Assembly (NCBI GenBank): GCA_951406725.2
Contig: OX597816.1
Span: 92,442,001 to 92,506,000, forward strand
Direction: 5' to 3'
Source: Octopus vulgaris
Lineage: Eukaryota
Length of the DNA stretch: 64,000 nucleotides
Made by a program: the position numbers and the translations under genes. Positions 1 to 64,000 of this stretch are shown piece after piece. Below the pieces are notes generated by a model. It had not been told where the DNA came from. It did no database searches and worked only from the letters and a program-made list of their open reading frames with translations. How positions within the stretch are numbered: position 1 is the first letter of the stretch; each line of letters starts with the position of its first letter.

Positions 1-716
1 ATATCATAATGGAGAAAACTGCTTATTAATTGTGTAACAGTTACTAAAAGAATGCAATTAATTAAGGCTTGACCGTCTAGAAATTTTTTGATAAATTCAT
101 GTACCAAGAAATTTCCTGTAATTTAGATTTCTGAATTTTATTGAATATTTGAACTACAAGTTTTTCACAAATTTGAATATTCGTTGCATTCACTGCGGAG
201 TAGATTTTAAAGTTTAATAAACAATATTAATTCTTTGCAGGCGAAATTTTCCGTTTTCATTTGCAATAGTCTTTCATTACCTCCCGCACACTTCGTTAAT
301 TTCCGTCAAATCTTTTTTATTTACTTTTTGTACGCCGTGTTCAGCTCTATGTATTTGTAGTTTGTCACACACGCACATGTGTTTTTGTATATACGCTTGT
401 ATACACGTACGTATGTGTATGTGTTTCTGTGTGCGTGTGTGTGAAAGAGAGAGAGTGAAGTTTAAATGGTACTCACTCTCACTCTCTAGCTCTCTCTCTC
501 TCACACACACATACGTCCATTTCATATACACATGCGAAAATAAAAAGTAAATAAATTAAAAAAAATTACGGAAATTAACGAACAAAACCAATTGTTTATT
601 TTGACATTTCTGAGGGTTCAACCAAAAGAATGCCGGTAGTTTTTAACGAGCTTTTATTTATATGATATTTTAAATTCATGTTTATTTCATTCATTGTTTG
701 CAATGTTCCCTCACAT

Positions 717-755
<39 letters not shown>

Positions 756-1220
756 GTAATATAAACACACAAACTCCAGGTTTGACTGGCAGAAAATCGC
801 CCGGATGTCTCAGGGAAGTTGACTACGTACAATGTCCTGGAGGTCTAAATCAGGAAAATTTAGAATATAAAGATACTCATGGTTATTAAAGCGGTAACAA
901 CCATTAACAAGGGAAGAGAAAATTTCACTATCCCTATCTGATCCATGAGATCAAATTACTAAGAACAGCATCTTTCTTCTAGCACTCCAGGCACATAGTT
1001 TGGACCCGGTTCTATAGAATATAGAGCAGGAACTACAAAAAGAACAACTGCTGCAACAACAATAACAATGTTTCTAAATTTGCGACAAGCTCAGTAGTTT
1101 TGAGGTGAGTTTTAGCTGGTACCATTCAATGTAAGTTGATTTTGGTGTGATTTGAAACAAACACGTAAAGACCTGGAAGAAAGCCTGCATTACGTTTTGT
1201 CCCACTGAAGAATTGAATTA

Positions 1221-1410
1221 ATTATGGGAAGTAGGCTCAATGGAAAATACAAAGTCAGGGAAATATACACGTGGGCTATTTCCGTAATGTGATATGGCGC
1301 ACGTGCTGTTTGGTGGACAAAGAACGAGCTTGAGGAAATGGAGAAGAAAACCAGAAACGTGATGACAATTAACATGGAACTGCACCCCAAAAGCTATATT
1401 GACAGTTTAG
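1221..1410 (+). mobile_element. Short decayed R4/Dong-type LINE remnant (region after the RT core)
   Basis: Manual translation IMGSRLNGKYKVREIYTWAISVM*YGARAVWWTKNELEEMEKKTRNVMTINMELHPKSYIDSL parallels the LN.KNK...IN..A.P...Y......W...EL...DRKTRK.MT....HPKSD segment of the element at 1628-4324. Confidence 0.7.
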
Positions 1411-1460
1411 GCTTCATATGTTGCAAGATTTGTGTCGTCAACGAGAAGAACAGTATTGGA

Positions 1461-1513
1461 GTTAAGAGCGCAGGGTACTAACCCCAAAATTCCGAGTTCC
1501 AGGCAATGACCTG
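1461..1513 (+). mobile_element. Left half of a solo Penelope terminal-repeat module (tRNA-like head, 5'-truncated)
   Basis: GTTAAGAGCGCAGGGTACTAACCCCAAAATTCCGAGTTCCAGGCAATGACCTGA aligns to 36222-36280. Confidence 0.8.
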
Positions 1514-1549
1514 AATAATAATAATGATGATGATGATAATAATAATAAT

Positions 1550-1627
<78 letters not shown>
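1514..1627. repeat. (TAA)n microsatellite, 5' flank of R4/Dong insertion
   Basis: Directly visible AAT repeats with a few GAT variants. Confidence 0.97.
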
Positions 1628-1630
<3 letters not shown>

Positions 1631-4324
1631 AAAGATTTGCCTGAAATAAAAGAAAAGCTGAAGCAAGATATCCTTGCCAAAGAACAAAGGATCCGCCGGT
1701 ACAAGAAACGCCAACGCTTCTTTGAAGAAAACAAAAAGTTCAACTCCAACCCCAAAAAGTTCTACCAAGAACTGGGCAAAAATAAAATAGAAGTCACTGC
1801 AGCACCAACGGCAGAAGAATTGGAAGAATTCTGGAGAGAAATATGGTCGGCGAACGAACCACCAAAAAAAAAGGAGTATCAAAATAACAAACTCGGCATC
1901 TGAACAAATTTGGACCCCCATAACAACTGAAGAGGTCACCCAGGCACTGCAAAGACTAAGCAACTGGAAGGCACCTGGGCATGACAAGATCCCCAACTTC
2001 TGGTTGAAATATCTAACAAGTATGCACAAAAAGCTGGCTGAAAACTTTAACAACGTACTAGCAGAGCCAGAGACAATGCCTGAATGGCTCACGAAGGGGA
2101 AAACCATCTTAATTCCCAAATCAAATGAAACAGAAAACCAGAAAACTACAGACCAATAACCTGCCTCCCTACTATGTTCAAGGCATTTACTGCAGTGATA
2201 TCACAAAGGCTGAACAAGCACCTGGACGAAAACAAACTGTTCCCAGAAGAGCAGAAAGGATGCCGCAAAGGCTCATATGGCTGTAAAGATCAACTAATGA
2301 TTAATAAAGCCATAACTGAAGACAGCCACAGAAAGAAGAAAGGCCTCAGTATGGCCTGGATTGACTACAAAAAGGTGTTTGATAGCATCCCCCACACATG
2401 GATCCTCGAAACACTAGCCATTAACAAAGTAGCACCAACAATCATAAAATTCATAGAGCACTCTATGAATAAATGGCAAACAGTCCTACAACTCCAAACA
2501 AAAGAGGGACTCATGAAAACCAAAGACATCCCCATTAGAAGAGGAATATTCCAGGGAGACACGCTCTCTCCACTCCTTTTCTGCTTGGCACTGTCACCTC
2601 TATCTGATATGCTAAATAGAACTGGATGCGGATATAAATGTTACGGCAAAACGATCAGCCACCTTTTATATATGGATGACCTAAAACTATACGCTACAAA
2701 TGACAAACAGCTGGAAACACTATTAAAGACAGTTCATGGATTTACCAAAGAAATAGATATGAAATTTGGATTAGAAAAATGCGCCAAAGTAACCATGAAA
2801 AGAGGAAAACTAGTTAAGAGTAACAACATCACACTAGATAAAACCAATTTAATAAAAGAATTAGACCAAAGCCAAACTTACAAATACTTAGGAATCCATG
2901 AACTAGATAAGACACAACACACACAAATGAAAGAGAAAATAAAAAAGAATATTATAGACGAGTTAGATCAATACTAAACACAGAGCTCAATGCTAAAACA
3001 AGATAATAGGTATCAACACTTTAGCTGTCCCAGTTATAAGTTACAGCTACAATATCCTTAACTGGACACGAAATGAACTGACCAAAATAGATAGGAAAAC
3101 AAGAAAAATAATGACAGGATCTAGGATGCATCACCCAAAATCTGACATAGAAAGACTATATATACAACGTATAGAAGGTGGTAGAGGCCTTATACAGCTG
3201 GAAAACTACTATAAAATAACCACCATAGGACTGCAAAAATATCTACTTCAGAAGGAAGGAAAACTGATCCAGATAGCGGCAAAACACGAGCAAAACAAAA
3301 AACTGTTCTCAGTATTTAAGGAAGCTGACAAATACAAACAAGAAATCATACCACCTAATAAACATGAAGAAGAAGAAGAAGATGAAGAAACAACAAAAGC
3401 TATAAAACAAATGAAATCCAAACTAAAAATAGAACAGCAACGAACCATGATAAAACGATGGCAAGAAAAGCCCCTTCATGGTAAATACTGGACTAAACTA
3501 AACGCAAAAGAAATAGACAAAGAAAAATCCCAGCAATGGTTGAGAAGCTCAGGACTCAAAGCAGAAACAGAGGGATTTTCAATTGCAGCACAAGACCAAA
3601 GCCTCCCCACCAGAAACTACCAAAAACATGTAATGAAAAGAAATATTACGAGTAACTGCAGAATATGTGGAGATGGACAAGAAACAATAAATCATATTAT
3701 CTCTAGCTGACCAGTCCTGGCTAAGAAGGAATACATTCACAGACATGACAGAGTTGGAACCTACATACATTGGAAGTTATGCCAACATTATGGAATAACA
3801 ACAGAAAAAAGATGGTATAGGCACACACCAGAAAAGGTCACAGAAAACGAGAAAGCAACCATACTCTGGGATATGCTGATACACACAGATAGAGAAATTA
3901 AGGCCAACAGACCAGATATAGTTGTCAGAGACCATGAAGAAAAAAATGCTTTCTAATTGATGTATCAATACCGGCTGATGACAACGTGTCTCTAAAAGAA
4001 ATGGAGAAACTCTCAAAATACAAAGACCTGGAAATAGAGGTAACTAGAATGTGGAATCTGAAAACAGAAACAATTCCTATCATAGTAGGTGCATTAGGCA
4101 TGATAAAAAAATATTCAGACAAATACATAACAAAAACACCAGGACTTATAAACACATATAACATACAGAAAATTGCACTACTGGGCACTGCACACATCCT
4201 ACGCAGAACACTTTCCATACAATAATCATCAGAGCATCACAACAAATCACACCACATACCCAAGGCACACAGAGCTGCGCTCGGTAGTGAAGTGAAAGCA
4301 CGCTATAAAAATAAAACTACTGAA
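1628..4324 (+). mobile_element. R4/Dong-clade non-LTR retrotransposon (RLE type), 5'-truncated and frameshifted
   Basis: ORF pieces 1637-1903, 2174-2977, 3111-3710, 3986-4225: RT motifs (EQKGCR, AWIDYKKVFDSIPH, GIFQGDTLSPLLF, HLLYMDDLK, YKYLG), HPKSDIERLY..R.EGGRGL, CCHC knuckle CRICGDGQETINHIISS(C), RHD, RLE motifs RPDIVV...IDVSIP...EKLSKYKDL, C-terminus ALLGTAHILRR; short 3' UTR running into (TAA)n. Confidence 0.93.
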
Positions 4325-4345
4325 CAATAATAATAATAATAATAA

Positions 4346-4545
4346 CAGCAACAACAACAACATCGAAAAATACCTTAGGAATGAGAACCCAGGATTCCAA
4401 CTTCCCCAAGACACCTGATGAAGGCTGGAGGGTATATCAGCCGAAACGTTGTGTCAACAACAAACAAGATGAGGATAAATATCCGTCAAACGTGAATAAT
4501 ATACATAATACCTCATCTCTTAGATATAGAACTGTATGCTATATT
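4346..4545 (+). mobile_element. Right half of the solo Penelope terminal-repeat module (contains hammerhead ribozyme)
   Basis: CAACATCGAA...ATGAGAACCCAG...CCTGATGAAGGCTGGAGGGTATATCAGCCGAAACGTTGTGT...GATGAGGA.AAATATC.GTCAAA aligns to 36360-36492, downstream of a GIY-YIG ORF. Confidence 0.8.
4410..4455 (+). ncRNA. Minimal type I hammerhead ribozyme (Penelope-type, probably dimer-dependent)
   Basis: Stem I GACAC(4410-14)/GTGTC(4451-55); core CTGATGA(4415-21) plus extra A; stem II GGCTG(4423-27)/CAGCC(4438-42); GAAAC(4443-47); loopless palindromic stem III AACGTT; putative cleavage triplet GUU(4448-50). Confidence 0.8.
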
Positions 4546-5924
4546 TCTAAAGGAGATTTTACCTGTATTAAGTCAAGGTTTATGATTAGAAAATTTCCGA
4601 GAGTACTGCCTTAATTTTTACAAAATAATATATTGATATAACTTAGCCGTGATTGAATTCCAAATTTCTTTTTCTAAATTTTGTTTAAGGTGTCTAGTTG
4701 TATGTAGAATATAATTGATTTCCCCCCCGAGATTTGGAAATCAAGATGTATTCAACTACTTTTCAATCTACTGATAAATCAATACAACCATACAACTATC
4801 CATTTATTAACATTATTCATTGTCATCAATTTCTCAGCGCCTATATAAGAAATAATTTACCAGTATCTTTTGATATATCAACATGTGGTATATTTTTTTT
4901 TATATTTAACCAAAGGTTAGTGTGATAAGCCATTTCATTTTACTTGCGTCATTAATGTCTGCAGAGAAGCCAAGGGCAGTATACAATTTTATTCTTTGTT
5001 TCTTCTACATAACTTTACAAAAGAAATAACAAAAATATGGTTTTCTCATACATATTTATCTATTATAATTAAATTACGTTTTAACTAGTGCATGCAAAAT
5101 AGTAATTAAACGCATTCCATTAAATTCTTTGTGTTTTATTATACAGCAAAATTTGCTTCTATTTCTACTACATATACTATCATCTCTATTTATGCTACTG
5201 TTACTGCTACCATTTCTAACAATTTCACTGTTTCTTCTGCCGCATTACTATTTCACTTTGAACAGTGAGCTACCACCCAACAAAGCTCCCACTATAAATA
5301 GAAAAGCAAATAACACGGGTTCATGTAGTGAGAATTATTGATTTGTTTTCTTATAAAAAGAAGCCATAATTATTTGTTTAAAACCTAATTCAATAAATTC
5401 TTTTTAAAAGAATTTGAATCAAAACTATAACAAAGGTAAGGTCACTTAATGAGTAATCGTTCTATACACAAGGTTGGAGGAAAACTTACAAGTGATGTCC
5501 ATGTTTAATTTATTACTAAATTATTCACGTATGCCACGTTGAATATCCTCTTTGTCAACCGAAAAATATAATTACATCATAAACATCATAAACATAACTT
5601 TCTTTGGCTTCTCAATGCAAAACAGAACTTGAAGGTGGGAATTAGACACGTGAGGTTAAAGAAAAGTGCCAAGTGATATGCAGTTATAAAGGGACCAATT
5701 CCAATGTATGTTTTATGAAATACTGAATATAAAGTAATGGGGTTATTATATTAGGATGTAAAGAAAGTCCTGTTACATTTATGACATGATCAGTTTGATG
5801 TCACGTTTTCAATATCAATGTTTTCATTATTAATTTTTCCCTTCTAATTTTTGTTTTTTCCAGATTACTTTATACCATAGTGGTTAAATCGTATCGATTT
5901 TACCGTTTTAAACGTAGTTTAGAT

Positions 5925-6845
5925 CATACCTATAACCTACACTCTATGCTGTGTGAATTCAAAAGGAGCCCTTCAGCAATGGAATCAGCACGAAATATTC
6001 ATTCTGCCAATAGAAAAGAATCTTTAGGTTTCTGAACATGCCAACGATAGTTTAACCAGTTTAACTCGGGAAATTTTCTCTCTCAAAGGCCCCAGATCTG
6101 GTCGACCAAGCACCGTCAGTAATGAGTTTATGAAAATCGTAGTAGAAGAAAATACAAGGGAAAGAAAACACGAGAATTATAAAACAGCAAAATTAGTAAG
6201 GCTTCAGACAGCTTCACAAGCTAGGAAAAGTGCCTTAACTTGATTAATGATTCCCTTATTATCTTACTCCTCAGCTTAATCAAAGAGATTTCCTCTGTCT
6301 GTCATTGAAAAATTGCTACTGAGTAGAATCATTACAAGTGATTGAAAGATCTTCCATAATTGTGTACAACGAAAGCAATTTAGCTTATACCTAATAAAAA
6401 AAAAGAGAATCCATCTCTAAACCAGGACCTCACTCAAAACAAATTATATCGTGTGTTTGGTGGGATTGTACTGTATCAAGCGAAAGCAAAACTGTTGATG
6501 CGTGTAAGTGTTCTCGTTGATCAGAAGCTGTACGCAGAAATTTGCAGTAAAAGCAAGCATCATTGGTCAGTAATAATAGCGCTGCTCTTACACAAGAATA
6601 CAAGGTTGCATGTTGTTCACGTCATTCAAGAAAAGGTTATGGCTCTAAATATTGAGCTGGTGTCCCATATTCCTAACCTTACACAATCTGACAATCATCT
6701 TTTCAAATAAAAGTAAAACAGTTTATTATTGTGAAAAGATTAAAAATGGTACTGAATGCTTCTTTGCTTCGAACCCTGAATAATTTTACGGCTAAGGGAT
6801 CAACAGTTCGCCAGATAGATGGATTCTGTTATCAATTATGTAGCA
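5925..6845 (+). mobile_element. Decayed mariner transposase remnant
   Basis: Broken translation shows mariner hallmarks: MLCEFK, F.SGNFSL..PRSGRPS, LLSRIITSD, SDNHLF, FFAS.PE.FY..GI. Confidence 0.7.
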
Positions 6846-7512
6846 AATCTTTCTTTCTTGTCTAATGGGATTCCGTAAGCAGCAGCACAGTAATAACTTA
6901 ATATATGAATTTAGTCAGATGAGAAAATTTTAATGAAGTTATGCCTTAAAAGATAGATAAATAGATATAATAAATATCATTAAAAGAAGAGAAACAAACG
7001 AATGAAATAAGCTAAAGGACGCTTACATTTTATTGTAGTATTATTGGAAAGATTATGTCCGCTGGATCGACTAGTGTATAAAGTAATCACAATTTTATCC
7101 TTCCCAGAGGTTTGAGAGCAATAATATATCGGAGAATATATATAATATACATCGTTTTATTCAAATATTATTTAATAAAATAAGTAGGAATAGCATCTAA
7201 TTGATAAAAGAAAAATAGCGATGCTACTATCTGCGTCAGGGTATTTTAACTTTCAATTTAAACTAACTGAAATGAATACTTTGTATGGTTGCCTGACTAA
7301 CTAGAAGTACAAGCCAGAGCTCCCTTTAAATGACACCTGCCATCTTCCGGAAGGGTAGTCAGTCGCCAGAAGGTGGCATGCAAATGGCCAAAAGAGAACA
7401 AAGAAAAAGAACAGACTTAAAGCAATTATCTGTTTTGTTAGGAATGACAAGATAAGGAAGCAATAGTTTAAAGAGAAACCATAAAACGATCAAAACAAAA
7501 TTTGAGTAAATA

Positions 7513-7535
7513 TACTACTACTACTGCTACTACTG

Positions 7536-7629
<94 letters not shown>
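7513..7629. repeat. (TAC)n microsatellite
   Basis: Directly visible. Confidence 0.97.
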
Positions 7630-7699
7630 AAGAGTTGAAATGATAAAAATTAAGAGAAAGATATTTTCTGTCGATTAATAACCTCACCTCAGGAGAAAG

Positions 7700-8640
7700 A
7701 AGAGAGAAAATGTACGGTAGAATATTGACCATGTAACAGTGATGAAGGCCCAATGTCTCGACAATGAGTGATAGGTTGAAGTTTAGCTGCTGAAGGACCA
7801 AAATTGTTAAAAACTCGCATTTGAGTCCCATCAAGTAAAGAAGGAACATCAACAAGTGTTCCAGCCTATATCTACCAACAGTATTCCATATAAAGGTGAA
7901 TGAATGACTAACAGAAATGACTAACAGTCATATCTGACTGAGGTATAGGTCTAATATAATAATTCCGAACAAGATCATTTGAAAATACACTTAAAAGGGT
8001 AGAAGACTCATGAACTATATCCACCATAGAAAGAAGGTGTCATCAGAGTTTTTGTAATCATTAATGGAAAGAAGTGTAATTAATGCAGTTTAAAGTAGCT
8101 TAATATGTCGAATAATCATCGGACATAGGTTAGGAGAACCAAATTTCTTCACATAATAGAACAAATCATTCAAACAAAAATACCAAGAAATATCATTAGT
8201 AAATATGATGAGGTTAGACATGATACCACCCGAAAGTTCATTAATAAATAAAAACTAAATTAGAGCAAATAACAACATCTTGAGAAATAGCAGGTGAAGC
8301 GAAGTAAAAGAGTGCTAGTCATTTAAAAATGTTAATGCAATGTTCGAGAGAAAAAAAACAAACGAAAAACTACTGAAGATCCTTCCAGAAATTCCAACAG
8401 TTAATTTAATAACAGTCACAAGATTTGGAGTAGAAGGTGGTGTACACAAACCACATTGTTTATTAGAACATGGAGCGAGTGAGGAAGGTGCAAAATAAGA
8501 ATTTGACTGTTCAAAGAAGTAAAAATATTGCTAACTATAGGAAAGAAGTTGACTGGGCGATATTTAAGAGGACTAGAACGTTTAAAAGCGTTTTGTAAGC
8601 AAGAATAATAAAGGACCATTACTACAAAGAATAGTCATTC
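7700..8640 (-). mobile_element. Highly decayed RT remnant of an APE-type LINE (CR1/L2/Jockey group)
   Basis: ORF 8416-8619 contains KRSSPLKYRPVNFFPIVSNIFTSLNSQIL (YRPI motif); around 8030-8075 the minus strand reads SINDY..SDDT, resembling FINDL..YADDT. Confidence 0.5.
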
Positions 8641-9284
8641 TAGAGTATGGTATGTCAGAATATGTGTTTATCATCAATGGAACCGCTATGATTCTAGGTC
8701 TGCTCGATTATAGCAGAACTGGAAAAAACGAACAAAAACAATTAGAACAAACTGAAAATGAAAAATATTTAATTGCAAGTAACCATTCCACAGGTGATTT
8801 CAACACCGCAAACTATTGTAAAGCACCATGTGTAGAAAAGCGATCTAAACTATAAAGCAATATTAAGCTTCCCTTTGAATTAATATAATATAACATAATG
8901 TTAATATCGAAGGTGCACTTCATGGCAGAACAATTTTGAATAATCTACAAATATGGGTGTGAAATTTGCATTATTAAAGTAAATACAGAATAACAATACA
9001 ATGGTATACAATTACATTAACCCGATTGCAAAACTGTGCCTCAGTTACAACTCACGATAAACTCTCATCTGAGAAGGTCCAGTAAGACCAACATATGGTC
9101 GTAGTTGTCACTGTACTCTTAAGTTCATTGTAGTTTTCACTTAAGTTCATTGCCCTCCACTGCCTTTCTTGACCAAAATTATTTATTAAGTTAATCATCT
9201 TTTTCTCGCTGCCACAGGGAAAATTTTAATTAATAATTATTTCTTAGCTCATATGTTAAGTATATTAGTATTTCTCTTGTCCTT

Positions 9285-9590
9285 TGATTTTCATGCACCC
9301 GCCCTATTCGCCGGATTTAGCACCTGTTGACTTCGATCTCTTCCCAAAGATGAAAATGTAGATCAAATGTCACAATTTTAACACCGTTATCGAAGTCCAG
9401 AACGAATCGTAGATGGTCCTCGACTAACTTACAGATCCAAACTGGATTCCAAAAGTGGTAGGAATGCTGGAACCGGTGCATTGCTGCACAAGGGGACTTT
9501 TTCAAAGGAAATGAAGTTAAAGCTTAGGTAAATAAATAATATTTTATTAAACATAACTAGTGCTGCATCATTTTGATACCTCCTCGTGTA
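9285..9590 (+). mobile_element. Mariner 3' fragment
   Basis: HPPYSPDLAPVDFDLFPKMK motif at ~9296-9355, followed by FQKW*ECWNRCIAAQGDFFK and a terminus ending CCTCGTG. Confidence 0.8.
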
Positions 9591-9620
9591 TGTATGTATG
9601 TATATATATATATATTTAGA

Positions 9621-9664
<44 letters not shown>

Positions 9665-9982
9665 TATATTATATAAAAGTTAGTAGTACTATTTTATTCT
9701 CAGGAAATTCATCACAGAATCGCATGCTTACGAACCAATGTATCACACTTTTTTCTCCCTCAGTTTCATTGGGGCAGAAGAAAGAAGAAAGAAAACATGC
9801 ACCCAACACCAGAGCTGAGGACACCTCCGACAGGGGGGCCCCGCCACGTCAAAGGGTAGAAGAGTAGGGGCCGAAACCGGACGTGGTTCCTCCTGATGAT
9901 GTCTTGAGCTAACTGGATCCTATAAAGGAGCTGTTGTGGTAGCAGACCACGAAACACGGTTGTAATTCCTCAGAGGTTTGAT

Positions 9983-10127
9983 TCCCAACTACATGATTCC
10001 GTGTTCAGTCCTACTACATGACACCTTAGATGAATGTCTTCTATTATAGCCTCTGACCGAGCAGAAGATTGTGAGTGGAATTGGTAAACGGAAACTGAAA
10101 GAATCTCGTCGTATATATATATGTATA

Positions 10128-10160
<33 letters not shown>

Positions 10161-10305
10161 TTGTTTCTGTGTTTTCCCCCACTGTAACTTAGCGGTTCCG
10201 CAAATGACACCGATTGAATAAGTACCAGGTCTAAAAAAAGAATGAAGTGCTTCTTCAAGGCCGTGTTCCTACTTGACTGCAGTCTAATGACTGAAACAAA
10301 CAAAA
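9983..10305 (+). mobile_element. tRNA-derived SINE with internal (TA)/(TG) microsatellite
   Basis: Matches the reverse complement of 43070-43411 (GTGAGTGGA.TTGGTA.ACGGAAACTGAAAGAA...TCGTATATAT...TGACTGAAACAA). Confidence 0.7.
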
Positions 10306-10422
10306 GGTTTAACCACAGAAATAAAACTAAAAATTAATTTTTTTCAGATATTCGTAATTCACAATTTGGAAAAGGAGTGCATTAATCGGTTGAAATGCCT
10401 CCAGACTGATAAAAAGCAAAAA

Positions 10423-10453
<31 letters not shown>

Positions 10454-13400
10454 TATAGCGCTATTAAAACTTAGGAGATTGAAGGATGATACGATACATA
10501 TAAAAATAAAATAAACTGTGGTATTTAAACAATCGCTTTAGTTGTAGTGCTAACTCACCGACTTCAGAACAACAGTACAGAATACAACAACGAAAACAGC
10601 AATAATGGCAATGTTAATATTGATTTCTGAATTCTAAATTTTAATGTCAAAATAAATTATATAAGAATTAGCAATACCTAAGGTAAAGTTCATTTAAGTA
10701 TAATTTAACTAAATATACGTATGTGAATACAATTTCAAAATATAGTGAATTAGATATATTCAATGCAGTCAAATTTATGAAAAAAGATACATCGACAGAA
10801 GATTACTTCTCAACCACGGCTCAAATCCCGTGTTCAGTTCTGTTTGCTTCCACTTCAACTACAAATATAGGACATTATAATTCTGAACGGTGAGTTAGAC
10901 ATTCTGACATTTTATTAATATTTCCCGGTTTTTCATTCTGGACAATAGAATGCATTTTATTAAGAACCTGATGGCTAGCACTTAGCTCTTTACAATGCTT
11001 TTTCGTACAGCATTATTTTACCACTACCATAATGTAGAGAAATATTTCCGAAATAAGCGCAGTGAACGAATTGTCACAATTAATTCAGTCACGAAATTGG
11101 TTAAACTAACACATATTACAAAAATTTCGGAACTGATTTGCATTGAGGATAACAGCGGATACTCAAGTACAGCTTGAAGATGGGTTTTAAAATTTCTACT
11201 GAGCACTAAAGATGCATTTATAACTGTAAATGTCATGTCAGTTGATGTATTATATTATGTATTAAGTCATTTATGTATTATATTGACGTGTAGTAAAAAA
11301 AGTGTATCAAAACTGTTCATTTTTCTTGATGTGGAAGTTATTTCAAAGTATTTCGATAGGGCGGATTTAATATCTAGTTAATATCTATGCCCACTGGAAG
11401 CCATATAGTATTGTAAATTTTACCTAGTAATACCCTACTGAGAAAAGCGACTCGATATGATAAGATATTAAGGATGAATGGTAAGTGTTGTGCTTGATGT
11501 ATACTTCAAACTGTATCTCACTATAACTGACCACTCGAGAGAAAATATTTGGATGAAAACGATTACATTACTTATATCAATGATTAATTACCAGATATTT
11601 CTTTGCGACTAAGTAACAGAAGGTAGCAGTCATAGGAATTATATTCATCCATATTTGTAGCTGAAATAATAGCAGAAGTATGTGAAGTAGCAGATAGAAA
11701 GACAGTTAAAATCAGCGTCTTATGACTTGAACCGTAATGTGTAGACGTGAGCTTGCTGCCGAAGTTGTTGCGATTGCCCATACTCAATTTTATGTGATTC
11801 TTGAACTTGGGAAAAGGATCAAAGGTGACACTAGACATTCAAAGATTTAGAGACCAACGATATCATTCTATTTATTTACTAAGACGTGTGTGACTTGTGT
11901 TCTTTGTAGTATTTTTATGTATGAGAAGTCATCTAGCCTTCTGGTATTAAGAAGCGTAAACGGTGAACAATCCAAATCAATTAACTTATTACTGAATCTG
12001 GGAAAGAAGATTTTTCTGAATGATGTCGGATAGCTTTCTCAATGATACTGCCATGAAATTAAACAAATTGACGTTAGCCACAAGAATCCCGATTTTGTCT
12101 AAAAAGCATAGCATTAAACTAAATACGATTTGAACCGCTGCTGTCTACAATCAATCTATAAAGATACTTGAAGGATTTACCCTTTAAAAAATTCAAGAAA
12201 CATAATTAGCGATAGCAATATCCCAACTGAAACAGAGATTTGAAAACAAAAGCTGCAAGAAGAGTTTGTTGCTATATCAAGTTCCTACATCGATATATAT
12301 AATGTCATTTCCTTTCTCTCTGAGAAAATGTTTATATCAATATTAAAGAATCCACACACATACAAGCTGTCCTCTAAACGGAACTTTGTGCATTTTACGC
12401 AACAGTCATATGATATCTATTTACACGTCCGGAGAACTTTTGTCGACTGTTAATTGTAAATATCACCCCCACCACCCCACACAGATCTGTTCTCTGCATA
12501 TTTTCCTTGTATTCATCTGCCCACGCTGATATGACCACTTTTACTCTTCTCTCGTCATCTGACAACAGCGGTACGTAAACTGGTAAGATATCATTTAATA
12601 AACTGGCCGCTATTTGAATCGATAACTATATCAAACTATATTGTAAACAGGAGACCGCTCTAATGACATTTCCTCATATCAAGTAGCCATATCTGTATTT
12701 ACTAATGTCACAAAGACTACTTAATCACAACATTAGCCATACGCATATATATATATATATATATATGAAATTGTGCGTTATCTATGTTTGCAAAGAGGTT
12801 TCCACGCTATTATCAATCTACATACACAGAAAGCATCTATTCAATGCACGTCGATTATAACAGATTTATTCAGCTAACATATCCTGGTAATTCACTACAC
12901 TTTTATACTCTCTCATCTGCGCTTCTTTGATATTTATGTTCCAGTTTCAAACCCCCTCTTTTCTCTCCCTTTTCGTTTTCTGTTTTTGTTTTCACAGTCG
13001 TTGAGAATACATTTTTAAACATACCTTATTAGTAGCATTGTTCTTTTTTCTTGTATTTAAAAGAAAGAAAGAAAACATCCCTGTATGCATAAAAAAACCA
13101 TTTCATTTTTATTGCTATTATTGTTACTCACATCACTTATTCTGTCAACATGATGTCTGCTAAGCTATCGTTAAAATATTTATTTAGCAGCAATTGTTTA
13201 TATTTTAGCTTTTATAGATTTTTGCTGATGCCATTATTGATAGTATCGCTGTGTAACCCTTGACACTTCTAGTTTTATAGGACCACAGTGTGGGCCCCAT
13301 TAACAGAGTTATTAATTTTTCCGACATTTTTTCCTGTTTCCATTTCTATCAATATAATTCGGTTTCGTCGCGACTCGAATGTTAAGTATTGTTTGGTCTT

Positions 13401-14376
13401 ACTGTAACTGTGATTATTATCAGTAGTGCGCAAATAGTAACTGCATTGAAGATAATAGCACTTTGCTCATTGACCACTAATGAAAAATGGGCTGATTCTC
13501 TCCATCATATTGACTGAGACGGTACTAAAACTCTAATCTTGGCAACGAACCTAGATACAAAACTCTGTTTCCGAATTTATTTCTTTTTATCTTGCTGTTA
13601 ATTCTGTTTTCCGATGGAAAACAACTTCCCATTTTCATTTCCCTATAATCTAATTTTATTTCCTTCTTCTCAGCCTTCTTTCTTCTTTCTTGTCTGAAAA
13701 CGCAGTCATCCACCCATATTTCCACCCCTCGTTCCCTCCTATAAAACATCATTCTTCTCATATCATTTTATACTTGTTTGATTTCACCCATTCCTCAAAC
13801 TATTTTTCTCCAACCTCTGTAAACTGTCACACGGCTGGGAATGTGCCAAAGTAGATTCATTCGCTTCTTTGAAATTTATTTCTCTCCTTCAAAGATGTAA
13901 AACATGCAAAATTGTGTAATGTGACTCGGGTTTCTTGTCAAAATATAGCTTCTCTGAATTATTATATCCAGCTTCAAGAGTTCATTTATATCCATATATT
14001 TGTTGCTTTAAGATACCTTGTATTTATTACAGTTTGTTGCGAAGAGCAATTTAGAATATATTCATTTTAGCATGTATGTTTACTCACATGTTTCCTGTTT
14101 GAAATATGAAAATACTCATCCCTTCTGCACATATTAGCTTATTTCCGCGAAGAAAGTGGATATTGCTTGCTATCAAAAATAGAAAATACTTCAGGACAAG
14201 CCTTTCATATCTAGAATACCCAGGAAAAAGTGAAAGACAGAGATACAGAGGTATAATTATATGCGAACAGAGAAGTTATCTATGCAATGGCATAAAATGT
14301 AGTTGCAAGGAATATATATATACACATACATACATGAATATTTATGAATGCACACACAAACACACACACACATATA

Positions 14377-14860
14377 CGAGTTGATATAAATAAGTTCCCG
14401 GACTGGTTTTGTAGCGCGCCAATACATCGTAACACACGGTTGTGTGCGCAGTGAGAGCTAGCAGTGATCTTCCTAAGGCAGTGTATCGAGTGTCATAGTG
14501 CATTTACTTCGCAAGTCGTGAAATTCGTGTTTCTCTGATCACGTGTATGCTGTAGTCTACGATTATGTCATGGACAGAAACAAAGTCAACGTAAAATTTC
14601 GCGCTGAACTTGGAGAGGCTTCTATAAGGATATTGAGCATGCTTGGCAAGCTTAAGGCGAAGAGGCATGGGGCATACGCAATGTTTCAAGTGAGATGGGT
14701 GCTTCAAAAGCGGAAGAACGCCCCTGGAAGACCACGAGCAATCTGGAAGACTTGCCAGGGGCGTCACACACTCGGAGATGTGGTATTGTGCTTCGAAGAT
14801 TGGGACTGTCAATGAAGAGTTCTACTGTGGCGTTTTGAAGTGTTTGAGGGAGGACATTTA
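14377..14860 (+). mobile_element. Internally deleted mariner-type element
   Basis: TA-CGAG terminus; ORF 14543-14815 has the mariner N-terminal pattern NVKF.AELG..S...L.ML; downstream GTVNEEFYCGVLKCLRE motif. Confidence 0.65.
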
Positions 14861-14924
14861 AAAATCAAATCCTAAAACATTTGAGGGAGAAAATTTAAAA
14901 CACAAATCCCAAAACTTTTTACAT

Positions 14925-15200
14925 ATTTGCGAAAGAATCCTCTACGGTGCGTTACAAGATAGGGCCACTGTTCGAAGAAACTGGCTTACTGGAGGCAAAC
15001 ATCCAAAAGACAAGTGAAATTCTAATGAAACAATTCCACAGTTATCAAGTTTCTTCTTAGTAATATGCATATAAGCCCGACGAATTCAACGCTTCACCTT
15101 TACACAAGGAATAGGCAAGTGTCGATTACATCGCAATTGAAAGAGGAGGATGGAATATCAGCCACTGGTGAGGTGAACTCGAACTCAGCAATGGGCTCTG
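14925..15200 (+). mobile_element. CR1-like LINE remnant (linker before RT)
   Basis: Plus-strand translation KESSTVRYKIGPLFEETGLLEANIQKTSEILMKQF resembles the CR1 ORF2 IGPL...G......AEILN.QF motif. Confidence 0.5.
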
Positions 15201-16733
15201 AGAGAGAGAGATAAATAATAGCAACATAGCTACATATAAACACACACACACGCGCACACATGTATAATATATGTATATAAATATATATATGTGTATGTGT
15301 GTGTGTGTGTGCATGTGTGTGTACGTGAGGTGTGTGTGTGCGTGCATCTGCGTATCTGTATGTATATATGTATATATACAAGTGCGTCGGTGTGTAAGTT
15401 TTTTTGTTTCTGCGAACACATAAGCTTAATCTTACAGCTGAATGGCAGTTCATAGAGACCCAAATAAATATACTTAAGGCAGGCTGTAAATATGCTTACC
15501 AGAGAGCACGTGATTAATTCATTTCATGAATCATTTACATTGATCAATTAAACGGTTTACATTAACATTCATCCGTTGTCAATATGACATTATTTCTAGT
15601 ATATCAATTGAAAAGCACTTTCTTCCCTTCTAGTCTCCCACTCTAGTTTAACTTTGTTTGTATAGCCAGAAAACTGGTCAATTCCTAACCACGCTTCCGA
15701 CCCTCAGAAAAAGGGTTTATTTGAATTGTATACAGAATGATGCAAAGTTTGAATGAAAATAAAATGTGAAATGAACTACGTATGTTTTTTTTTTATTTTC
15801 TTTTATTCTTACTGAATTCATTTAGCTTGTTGGTGACAGACGCTACAAAAACCGAACTATGAGAGGATGAACTTAAGTGGATGAGAGAACATGAAATAAA
15901 TTTTGCAATGTAATGAAATACTTATTATACATCAAAACGCTTATATACCGAAACCAATAGTGATAACGTATTAACGCTTGCTAACTGAATCTGTTCTTGT
16001 CCGAGAAGATCTATAAAGAGAAATATATTCCAGTCATGAACATCCGCTTTTGATTTTCAGGTAGAATGTCGTCCAAGATAGTATTATTGTATGAGTCTTT
16101 CTTTTATTAAAACGGTAAGAAATAATTTAAAAGAAATTTGGCTACACCATCGTACAGGATGAGCGAACATGCAAAGTGTTAACTTTTTGCAATAAATATG
16201 CTCAACAATATATAACTAGATGCATTTTGCTAGATAGACAGCTCAGTCAAGAGATCAATGTTTGGAACATTACTATAGTATAGAATTCGGGCACTTACCA
16301 TCAATGATTTGGAAGTTAAAATAAATCCTTATTGATTAGGCGCATGCATAGCTGTATGATTATGAAGTTGCTTCGCAACTACGCGGGCTGAGGTCCCATG
16401 CACTGCGTTGCAAGTTGTGCATGAGTCTTCTATCACAATGAAAGTTCGACGAAAATCTTCTTGAGAAAAATTCGCTGGAGAGAAATTGCAGGTAAGGTCG
16501 ACAGGATAAATCGCCCCTGTTTTTTGGTGAGTGACATAAGGTGCAGCCTGACTTAACAACACTACCTGATCATTGAATGCTTTTAGTGGACCATAATACA
16601 TTACATACATTCGATTATTTGCATGAATAATGTGAGAAATTCCTTACAGCATATGCAAAGAACATGAAACATGACATTAATGTCGCCTTTTCTCCTTTAC
16701 CACGACAATTTACAGGTAGACAGACTGACAGAC

Positions 16734-16796
<63 letters not shown>

Positions 16797-16807
16797 TAGA
16801 TAGATAG

Positions 16808-16838
<31 letters not shown>

Positions 16839-17039
16839 CATACATGCATGCATACATACATGCATGCATAGATATATACAGCCTCTCTGTGATGTTGTTT
16901 ATACTTTCTGTAAACCCCTTGTCATTCATGTTAAGGAAGTCTGAAGGATATCTTACTGGTTCACCAGGAAACAGAAATACCAAAATTACACACTGTTTCT
17001 TTGTGGATTGGCGTAAAACTTTATGCAAAGAATATGCAT

Positions 17040-17570
17040 GAGATGAAAAAGAGTCTTGACCAAGTTACAACATTTTCAAAGGCTGTAGGGTTGGAGTTTG
17101 TTTAGGATAAATGTTGTTATATGGTTGTGAAAATGAGGAAGATTATAAACCAGATAGTAACATTTCCATCAATAATTTGACTGTTTCCCCTGTACCTGAC
17201 GAAGAATGTTATAGTTGACTAGGGGGTGGATGAAAATATATTTTACAATGGCACCTGTAACACATCGCGTGTCACTAAAGAATATTACAGCCGAATAAAG
17301 AAAATTTGGACCTCATAACACTCTGCATTTAATAAAACAGTGGCCAACAATGTGTTTACAGTACCAGTACTAATACAAACATTCGGGCTGCTTGATTGGA
17401 CGGGGCATTGCCGTGAAAACCTGAAAAATACTTACGAGCACACATAATTTCCACATAAACAGTGACGTAGACCGTCTTTACCTAAAACGTAAACAAGGCG
17501 GCAGAGGCTTAATATCGATCCAAAATGCCTTTGAATGCCACATCATATCCGTTCGGCAACATCTTTTAAT
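17040..17570 (+). mobile_element. R4/Dong-type LINE remnant (distinct family)
   Basis: TFSKAVGLEF..DKC; NKTVANNVFTVPVL; FHINSDVDRLYLKRKQGGRGLISIQNAFE. Confidence 0.8.
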
Positions 17571-17789
17571 CACCAAGCGTCGAAGTGCATCCCTTGACCA
17601 AGTTTGCATACATGAGCCTGATAACATCATAAGACTTGGAAGGTAGCTGGCCCAGTGATTGCAATCCCTGAATCAAAATCCCTGGGCACTGACATAGAGT
17701 AGTGATGCATCTTTCCAGATGCACATTACTAAGTTGGTAATATAATGCAGGCGGCTGGCTGGATGAAAAAAAAGACAACATGATGGTCA

Positions 17790-18360
17790 TCTGGAGGACG
17801 TTTGATCTCAGTCGTTTAGACCACTGCTACCCACATAGTGTAAAATTGACGGCGGAATCCGGCGAAGCTACACGAGGAAGAACGTCTCAATGAGACATGT
17901 CAGCTGGGGAGAGAAGCTGAAAAAGTTAAGACTCTACTTCCTAGGCAGGAAAGATAGGAGTGATATATGTCTGGAAAATCCTGGGAGGACACTACCAAAC
18001 ATTGCCATTGAAAGTTACAGCTACAACAGAACGAGAAACCACGGCATAGTGCCAAAATCCCAATATTGCCATCAGAACATAGGACCAGATACTGCAACAT
18101 CTTGTGTTTGAAGGGCTCTCATCTTTTCAACACCATCCCAAAACGCCTGAAAGACCAGCATGTGGTGAATGTAGCCATCTTCGAAATGAAACTGGTGCCC
18201 GTCCTGTTAGGAGTTCTGCATGAACTTACTTCGCTGCAGGGAACGCAGCTGAAGGGCAGCAAAATCAAACTTTATCATTCACCAAATGTTACACATCAGA
18301 AGTTTCAAGTAGTAAAAGTGTAGCAAAGCATACTTTGGTATTGCAGAATGGCTGCAGCCC
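17790..18360 (+). mobile_element. CR1-like LINE 3' end
   Basis: ORFs 17890-18111 and 18066-18323: SWGEKLKKLRLYFL, GSHLFNTIPKRLKD, FEMKL..VL, a CR1-type ORF2 C-terminus; followed by TA/TAGA/GA microsatellites. Confidence 0.7.
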
Positions 18361-18376
18361 TTGAGCTGAAACTAGT

Positions 18377-18426
<50 letters not shown>

Positions 18427-18434
18427 TATAGATG

Positions 18435-18517
<83 letters not shown>

Positions 18518-18745
18518 AAGAAAGAAATACATCAAGAGGCTTCCAAACAGGAAAGCCTTGTGCTAGAAAGAGCGGTAGAAAACTCAAACCACCAATTAAG
18601 GATAATTTCTACTGCTCTTTCTAGCACTAGGCTTTCCTATTTGGAAGCCTCTTGATGTATTTCTATGTGAATAATATATAGTCTAATAACTAAGTTTTTT
18701 TTGGTGCTAGACCACTGGTAATAATAATTTCTTATTACCCTATTG

Positions 18746-18790
<45 letters not shown>

Positions 18791-21771
18791 TTGTGTGTGT
18801 GTGTGTGTGTATGTTTGCATATATATATATGAAATAATGATGCATGTATACATAGATGGAGTAACGCATATACACACACTAATGCGTATGCGCGCGTATT
18901 CATACACATATATGTTTAATGTACAAACGATTGTTTTCTTAACTATTGCAACAACTGCAGCAAGTATAAATGATTATTCGCTTCTATTTAATCAATGTGA
19001 GGTATCTTCCAGCAAACAAGTTGAGTTTGAATATCTAAAACAAGCTCTTTATAACAATGTTAAAGAAATGTGAAGATGTAGCGATAATAATTCATTCATA
19101 TCCACGACTTGAATATCATTAGCATTAAAATGTTTCTACCGGTAAACTCTATTGTCTTTAATTGATAGTTATGGTTTATTTTTATTTGGCTTCTCAAATT
19201 CAAACTGGTTTTGACATTTAGAAGATCGTGATTTTTTATTAATTTGCCGTTAAATTTATTTAAAATGCCTTGTGTATTGAGCCATTATGTAAATAAAAAA
19301 GACCCTTTTAGCTACAGATATGCTGGTATTTATTATTCTCCAATAAATTTCAGTAATTTTTAAATTGCATCTATTCAATATTATGTATGTAATGTTCATT
19401 TTATTGTTTCCTTTCGTAAGCAATAATAATAATCTGACTAATTTATTGTTAGTCATGTGAACGGCATCTTTTGTGAATTAGAATGTAGAATACTTCTGGT
19501 TACTTCCTAGAAAGCCTTCTATTTCAGGGATGCTTTCCAAGTATATTACTATTATTCATTTTATCAGCTCGTGAAGGATGAGATTCGGAATTTATTCAGA
19601 CAGGATCTGAATGCAATAATGCCATATACCAATTATTTAAGACACCATGAAACAGGGACTCTATAGTTCGTCAGTTAGCCTTATTTCAGTATATTAAACC
19701 AGAAAAGAATTGAACACAGAAATAAAGATAGGAAGGGAAATATCGTAATGCGTTTAGGTTTTAGCTAAAACCACCATTATTGTTTAAGTTTAGATGTTTT
19801 AAGTGCATCTTAAGAAATATTTGCGTGATTAGTAAATTGGCATTTCTGTACAGGGCGAAAAAACAAAACAAAAATGGTTATTCTCATTTAAATTCAGCAA
19901 TAAATAGTCCATGTATTGAAAGGTTAAACAAAAAGTGTTTTCAAATTTGACTCACATGTACAAGAAAGTTTACTTTCTTTCTGTGGCAATAATTGTATAT
20001 AACTAATTTGTATTTCCATGTCTAAGGACTGCACGGTTACGCGTATTTTCTTAGTTTACAGTATCAATTGTGCTACCACCTAGGTTGTAAAAGTAAGCAT
20101 TACATAGCAAAACTAGTGTTCTTGCAAAGCAAGGAACGCGCAACCTAGTTAATTTTCTTTCTTTCCGAGGTTCTTAACATCACGATTGTATTTAAGGAGC
20201 ATGGATTGCATTTCTACACAGCTCTTCTACATGAAGAAAATAAACACATGTCTTACTCTCCTTTATAACAGTGTGAAACCAGACAAGTTTGAGTTTCGAG
20301 CCAGAAATGATGTTGCGTGAACTACGAAAAGTAACGTAGCATATAGAAAGTTAATTATTTATCAAACCAAGTATATTAGTTTTGTTGCTATTTGTTGGAA
20401 TTACTAAACTAATGGGTTTTCGCTTATGTTGGCTATTGTTCCACATTTTATGCAAGATACATTAAAATATGGTTCCATTTGCTGGATTTACTTTAAATAA
20501 ACATAATAGTAGAACTGACTTATAACTGTTGAAGCGAAGTGATCTTACTGTCCATGGATCATTAGAAATTACATTATACACAATAATAGGACACCATTCT
20601 GTTTTGATCCAGTTCACTGTTGGTGAATAAATACTCCTCTTTAAAGATTTAACTCTCATCTACATAGGAACATGAGGACTAGCAATAGATTTTTCTGACT
20701 TATCTTGCCAGCTTATCGCCAAAAGTAATGTGTTTTTGATATAAACTCTAAAGAAGATGTTCTCTTGTGACGTACGCGACAACGTTTAGCGTATTCTCGT
20801 TCGAACCTGCGGAAACATAAGAAGAATAACTATGCGAGTCATGTGTGTGTGTTATCAAAAAATTCAACCGATATTTCGCTTTTTTAATACTAGGACATCT
20901 ATAGGTTCTGACAATATTTCAAGTGTATGAATCAGAATTAGTATACATTTTAATATCAATAATAAATTTCTTGCAACACATACATATAACAACTTCTAAA
21001 TGAACGACTTAGATTACATTATCCCGACTCAACTTATTTATACTTACCCTAATACAAAACTCTGGTGTGGTGTCCTAGTATATTTATTTCTCTAGAATTT
21101 CACTCATTATTAAAGCCTTTTTCATAAACTAATGTTCACTATTAATTAACTTAAGCTATACATCAATAGTCTCTAATCATAGAAATCATAGTAAAGGAAG
21201 ACAAATAATCTTAAAATTTATTTCTTCATAGTCTTGATCGACTATTTTTAATGGAGGTTTAACATACAGAGTATTACTAAAGGTCTGAGAAATATAAAAA
21301 TTGCGGTGAAATTGTAATAGACAAGCTTATATAAAAATTATTTCTATTTGCTCAGGAAATCGTATTCTAAAGAGAAATTTCTTTATATGACCAATTATCT
21401 CATTGTTTAAATTTTATTCCTATAAATTTAGACACTGTTAAAACATTGTTTACCTGTGAAATGCAGCTATTTAGTCATGAGTAAGGCCTTCTTAAGCAGT
21501 TCTATAATTTCTATAACTAAACGCATTCTAGTTATAATCATCAAATCTTCCTACAGATATCTGTTACTAAATTATTCCATATGTTCTTTGCATATACGTT
21601 AGTGCTAGATTTAAGTGTTGTTTTTTTAGTGACATATAGATTCTGTAGAGGTTTTAGGAGATATTTTAATGTAGCTGGTTTATGTCATTCGTTTTAATTT
21701 CATATGTAATAGAAGCCATTTTCATTATATTCTTTCGATAGCCAAAACTAAATAACTAAATAAATAACAAA

Positions 21772-22955
21772 TACGAGGTCCTATCAGAGCGTTCTTGGAC
21801 CGGGATTATATAAGTTTGAATATCTACTATAGTAAATAATGATAACTATATTATTTATATTCTAACACAACGTCTTTCCAATTAGCACTCTTGGGAATGT
21901 ACACAGCAATTCTAGCATGTCTTACACACTTTAAAGTACAGCGAAAGTTTTATTCTGGAAGGCAGCCTTGCAACCCACAATTCGGTTTAAATTTCCTCTT
22001 CTGACCTGGAATAGTGCCTCTTGAACTTCAGTTTCATTTTGGCAAACATTTAACTCACATAGAGTGAAATGTGAAAGGTGTGAATCGTCTGGCATTGTGC
22101 ATTTTATTAAAAATTTGCGTCGTCGTGACCTAGCAATTTGTGAACGGACGTGTTGTTATGATCTAACGACTAATAGCTGTTGCATCATAACAGTTTTGGA
22201 AATGCACATCAATCAAGTACTTCGTAACGTCACAGTAAAAGTCAGAATTTATCTTACTGTCGGGAAAAATAATCAGTGAATGGTGCCTTTGATGTCGAAA
22301 AAGAGAAAAAAAATAACATTGGGTATGCTTTTTATTGCCCTCTGAACTTACTGCGTTGTCTTTGATCATGATTACTACGAGCCCTTCCACGACAACGACT
22401 GCTGTTTTGTCCTTGGATGTTAGACGTATACTCAAGTTTCACAAGAACGATACTTCTAGAGCGACTAATCGCTTCGTCGCTAGCCTTGTAATGAAGCACA
22501 TGACATCTCAATACATCGCAATGATCAAATGTCTAGAGTTCAAACAACTGGTCAATATACAGCAGTGACTGTGTGTCGAGAGATAGATGACAAACTTTGT
22601 AAAAATAGATTCATATTCAGGAGATCTTGGAGAATATCACTTTATAACTGATTCCACTCACACGAGAGAACTCTTAGTTTGTTCAGTTTCGTTTCTTCAT
22701 TGATGATTACACTATATTTGTCTTTTATTTTTTCTGGCCTTTTGCTAACGATTACTCAACTTGGAAACATCATCTTGAACCAGCATTCCACTGGCTTTGG
22801 AATACATGTATCATTCAAAAACATTTTCCTTTAAGCAAAAGAATTTTCGCATTCGCGGGACATGGTACCAATTCGCAGATCTTCACACCAATCTTAATGC
22901 AAGCGCGTTATTAGAAAATTCAGACGTCGTAAAAATTACATCGTTACACCCCAGA
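21772..22955 (-). mobile_element. Decayed mariner element
   Basis: TACGAGG terminus at ~21773; minus strand near 21880-21935 reads like the mariner C-terminus (..NCCVHSQ..); degenerate transposase-like sequence through 22900. Confidence 0.5.
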
Positions 22956-24029
22956 CTATAATTGAACACGGATAAATAGCCTTAAGTCTGTTTGATGACT
23001 GATTGTGTAAATTGGCAACCAGCGATCATCAGCTGCATACGCTTTTCCTTTGAATAGTACGTTCACATCATAAGACAACCGGGGACTTTGTGATAACACT
23101 TTGAAACAAACTGATAGCAAAACTGATAATACCTGAAAGTCATAAGCCACTGAGACTTATTAGTTTTCAGCAATTGCATTTTTATAGAGTTTTTACGATG
23201 AGAAACCTCACATTTCAACCGAAGTCAAATATATCAGCATATATTGTCTTTTAGCACATAGACAAGACGTTAAATCTTTAATAATGCATGAGCTCACTTG
23301 ATAAAAAGACCAGAAGTCACACCTGAGGATTTCTCCACATGATACAAATGATCTAAATTTCAAATAATAAGATTCAATTAGATGTTCTCTACCTGAATCT
23401 AGAGACTCTTATGTTCACAATGTTCACAAATAGTATCTGCTAAAATCTTTCAGCTTCTCTCTATGGTGAGCTTACACACATATACACACCCACACAAACA
23501 TGGAGAAACACACTCACATGGTTATTAGTAGTACATGCGCTTGAAGTGAACTAATCAAAACGAGATTAATATTTCATGTTAATATTGCAACTCCGAGTTT
23601 TTTGTGCGAGCAAACATATTTTGATACTTCTTTTTACATATATACATACATACATACATACATACATACATAAGAGAAAGTTTCAAGATGTCTGACGAGA
23701 TAGTTTCATGAGCCAGGAAATTTTATGTTGCATGGAGCTGAGTGAAGCCATTAAGAAATATATGTAACACTCCAAAAATGAGTTGAGTGCTACTTTCTTT
23801 CGTTTGTCCGCTTAATCGGGCATATGTATGTGTGTGTGTATGTATGCATTCATGTATGTATGTATGTATGTATGTATGTATGTATGTATGTATGTATGTA
23901 TGTATGTATGTATGTATGTATGTATGTATGTATATGTACATGTGTGCGTGTGCGTGCTTTATACATGATAGTCCGCACGTTGATCAAAATGCTGTGACAA
24001 TATTTGTAACAACCTTTTATTAATATTAA

Positions 24030-24240
24030 GGCGGAGAGCTGGCAGAATCGTCTGCATGCCGGACGAAATGCTGCAAAGCATTTCGTCCGTCTTTACGTTC
24101 TGAATTCAAATTTCGTCAACGTCGGCTTTGCCTTTCATCCTATGGGGACCGATGAAATAAGTACCGGTTACGTACTGGGACCGATGTAATCGACTAGTCC
24201 TTCACCAACTTTTCAGCACTTGTCTCATTATTGGAAAGGA
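24030..24240 (+). mobile_element. tRNA-derived SINE (Nin/Deu-like central domain)
   Basis: GGCGGAGAGCTGGCAGAATCG head, B-box-like GAATTCAAAT, GCCTTTCATCCT..GGGG.CGAT.AAATAAGTACC core; same family at 49273-49682, 52320-52740, 57757, 58370; followed by (CTA)n. Confidence 0.75.
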
Positions 24241-24241
24241 T

Positions 24242-24297
<56 letters not shown>

Positions 24298-24409
24298 TCC
24301 TACATTTTTGTAAATCTTAGATACATTTTAAACGACCCGGATATTTCAGTTAGGGAGCAATTAATAATAAGTCAACAAACCACCTTTAATACTTCCTTTC
24401 CTGTGCTTT

Positions 24410-25010
24410 ACATAGATAAGACTTTCCTTTAAATACTTGCTGTACCAAGAATTGCTGTCTTTTACCTGACCTGTAACCTCTCATTAATTCCCATGCAAGT
24501 TCTCGAAACTGCCCGAACTGCATCTCAATGCTTCAGTCATCACTGGAACCTCTAAAACCTTCCTCATCCGCAACAATTTTTCAACTTCCTCCTTCTCTGA
24601 CTCATATTTCTCCATCTTTTCATGCTCTTTATCTTTCACACTACTAACTCCTGGGATAGAGGTACCGATAATTTCGGCCTGTTTTTCTTTCTGATTTTCT
24701 TGCCTCAATCATGCCATCACATTGAATGGTGAAGTCCCACAAAAGCTTAAATTCGTCATTTTTTAACACCCCTTCAGTTTCCTGCTCATCCCATTTAGCT
24801 GCTTGGCGAACCCACAATTCTCAGATGTCACCCAGTGTCTATATATAGCAACATTACCATGCCATTGTCCATACTTAGAGCATTCACTCACAGGATTGTT
24901 GAGCGTTCCTCCTTTTCTACCGCGTATTTTACATAATGGTGATTCATTTTTTTTCAACATGATGTTTAATGTAGTTAGTTCGGAGAGCATGCACCTAGGC
25001 CGTTGAAAAC
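24410..25010 (-). mobile_element. R4/Dong 3' remnant A of tandem stack
   Basis: SPLCKIRGRKGGTLNNPVSECSK..WHGNVA.Y.HW (decayed CCHC/RHD); LWDFTIQ; KEHEKMEKY; AILGTASI. Confidence 0.75.
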
Positions 25011-25059
25011 CAGAGATAATGAACATCACCATCATCATCGTTATCGTTATTATTAGTAT

Positions 25060-25860
25060 TTCTTTTTATCATAGGTTTTGTTGGAACTCCTAGTCTTGCA
25101 TGCGTAGCGGGCTTGTTGCCTGCAGTCTACGGTACCATGTTATCCGTTCTTTTCATCTCTCTAATACTTTCCTGATTATTCTGGCCATGTCAAGGAGGCC
25201 AACATTCTATAACAGTTCTGCTAGGCACTATATTCCGATTTCGTTTATATTCCTCTTGATACCTTCTGATACTGTCCCCAAAGACCCAACAATAATTGAC
25301 ACTGTCTCCACAGCCAGGCTATTTCGTATGTGATAGGGTTGTATTTATCTATTTTTTCGCCTTCTTTTTTGACTTCGTGGACCGAATGGGTGCCCAACGT
25401 CGGCTATATAACATATGTGGTGCATCTTATCGTCTACCCCTAGGTCCGGTCTGTTATGCTCTAGCATCTGATCTGTTTGGATTGGGAAATCTCAGAAGAT
25501 TTGCAAGTTTCCGACTCTGCCACTCTCTGCGGTTTGTGCTCATACATCTCCTGGCCTCTCATTTTTCGCATAGTTTCCAATATAACACTCCCGCTAATTG
25601 ATCGTGTCGCCACAACTTTTAGTGGTTTTGAGCGAGTTTAAAGAATTCGTTCGTGATATGGGCAATGGTTTCAGATGCAGCACAGCGAAGGCACTTGATT
25701 ATTCCTAATGTTGGACCTCCAATTCATAGCCAAAGATTGGTCTTGCACTGCCAGTATAGTGCTCTCAGACTATTTTTTCAGTGTTCTAATTCTCAGAGCC
25801 CTCGATTTCACTTGTTCTGGCTAATTTTTTATGGGCAGACATCTTTTTGTCAAGTGTCTC
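25060..25860 (-). mobile_element. R4/Dong 3' remnant B of tandem stack
   Basis: CLRCAASETIAHITNEF.KLAQ..KLWRHDQLAGVLYWKLCEK; DFPIQTDQMLEHNRPDL; 3' UTR shared with 26260-26565. Confidence 0.8.
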
Positions 25861-25879
25861 ACAAGGCCTCTTTCTACGA

Positions 25880-26250
25880 TACTTAACATCCAGGTAAAAA
25901 TCTCGCTGTCCCCAATAAAGCAGTTTTCTGAATTTCTCCAATAACTACTAAATGACATTTACTTTTTACACTGCCCACACTCATACAAACTCATCTTGTA
26001 CTTCCCGATCTTCTCCAGTTGTTTATCATCAACTCATACATCCTCAGGCATGGCTATATCTATGATCTTCGTTTCCTTCATGATTTCTTCAGCTACGAAA
26101 GTGTTTAATCTCCGAGCATTAAACACTGAATCATACTGTATTGTAAAATCCCACTGGATCTTCTAATCATTCACTCTGAAGACTTCTGGTCTATGCTCGT
26201 ACCATTTCAATATTCTTTCAACATCGTACTTCTCTCATAATCTCCAATGA
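25880..26250 (-). mobile_element. R4/Dong 3' remnant C of tandem stack
   Basis: HWRL*EKYDVERILKWYEHRPE...WDFTIQYD...IIDIAMPED...EIQKTALLGTARFL. Confidence 0.75.
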
Positions 26251-26259
26251 TCATTATTA

Positions 26260-26565
26260 TTTCTTTTTATCAAAGGTTTTGTTGGAACTCCTGAAGTCTT
26301 GCATGCGTAGCGAGTTTGCTGCTTGCAGCCAACTTTACCATGCTGTCTGTTATTTTCAACTATCTAATACTTTCCTGATTATTCTAGCCGTGCCAAGGAG
26401 GCAAATCATTTGTAATAATTCTACTTGGTACCCTATTCCAATTTCCTTTATATTCCTCTTGATGCCTTCTGATACTGTAACCAAAGACACAACAATAATT
26501 GACACTATCTTCACCTTCACTTTCCATAGCTGGGCTATTTCGAACTTGAGAGGGTTTTATTTATC
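26260..26565 (-). mobile_element. R4/Dong 3' remnant D (same family as B)
   Basis: TTCTTTTTATCAAAGGTTTTGTTGGAACTCC...TCTTGCATGCGTAGCG matches 25060-25130; encodes LLQMICLLGTARIIRKVL. Confidence 0.8.
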
Positions 26566-27845
<1,280 letters not shown>

Positions 27846-27888
27846 TTTTATAGTATTTTATAAATATTATATTTATTATTATTATTAC

Positions 27889-27937
<49 letters not shown>

Positions 27938-27938
27938 A

Positions 27939-30900
27939 TTTTTTTTCCCTTCTTTCTTCAAATTTTCCTCCGTTTCTCGCCGAGTGTTTTCCATATACCT
28001 AGGGCAGAGAAGGGCATTGTATGCATTCCCAGATTACACGCGCAAATTCACAGATAAAATATGTAGTTAAAAATTAATAAATAAATAAATTCATGGATGG
28101 ATGTTATTTTCACAGCGATAGTGCTCTTCTCAGTACATGAGCCGTTCCAGTTAATACGATTTTTTGCACTTCCTGTAGGGATGGTGAGCTTTGAATCAGT
28201 TTCAAATAGGTTTCAGTACCTTTTTTTTTATCATTCCTAGAGATCCTACAATCATTGGTACTGTAGTCGCCTTGAGATGCCACATTTTTTCAATTTCTAT
28301 TAGCAGGTCTTTATATTTACTAATCTTGTAAATTCTTTCGCCGCTATATTGTGATCACAGGAATACTCGTGTCAATTAATAAACACATCCTTTTTGTCTG
28401 ATCTTTTATAATAATATCCGGTTTATTAGCTTTTATAGTCTTGTCGGTCTGCACAGGGAAGTCCCATAGGATCGACACATTTTCTCCCTCAGTCACAGCT
28501 TCAGGATGATGTTTATACCATTTGTAAGCGGTTTTGATTTCATAATGCCGACATATTGTCCAATGTAAATACTGGCCGACTCTGTCATGTCTTGCTTTAT
28601 ATTCTGCAAGTGCTAAGACTCTACACCCTGAGATTAGGTGGTCTATTGTTTCAATCTCATCATTACAGAATCGGCATTTTGGGTCAACTCCATTTTTCAT
28701 CACATTGGCTTGGTAGTTCCGGGTTAATAAGCTTTTGTCTTGAGCAGCTAATATGAAACCTTCACTCTCTGCTTTTAGCCCTGAGCTTCGTAACCATTGG
28801 TGCGTGTGTTTCTGGTCGACATCAGCTTGTTTGCTACGGGCCACATACTTGCCAAGGAGAGGTTTCTGTTCCCATCTGCTAGCTAAATTTTCATGTGCTT
28901 TTGTCTTTGCAATTAATTTTCTTTTCTTTGCAGCTGCAGTTGGTGTATTACCTTCAGCCTGATCAATCTGGTGGGTATCTAAGAGATCAGCAGCGAAATT
29001 TTTGCTCTCTTTGAGAATAGAGTGAAGTTTTTTCAGTCTTCCATGTTTTTCAACAAGTTTTAGATTCCAATCGTTGGTTGCTTCAAGGTATTTGGCCAGT
29101 CCGATTGTGGTGGTTTTGTATGTAAGTTCAAGCTGGATCAAACCTCGACCTCCCTGAGCTCTGGGAAGGTAAAGGCGATCCATGTCTGCCTTTGGATGGT
29201 GCATCTTATTACAAGTCAGTAGCTTGCGGATTTTTCCGTCAATTTTCATTATTTCACTGGTATTCCAGTTAAGCTATATAGAACAACTGGTACTGCTAAG
29301 GAATTTATGGCTAACACCTTATTATATGCATTCAGCTCAGACTTCAGGACTGCTCGAACTCTTCTATAACATTCTTTCCTAACCTTCTCTTTCATGCTTG
29401 CATGCTGGATACCAGAGCCTTCATTTATTCCTAGGTATTTATAGGTTTGTTCCTGCTCAAGTTCCTTTATGACTATTTCGACATCTAATTCGATTGAACT
29501 AGACTTTACCAATTTCCCTTTCTTAAAAGTGGCTTTGGCACACTTTTCAAAGCCAAACTCCATCCCGATATCATCACTGAATCCTTTCACAGTATGTAAT
29601 AATCCTTCAAGCTCTTCATCATCTTTGCCCTATAGCTTTAAATCATCCATATAAAATAGATGGCTTATTTTTCTGTTGTCAATTTTGTAGCCTTATCCTG
29701 TTCTATTCAGTTTACTTGAGAGTGGTATTAGTGCTATGCAGAAAATTAGTGGTGAAAGTGAGTCACCTTGGAAAATTCCACAGTTTATGCTAATGTTGTT
29801 TGAGTGCAATACTCCATTAGAATGATATAATTGGAGCTTCGTGTTCCACAGTGACATACTATACTTTAAAAAATCTGAAATCACAGGAGAAATTTTGAAA
29901 ATGTCCAGCGATTTCAGAATCCACGAATGTGGTATGCTATCAAAGGCTTTTTTATAATCAATCCATGAAGAGGTGAGGTTTCTGCGCTTGTTATGGCAGT
30001 TCTCAAGGATCATGCGATTAATTAGGAGCTGATCTTTGCATCCGTATGAGCCTCGTCTGCATCCTTTTTGTTCAGTGGGGAAGAGGTTATTCTCTTCCAT
30101 AAACGTATATGTTTTCTCTACTAGAATAGATGTCAAAATCTTATAGGTAGTAGATATACATGTTATAGGCCGGTAGCTTTTGGGGTCTTTCGTTTTGTTA
30201 TTTTGGGGGAGGAGGTAAGTAATACCATTTGCCATCCAATGTGGTGTTTTTTCCGGGTCTTTCATAATACTATTAAATAGTATTACTAACATTTTGTGTG
30301 CGGACGAGAGTGATGAGAGCCAGAAATTTGGTACTCTATCAATACCGGGGGATTTCCACTTATGAACTTTCGTTAGTGCCCTCCTTAGGTCGGCGATTGA
30401 GATGTCTTCCCATACCTGTTCTTGTAGATTTTTGTAGTCATCTTTGGTGCGTTTGATCCACTCTGCATTTTCATTGTATGGTTTCTCATCACTCCAGATC
30501 TCCTTCCAAAAGTTTTCAACTTCTTCCATTAGGGGTGGATTTTCAATGGTTATTTTTTCTTTCCCTATTTCCCTGTAAAATGATATGGCATTGGATTTGA
30601 ACATCTTATTTTGTTTGTAGAATTTGATTCTTTTCTCAAATCTGCGTATTCTCTGAGCTTTTGCCTGAACTTTTTGTTTAAGTGTTTCTTTCGCTGACAT
30701 TGGTTCTTCTCTTGTTGAGTGTCCATATTTTCTCACAATTTTCCTGCCTTTTATTGATCTTACATCATTTTCAGAGATTAGCTCAGTTAATATTGATATC
30801 TCCCTTCGCAATAATTCAATTTCAGTTTCAATTCTACTCCTCCAGTTTGATTTTCTTTTCGAATTTGGTATTGTTGGCTTTTTGGGTATTAAACAGCGTC

Positions 30901-31790
30901 TTTCGATTACCTTGGCGACAGAGTAAATAATTTCATTTAAATTATTAAGATCGGGTTTTAGTTGTTGTATGATTTCCTGTGTAACGCAGTTGCCAATTTT
31001 TATTTGTGTTTTATGTTGGTGTGCATTTGAGAGTTTATGGAGTGGTTCCCTATCATTCATAGTTGTATGGCCTACAACTGCAAGCTCATTCAGAACTTCT
31101 TGCTTCATTTCAATGATAGATTTTCTGTGTTGTTCAACAAACATGGGGTCTTCAAATTCTGTTTCGACATCATTTTCCGGGCTGTTTTTTCTAGGGTCAT
31201 TATATTTTCCTTCTTCTTCAGGATCTTGAGTCGTTTCGGCAGATGGTCGCCTTTCAGTCAATGCTTGTGGCCCAACATTTCTCTCCTCAGCTTCGTTATT
31301 TCTTTCCTGACTTACATTTAGGTCATTCTCTACCATTTTTTTAATAGAGGTTAATTCTGCATCTGTGAGTTTGGTATTTCTGAAGATATCTCTTCTAATA
31401 TTTGCTAATCTGTTTTCATCGAGGTTTGGTCTGCTAGCTGGATTCCGGCTCCTATAAATTGTGTAGGAGTCTGCGGTGTGTTTTTCTTGGGTTGGCCTAC
31501 TTAATGCAAAGTAATAAGCATGTATTACTTCTTTATATTCTTCCCGGTTCCATTTAGTTCCTTTACTCTTTTGATTTTCTGGTCATTTTGGTGGTGAACT
31601 TTGGGTGCTTAATTTGGGACAAATCCCATTTAAGTGACCTTCCAGGTTCGTATTCGGGGAAGATATTCTGTCATTTGAAAATTTTTTGCCATCAGGCTGG
31701 CAGCCTCCTGACGGGCGCGCTTCCTTTATAACCATTGGACAAGCGATTCGGTGTACTGTTAGAAATTTTCTTTTCAAGTAAAGTTAAATT
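27939..31790 (-). mobile_element. Near full-length R4/Dong element F (related but distinct family), single ORF with few disablements
   Basis: In-frame chain 31777-31583, 31336-29693, 29590-29249 broken by point stops, then a frameshift to 29249-28344; N-terminal KWNREEYKEVIHAYY...LDENRLANIRRDIF...LTDAEL domain, RT (WIDYKKAFDSIPH, GIFQGDSLSPL, YMDDLK), CCHC CRFCNDEIETIDHLISGC, RHD, KPDIII/IDTSIP, C-terminus VLTGTAHVLRR. Confidence 0.93.
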
Positions 31791-31809
31791 ATTATATAGG
31801 GGCCTCATT

Positions 31810-31903
31810 TATCATCATTAGCAGCAGCTGCAGCCCGAGTAGTTGTAGCAGCAGCAATATCATTGTCAGCAGTTGCAGCGGCAGTGGTAGTAGGAATAGT
31901 AAT

Positions 31904-31945
<42 letters not shown>

Positions 31946-32066
31946 ATTATCATTATTATTGATATCTTCCTCCTCCTCCTCCTCATCATCATCATCATCA
32001 GCAGCAGCAGCAGTAGCAGTAGTGGCAGTAGTGGCAGTAGTGGCAGCAGTAGCAGCAGCAGCAGCG
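31810..32066. repeat. Compound trinucleotide array (CAG/TTA/CCT/CAT/GTA)
   Basis: Directly visible. Confidence 0.9.
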
Positions 32067-33959
32067 TAACCTCATTAATTATTGTTATTTTGAAGTTGTA
32101 ATATGTGTTAAGCGATTTCTGCCATTGTTAATTCCGCCGTTTCTTTTGTATAATGCTGTAGACGTATCTATATTGCTGATTAAATTTATTATAAGCTTTT
32201 AGTATATAATATCAGACATTAACTCAGATGCTCTTGGTGTCCTCCAGGTGTAACGCAATTTTCTTTTACAAAAGGCTAAAGTAAATACAAATATCAATTA
32301 AATTGAGAATTTACAAATAATTAGATATTGCTTAAAACTTTAAAAAAAAAAGAAATAAAATTAAAACATGAAATGCATTTTTCTTCAATAATGTTTCGAT
32401 GATTCATAGTAATTTGCAACTTCCTGACGCCTGTTGTAAAAGAAAATAAAAAAGTCCTTTGCTTTAGAAAGAACTATATAATTGCCTTGTTGATGAGAAA
32501 GTCAACTTCTCGCAGATATATTGTTTAATTAATTTTGCATTAAATTTCATGTAAACACTCCATGATCAGAACTGCGAAGTTATTCAATAAATACAGATCT
32601 AATGAACAATTTTACTATTAGATGCTAACAATGAAGTTCAGCTTTGTCAAATCAATAATAGATTTTATCTTTTCTTATTCTTTTTTTTATTGGGAATATC
32701 ATTAATTAATGTTTAGACGGCGCCATAATTTTTTAACAATGAATTGAGTGAGCCTATTCAGCTATCATAATGGACGGTATATTGTCTAGCGCAACACTGC
32801 GACACTTCTCAAACTCCAATCTGTGATATTTCTCGTTCGAGTATGTAGTTAAATTATCTTAAATAAATTTACAATATCGCACCTGAAAGTTTATGTTTCA
32901 TTGATGTATTTTAATCGCTATAATCCTTATATCTGACAATCACATGCTTCTTCCAGAATTTAGCATAAAACTATTTTTAAGATTTAACCGACAAATTAGT
33001 CCACCAGTTTAATACTTATTAGTTAATTTTATTTTTGATTTGTTATTTCATTTTTCTTTTATCTAAGCGTTGAACCTTACGGATGTTTTGTGTTTTCAAA
33101 TTACATAATATGTTCATCTAATTAAGTTACTTTGTTGGTATTGCTATCTTTCTAACAATGTTTGGGTAAAAACTATGCAACAAGAAATTTCTGTGGTAAC
33201 TATCTGAGGTAAATAATAAAGAAAAAAATATGTCTTAAGCAGATCTGCGAAATCTGAAACTTTTCGAAGCCACCAGAACTATAAGATATATATATATATC
33301 TTGCGAACCTGGTAAAAAAACACAGTTCGTCTAGAGAACAAGAGCATGAAATAGTTGTACATATTGGATTAATCATCAGATATTAGTGGATACTTTGTAA
33401 TTTAGAATTTGATAATGAGAGACAACGCAGCAGATATCTAGAAAGGATATATTTATTTTGAAATACGAAAGTTGATAAAACTTTTAAAATAACTAAGCCA
33501 CTACGCAAATATTCATTTTCTAAGATTGCTGTGGTTTAGCTGTTCGAACATAGCAATGATCAATCTGTCTATTCTTAGACTTCATTTCAGGCGACATTAT
33601 GCAAGATGTCTTTCCCTTTTTTTTAAAGACGGTTAAGAAGGAGATCTGGCTGCTGTTTCTTGCAGATCAAGAGAATACGTAAATACCTTCTTATTTGTGA
33701 TTTTGCAAAATCTTTGTTGCGAAACTCTAAGTCAGCTTTGATCGGTTTATGCATACATGATCAGACCATCCCATGTTTATCCAAGAATTTCGTATTACTG
33801 GCTGCAATATTTAACTTGCCCATTTTAAGAAGCTAAAATGTGATTTGAAAGAGATTTGGCTACTAATCCTTGAAGTTCGTGACACCACGGAGATATCACA
33901 TCGTCAATTCACCTTTGCCTTCTATTTTGCAAATCAATCTTGCAACATGAAATAGTTAC

Positions 33960-34196
33960 CGTTTCTTTGTTTCAGTCACTGGACTGCGTCCATGCTGGGG
34001 TACCGCTTTGAAGGCCTTTTAGTCGGACGAATCAGTCCCAGGCCTAATTGTTTTCAAAGTTTGGTATTTAAACTCTCGGTTTCGTTTTTTGCCGAATTGC
34101 CAAATTACGTGGACGATAACAAGAATAAACGTCAGCTGTGAAGCAGTTTTAGGGGACTACTCAAAGACACATACATGCATGCATACACACACACAC
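33960..34196 (-). mobile_element. SINE 3' part (family of 43070-43411)
   Basis: TTTGTTTCAGTCA.TGGACTGCG.CCATGCTGGG..ACCGC...TTTTGCCGAA aligns to 43083-43260. Confidence 0.65.
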
Positions 34197-34210
34197 ATCT
34201 ATCTATCTAT

Positions 34211-35095
34211 TTCTATAGGGGATTAGTGGAGGGGAGGTACGACGACGATCTCGGGGCGAACCTGGGCGTCGACGAGGAATACTTGACTCGCCTGTTCAAG
34301 ACGACTTTCGATCCGAGACCTATGGACAACTTCCAGAGATCCCTGGCTTGGCAGTGCTATCGAGAAGCGCTACCCGTTCAGGATAAGCTCTACAGGCATG
34401 GCTCGAGAAACACGGGGCCGACCTGTCAGAGCGACGGACGAAACCGTTCTGCACGCACTAATACAGTGTCCAATCATTTCCGACCTGTGGGCCTATGTTG
34501 AACGACTGCTATGGGACGAGTCGGTTTATCAACCGAGTATATCGTGAATATTGTCGCGCCTCCTTCTTTGAAACGGGAAGGAAGAGCCATTTTCATCGCA
34601 CTTTTGGCTATGGCAAAAGAATGTGTATGGTGGATGCGTCTGAAACGTCTAGAGACAAACACTTTCCTCTCTGGTCAATCTCTCATCAGCTTCTTCAAGT
34701 ATCACTTGAAGAGGAAGGTGAGAGTAGAGAGGGACGTTTTGTCTAGTGTGAATGATAGAGCCAGCTTGAGCATAATCCTATGAACCAAAAGAAAAAAAAC
34801 CGAAAGGAAAAAAAGAGACCCACTTCCTATTTTCTTTTTGCATGACGCTATTGCCCAAGTTTCCCGTGGCCTTTTCCGTAGGCTTTTCTATCCACGGACA
34901 AACCTAATCAGTTTTCCTTTTTTACATTGATATTTCTTTGATACACGATCCCAATTGATCGGCCCCACTTTTTTTTCACTATCCCTTTTGATCAGAATTC
35001 GCCCCCTTTTTCATCCCCTTCTCTTTTCCCAAAAAGAAAAGCTCTACTTTGTATTTTGTCCATTCTGTGTTTAGCCCTGCGTGGCCAATAAAGAA
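34211..35095 (+). mobile_element. Tx1/L1-type LINE 3' fragment (zf-RVT/CCHC region, 3' UTR, AATAAA)
   Basis: FYRGLVEG...MDNFQRSLAWQCYREALPVQDKLYRHG...TC; ETVLHALIQCP in a shifted frame; AKECVWWMR; AATAAA at 35087-92 followed by (TATC)n. Confidence 0.75.

Positions 35096-35186
<91 letters not shown>
35096..35186. repeat. (TATC)n tract at LINE 3' end
   Basis: Directly visible. Confidence 0.97.
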
Positions 35187-35188
<2 letters not shown>

Positions 35189-36204
35189 CTTTTGCTTGTT
35201 TCAGTCCTGGAGCACCACATTGAAGAATTTTTGGTCGAATGAACTGACACCAGTACTTATTCTATTTTTAAGGCTTGGTACTTATTATTGCTCGATGTTT
35301 TAGGCACTAATCAATCCCTGTCTTTACACTGTATGGATGGTGGAAACTGAAGTTGAGGTATCGTCTAGTGAAGGTCGGCTTGCGGTATACGGATGTCCTG
35401 AATCCATACTTGGTGCGTGTTATTAATACTTCAGCTAGCATTCCTAGACGTATTAATACGCACCAAGTATGGATTCAGGACATCCGTATATCGCATGCGG
35501 ACCTTCATTGGACGGTACCTCAACTTCATTTCCCACCATCCATACAGTGTAAAGAGAGGGATTGCTCAGTGCCTTAAAGATCGAGCAAATAATATAAGTA
35601 GCGATCGTGATACACATTACGAAGAAATGATCAAGTTCAGTAAAAATCTATTAAGCAACACCTACCCCCAAAACATACTATCCACTCCAATTATGAAGAA
35701 AACAGAAGATGAAACCAATAAACTGTCCACAGTCTGTCTAACCTATGTGAAAGGCCTCCGAAAAGATACAAAACATATGCGGCCCATATGACATCAGGAC
35801 CGTATTCAAGAGTAATACAACACTTCGCAAATATCTCCTTCGAGTAAAATCACCAATAGAAGAGAATATGACCAAAAACTGCGTGTACTCCATCCCATGC
35901 AGCTCTGGTAGGTTATACAAAGGAGAAACATTCCGCTTCCTCAAAATAAGAGCAGAGGAACATCGCAAAGCTGTGACACGAGGAGATACTGATAAATCGG
36001 AGACCACATCCCCTTGTGAGGGTGAAGTTAAAATAATAGGCAGAGAACACCGCTGGAAAGTACGGAAACTAAAAGAAGCAGCGCATATGCTAGTACACAA
36101 TAACCTCCTAGCAGACCGAGTGCAGGTATGAATATGGGAACCGGTATTAAGGAAGGATAGGAAAATATTAGATTTATAATAGATTCATAACACCTAAAAT
36201 CCAC

Positions 36205-36277
36205 GGGCATATGGCGTAGTGGTTAAGAGCGCGGGCTACTAACCCCAAGATTCCAAGTTCGATTCCAGGCAGTGACC
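36205..36277 (+). other. tRNA-like (Pol III A/B box) segment within the Penelope terminal repeat; not a functional tRNA
   Basis: A box TGGCGTAGTGG, anticodon-like loop CT-ACT-AA, B box GTTCGATTCC, imperfect acceptor GGGCAT/GTGACC. Confidence 0.65.
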
Positions 36278-36291
36278 TGAATAATAATAAC

Positions 36292-36332
<41 letters not shown>

Positions 36333-36405
36333 TAATAATAATAATAATAATAACAACAACAACAACAGCAACAACATCGAATGAGAACCCAGATTCGAAA
36401 TTTCC

Positions 36406-36446
36406 CTGATGAAGGCTGGAGGGTATATCAGCCGAAACGTTGTGTT
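36406..36446 (+). ncRNA. Hammerhead ribozyme core, stem I 5' strand deleted (probably inactive)
   Basis: CTGATGA-A-GGCTG-loop-CAGCC-GAAAC-GTT identical to 4415-4450, but upstream GACAC is missing. Confidence 0.65.
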
Positions 36447-36485
36447 AGCAACAAAGAAGATGAGGACAAATATCTGTCAAATGTA

Positions 36486-36541
<56 letters not shown>

Positions 36542-36692
36542 TCGCAATCTCACGACAGAAACAAAGAAACGAAGATAAATAGAAAGATAGATAGATGTAT
36601 GTGTCTATGCATGTATGTGTTTTTTCTGTGTTTGTCCACTCACACTGACTTAGCGATTCGGCAAAAAACAAGCCCGATATTTTAAATACCAA

Positions 36693-37939
36693 CAGGAGTT
36701 GGACAAAATAATCGAAATACCTCGCATCATAGCATCATAATTTTGAAATATCTTTCAAACCTTCAAAAGTTTGTTTATATTCATGTTTTTTTATTCATTA
36801 TTCGTGTTGCTTAATATGTTTTGCTAAAATTGCTGTTTCTTTTCAGATATCATCAGAAAAAGGTAATTAAAATTCATTAAAATGATAGTTCTATCAGACT
36901 TTCAAAGAGATCAAATTGTTGATGTTCGTATAGCAGGGGCTAGCGTAACGAAAACAGCTGAAATGTTTGGTGTATCAAGAAGTACTGTCACGAAAGTAAT
37001 GACAGCCTTTGGGAAATTGGGAAAAACTTTCTCCTTGAAAAAAAGAATCCGGAAAAAAACCAAAAATCTTTTAGATATGGACCGTCGGACTCCTACGCGA
37101 ATAGTTAGAATGGATCACAAAATTACAGCTCTCAAATTACTCCAGAGTTTAACGTCCATGTCGAGAACCCAGTTTCCACAAAAACTGTTGGGAGCTGCAC
37201 AAAGCTGGATTTTGCAGGAGGGCTGCAATTAGAAAACCACTACTTTCAAATACAAACGTTGCAAAGCGTTTAGAGTGGAGTAAAAACCTATAGAATCGGT
37301 CCCTAGCGCAGTGGAAAAATGTTATTTTCCTGGATGAATCATCCTTTACCTTATTTACGACGACCAGCTAAGTATACGTGTGGAGACAGAAAAAAGAAGC
37401 ATTTGACCCAGACTGTCTTCTTCCAACTGCTAAGGAGGAGGATCTGTAATGATCTGGGGGCGGGTCAATGGTTTCCCTCCATGGCAGAATTTTATAGACA
37501 AGACTATTTAAGCGTTTTATCTGATCAAATTCATCCCATGGTTGCGGAACAGTTTCGGAGGGAAACGCAATCTTTCAGGATGGTAATGTACCAATTCACA
37601 CAGCTAAATTTGTTACTGAATGGCACGAGGAACATTCTAGTGAAGTTGAACATCTTATCTGGCCACCACAGTCCCCAGATCTCAATATTATTGAACATTT
37701 ATGGTGCATTTTAGAAAATCAAGTAAGGTGTCGATATCCTCCACAAACATCACTACAAGAAGTGCAGACTGTTTTAACTGAAGAATGGACAAAATTTCCA
37801 TTGAAAACAATTCAAACTTTGTACGAGTCTATACCTCGTAGAATTCAAGCTGCAATTACTGCCAAATGTGGTCCTACCTCATACTAAAATAAATTTGTTT
37901 GAAATTTTAAGGTGTTTCTATTATTTTCTCCAACCTCTG
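36693..37939 (+). mobile_element. Tc1-family DNA transposon, complete ends, decayed transposase
   Basis: ~30-bp imperfect TIRs (CAGGAGTTGGACAAAATAATCGAAATACCT / AGGTGTTTCTATTATTTTCTCCAACCTCTG-TA); LSDFQRDQIV..RIAGASVTKTAEMFGVSRSTV HTH; FQDGNVPIH; WPPQSPDLNIIEHLW. Confidence 0.92.
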
Positions 37940-38408
37940 TAATATTCAAAGAAGTCGTGATTTTTTTTCTTATTTAGTTTTCATTCACACTTCCACTTTT
38001 TGCACCAATCTTCTACTCATTTTTTCTCGTGGTTTCTCATGTACCAGCGTCCTGATTCTCAAATAGCAAAGACCATGTGTTCAAAATTTGTAGGTTGCTA
38101 GGCGACACAAGGCGCGTTATTAGAATCTGCCTAACCACGTGTCTTCATAGCAAGAAACTATCGGTAGCTCTTACATACAGACACAAAATCGTACACACAC
38201 TATTGTATATACATAAACATGCATATTTTTGGGCGAGTAGTTTGTGCAACGTGTAGTATATATACACATGCGCTCGCGCATAAAAATTTACACGTAAACA
38301 TAGGAATAATGAGAGGTGCAAATATACCACCCTAGGAGTCGTTGCAAACATTTATACACGCACACACAAACACAGACACTCACATGTACAAATACAAAAT
38401 ACACACGC

Positions 38409-38458
<50 letters not shown>

Positions 38459-38757
38459 TAATGTTAGTTATAACATTAACCCTTACACGAGAATTACAGT
38501 CATTAATAGAAAGTAAATATAACTGAAACCCAATAAAAAAGCTGATAAGCAAGAAGACATAATTAGGTAAACATTAACATGTTTTAATCCAACAAGCAAT
38601 CTAATTAAAATATTTAAAATAACATTCCCTTACATTTGCTAGCGGCTTAGTTATTATTGTTATTTCAGGAGCTTAATATCCAAAGACTAATTAATCATAA
38701 ATTTGTTATTCACACACACACACACACACATTCACGCACGTACACACATACATGCAT

Positions 38758-38808
<51 letters not shown>

Positions 38809-38970
38809 ATGGTTTTCCTTCTAAAGTATAGTGTGACCACCAGAGTATTCAGGATGCTCTGTTCTCGCATGAGATTTTCTATGGCGTTTTAGACAGACGT
38901 CCGCATTAATTGCACACTAGTTCTGTTGCAATTTAAACTGCCTGGTGTGTGTGATCATATGTATATATAC

Positions 38971-39005
<35 letters not shown>

Positions 39006-39738
39006 CGTGCGTGTGTATATATGTTTCTGTGTGTGTATATATGTATGCATGTATGTACGTATGTAGGTATGTATGAAAGAAGTTGAAAATGCAGTGGTAT
39101 TCGTCTAGATGTTTTAGTTTTAAACTTAAAGGATATAACCAGTTTTACAGATTACTCTGATTTTCAAAAGTTGATACAGAAAATAGTGGAGCTATGTTGC
39201 AACTGTTTTGCTTCTGATTAGAATGTAAAATTTATCTTGTTTGCATAGAGAGTGAATACGTAACTAAACATGTTCACTTAAGCGTGTTAGCCTTAGTTTT
39301 TGGCACAAAAAATAGTCATATCTTATTTACGTACGAACATAGCAGGGATCCTACAAACATTTCTAAGGCTATTTTACAGATAAAATTCAAACAGCTTTGA
39401 TTGTTTTGTATATCTTCACTCAATCATGACAGTTTTAACTTACAGCGTCAAACATAGTCGCATGACATTAAAGAAGGACGTAGCGGGGAACTTACAAAAA
39501 TGTCTAAACTTGTTCACGTGATCATCCTCAACCACTCAAAATGTATACAAAACAGATACTAAATTGAGCCATATTCTTTCTATAAAAACAAGACAATTTC
39601 TGAATTCCTGTCAGAATCAAGACAATGAAACCAGGCTAAGTTTTCAAAAATCAAAAGTTTAAGCGAATCCCAGTGTACTTTCAGTTTCTTTTTGCTTTTA
39701 TTCTAACTGTGTGGAATAGAATAACTTTGTTCTCTGTA

Positions 39739-39808
<70 letters not shown>

Positions 39809-40009
39809 AGAGAGAGTTGGCATGTGAAAGCACGTCGTTGGCTGTATAAAAGACAAAATAGAGTGAAAAAACTACAGAAGGCTTGCGTTATATGGTTAAA
39901 GAATATATTTAAATCGTTATGTTAGGAAAATTTTATAAAATTTTGCGTATGGTAACATTGTTTTAGGAGAAATAACCGGTTTCGTATTTTCTTTTAAAAT
40001 TTCTTTACC

Positions 40010-40960
40010 TATATTGTGTCATCACTTCGCTATGTTGGGAAATATGGAGTCCCAGATAGCGGAAGGTAATCAGGGATTTTTTCGGTATAAGGGAGATAAT
40101 AAAAAATGTTGGGAACGACTAGGTTTTATTAATTTAACATGATTTGGTTTAGAAAGAACAGAATGTTACAAGTAGTTAGGTTTTACTTTACATTTTTTCA
40201 ATGAGGTAAGTTTCCTTATTTAAAAATGTTAGAAATGGTTAAGTTTTGGCTTATATTTTTATAAGTTTTTATATCGTTGATGTTAGTATTAGCATTATTG
40301 CTAATATTATTAATAGTTGTAGTAGAGGTATGAGTGGCTGTAGTGGTTATAGTAGAGTTAGTATTGTTTGTATCAGTATTCCCATTAGTACTACCGTTGG
40401 TTTCAACTGTGCGCCCAGCTCCCTTATCTAGGTCTAAGTTGCTTAAATTGTTAGGGCTAGGGCTGTTGGTTATGTTATTGTGAAACGTGTTAGCGAGGGT
40501 TGTATGCATGTAGATAGTAAGAGCTAAGTTTACGTTTGTTAGATGAGGTGATAATAGATTCTATATTTGGTGTAGGAATAGGATAATTTTCAAGTGGATC
40601 TGTTAAAGACAGAATAGTATTTATGGTTACGTGGGAAATTAGGGTCTACTATTTCAAAGAATGCGTTAGCAAGGCCTTTAACTTTTAAAGCGAAATAGGA
40701 GTGTATACCAGAGAATTGATCTCCCACCACTTATATTAGGTAAATTTGGGGAAGTGGAATTCTTTCTATATGTTAGAGGAGAGTTGCAGGGTTTGATATT
40801 AGAGTTCTTAGATCGAGTGTTATGCGGTTGGGTGCTAGGTGGGCGAGATTGTCTGACTATAGTGGGAGGGTTTGGGAATCCAATATATGGGCGTGCCCGT
40901 AAAGCGTTAAATTCAGAGACGTGTTCTTTGAGTTTCGTGTTGGTTATAAACATAGTTATA
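40010..40960 (-). mobile_element. Possible 5' portion of a Penelope-like or other retroelement ORF
   Basis: Strand-biased, Asn/Thr-rich reading frame (40216-40509) followed by a decayed TCNILF segment resembling PLE N-termini; no catalytic motif seen. Confidence 0.3.
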
Positions 40961-40994
40961 TATACGTATGCATATATGTACATACATATATGTG

Positions 40995-41069
<75 letters not shown>

Positions 41070-41411
41070 TAGATGCTACTCAGAGTTTGTTTCATATCAA
41101 CTTTTAATAAATGTCCAATATTCGTTATAGCTGTGCATTGAGTTAAGTTTTAATATGTCGCTAGTTCACTTGAGCTCGCACACACACAAGCACACTGATA
41201 TTTCATTGGTTATCACAGTCCAAAAATTAAGAAGACCTATCTGACATTAAACAATTCAGTTGAATAGAATAATAATTTATTTATTTAATTATTTATTTAT
41301 TCATTTAAGTCATGAATGTCGCAGAAATAACGCATATTGCAAGCGAAAGATTTTCCTCTCAAAATCTACACACAGCTACAACCTTATATATATTTTCGTA
41401 TAAATGCATAC

Positions 41412-41459
<48 letters not shown>

Positions 41460-41904
41460 TACACACACACACACATACACACACACAGGTATATGTGTCT
41501 AACACAAAAATTTACACAAGAACAAAAAATTAGTTTGATATATGCGTATTCACTTCTTGCGGAGATTTAATGGAAATGGATTAACATTAAAAGTTCTCTG
41601 TTTCATTGAAAAGTCTAAATATTAAATATTGTAATGCATGCAATTTTATATTGTATTGATTTATGAATATTAAGCAAATGATAGTGTTCAATATCGTTAG
41701 ATAGAGCTAAATATAATTCTAATATTTATCGTTAAACATCTAAATAGTCACAAACCACACATACCGATATTAAAATATTAAAATAAATATCAGGATATAT
41801 GTAATTGTTGTTGCTCACATTGTTTAAGAGCAAGATATCTCTGATCCAGTAAATATCTGCAAAAACGTATTTCAGTCTTTGTAAAGGTCTCTGTTATGTC
41901 CTTC

Positions 41905-42125
41905 TTAGTGGCTCGGGTGTTGCTATCACGTTTGCGAGATCGTGGTTTTCGATTCCTAGACCGGCTGCGTATTGTGTCTTTGAGCAATGCATCTAATTTC
42001 ACGTGGGTTCAGTTCACTCATCTTGTGACTGATTGGCGTACAATCCGAACGGAGCTCTCACAAGCCTCGTTTTCCATACAGCGATCGATTGACTGAATAG
42101 TACAACCCGTACCTTGAAGCCAGAG
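41905..42125 (+). mobile_element. tRNA-derived SINE (third family)
   Basis: CTTAGTGG A-box and TTCGATTCC B-box, then GTGTC.TTGAGCAA.GCA; related copy at 53011-53290. Confidence 0.65.
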
Positions 42126-43069
42126 GAGTTGCGTATTTGTGGCTCAACTCTGTTCCTTTATTGATTGTCAAACGACTGTGTTAGCATTGTCGGTGATATA
42201 ATTATTTGATCGTCAAATTTATTGAATGTATGTAAGGTGCAAAATCTTTGCTTTTGCATAGAGATTTGTACTCAATACTATAATTCAATGAATTACATTT
42301 ACATTAGTCTCTGTTAGTAAGCAGGTATTATACTATTTTATGTTACGTCCGTATACACAGGTGGATGTTAACCGTTATCCTTTTTGTGCTGTGACCGTAG
42401 CCATATATTAATATCACAAGCATTCTTGCTCCCAGTGCTTCTGTGATGCTGCTGAAAGAAGCTGATCGCACTTTAAAACCATAAACACACGCATACATAT
42501 ACATGTGCAAATATATGTGAATGGGTTATAGTATTGTACTGGAAATTCATGTTTGAACAAAGGACTGTGAAGTTTTAAGTATCGATCCAATCGTACCGTC
42601 TAATAAGGAAAACTTTCATGAACCATGCCAGAACAATTCAACATTTGAATAACAAAGTCTTGCACAGATTTATTGTTTGGTATAGTTGGATTGTGTATAA
42701 TATATGAATTATAAAACCAAGTTCATTTTACAAGAAACCAAGATCAGCCATTCTCTAATCTTGAGTGTTCAAGTGTTCAAGTGGTTGGGCAACGGCTTCT
42801 CGGTCATAGGTTTGTGTCGTTCAGTTCCTTGGACTAAGGCACGTACTTCACATTGCTCCAGTCAACATACCTGGCAAAAATTATGTTTAAGATTGACTTA
42901 GCTCCCAGTCAGCGCAATGCCAAATCCTAACTTTAACATTTGCCAATACTTTGATATAGGTCGGTTGGAATATATATTCTGATGATCCAGTAATGTTGGG
43001 GATATGGCTAAATTTGTATTTTAGTAGTGGATTCACAGGCTACTCCATGTCATCTTTCTCAGTATACTC

Positions 43070-43411
43070 TTTTACTCTTTTACTTGTTTCAGTCATTTGA
43101 CTGCGGCCATGCTGGAGCACCGCCTTTAATCGAGCAACTCAACCCCGGGACTTATTCTTTTGTAAGCCCAGTACTTATTCTATCGGTCTATTTTGCCGAA
43201 CCGCTAAGTAACGGGGACATAAACACACCAGCATCGGTTGTCAAGCAATGCTAGGGGGACAAACACAGACACACAAACACACACATGCATATATATACAT
43301 ATATACGACGGGCTTCTTTCAGTTTCCGTCTACCAAATCCACTCACAAGGCTTTCGTCGGAACCATATGGTTGGTAAGCAAGCTACTTACCACACAGCCA
43401 CTCCTGCGCCT
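43070..43411 (-). mobile_element. tRNA-derived SINE with internal (CA)/(TA) tract and small internal deletion
   Basis: Minus-strand head AGGCGCAGGAGTGGCTGTGTGGTAAG; related copies at 9983, 16340, 33960, 35190. Confidence 0.75.
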
Positions 43412-43542
43412 ATATGAACATGGTTTCTCAAAATCTTTGGTTTAGCGCCTACAAATATGTATCTATGTATGTCTCTGCACACACACACACACACACACGC
43501 ACGCATAAACACACACACACACATACACACACACACACGCAC

Positions 43543-43606
<64 letters not shown>

Positions 43607-43989
43607 ACACAATAGGATGGACAAAATGAACTTGCCGTGCGAAGTAGAAGCCGTTTCGGAAAATTTTTCTTGATGGAGAATGAGAAGATGTAAAATTCAG
43701 CTGTCTCTCTTTAATTTCACTCAGGTAAACTGTTTTTTAAAAAGAAAATACTCTAGTCGAAACGCTGGATTTTCCACTCTTCATAGCAAGTTCACTGCAT
43801 TTGTTTTGCCGATTTTCTTAATAATACAAGTTATTCCCGACGCAAACTGAGAAGAGCACTTTAGGTGTCTGTTTGATCATGTGTGTGTATGTATATATAT
43901 ATATATATATCAATACAGTCCTAATCTCTCCTCCTTTCCTCCCTTCCTTCCATTTTTCTCTTTCTCCTCTTTTATGTATATAATGAGAG

Positions 43990-44038
<49 letters not shown>

Positions 44039-44379
44039 TGCTTTCGGAAACAATGACTGAATCAAGGGTGACATCTTCAATTGTAATTAAATTTCAATGT
44101 GATGACTACATCGATACAATATAATTGAAGAGAAGCCTCTTTCTGTCTCTCTTCCTCTCCTCGTTGCTTTCCTTCGTCTTTCTTTCTTGTCCTTCTTCCT
44201 ATCTTTCTCTCTTTTTTCCTTCCCCCCCCACCAACAAAATGTCTCTCCTTCTACACAAAACAAAACAACATTCACTTTTCGAAAGGCGGAAAAAATGCTC
44301 TGTACATCGTCTTGAGTTCAATTGAATGAACGAAAGCACTAATAAGGAATTAGCCGAAAATCTGACTGCCCCATTCTTC

Positions 44380-44456
<77 letters not shown>

Positions 44457-46083
44457 CCTTTTTTATACATAAAATAAACCTTTTGAAAGTGTCTCGACGC
44501 TTAAGTCAAAGTTTTGGCCACAAATTAGCAGATAGATATTTAAGCTGAAACAGCTTATATATCTTTCTGCTAATTCTGTTTCAGAATACTAATTTTGTTT
44601 CAGAAAAAAAACATTTCTTCGTACGTATATCGTTACGAAGGTTCAAATAAATACAAAATGGACAATTCCCAAATAGCTTTAGACTTTTAATTAATCGGAA
44701 AGGAAGGCAAAATGATTTTTCTAAATTGAATTTGTGGAGTATGGTTCATAAAAATATAATGTAGGTGTATAAATTACGAAACGCCTAGAGACTTACTTTA
44801 CAAAACACTTATTACAATATACCGAAAAACATGCTGTTTCGTAGAATATAGTTTAATTTAGTGTTTAAATGTTGTCAAATGGTAATCTTTCGTTCTGAGT
44901 TCACATCTAGCCAGGATCTGCATTGTCGCTTCAACCGCTCCGTTTTACACAGTTTTTTTTCTACTAGAAAGAAACTAAAATAAGTTAAACGAATAGAAAA
45001 GAAATATATTTTGAATTTGTATAAATACCTACATATATTTACATACACATTTTCGTTTAATAATTTCATACATTCGGTAATAATTTTAGATTCAAAATTC
45101 TATTATGCCAAAATATATAGAAAAATGTATAAAATTCTTGCCAAAAACATAACATGACTTACACAGATTTTATGTTTGGAATACCAAACCTTGTAGATGC
45201 AGTTATAAAACGGCATAAAACGTTGAGAGGCTGCCAATACACACTGACTTGACTGTAAATAAGGTCAGAAAGCAATTAAAGGTATGCATTTAGCCCACTT
45301 AATATATATATATATATATAAAGGAAGAAAACAGAAAAGAGAACTCAAATCAAAAGTAAGACAATTTTTCAGAATTAATTTTCAGTCGATGTAAATCATT
45401 ATTTTAAATCTAAATGTTTTGTTTCTCATGTGATTTTAGATTTTTAGCTTTGCAGAGAAAGCAAAGTAGATGTATACCTAAATAGAATAATTACTTTAAA
45501 AAACGAAAGATTTTTCAAATCTCTAAAAGCTTTTTTATGAGCGAAATGTTCTAGTCGTGGTCGTCGTCTACTTCTTTTACTGTTGCCAATTCTTTTTCTT
45601 TTTTAATTTGTATTGCTATACATACGTATAAGACACGCATTTATATACAACACTGTTTCATAACTAAATGCGTTCGCATACAGGGTTAGAATTTCATTTT
45701 AAGGGAGGCTTGTAGTGAATTTTTTAAACTGTGAGAATAGTCAAGCACTTCGAAACGTATACACACATACACACACATATATATCGGGATACATTGGGTC
45801 TGATACGACCCAAATCTAGCTAACATTGTCGAGAGGGAACACACACAATTGTTTAACATAAACAATTAAACGATACTTCACTCGATAGGCAAATCATGAG
45901 TCCATCTGATTGGATTTCAAAACGCATACATAGTTTTTCAACAGGACATCACAAAGAAAAAGGGAAAATTATGCATCTTCAGAATTTATTTGATATAGGA
46001 TTTTTTCTCATTAAATTCCAGGCACGTGTCAAATAAATTTCGAACAACACTGCATTATTCATGATATCATGATTATATGTATA

Positions 46084-47253
46084 CAGGATGTACCCAAAAA
46101 ATGTATACACACTTTAGCAGCTGATGTTTTTTTTCTTTCCCGGTGAAACATATTGGAATTAATGATAGCAGTCAGACTAAGATTTGAACAAAGGAAATTC
46201 GTTCTAAAATGCTACTGGAAGTGTGAAAACGCATTTGAAGTGCAAAGACATTTTAAGAGGGAGTTTCAAACAGATCCTTCAACATGATCTAAATTAGAGA
46301 TAAGTATGAAACCGATGGAGCTGTTCAGAATGTCCACGAATAGCGTTCCGGAAGAGCACAAACATCGACAACCCCTACAAAGTAAGAAGGAATGCTGGGA
46401 ATGTATCACCAAAGTCCAAGAAAGTCTGTGCGGAAAGTGAGTCTTGAAGTAGGTATTTCAAAATCGTATGTCCAACGCATTTTGAAGCGTTGACAATGGT
46501 AAAGTTACGTTCCAAGATTAGTCCATGCTATTAATGACGATGATCTAGACCGATGTTTGTAGTATTGCGAGTGGTACTTGGCACGACGTGTAGAAGATGC
46601 ACACTTTCCAACAAAGATTGTGTGGAGCGCTGAGGCCACATTCAAATTAAATGGTTCAGTTAACCATCATAATTGTACCTACTGGGAACCTGAGAATCCG
46701 CATGTTATGTCGGAAAGCAATGTTAATTTACCAGAAGTTACAGTGTGGTGTGGTTTATTATCGAAACGATTAATTGGACCATTCTTTTTTTCACACTATT
46801 GTGACTGGTCCCATTTACTTGAACTTGCTGCAACAGTCTGTCATGCCAAGCATTAGAGAAGACTTTGAAGATGAGGAGTTGTATTTTCAGCAAAATGGGG
46901 TTTCTTTGAATACTCTGTGCGTTCACCAAACATCACAGCACTAGACTTTTTTATGGAGATACCTAAAAGACAAAGTCTACGCTATGAAACCTGCAACAGT
47001 CACTGATTTGAGTGCAACCATTGAACGAGAATGCACACAAATACCAAACGAATTGTTTCGTGATGTTTGCGAATCCATTGCGTCGCGTTGTCAGCAGTGT
47101 CTGCACCAAAACGGACGTCAGTTTGTAAACAGGCATTCGCAAAACAATAAAATAATGTCAGCAGATTCTATTAAATTTTTAAAATGAAATGTATTTTAAT
47201 AAACACCTACTTTATAATTATTATTCAAAGTGTGTATATATTTTCGGGACACC

Positions 47254-47256
<3 letters not shown>
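46084..47256 (+). mobile_element. Tc1/mariner-superfamily transposon (probably DD41D/rosa-like), decayed
   Basis: TA-flanked TIRs CAGGATGTACCCAAAAAATGTATACACACTTT / AAAGTGTGTATATATTTTCGGGACACCCTG; [27 protein letters not shown]; VWCGL....LIGPFFF; FQQNG; LDFF..YLKDKVY; RCQQCL.QNGRQF. Confidence 0.88.
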
Positions 47257-47325
<69 letters not shown>

Positions 47326-47621
47326 TTATATATAGTCACTATGATGATACTTAGACCTCTTATAGGGATATTTTTAGCCAAGATACACAGGTTTAATATA
47401 TTCTATTTTGAAGAGATATTTCTTCAATGAATATATTATATAAACTATCATAAAATATCAAATATTATTAAGATTGAAAACGGAGAGATCTAGTGGATAC
47501 AAATTAATTCATTAAATTAATTGACATATTCAACTACAATTGTTTAATTTCACAACCAAAATGAAAACTACAAAACATATATATAAATATATAATCTTGC
47601 ATTTTAAAATACCTTGGATGG

Positions 47622-47681
47622 AAAAATGATCGGGACAAAAATGATCGGGACAAAAATGATCGGGACAAAAATGATCGGGAC
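47622..47681. repeat. Perfect 15-bp minisatellite, 4 x AAAAATGATCGGGAC
   Basis: Directly visible. Confidence 0.95.
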
Positions 47682-47795
47682 ATTACTAGGATTACAGTGT
47701 GATCCGTTGGAATGCTCAGAATATATAATCATGTTTATTATGTGCATTATGTGAATTATGTTTGTTATGTATATGCGTGTATATTATATATATAC

Positions 47796-47841
<46 letters not shown>

Positions 47842-47971
47842 TATATACATATATATATATATATGTTTATATATATATTTATATATGCTTTGTAGTTTTA
47901 AGTGAATATGTTAATTAATTAATAAATTAATTTGTATCCACTAGATCTCTCCGTTTGCAAATTTAATAATC

Positions 47972-48027
<56 letters not shown>

Positions 48028-48335
48028 ATATATACATACATATGTGTGTGTGTGCGTGTGTGCGTGCATGTGTGTGTGTGTATGTATAAGAACTTTACAA
48101 GCCACAGCAAACACACAGATTATTTGTTTATAGTAAACAAATGCTTGTGTAGACATAAGCTCAAATTCCGCCGAGGTCGACTTCCACAGAGTTTCTGTCT
48201 AACAAATTTACTCACAAGCCATTGATCGGCAAAGTAAACCTCTTAATTACACAGGAATGTTTGTATTAATAGTTTGTGCATAAATCTACAGAGGTTGCTA
48301 TGCATAGGGGAACAAACACAAAATAGCACCCCCCA

Positions 48336-48371
<36 letters not shown>

Positions 48372-49272
48372 GTTTTCAATACAGTGTGCGACAAACGAAA
48401 TCACTCACAATTTGCTGCAAAGAGGACAGAACCCGAAACCACTTTATTGTGACGCGAATTTCTTGACACACACTCTATGTATATGTGTGTGTGCGTGCGT
48501 GTGTTCGTGTACGTGCGTGTATATCCGTGTTTGTGCGCTTATGGAAGAGAACGTCATGTGTGAGTGCTTGTATGTGTGTGACACACAAACACGCACACTC
48601 ACGTGTACTTGTCAGCTATATATACTATAATTAGATGTTTTCTATCTCATTAGGACAATTCTCAATATTCACCACAGAATACAAAACAGTTTGAAATCCC
48701 TCGACTAGAAATAACCTAGCATATATTTAAATTTATCATAACTATGTTAATTCATTGGTATTTTTCAGACAGTTGACACGTCTTCTCTGAAATGTTTATT
48801 TTTTATTTTTCAGTAGTTGTCTTTTCTTATTTATTTTGCGAGGTATTAAAAAATAAAATCTTTCCCACTAATCACAGATGAAGGATGACTCTAAGAGGAA
48901 TTGATGGACATTATTGCCAAGAAAGTAGCAAAACCGAATGCAAAATTGCAAACACCAAGTCTTAGGTGATCCGTCAATGTTATTACTATATTTAAAATAT
49001 TACAATTTCTGTCAGTATATCTACTTTTTGTGTGTGCGAGAGAGTATATATGTAACTGTGTACAATATATATATATATATATATATATATCGCTTAAGTG
49101 TTTCTTGTTTTCTCCTGGTATTTTTGGCATTATTTAAATTCCTGTATTTAAGATTCCTTGACGCAGCCATTAATTACTCTACTCATTATTTAATCTACGA
49201 GTAAAATCTACGAGTCCCAGGCAGCATTATTTGTTTACATGACTACGTTCCAAACTTTTTCTCGCATCTTAC

Positions 49273-49682
49273 TTCTTTACTGCCCTCAAGGGGCTACACA
49301 CAGAAGGGATAAACAAGGACAGACAAACGGATTAAGTCTATTATATCGACCCCAGTGCGTAACTGATACTTATTTAATCGACCCCGAAAGGATGAAAGGA
49401 AAAGTCAACTTCGGCGGAATTTGAATTCAGAACGTAGCGGCAGACGAAATACATATTTCTTTACTACACACAAGGGGCTAATCACAGAGAGGACAAACAA
49501 GGACAGACAAATGGATTAAGTTGATTATATCGACCCCAGTGCGTAACTGGTACTTATTTAATCGACCCCGAAAGGATGAAAGCAAAATCGACCTCGGCGT
49601 AATTTGAACTCAGAACGTTGCGGCAGACGAAATACGGCTAAGCATTTCGCCCAGCGTGTTAACGTTTCTGCCAACTCGCCGC
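49273..49682 (-). mobile_element. Tandem dimer of the Nin-like SINE
   Basis: Two ~185-bp direct copies (49273-49452; 49456-49635); only the right-hand copy continues into the head (to 49682). Confidence 0.8.
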
Positions 49683-52319
49683 ATTAGACGAATAATAATA
49701 TTAACAAATACAATGAATACAGAATTTTGATATAAAAACAAAAACATTACATATTACATAAATGTATTATAGAGGTAGCAGTCTTCCGACCAGGTATAGA
49801 AGAAGATATTCAGCACAAAGGAAAAAAGGAGAGACTAAAGTCTCGTATTAGAATGAGATAAAAAGAAAACAAAAAAAGAGCGTCTGATGAGTATTTTTTT
49901 ATCAAAGTATATAGTGTTTCTTTATAGAACTGAGTTGTTATTAAGAAATTTGTTTATATTGAGAATATGTTTTTCTGGTTTAAATGTGTCAAATATTTTA
50001 ACGTCTTGATTATATTTGACAGAGGTATCAATAGAGTGTTTCAGATCTTAATCTGAAACTCTAAAATATGACAGAAATAATGCAATACAAAATATTATCT
50101 AAGCAATTGAAAACCTTAAGAGATGGCCTAAGTCGCTGGCAATGATTACAAATTCTGATAAGGAAAACACCAGAGAAATATTTCGCTCTTACGGAAACGC
50201 TGATTTAAAATCATTATGTATAAATTTGTTGATTGTGCGAATTTCAATAATAGGAATCATCACATTTTTTATACTATGTATTAGATGATAGCATTACTGT
50301 AAATGTATATTTTCAAAGTATTTTACAGAGAAAAAACGAAATACCTTGAAGACTTAAAACGTTGCCTGATTTAACTCCAACGTTTAACAACTTAGTTGCA
50401 TCAGCGGAGTACATTCTGTTGTAAGCATTTGGTCAAAGCTTCTAACTCCCTCCATCGTTCCCACCGGAGACCATGCTTCTCTCCTGCTTAAAAAATGCTC
50501 GAAGAACTGATGTTGAGAGTAAAATGTATTTGTCTAAGAATGAGAGTAAAATGTATTTGTCTAACAATGAACATTAAAAAACACCTAATGTGTCTTTTAC
50601 CATAATATTCATACTAAAACACTATACAAGTACAGCTATATGAATATGCAACTATTTACACTTGTCGTTGAAACAGATTTATACAGATACTCATGTTCTT
50701 GTCATATGTATTCGTATTTCTAACTGTAGTTAACTTATATTTAGGCTTGTGGTTAGATTTAGAGTCAATACATACCTGCTAGTTAAAGAGGTGATTAGTA
50801 TAATTTGTAATTGAACGAAGATTACGCAACACTAGATACTATAGAAGCATGTTTCAGAAGTCGTATATTGAGTATATTGATTTTTTGAAGGCTGTTTCTA
50901 TGAACGATAAACTAAAAGCTTCTCTTTGTTCTCTTTATCATATAAATGTATGCTTAAATCAAAAAATTTTGAAAGTATGTCTTGAATTAGTTGGAAGAAT
51001 AATCAGAGTTGCTTAATTATAATAAAAAGCTGTAATTAAAATTTAATACAGCTCTCGTTTCAATTACGATGTCTTTTCCTAGAAAACCGTAACCTACATA
51101 AATTTAGTAAATGTTATTTGATCAAAAACTTTCTAATGGAATTGAGAAAGATGGAAACTGGATTATATACGAGCACTCTAGAGTTGGTGTTTATTGTGTT
51201 TATACCGAGTTCAAATTTGCTTTATCTCCACTTGTGACGTTGATATAATAAATACCACTTTACTGGAATCGATATAATCGACTTACAGTCGCAGATATAA
51301 TAGTATTGTAAGGATATCTATTTCTTTGCTACTTGTTTTCGGTCTTGATCCCATTGCATAGAACGTTGAGCAAGTGTTTTCTACTATGGCCTTTAAAGTA
51401 TTCTACCAGAACTTTATAAATGATAGCCAAGAGATAGAAATTGTTCTGAAGCCCGCCGTTTTTCTTGGCTGGTAAGTTTAAACCATCGCTCGTTTTAACA
51501 TCAACAACAGGAAACGTTATGATGAAAGTTATTTAGTGGAGTCCATTCAGTAACAAGCGATCAGGTTATGGGTAGGTTCTGGCGGTAATTTTACCCTTCC
51601 TACTAATCATAGAGGATTTGGAAAGAATCATGGGTGCTGCTCTTTCTACTCTAGTTAAGCCATTAAAATAAATCTTTAAAGACACACTCATCATATGGTT
51701 GCGTTTTGTAATTGAAATCAGTAACTGAATTAGAGCAAAGTATGAAACTGTATTTCTGGACCAGTAAAATAACAGCTGAAAAAGAATGCGAGACATATAA
51801 GCCACACCAGCACTGTCAAGTTTGGTATAAATATATTCGGATGAATGTATAAGAAAAACTCAGTTTGGAACTTAAGAATTTAAGTTAATTCTCTAGATAT
51901 GAAGACAAAAAAAAAAATACCAAGTAATATGATTTCAGTTGAAAACTTAGAAAACTTAGGAAGAGAGATTTTGATGTCAAATAAAAAAAACAAAAAAAAA
52001 ACAAGAGGCACGAAGCTGGCGTTCTTAAGAATTTAAACATGTCCTTTTTTATAATCGAATGTATAGTAAGTGGAGGTGCTTAGTTTGACAAGACGATCGA
52101 TCTTCTTGTTTGAAGGTGAATTGATTTAAGAGATGATTGTTATCTAGGGATTTCTTATCATGTAGATTTTAACTCTGCCATATATTTAGGCAGGAAAAAT
52201 GTCAGTAATGACCGTAGTCTTTGATTTCCATTATGTTGAAATCATCGAAAAGTTTTGTTAGAAGCGCCTTGCACTGAGTTGTTGTAAACACTGGAGCTCA
52301 TTGCAATATGCGGCTATTA

Positions 52320-52740
52320 TCTAATAATAATGGTTTTAAATCTTAGCACAAAGCCTCCAATTATGAGTTGTGATGACAAATTGATTACATCGACACCAGT
52401 ACTTGATTGGTAATTTGTTTTATCGACCCGAAAAGGATGAAAGTCAAAGCTGACATTTATAGATTTTGAACTCGGAAGGGAATGAACCGGAAGAAATACC
52501 ATGAAGTACTTATTCGAAGCGCTAACGATTATGCCAGCTCACCGCCTTAATGACAACTACAACAACAACAACAACAACAATAATGATAATAATAATCCTT
52601 TCTACTAAAGGTATAAGGCATAAAATATTGAGCGAGGTGGCTTGTAGACTACATTGATCCCTGTCGTCGACTGACACTTATTTGATCGACCCCGAAAGGA
52701 TGAAAGGCAAAGTCGATCTCGGCAGAATTTGAACTTAAAA
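52320..52740 (-). mobile_element. Two Nin-like SINE copies separated by (CAA)/(TAA) repeats
   Basis: ATCGACCC(C)GAAAGGATGAAAG.CAAAG motif at ~52422 and ~52685. Confidence 0.7.
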
Positions 52741-53010
52741 TTTATTTGAACGTAAAATTATTAATATAAATAATAATACTTTTATTATTGTTGTTATTCT
52801 CCTACCTTACGGTATTGTTCTTGCGCGATAATACTGCGAGGGTACCAGCAAGGATTACATCAATCCCAATTTTTTTGCTACCTCTCCAATGTTGGCAGAA
52901 CGAAAAGCAAATTGGGGAGGTGAAAAGCTAAATCCCATCTATTGTGTTCTAATAACTTTTCAGCCTACTCTGTGATATTCATGAATTTAATGCATAGTTA
53001 TATGTATGTG

Positions 53011-53290
53011 AAGGCGTGTGGTTTAGTGGTTCGGGTATTCGGCTCACGATCGTAAGGTTGTAAGTTCAATACCCGGCAGCGTACATTGTCTCTTGATCAA
53101 GACACTTTATTAATGAGTGGTACCTGTATTTCAAAGGGTCAGCATTGTCATTTTTCAGTCACGTTGAATCTCTCTAAGAACAGATTTAGAGGTACGCATG
53201 TCTATGGAGTGCTCATCCGCTTGCACGTTAATTTCAGGAGCAAGCTGTTCGGTTGATGAAATCAACTGGAACTCGTTCGCCGTGACCATT
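53011..53290 (+). mobile_element. tRNA-derived SINE (family of 41905)
   Basis: AGGCGTGTGGTTTAGTGGTT A-box, GTTCAATACC B-box, GTCTCTTGATCAAGACACTT. Confidence 0.65.
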
Positions 53291-55756
53291 GTATGTTTAG
53301 AAAACTACTCAGTAGTTTGGATTGTTCTTTATAATACTGCGGTATTATTCAATATATTCATCCATTTTAAGATGAAATTATTGAATTTGAAGGTTGTTGG
53401 ACTGCTTCGTTGATGCGTTCGTTGAGTGGCAAATTGTTTTGCAAATATTTTTGGTATGCTATTAACATTTAAATTTGAGAGCATGCAGTACCACTTTCAC
53501 AGGGTATTGGATGCTTATTTTTATTTCACTAAGTAGTTGATATCACTATTGCGTCTAGCCGTGAGGGAACTGCAAAATTAGTGTATGTATAGTTTAGGCT
53601 TCGGTACACTCCTGGGAAACACTCTCTTTGGAAATATTGTATTACTGCACTGTAACTGAATTATAAAAAGCAACGATTGACATGAAACTCAATTGGCATT
53701 AACTCGCTCACAGACAAACTTCATCCTTTGGTCCAGAGAACAGGCTGTCTCCCCTTTTTGCCTTTTCTGAGTTCTGGAGTGAGTTGGCCAGGGCCTCAAG
53801 TAAGGTCTGGGCTAGGCGGAAATTACACTTCTGTGGTGTATTCGAAGTTTGAGTGCTGTAATTGAAAGATATTTATGAATCACAAGTAAAAATGAATGCA
53901 TCGTTTACAGAGAAAAATAAAACAAGCTATTTTTGAAAAGGAAGGAAATTATACACATATGTTCTTGAGGCTATTTCAGTCCCTGCTATAGATGTGTAAT
54001 TATTGCGAAGAATAAAAAATTCATGAACTGATAAAATTAACCAAATTTTGTACTATTGTGGACGAATGCTATTGTTGTACTATTGACCAAATTTTTCATC
54101 TGATCACAGGAAATATAATTATATGTTCTTGTAACAGAGACGAGTCAATATAAGAGTAATATGCGTTAATGAGCTTATAATCTCACAATTTTATATTTTG
54201 TGAGTAGATAGATTATCCGATTGTCATCAAATACGTTATTGCAGCTTACCTGGATGTTATATGATAGCGTATTACTCATGAATATTTATTCTTGGCAAAC
54301 TGTATCACTGATGCATGGTAAACGTTTTCTAGCATCATGTAATAGTAGTAGTAGTACAGTAGTAGTAGTAGTAGTAGCAGCAGTAGTAGTAGTAGTAGTA
54401 GTAATAGTAGCTGTAGTTAAACTAATGATGATGATGATGATTATGATAAATCAGCAAAATTATCGTCTTTGCAAATAATGATATGCAGGAGAGGGTTGGC
54501 AGTATTTTCAGTGCTAAAAATATAGGACAATGATGATATTTGATAATATTTTAATCGATTCTTAAAACCTCTTCGTTCATGGAATATCGCCAGCAATTTC
54601 ATCTCTACAACAATGATGCCGTACAGGACCAGCTTTTTTGTTGGCAGTGTTGTCTTTGTCAGATTAAAGTCAGCCAACACAACTGTCATTAATTAAGATT
54701 AATTTTGATTTATGATACACTATTTAGAGATAATTATGTTTTTCTTGATCATTTATATCATTTACAGTCATCGAACAATAGATAGTCCATAGTAATACGA
54801 TCAAATTTTAACTTTTTCTGCAACTCAATCTTATTGCAATCCTCAAAAATGACAATTGCGGTCAACCCCTTGTAATTATCATGCTTATTACAGTGAATCA
54901 TATGCTATCCGTTCTAAGAAACAAGTTATGTTCGTCTCTTTGTATGCATCTATATTAATTAATTTAGTTACAAATGTCACAGTACCAAATTTATAATCAC
55001 CTTAAATTTATAATTATTTTCCATTTAGCATACGTTCGTTAACTAGTTAATTAATGATAGATTATATTTCTTATATAATAAATGTATCATTCCCAATACA
55101 CAAAGCTATGTAGTTTTATATAAAACTATACTTTCTTTTACAAACGGATGATATTATTGCTCAACAAGTTTAGATCTATATAAAAGAGACAAAAATATAC
55201 ATATATATAGAAAGACCGTGTAATTACTTAGACAAACCTAACGTTCAAATGATTTTGCTAACTATATTTCTGGGTCATTTGTAAACATGACCGACGATTG
55301 CAGGATCCGTACTTTTATATTAAATATATATGATGTACGCATTCCCTTTGTTTTACTCAAATTTTAATAGAACATTTTCTATAAATCAAGATTTTTATTT
55401 CGATTTTCTAATTAATGACTTAACGTTTAGAATAATTAATGAATTATATTTCTACACATTTTAGAGATTACCTATCAAATTAAATGAAATGAAAATATAT
55501 TCTGTAATGATGTTAATATATCCGAGAATATGAGTAAAATGCGTAATTGCTTTCTTAAAAACACAAGACAAATAACACCTTACAAAAAGTCAAGAAAAAT
55601 AAACGAAAATAATTTCTACGATTCATATTTCAAAATATCAAGTATATTTTAAAGAAACATGCACCAGTCATTTACAACTAATTAAAGTGAACTTCTCTTA
55701 AAAGTACTTTCTTTTATACATACATACATACATACATACATACATACATACATACA

Positions 55757-55828
<72 letters not shown>

Positions 55829-55833
55829 CACAC

Positions 55834-55909
<76 letters not shown>

Positions 55910-64000: not shown

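Follow-up and report, generated by a model that had tools for sequence, protein, structure and literature searches.

A LINE of the Dong/R4 type in the genome of Octopus vulgaris lies inside the TAA repeat of a short module, and the same module occurs uninterrupted beside a Penelope element elsewhere in the same stretch of DNA, which raises the question of whether one retroelement family seeds the target sites of another. The window analyzed here, meaning the whole stretch, comprises 64,000 nt (GCA_951406725.2 OX597816.1:92442001-92506000), and positions are counted from its first letter. A preliminary description had proposed that the module (tRNA-like head, (TAA)n tract, hammerhead) forms the 3′ end of the Penelope element and serves the LINE as a landing pad. 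Self-alignment of the window bore out the geometry: the LINE is flanked by two pieces of the module, 1461–1599 matching 36222–36365 at 85% and 4305–4507 matching 36311–36498 at 82%, which when rejoined correspond to the module that lies whole at 36205–36489. The LINE sits within the (TAA)n, between an (AAT)n half and an (AAT)n(AAC)n half (Table 1). The split copy that it interrupts is thus real, but its 3′ limit is near 4537 and not at 4545, and the first ∼16 nt of its head and 5 nt of its B box are missing. Just 5′ of the split module, 1311–1406 on the plus strand holds an old Dong-like coding scrap with 50% identity to the protein of the window LINE, whose family we call Dong-A.

Our reading of the system, to which we assign a probability of roughly three in four, is that the module serves a Penelope family as its pLTR, in which a head of tRNA origin precedes a TAA tract and a hammerhead lying over the ORF start; that most of its spread has been as solo copies, with polymerase III the likely transcribing enzyme and the Penelope protein the likely agent of insertion; and that Dong elements enter it at about the ordinary rate for TAA.

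Table 1. Features of the split module, the Dong-A LINE within it and the Penelope copy with the unoccupied module (window coordinates).
Feature	Position	Strand	Evidence
Penelope pLTR head, tRNA-derived, 5′-truncated, B box damaged by 5-nt deletion	1461–1513	+	Alignment to 36226–36279
5′ half of module (AAT)n tract, 38 units	1514–1627	+	Sequence, repeat listing
Dong/R4-type LINE (Dong-A), 5′-truncated, frameshifted: RT, CCHC knuckle, restriction-like endonuclease motif	1628–4322	+	Domain search and translation
3′ half of tract, (AAT)n(AAC)n	4323–4361	+	Sequence
pLTR tail; open frame from 4381 = Penelope protein N-terminus	4362–4537	+	Translation, alignment to P0199
Minimal type I hammerhead, predicted	4410–4455	+	Fold and motif
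Inverted 5′ piece of Penelope ORF	35283–35430	−	Sequence, relatives
Decayed Penelope ORF 3′ part (RT end, GIY-YIG-type region) and short 3′ UTR	35431–36204	+	Translation; family relatives aligned
Complete tRNA-derived head; A box 36212–36222, B box about 36257–36266	36205–36279	+	Boxes; tRNA-Arg(TCG) alignment
Unoccupied (AAT)n(AAC)n tract	36280–36375	+	Sequence
pLTR tail, hammerhead core 36406–36441, helix I 5′ strand deleted	36376–36489	+	Alignment, fold

The (TAA)n proved to be a constant part of the module: AAT or AAC units followed the head in 29 of 29 non-index copies, which had been found with a query reaching only 6 bases into the tract, and its length between head and tail, measured in 33 copies, had a median of 45 nt (range 6–173). 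The composition given earlier also stood in outline, with a tRNA-derived head, TAA and a hammerhead, except that the 5′ strand of hammerhead helix I, kept in the split copy, has been lost from the copy at 36205. The head could be aligned colinearly over its full length to a tRNA-Arg(TCG) gene of the genome at a score of 64, against 39.0 ± 3.7 (maximum 56) for 300 shuffles, and this gene type was the closest among the 32 genomic tRNA genes compared (nine types; 32 of the genome's 34 tRNA matches). An A box was present in 39 and a B box in 47 of 59 heads; a cloverleaf was absent from the predicted fold. Neither Rfam (at gathering and E-value thresholds, for tRNA even at E 10) nor ARAGORN called a tRNA or a hammerhead, so both identities are based on motif, fold and alignment.

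The hammerhead of the split copy matches the minimal type I form as set out in PMC4209133: a core of CUGAnGA plus GAAA (core 4415–4421), a helix I of 4–5 bp (4410–4414 paired with 4451–4455), a long helix II (4423–4442) followed by GAAA, and a palindromic helix III remnant, with the cut expected after 4450. Helices I and II both appeared in the predicted fold, although a z score of −1.05 makes the fold alone not significant, and core and helix I were intact in only 17 of 39 tails. We classify it as a minimal type I hammerhead, a predicted self-cleaving motif. No RNA read ends fell at the predicted cut site, a count that is uninformative on cleavage since the libraries were fragmented. Farther along the tail, at 4493–4529 and in other copies, a 9-nt unit varies in number with the reading frame kept; the stretch also has GT..AG ends, and taking it out would bring a downstream AUG in frame, making it a candidate 38-nt intron after the hammerhead.

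The placement of the module at the 3′ end of Penelope was half right: it adjoins the ORF end, but it belongs to the element's 5′ end, as the pLTR that opens the next tandem unit. The Penelope ORF runs up to the module head in five loci (L012, L015, L020, L022, and L025), the module tail leads into the ORF start in L243, and the open frame in the window tail continues for 52 amino acids without a stop, with 43% identity to P0199, a full-length relative, at its N-terminus. Because the module stands both after the ORF end and ahead of the ORF start, it is the pLTR, with the hammerhead overlapping the start of the ORF. The other hallmarks of Penelope were found as well. There is a single ORF with RT (RVT_1 in L020) plus a GIY-YIG endonuclease at the C terminus, the latter recognized by motif in L020 and aligned relatives and giving zero Pfam matches; a pLTR lies on both sides of the ORF and overlaps its start, as pieced together from different copies, both being present in one copy only for L254 (described below); and inverted 5′ pieces and the optional 30–40 bp tail are represented by 21 of 30 inverted copies and two 3′ end sites. 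The assignment to the Penelope/Poseidon type was made on these features, the RT tree containing no named reference elements. The base of that tree is not resolved and pLTRs were not seen for most of its rows, so one origin of the heads and two cannot be told apart on it. L243 (100–1160) is itself a Penelope of nearly full length; both a Dong-A 3′ scrap and a 558-nt element lie in the tract of its upstream pLTR, the clearest nesting in a coding copy.

The nested LINE was labeled Dong/R4 by its domains, the 120 relatives listed having no clade names. Its RT matched RVT_1 at E 3e-32, and a second Dong-A copy at 26561–27857 showed, in translation, the CCHC knuckle and restriction-like endonuclease motif that follow the RT in this group; the longer Dong-B frame and the relative P0008 contained no apurinic endonuclease domain. 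Dong-A has 8,992 exact 3′ ends in the genome; all 30 of those examined ran into AAT repeats, and 31 of 40 visible 5′ junctions lay in a TAA tract. Insertion into TAA microsatellites is what is described for the Dong LINEs of silkworm, mosquito, and snail (reviewed in PMC3812793), from which we found no difference, and here several families coexist; PMC13282606 lists, for an octopus genome, five Dong-R4 families of recent activity. Best matches were at 98–99% for Dong-A and at 92–95% for the Penelope RT, and Dong-A appears to be younger than most modules.

Other Dong-type insertions were seen along the way. On the minus strand of the window, 26561–31960 is a three-element chain in which Dong uses Dong tails: Dong-B (about 27941–31760), Dong-A in the TAA tail of Dong-B, and an older Dong-like scrap beyond. 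At least three more Dong-type families, with differing 3′ ends and a common TAA target, occur in L157, L169, L175, L177, and L179. The 558-nt element, found after a Dong tail in L067 and also in L022, L072, L113, and L243, is abundant and non-coding, with fixed ends and a TAA tail; it inserts in TAA tracts, is often 5′-truncated, showed no tRNA head that we noticed, and may be the non-autonomous partner of a Dong family.

Whether the module is a preferred target was judged by comparing its share among Dong-A insertions with its share among TAA tracts at large. The insertion sample comprised 119 non-index Dong-A 3′ ends (29, 30, and 60 of the 70 remaining listed), of which one, ending inside the tract, was dropped; 89 of the 118 lay within 21 Mb of the start of contig 1, and near-identical locus pairs 7–80 kb apart (L049/L050, L166/L167, and L062/L063; local duplications) were counted separately. 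The random set was 600 kb, 60 of 80 drawn stretches on 24 contigs within known bounds, and held 63 tracts of at least five AAT units under one merging rule and 59 under another (2 of the 59 at an edge). A module tail followed the Dong-A 3′ end in 9 of 118 cases (7 of 59 plus 2 of 59; 7.6%) and the random tract in 3 of 57 (5.3%), a difference with a Fisher p of 0.75; against the ∼6% expected genome-wide, the binomial p was 0.42–0.45. The point estimate of Dong-A use of modules is 1.3–1.5 times background, and the 95% interval of 4–14% leaves room for up to approximately twofold enrichment. Extrapolated from 9 of 118, ∼700 Dong-A copies are nested in modules genome-wide. Among 100 listed Dong-A ends, one was near an exact tail motif, about 1.7 being expected.

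Counted from the side of the tracts, a Dong-type element came next in 6 of 30 module tracts (five by script, one by eye), in 7 of 53 other random tracts (p = 0.53 against the module tracts) and in 27 of 109 Dong-A tails without a module tail (p = 0.81); after the 29 best-matching heads it followed the tract once. Inspected by eye, the 63 random tracts were headed by a module in 4 cases, by a Dong end in 5, and by the 558-nt element in 9, four of these nine in one array.

The proposal that Dong finds preferred landing sites seeded by the Penelope repeat, in a commensal or hyperparasitic pairing that would explain much of the genomic TAA, can point to the constancy of TAA in the module, to nesting that recurs whether counted from Dong-A ends or from module tracts, and to a point estimate slightly above background. 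The four comparisons nevertheless gave no significant excess, and within sampling error module TAA was occupied no more than other TAA tracts, the outcome that the preliminary description had itself named as speaking against a landing pad; the one listed end near an exact tail likewise fell short of expectation. Dong tails were used as often as module tracts, a hyperparasitic tie between the two families found no support, and modules, heading 4 random tracts as against 14 for Dong ends and the non-autonomous element together, account for little of the TAA load, ∼6% of tracts. Nor was there an orientation bias specific to the module: inside modules and outside them, every insertion seen had the orientation of the AAT strand, so it is the tract that determines orientation. 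We consider seeding of this kind very unlikely. The nesting of the window, recurrent but at background rate, is ordinary: Dong-type LINEs use module TAA in proportion to its supply, as a target that is not preferred, and TAA-targeting LINEs take any TAA tract, those of other elements included. Several Dong-type families and the TAA-targeting non-autonomous element occur in module tracts at rates indistinguishable from those in other tracts, and the younger Dong-A would have met modules as one part of a large target pool to which each insertion adds a TAA tail. A literature search found no earlier report of Dong nesting of this sort.

How the module itself became so common is a separate matter. 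The 2.8-Gb genome contains 3,636 exact head–TAA junctions and 4,854 exact tail motifs; as 14 of the 49 tails inspected carried the exact motif, we estimate ∼17,000 module copies (range 11,000–27,000). Exact ORF–head junctions numbered 333 vs. the 3,636 head–TAA junctions, and ∼90% of module copies are solo, without ORF sequence. The Penelope 3′ UTR was found upstream of none of 30 pattern-picked heads, all lying in the opening 21 Mb of contig 1. The 5′ ends of 21 of these heads fell within −7 to +7 of the first base of the head and six lay further inside; the remaining three aligned to −17 to −19, with UTR sequence absent by eye. An adjacent inverted piece accompanied 21 of the 30. Measured from the predicted cut, the 3′ ends of 49 tails lay at +51 to +62 (26 tails) and +83 to +87 (16 tails), so that 42 of 49 fell in two clusters ∼30 nt apart. 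Two RT start sites and a 30–40 bp tail have been described in Penelope (PMC11167929), and inversions and 5′ truncation are general for Penelope elements (PMC8557442).

The RNA data agree on the 5′ boundary. In three raw RNA runs, 408–514 loose ends per run fell at the head start and continued as inverted head; they probably come from genomic copies that were read through, which confirms the boundary and not a promoter. In these runs and one contig set, RNA depth over the module was ∼5–10 times that over the ORF and equal on both mates.

A classical SINE has a LINE-type 3′ end (a simple-repeat or A tail) and is mobilized by a LINE, whereas the 3′ ends of solo modules are of Penelope type and tailless. 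The solo module thus likely behaves like a SINE moved by Penelope, yet it is not a classical SINE. No free-standing TAA-tailed SINE with the same head, as a possible donor, occurred among 59 heads, and a head-only SINE was rejected for the same set, in which the heads without a tail mostly showed Penelope-type inversions or inserts. Ohshima and Okada are said to have reported in 1994 that the octopus SINEs OK, OR1, and OR2 are tRNA-derived repeats, with OR1 and OR2 reportedly of arginine-tRNA origin. The solo module may be identical to one of these or otherwise already named; OR1 and OR2 are cited as CORE-SINEs in PMC4758252 and PMC4824008.

Judged from its sequence, the head likely works as a polymerase III promoter. 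The usual template for new copies would then be a short RNA starting at the head, reverse-transcribed from two internal Penelope/Poseidon start sites, and head and TAA may have entered the pLTR together, as a TAA-tailed tRNA-derived sequence. The three RNA runs, being unstranded and having no starts or ends piled up within the module, are uninformative on polymerase III. A different account makes the head a passive remnant of a captured SINE, the solo copies being truncated from a polymerase II tandem RNA and their 5′ ends piling up through RT stops or RNA processing. Such an account gains from the generality of 5′ truncation and inversion among Penelope elements (PMC8557442), from the fact that no RNA start was seen in the three unstranded runs, and from known non-autonomous pLTR derivatives without a tRNA head (bioRxiv 10.64898/2026.07.22.740005). 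We nonetheless find it doubtful: the A and B boxes are kept and the cloverleaf is not, a pattern closer to a promoter than to a processing signal, boxes recur at the same place in a second family, and no T4 run occurs in the module or in the ORF sense strand.

That second family is represented by L254, one of 79 metagenome loci: on this metagenome contig lies a full-length Penelope whose 855-codon frame is intact and whose two pLTRs match each other. Both of its pLTRs have an A box ∼160 nt and a B box ∼100 nt before the hammerhead, with a short AAT run after the boxes; the chance of such a pair in both pLTRs was 0.0006 by shuffling, and L254 was its sole carrier among 10 families, compared over the 39 loci that cover the ORF end. 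The likeness is one of boxes only, the head scoring 52 against the 32 tRNAs, no better than its shuffles (maximum 53), and ARAGORN at a lowered threshold gave scattered calls on relatives and none for L254. The RT tree does not group L254 with the Penelope family of the window. At L254 2018–2110 and 4809–4900 about 44 nt separate the A box from the B box, a spacing that we take to resemble that of an intron-containing tRNA, a possible source.

T4 runs bear on how far polymerase III might read. The sense strand of the window family contained none in 2,737 nt taken from two copies, where 3.7 were expected (p = 0.02 by dinucleotide simulation, 0.09 by synonymous-codon permutation), and its Phe codons were 3 TTT vs. 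17 TTC, Asn and Tyr codons being unbiased. T4 runs per kb averaged 4.2 in 48 related loci and were 0.8 in Dong-A and 1.7 in Dong-B. L254 lacks T4 in its RT–endonuclease region and has two T4 runs near the ORF start, L250 has a T4-free ORF region and no head, and two decayed pieces have one T4 each. Polymerase III might even make the whole ∼3 kb RNA of the autonomous, coding Penelope from the pLTR head, such promoters having been taken up more than once. We counted the T4-free sense strand, the TTC bias, the L254 boxes and the lack of T4 in the RT–endonuclease region of L254 for this extension, and the T4 runs of L254, the headless but T4-free L250 and the T4 in the two decayed pieces against it, and we offer it tentatively, as the weaker bet.

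Yet another function could be imagined for the tract: the TAA may be kept as the cutting site of the Penelope protein itself, building the tandem copies needed for expression, with its use by Dong a by-product. This would be compatible with a pLTR spread mostly as solo copies, but where flanks were inspected solo copies were not seen to insert mainly in TAA tracts, and no tandem formed by insertion into a tract was found; we think such a role unlikely.

In most respects the octopus family resembles the Penelope/Poseidon elements with minimal hammerheads described in PMC4209133 and, for the anole element PAc, in PMC11167929: an ORF with RT plus a GIY-YIG-type domain at the C terminus, a pLTR over the ORF start, a hammerhead at that start, inverted 5′ pieces, and two 3′ sites ∼30 nt apart. 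To these elements, as there described, the octopus pLTR adds the tRNA-derived A/B-box head and the TAA tract. A polymerase III promoter derived from a small RNA also occurs in the terminal repeats of TRIMp3 elements (Helenus, Ajax, and Cassandra; PMC10886601), where acquisition via SINE insertion is proposed; those are non-autonomous LTR elements, whose autonomous partners, it is argued there, must use polymerase II, whereas the octopus head lies in the repeat of a coding Penelope itself. The schistosome repeat SM-alpha (reviewed in PMC6765202) similarly combines a polymerase III promoter and a hammerhead in a short repeat, but the review presents it as tandem units with no tie to a coding element, while the octopus module is dispersed and belongs, as pLTR, to a Penelope that has been identified. 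Non-LTR retrozymes (bioRxiv 10.64898/2026.07.22.740005) are likewise non-autonomous, hammerhead-bearing derivatives of Penelope pLTRs; they are defined there by tandem arrays, whereas octopus copies are single or head-to-head and have the tRNA head. A literature search, with Repbase and Dfam outside its scope, found no coding Penelope reported to carry a head of tRNA origin in its pLTR.

Should the head prove to work as a polymerase III promoter, the solo module would be a SINE-like element driven by a Penelope rather than a LINE, with its parent identified. It would then bear on two open questions, the transcription of Penelope elements and the origin of short repeats with hammerheads, for which L254, being intact, is a test case ready to hand. 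For annotation, the warning is that in such genomes Penelope terminal repeats may account for thousands of copies filed as “unclassified SINE.”

Two further kinds of repeat were noticed in the window. Just 3′ of the Penelope copy, 36867–37887 on the plus strand is, by translation, a decayed Tc1-type DNA transposon. Another abundant short repeat family, which includes a 184-nt tandem pair and is often found beside TAA tracts, occupies 49273–49635, 24015–24249, 52375–52735, and 57741–58471.

What the first reader, a model, noticed from the sequence alone, without database searches (positions are those of the whole stretch)
36205..36492. Composite terminal module: tRNA-like Pol III head + (TAA/CAA)n + hammerhead
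Seen: directly after the GIY-YIG ORF lie A/B boxes, a triplet array and a hammerhead core; the module also occurs without adjacent PLE coding sequence at 1461-4545. Inference: a PLE captured a tRNA/SINE into its terminal repeat, possibly yielding a Pol III-transcribed, self-cleaving, non-autonomous unit (SINE/retrozyme hybrid) mobilised by Penelope. I do not recall this architecture being described, but cannot check.
Basis: partly seen in the sequence, partly recalled or inferred. Interest (0 to 1): 0.7.

Follow-up and report, generated by a model that had tools for sequence, protein, structure and literature searches.

The report
Penelope-mobilised tRNA SINE in octopus
A short repeat in octopus-type DNA joins a decayed tRNA gene to the front end of a Penelope retrotransposon's gene, often starts at the tRNA's first base, and is likely a SINE transcribed by RNA polymerase III and likely copied by Penelope enzymes instead of the usual LINE enzymes.

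Summary
The module is real. It is a 73-base head derived from tRNA-Ile(AAT) with intact A/B boxes, then (AAT)n/(CAA)n, then a minimal hammerhead core. The hammerhead tail is the first 40-52 codons of a Penelope ORF, and copies end at either of two sites about 30 bases apart, as expected for Penelope's internal reverse-transcription starts. In runs from three organisms, depth steps up 3.6-6.6-fold (rough) at tRNA base +1. Many flanks there are diverse and carry a fold-back of the head's 5' end, a Penelope insertion signature. One ORF-to-head junction recurs in all three organisms, so the module is also the pseudo-LTR of ORF-bearing copies. Best reading (0.6): a Penelope-mobilised, probably Pol III-transcribed SINE-like unit. 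The self-cleaving retrozyme part is not supported: this copy has lost helix I and copies keep both sides of the cut site. The window's second copy is 5'-truncated and split by a LINE, not a clean solo. Pol III transcripts and genome-wide head-to-tail linkage are untested. Schistosome Sm-alpha already joins a tRNA head to a hammerhead. I found no SINE with an identified Penelope partner in ten literature searches; Repbase and Dfam were not checked.

The parts
35283..35438 (-). Inverted (fold-back) arm at the truncated 5' end of the Penelope copy
   Evidence: Mirror of 35440-35594, 86% identical; tblastn to relatives on the - strand
35432..36179 (+). 5'-truncated Penelope/Poseidon-type ORF end: RT thumb region plus GIY-YIG-type endonuclease, frameshifted and with an internal deletion; stop at 36177-36179
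   Evidence: 58-59% identity to P0193 and P0003, E 2e-74 and 2e-73. Relatives carry RVT_1; GIY-YIG scored only E 0.23 in P0015 and the window pieces had no Pfam hit
36180..36204 (+). Short 3' spacer; in the family it ends in a relic fold-back of the head's first bases, partly deleted in this copy
   Evidence: Loose ends behind 36179 in 102, 96, 92 contigs and 184 RNA reads, agreement 0.78-0.84
36205..36277 (+). tRNA-Ile(AAT)-derived head; 36205 is tRNA base +1; A box 36212-36222, B box 36257-36266
   Evidence: End-to-end alignment to a tRNA-Ile gene, 52 of 73 identical, best of 200 shuffles scores 1 against 44; A box starts at head position 8; pattern control
36280..36376 (+). (AAT)n grading into (CAA)n
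   Evidence: TRF, sequence; reads leaving the head continue in AAT repeats
36381..36492 (+). Start of the Penelope ORF (ATG 36381), ending at the short (proximal) family end; holds the hammerhead
   Evidence: Homologous to the N-terminus of full-length PLE protein P0015; family ends at residues 41-44 or 51-52
36406..36441 (+). Minimal type I hammerhead core with helix II and a palindromic 2-pair helix III; helix I 5' strand deleted in this copy; predicted cut after 36441
1461..1627 (+). Second copy: head missing about its first 16 bases, B-box deletion, then (AAT)n; no fold-back arm; lies next to an old LINE fragment
   Evidence: 84% to head
1628..4326 (+). 5'-truncated restriction-endonuclease-type LINE (Dong/R4-like, name from recall) inserted in the triplet array of the second copy; not part of the module
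   Evidence: RVT_1 E 3.6e-32; a 97.8% identical copy at 27844-26718 also ends in (AAT)n
4327..4536 (+). Second copy tail: triplets, ATG 4381, intact minimal hammerhead (helix I 4410-4414 with 4451-4455, core 4415-4450), ending at the long (distal) family end

Best explanation
The module is a short non-coding retroelement made of a tRNA-Ile-derived head, a triplet spacer and the first 120-155 bases of a Penelope ORF; it is likely transcribed by RNA polymerase III from the tRNA's first base and likely copied into the genome by the Penelope reverse transcriptase/endonuclease. Inferred steps: TFIIIC binds the A/B boxes and the RNA starts at 36205-equivalent. The Penelope protein binds the ORF-start segment and starts reverse transcription internally, at one of two sites about 30 bases apart, so no poly(A) or defined 3' end is needed. 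It copies through the uncut hammerhead, the triplets and the head to base +1, where the cDNA folds back and leaves an inverted arm. The same unit also sits behind the GIY-YIG stop in a family of ORF-bearing copies and so serves as their pseudo-LTR (shown); it probably got there by inserting at the ORF end (inferred). Whether solo copies found their own lineages or come mostly from pseudo-LTRs of longer elements is open.
For: Tail = ORF start: 19 of 45 identical to the N-terminus of 847-aa PLE protein P0015, pairwise E 8e-6. Two 3' ends: of 143 phmmer hits to the tail peptide, 57 end at query residues 39-46 and 76 at 49-53; of 16 closest-family hits 9 end at 41-44, 5 at 51-52, 2 elsewhere; the two window copies end one at each. 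This matches the two RT start sites and 30-40-base tail of anole Poseidon (PMC11167929). Precise 5' end: depth over the head is 4.2, 6.5, 6.6 times (DNA contigs, three organisms) and 3.6 times (RNA reads) the highest PLE-body bin, with the step at 36201-36205; in RNA reads depth is 395 at 36198, 1295 at 36204, 2456 at 36255. 36205 is tRNA +1. Loose ends before 36201-36208 come from 318, 310 and 413 contigs with agreement only 0.38-0.47. In all 3 DNA runs the consensus before 36205 ends in the 8-base reverse complement of the head start plus 2 letters, and the RNA consensus (786 reads) matches the expected fold-back arm at 18 of its last 20 letters. Such adjacent inverted 5' copies are typical of PLE insertions (PMC8557442), and the window's own PLE has one. 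Head and tail are linked in 2 of 2 window copies and in an O. bimaculoides gene model whose N-terminus reads fold-back arm, head start, then tail (P0040, XP_052825882.1). No T4 run lies in the module.
Against: No Pol III RNA was seen: the RNA run shows no start or end peaks and near-equal strands, though a standard cDNA library would not show them. Genome-wide head-to-tail linkage was not measured because the laid stretch stopped before the triplet array; the extra heads could partly lack the tail. Summed contig depth is not a copy number, the window copy's divergence lowers body depth, and some loose ends before 36201 come from ORF-linked copies; only 24 of 1262 loose-end rows were shown. The window's second copy is truncated inside the head and has no fold-back. 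No intact ORF beginning with this family's N-terminus was retrieved (0 of 143 hits with RT motifs; 1 hit), so the partner's identity with the adjacent GIY-YIG family is inferred. In the anole element the minimal template needs 172 bases of ORF, more than inserted copies keep, so solo copies may be dead ends. The missing T4 run is not significant on its own.
Confidence: 0.6

Rival explanations
1. The head plus (AAT)n is an ordinary LINE-dependent simple SINE; most heads have no Penelope tail, and one SINE copy was caught in a Penelope pseudo-LTR and spread as a minor subfamily.
For: Heads outnumber ORF-linked copies and are followed by AAT repeats; a LINE ending in (AAT)n is present twice in the window; head-to-tail linkage was not measured genome-wide.
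Against: Fold-back arms at the head's first base are a PLE, not a LINE, signature; 2 of 2 window heads carry the tail and 2 of 2 tails carry a head, as does P0040.
Confidence: 0.17
2. The tRNA head is an inert passenger in the pseudo-LTR; solo copies are 5'-truncated products of ordinary Pol II Penelope transcripts, with a truncation hotspot or a Pol II start that happens to fall at the head.
For: PLE insertions are mostly 5'-truncated and solo hammerhead ends are very common; Drosophila Penelope has an internal TATA-less promoter in the pseudo-LTR; the window's second copy is cut inside the head; a hairpin lies at the junction.
Against: The step falls on tRNA +1, the expected Pol III start; both boxes are kept; the fold-back arm on other copies is longer and more exact than the relic at the ORF junction, so it is not simply inherited from it.
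Confidence: 0.15
3. It is a retrozyme: tandem modules self-cleave, circularise and spread through RNA circles.
For: Type I hammerhead; animal retrozymes are proposed pLTR derivatives; Sm-alpha cleaves in multimers.
Against: Both window copies are monomers; none of the 24 loose-end rows shown places tail sequence before the head; cleavage would part the promoter from the RT start; the hammerhead is the minimal low-activity kind and is dispensable for insertion in vitro in the anole element; helix I is lost in the focal copy.
Confidence: 0.05
4. A one-off nest of unrelated repeats at this locus.
For: The window is dense in nested repeats.
Against: The same order of parts occurs twice in the window, and the same ORF-to-head junction occurs in about 90-100 contigs in each of three organisms.
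Confidence: 0.03

Closest known systems
Schistosome Sm-alpha / Sj-alpha SINE-like elements
   Same: tRNA-derived (tRNA-Gln for Sm-alpha), apparently Pol III-transcribed short elements with a type I hammerhead, in very high copy number (passages of PMC2770079 and PMC6765202).
   Different: Those carry an active hammerhead and propagate as tandems; the passages read name no mobilising partner. Here the hammerhead is the minimal PLE kind inside a recognisable PLE ORF start, the copies seen are monomers with PLE ends, and the same unit is the pseudo-LTR of ORF-bearing copies.
Penelope/Poseidon pseudo-LTR (anole PAc, Drosophila Penelope)
   Same: ORF end, then pLTR, then ORF start overlapping a minimal hammerhead; two 3' ends about 30 bases apart; 5' truncation with inverted arm.
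   Different: A tRNA-derived A/B-box head and a long triplet array occupy the place where Drosophila Penelope has its start site and TATA-less internal promoter.
Animal non-LTR retrozymes
   Same: Short, non-coding, hammerhead-bearing, proposed non-autonomous PLE derivatives.
   Different: Defined as tandem repeats giving circular RNAs; no tRNA head in the text read. No tandem was seen here.
TRIMp3 (Cassandra, Helenus, Ajax)
   Same: A small-RNA-derived Pol III promoter inside the terminal repeat of a non-autonomous retroelement, proposed to arise by SINE insertion (PMC10886601).
   Different: Those have true LTRs, PBS and PPT and depend on LTR retrotransposons; this is the Penelope counterpart.
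Canonical tRNA SINEs (SINE2), including octopus OK/OR1/OR2
   Same: tRNA head with A/B boxes, copies starting at +1, partner-derived 3' part.
   Different: The partner segment is from the 5' start of a PLE ORF, not a LINE 3' end; the triplet array is internal. I could not compare with the octopus families' sequences (Ohshima and Okada 1994 seen only as a citation; their Lys/Arg origin is recalled).

Membership tests
EN+ Penelope-like element (Penelope/Poseidon) | RT followed by C-terminal GIY-YIG endonuclease | tested here: met
EN+ Penelope-like element (Penelope/Poseidon) | No extra zinc-finger linker between RT and EN (unlike Neptune/Nematis) | tested here: met
   By eye on P0193 and P0015 against the definition; no tree built
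EN+ Penelope-like element (Penelope/Poseidon) | Pseudo-LTR with minimal hammerhead at the ORF start and optional 30-40-base tail | tested here: met
EN+ Penelope-like element (Penelope/Poseidon) | 5' truncation with adjacent inverted copy | tested here: met
   35283-35438; fold-back before the head
SINE (tRNA-derived) | tRNA-derived 5' head with A and B boxes | tested here: met
   Rfam and ARAGORN negative
SINE (tRNA-derived) | Dispersed copies with a defined 5' end at the tRNA start | tested here: met
   Depth step and diverse flanks at 36201-36205 in three organisms; window copy 2 is an exception
SINE (tRNA-derived) | Transcription by RNA polymerase III | not testable with these tools
   One unstranded-looking cDNA run, no start peaks
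SINE (tRNA-derived) | 3' end shared with a LINE, ending in poly(A) or simple repeat | tested here: not met
   The 3' part is a PLE ORF start and ends at two fixed internal sites
SINE (tRNA-derived) | Target-site duplications | tested here: inconclusive
   None evident for either window copy; one abuts (AT)n
Non-LTR retrozyme | Head-to-tail tandem units each with a hammerhead | tested here: not met
   Both window copies monomeric; not excluded elsewhere in the genome
Non-LTR retrozyme | Self-cleavage and circular RNA | not testable with these tools
   No assay; focal copy lacks helix I
Minimal type I hammerhead of metazoan PLEs | Core boxes, extra base before helix II, short helix I, palindromic helix III | tested here: met
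   Copy at 4410-4455: 5-pair helix I, 5-6-pair helix II, palindrome; no Rfam hammerhead match

The most novel reading that the evidence does not exclude
This is a self-propagating SINE family whose autonomous partner is a Penelope element. It uses the ORF-start initiation site instead of a LINE 3' tail and has taken over the pseudo-LTR of its own helper, so a Pol III promoter now sits at the helper's start site. It would define a third SINE-partner type and may explain schistosome Sm-alpha as a convergent case.
Probability: 0.4. Interest if true: 0.75.

Novelty: new variant of a known kind. Interest (0 to 1): 0.6.

Why it matters
SINEs are normally paired with LINEs, and Pol III-driven parasites of LTR elements are known; a documented Penelope-dependent SINE would fill the missing cell. 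It follows directly from Penelope's internal priming near the ORF start: any short RNA carrying that segment is a template. It gives a testable explanation for hammerhead-bearing tRNA SINEs such as Sm-alpha. It also gives a natural map of both the RNA 5' end and the two RT start sites, and may account for part of the large unclassified SINE fraction in octopus (893 of 900 recently active SINE families unclassified in O. vulgaris).

Tried and rejected
No genome is held for this window, so copies could not be counted or extracted. Exact-pattern scans found nothing: hammerhead pattern in metagenome and viral contigs, head pattern in prokaryote genomes and metagenomes. A protein search with the reverse-strand reading of the head, meant to test head-to-tail linkage, gave 0 of 3 candidates. 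Rfam at E up to 1 on the window and up to 10 on the head and the intact tail gave no tRNA or hammerhead match. ARAGORN missed the head even at relaxed thresholds that already gave 67 chance calls in the window. Free folding of the head is no better than shuffles (z +1.49) and of the tail is unremarkable (z -0.40). blastn of the head against phages gave 2 weak tRNA-Gln hits at E 2, not used. The tRNA-Ile call is not an unbiased isotype search: the pattern was relaxed with tRNA-Ile in mind. All 13 of 13 hits were Ile(AAT); five Ile genes scored 24-44 against 3-23 for three Gly and -17 for one Thr gene. The idea that the whole PLE is Pol III-transcribed: no T4 run in 765 bases of ORF, but about one is expected by chance, so no support. 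A translation-level covariation count for helix II was confounded by CpG decay and not used. One paper (PMC5785218) was not held.

Full report
Setting. The window is repeat-rich animal DNA. The only named protein relatives are from Octopus sinensis and O. bimaculoides, so it is octopus or close kin. No whole genome is held, so genome-wide evidence comes from one lay of public sequencing runs and from protein searches.

Observation. Upstream lies a 5'-truncated Penelope copy: RT thumb and GIY-YIG-type endonuclease, 58-59% identical to full-length relatives, stop at 36177-36179, with an inverted arm at its 5' end (35283-35438 against 35440-35594). The relatives lack the Neptune/Nematis linker finger by eye, which points to the Penelope/Poseidon clade; no tree was built.

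The head. Rfam and ARAGORN do not recognise it. It aligns end to end with real tRNA-Ile(AAT) genes fetched from viral contigs (13 of 13 pattern hits were Ile-AAT). The best global alignment has 52 of 73 identities and scores 44, against a best shuffle of 1; Gly and Thr genes from the same loci score lower. The pattern was relaxed with Ile in mind, so the isotype is likely, not proven. The A box starts at head position 8, so 36205 is tRNA base +1, the expected Pol III start (established knowledge of type 2 promoters).

The tail. It is the start of the Penelope ORF. The second copy reads open from ATG 4381 and matches the N-terminus of a full-length PLE protein (19 of 45, E 8e-6 pairwise). The hammerhead lies inside these codons, as in anole Poseidon (PMC11167929, parts 1-2 of 4 read). 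That paper shows reverse transcription starting at two internal sites near the ORF start, whose spacing makes the optional 30-40-base tail. A phmmer search with the tail peptide gave 143 hits, mostly short predicted ORFs over genomic copies of this and related families; 57 end at residues 39-46, 76 at 49-53 and 10 elsewhere. A regex picked 17 as closest family, of which I dropped one (P0119) by eye; of the other 16, 9 end at 41-44, 5 at 51-52 and 2 earlier. The focal copy ends at the first site and the second copy at the second. None of the 143 holds RT motifs, so an intact helper with this exact N-terminus was not found.

The hammerhead. In the second copy it has the minimal metazoan PLE form: 5-pair helix I, an extra base before helix II and a palindromic stub for helix III (definition in PMC4209133, parts 1-2 of 4). 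In the focal copy an 8-base deletion removes the 5' strand of helix I. Such motifs cleave poorly and as dimers; in the anole element cleavage needs protein and is not required for insertion. The predicted cut (+70 of the ORF) lies between the promoter and the RT start, and both window copies keep both sides, so the template was uncut RNA (inference).

Solo versus ORF-linked. I laid 35685-36284 on three DNA runs (contigs; organisms A, B, C) and one raw RNA run (organism B; about 6% read), 4 of the 24 runs listed. Depth over the head is 4.2, 6.5, 6.6 and 3.6 times the highest body bin, with the step at 36201-36205. These are rough figures: summed contig depth is not copy number and divergence of the window copy lowers the body. 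Loose ends before 36201-36208 are numerous (318, 310, 413 contigs; 786 reads) and agree poorly (0.38-0.47 in DNA, 0.6 in RNA), which means many different flanks; some of them belong to ORF-linked copies. Their conserved part is a mirror of the head's own start: 8 of 8 letters plus a 2-letter spacer in all three DNA runs, and 18 of the last 20 letters in the RNA consensus. It is not only a library artefact, since DNA contigs show it and an O. bimaculoides gene model begins with a peptide that reads mirror arm, head start, then tail (P0040). Adjacent inverted 5' copies are characteristic of PLE insertions (PMC8557442, passages). One ORF-to-head junction recurs behind 36179 in 102, 96 and 92 contigs and 184 reads with agreement 0.78-0.84, so the ORF-linked form is a family feature. 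That junction ends in a short imperfect relic of the same mirror arm, which suggests the short unit inserted behind an ORF and became its pseudo-LTR (inference; the anole enzyme prefers an ATT motif just past its own ORF end). The RNA run shows no start or end peaks and near-equal strands, so it says nothing on Pol III. Only 24 of 1262 loose-end rows were displayed.

What is not shown. The laid stretch ended before the triplets, so the share of heads that carry the tail is unmeasured; the direct evidence is 2 of 2 window copies and one gene model. The window's second copy is not a clean solo: it lacks about 16 bases of the head, has a damaged B box and no mirror arm, and is split by a 2.7-kb LINE in its triplet array. 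In the anole system the minimal template includes 172 bases of ORF, more than these copies keep, so many solos may be dead ends fed from longer masters.

Comparison. It works like a SINE but fails the LINE-tail criterion, so it is not filed as a canonical SINE; it fails the tandem criterion of retrozymes. A tRNA head with a hammerhead is known from Sm-alpha/Sj-alpha (passages of PMC2770079, PMC6765202, PMC8490949; the original papers were not read). Non-autonomous PLE derivatives are known (bioRxiv 10.64898/2026.07.22.740005, parts 1-3 of 5, supplements closed; passages of PMC7229834, PMC8557442, PMC6685494). Pol III promoters in terminal repeats are known for LTR elements (PMC10886601, passages). 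Drosophila Penelope has a TATA-less internal promoter at the matching place (PMC2377424, passages). Passages of PMC6962438 and PMC4758252 added nothing. Ten full-text searches returned no description of a tRNA-headed PLE pseudo-LTR or a SINE with a named Penelope partner; the library lacks most subscription papers, and Repbase, Dfam and SINEBase were not searched. Earlier scan notes describe tRNA-bearing repeats with Penelope-type ends but no hammerhead in other animals, and one one-off SINE-PLE join; these are unchecked leads, not support.

Verdict. A real, abundant composite element shared by at least three related organisms; most likely a Penelope-mobilised, Pol III-type SINE-like unit that is also the pseudo-LTR of ORF-bearing copies (0.6). 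New variant of known kinds; interest 0.6.

Noticed in passing
P0040 (XP_052825882.1, O. bimaculoides dystrobrevin beta isoform X1): The model's first 32 residues come from a copy of this module (mirror arm, head start, hammerhead tail) joined to dystrobrevin sequence: either exonisation as an alternative first exon or a gene-model artefact. The triplet part is skipped, by splicing or deletion.
   Followed up: partly
window 4400-4410 and 36221-36227: A pyrimidine tract plus AG sits exactly at the 5' end of hammerhead helix I, and a GT donor-like site lies in the head's A box. In Drosophila Penelope an intron ends at helix I. A possible intron spanning the triplet array was not tested.
   Followed up: no
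window 1628-4326 (+) and 27844-26718 (-): Two 97.8% identical copies of a restriction-endonuclease-type LINE, both ending in (AAT)n; a young family that targets triplet arrays (Dong/R4-like, from recall) and so lands inside this module.
   Followed up: partly
window 28223-31582 (-): An older, related LINE with a 629-codon open stretch, about 63-67% identical in DNA to the young family.
   Followed up: no
window 53007-53085 (+): A different tRNA-type SINE head (weak ARAGORN tRNA-Arg call at relaxed threshold) that aligns without gaps to this head, 42 of 67 identical.
   Followed up: partly
P0043-P0182: At least two other Penelope families with the same ORF-start hammerhead and the same two 3' ends; several hits hold short tandem tail repeats or inverted tail arms. 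Whether they have tRNA heads is unknown.
   Followed up: no
window 36867-37890 (+): Decayed Tc1/mariner-type transposase just downstream of the module (from the translations; family name from recall).
   Followed up: no
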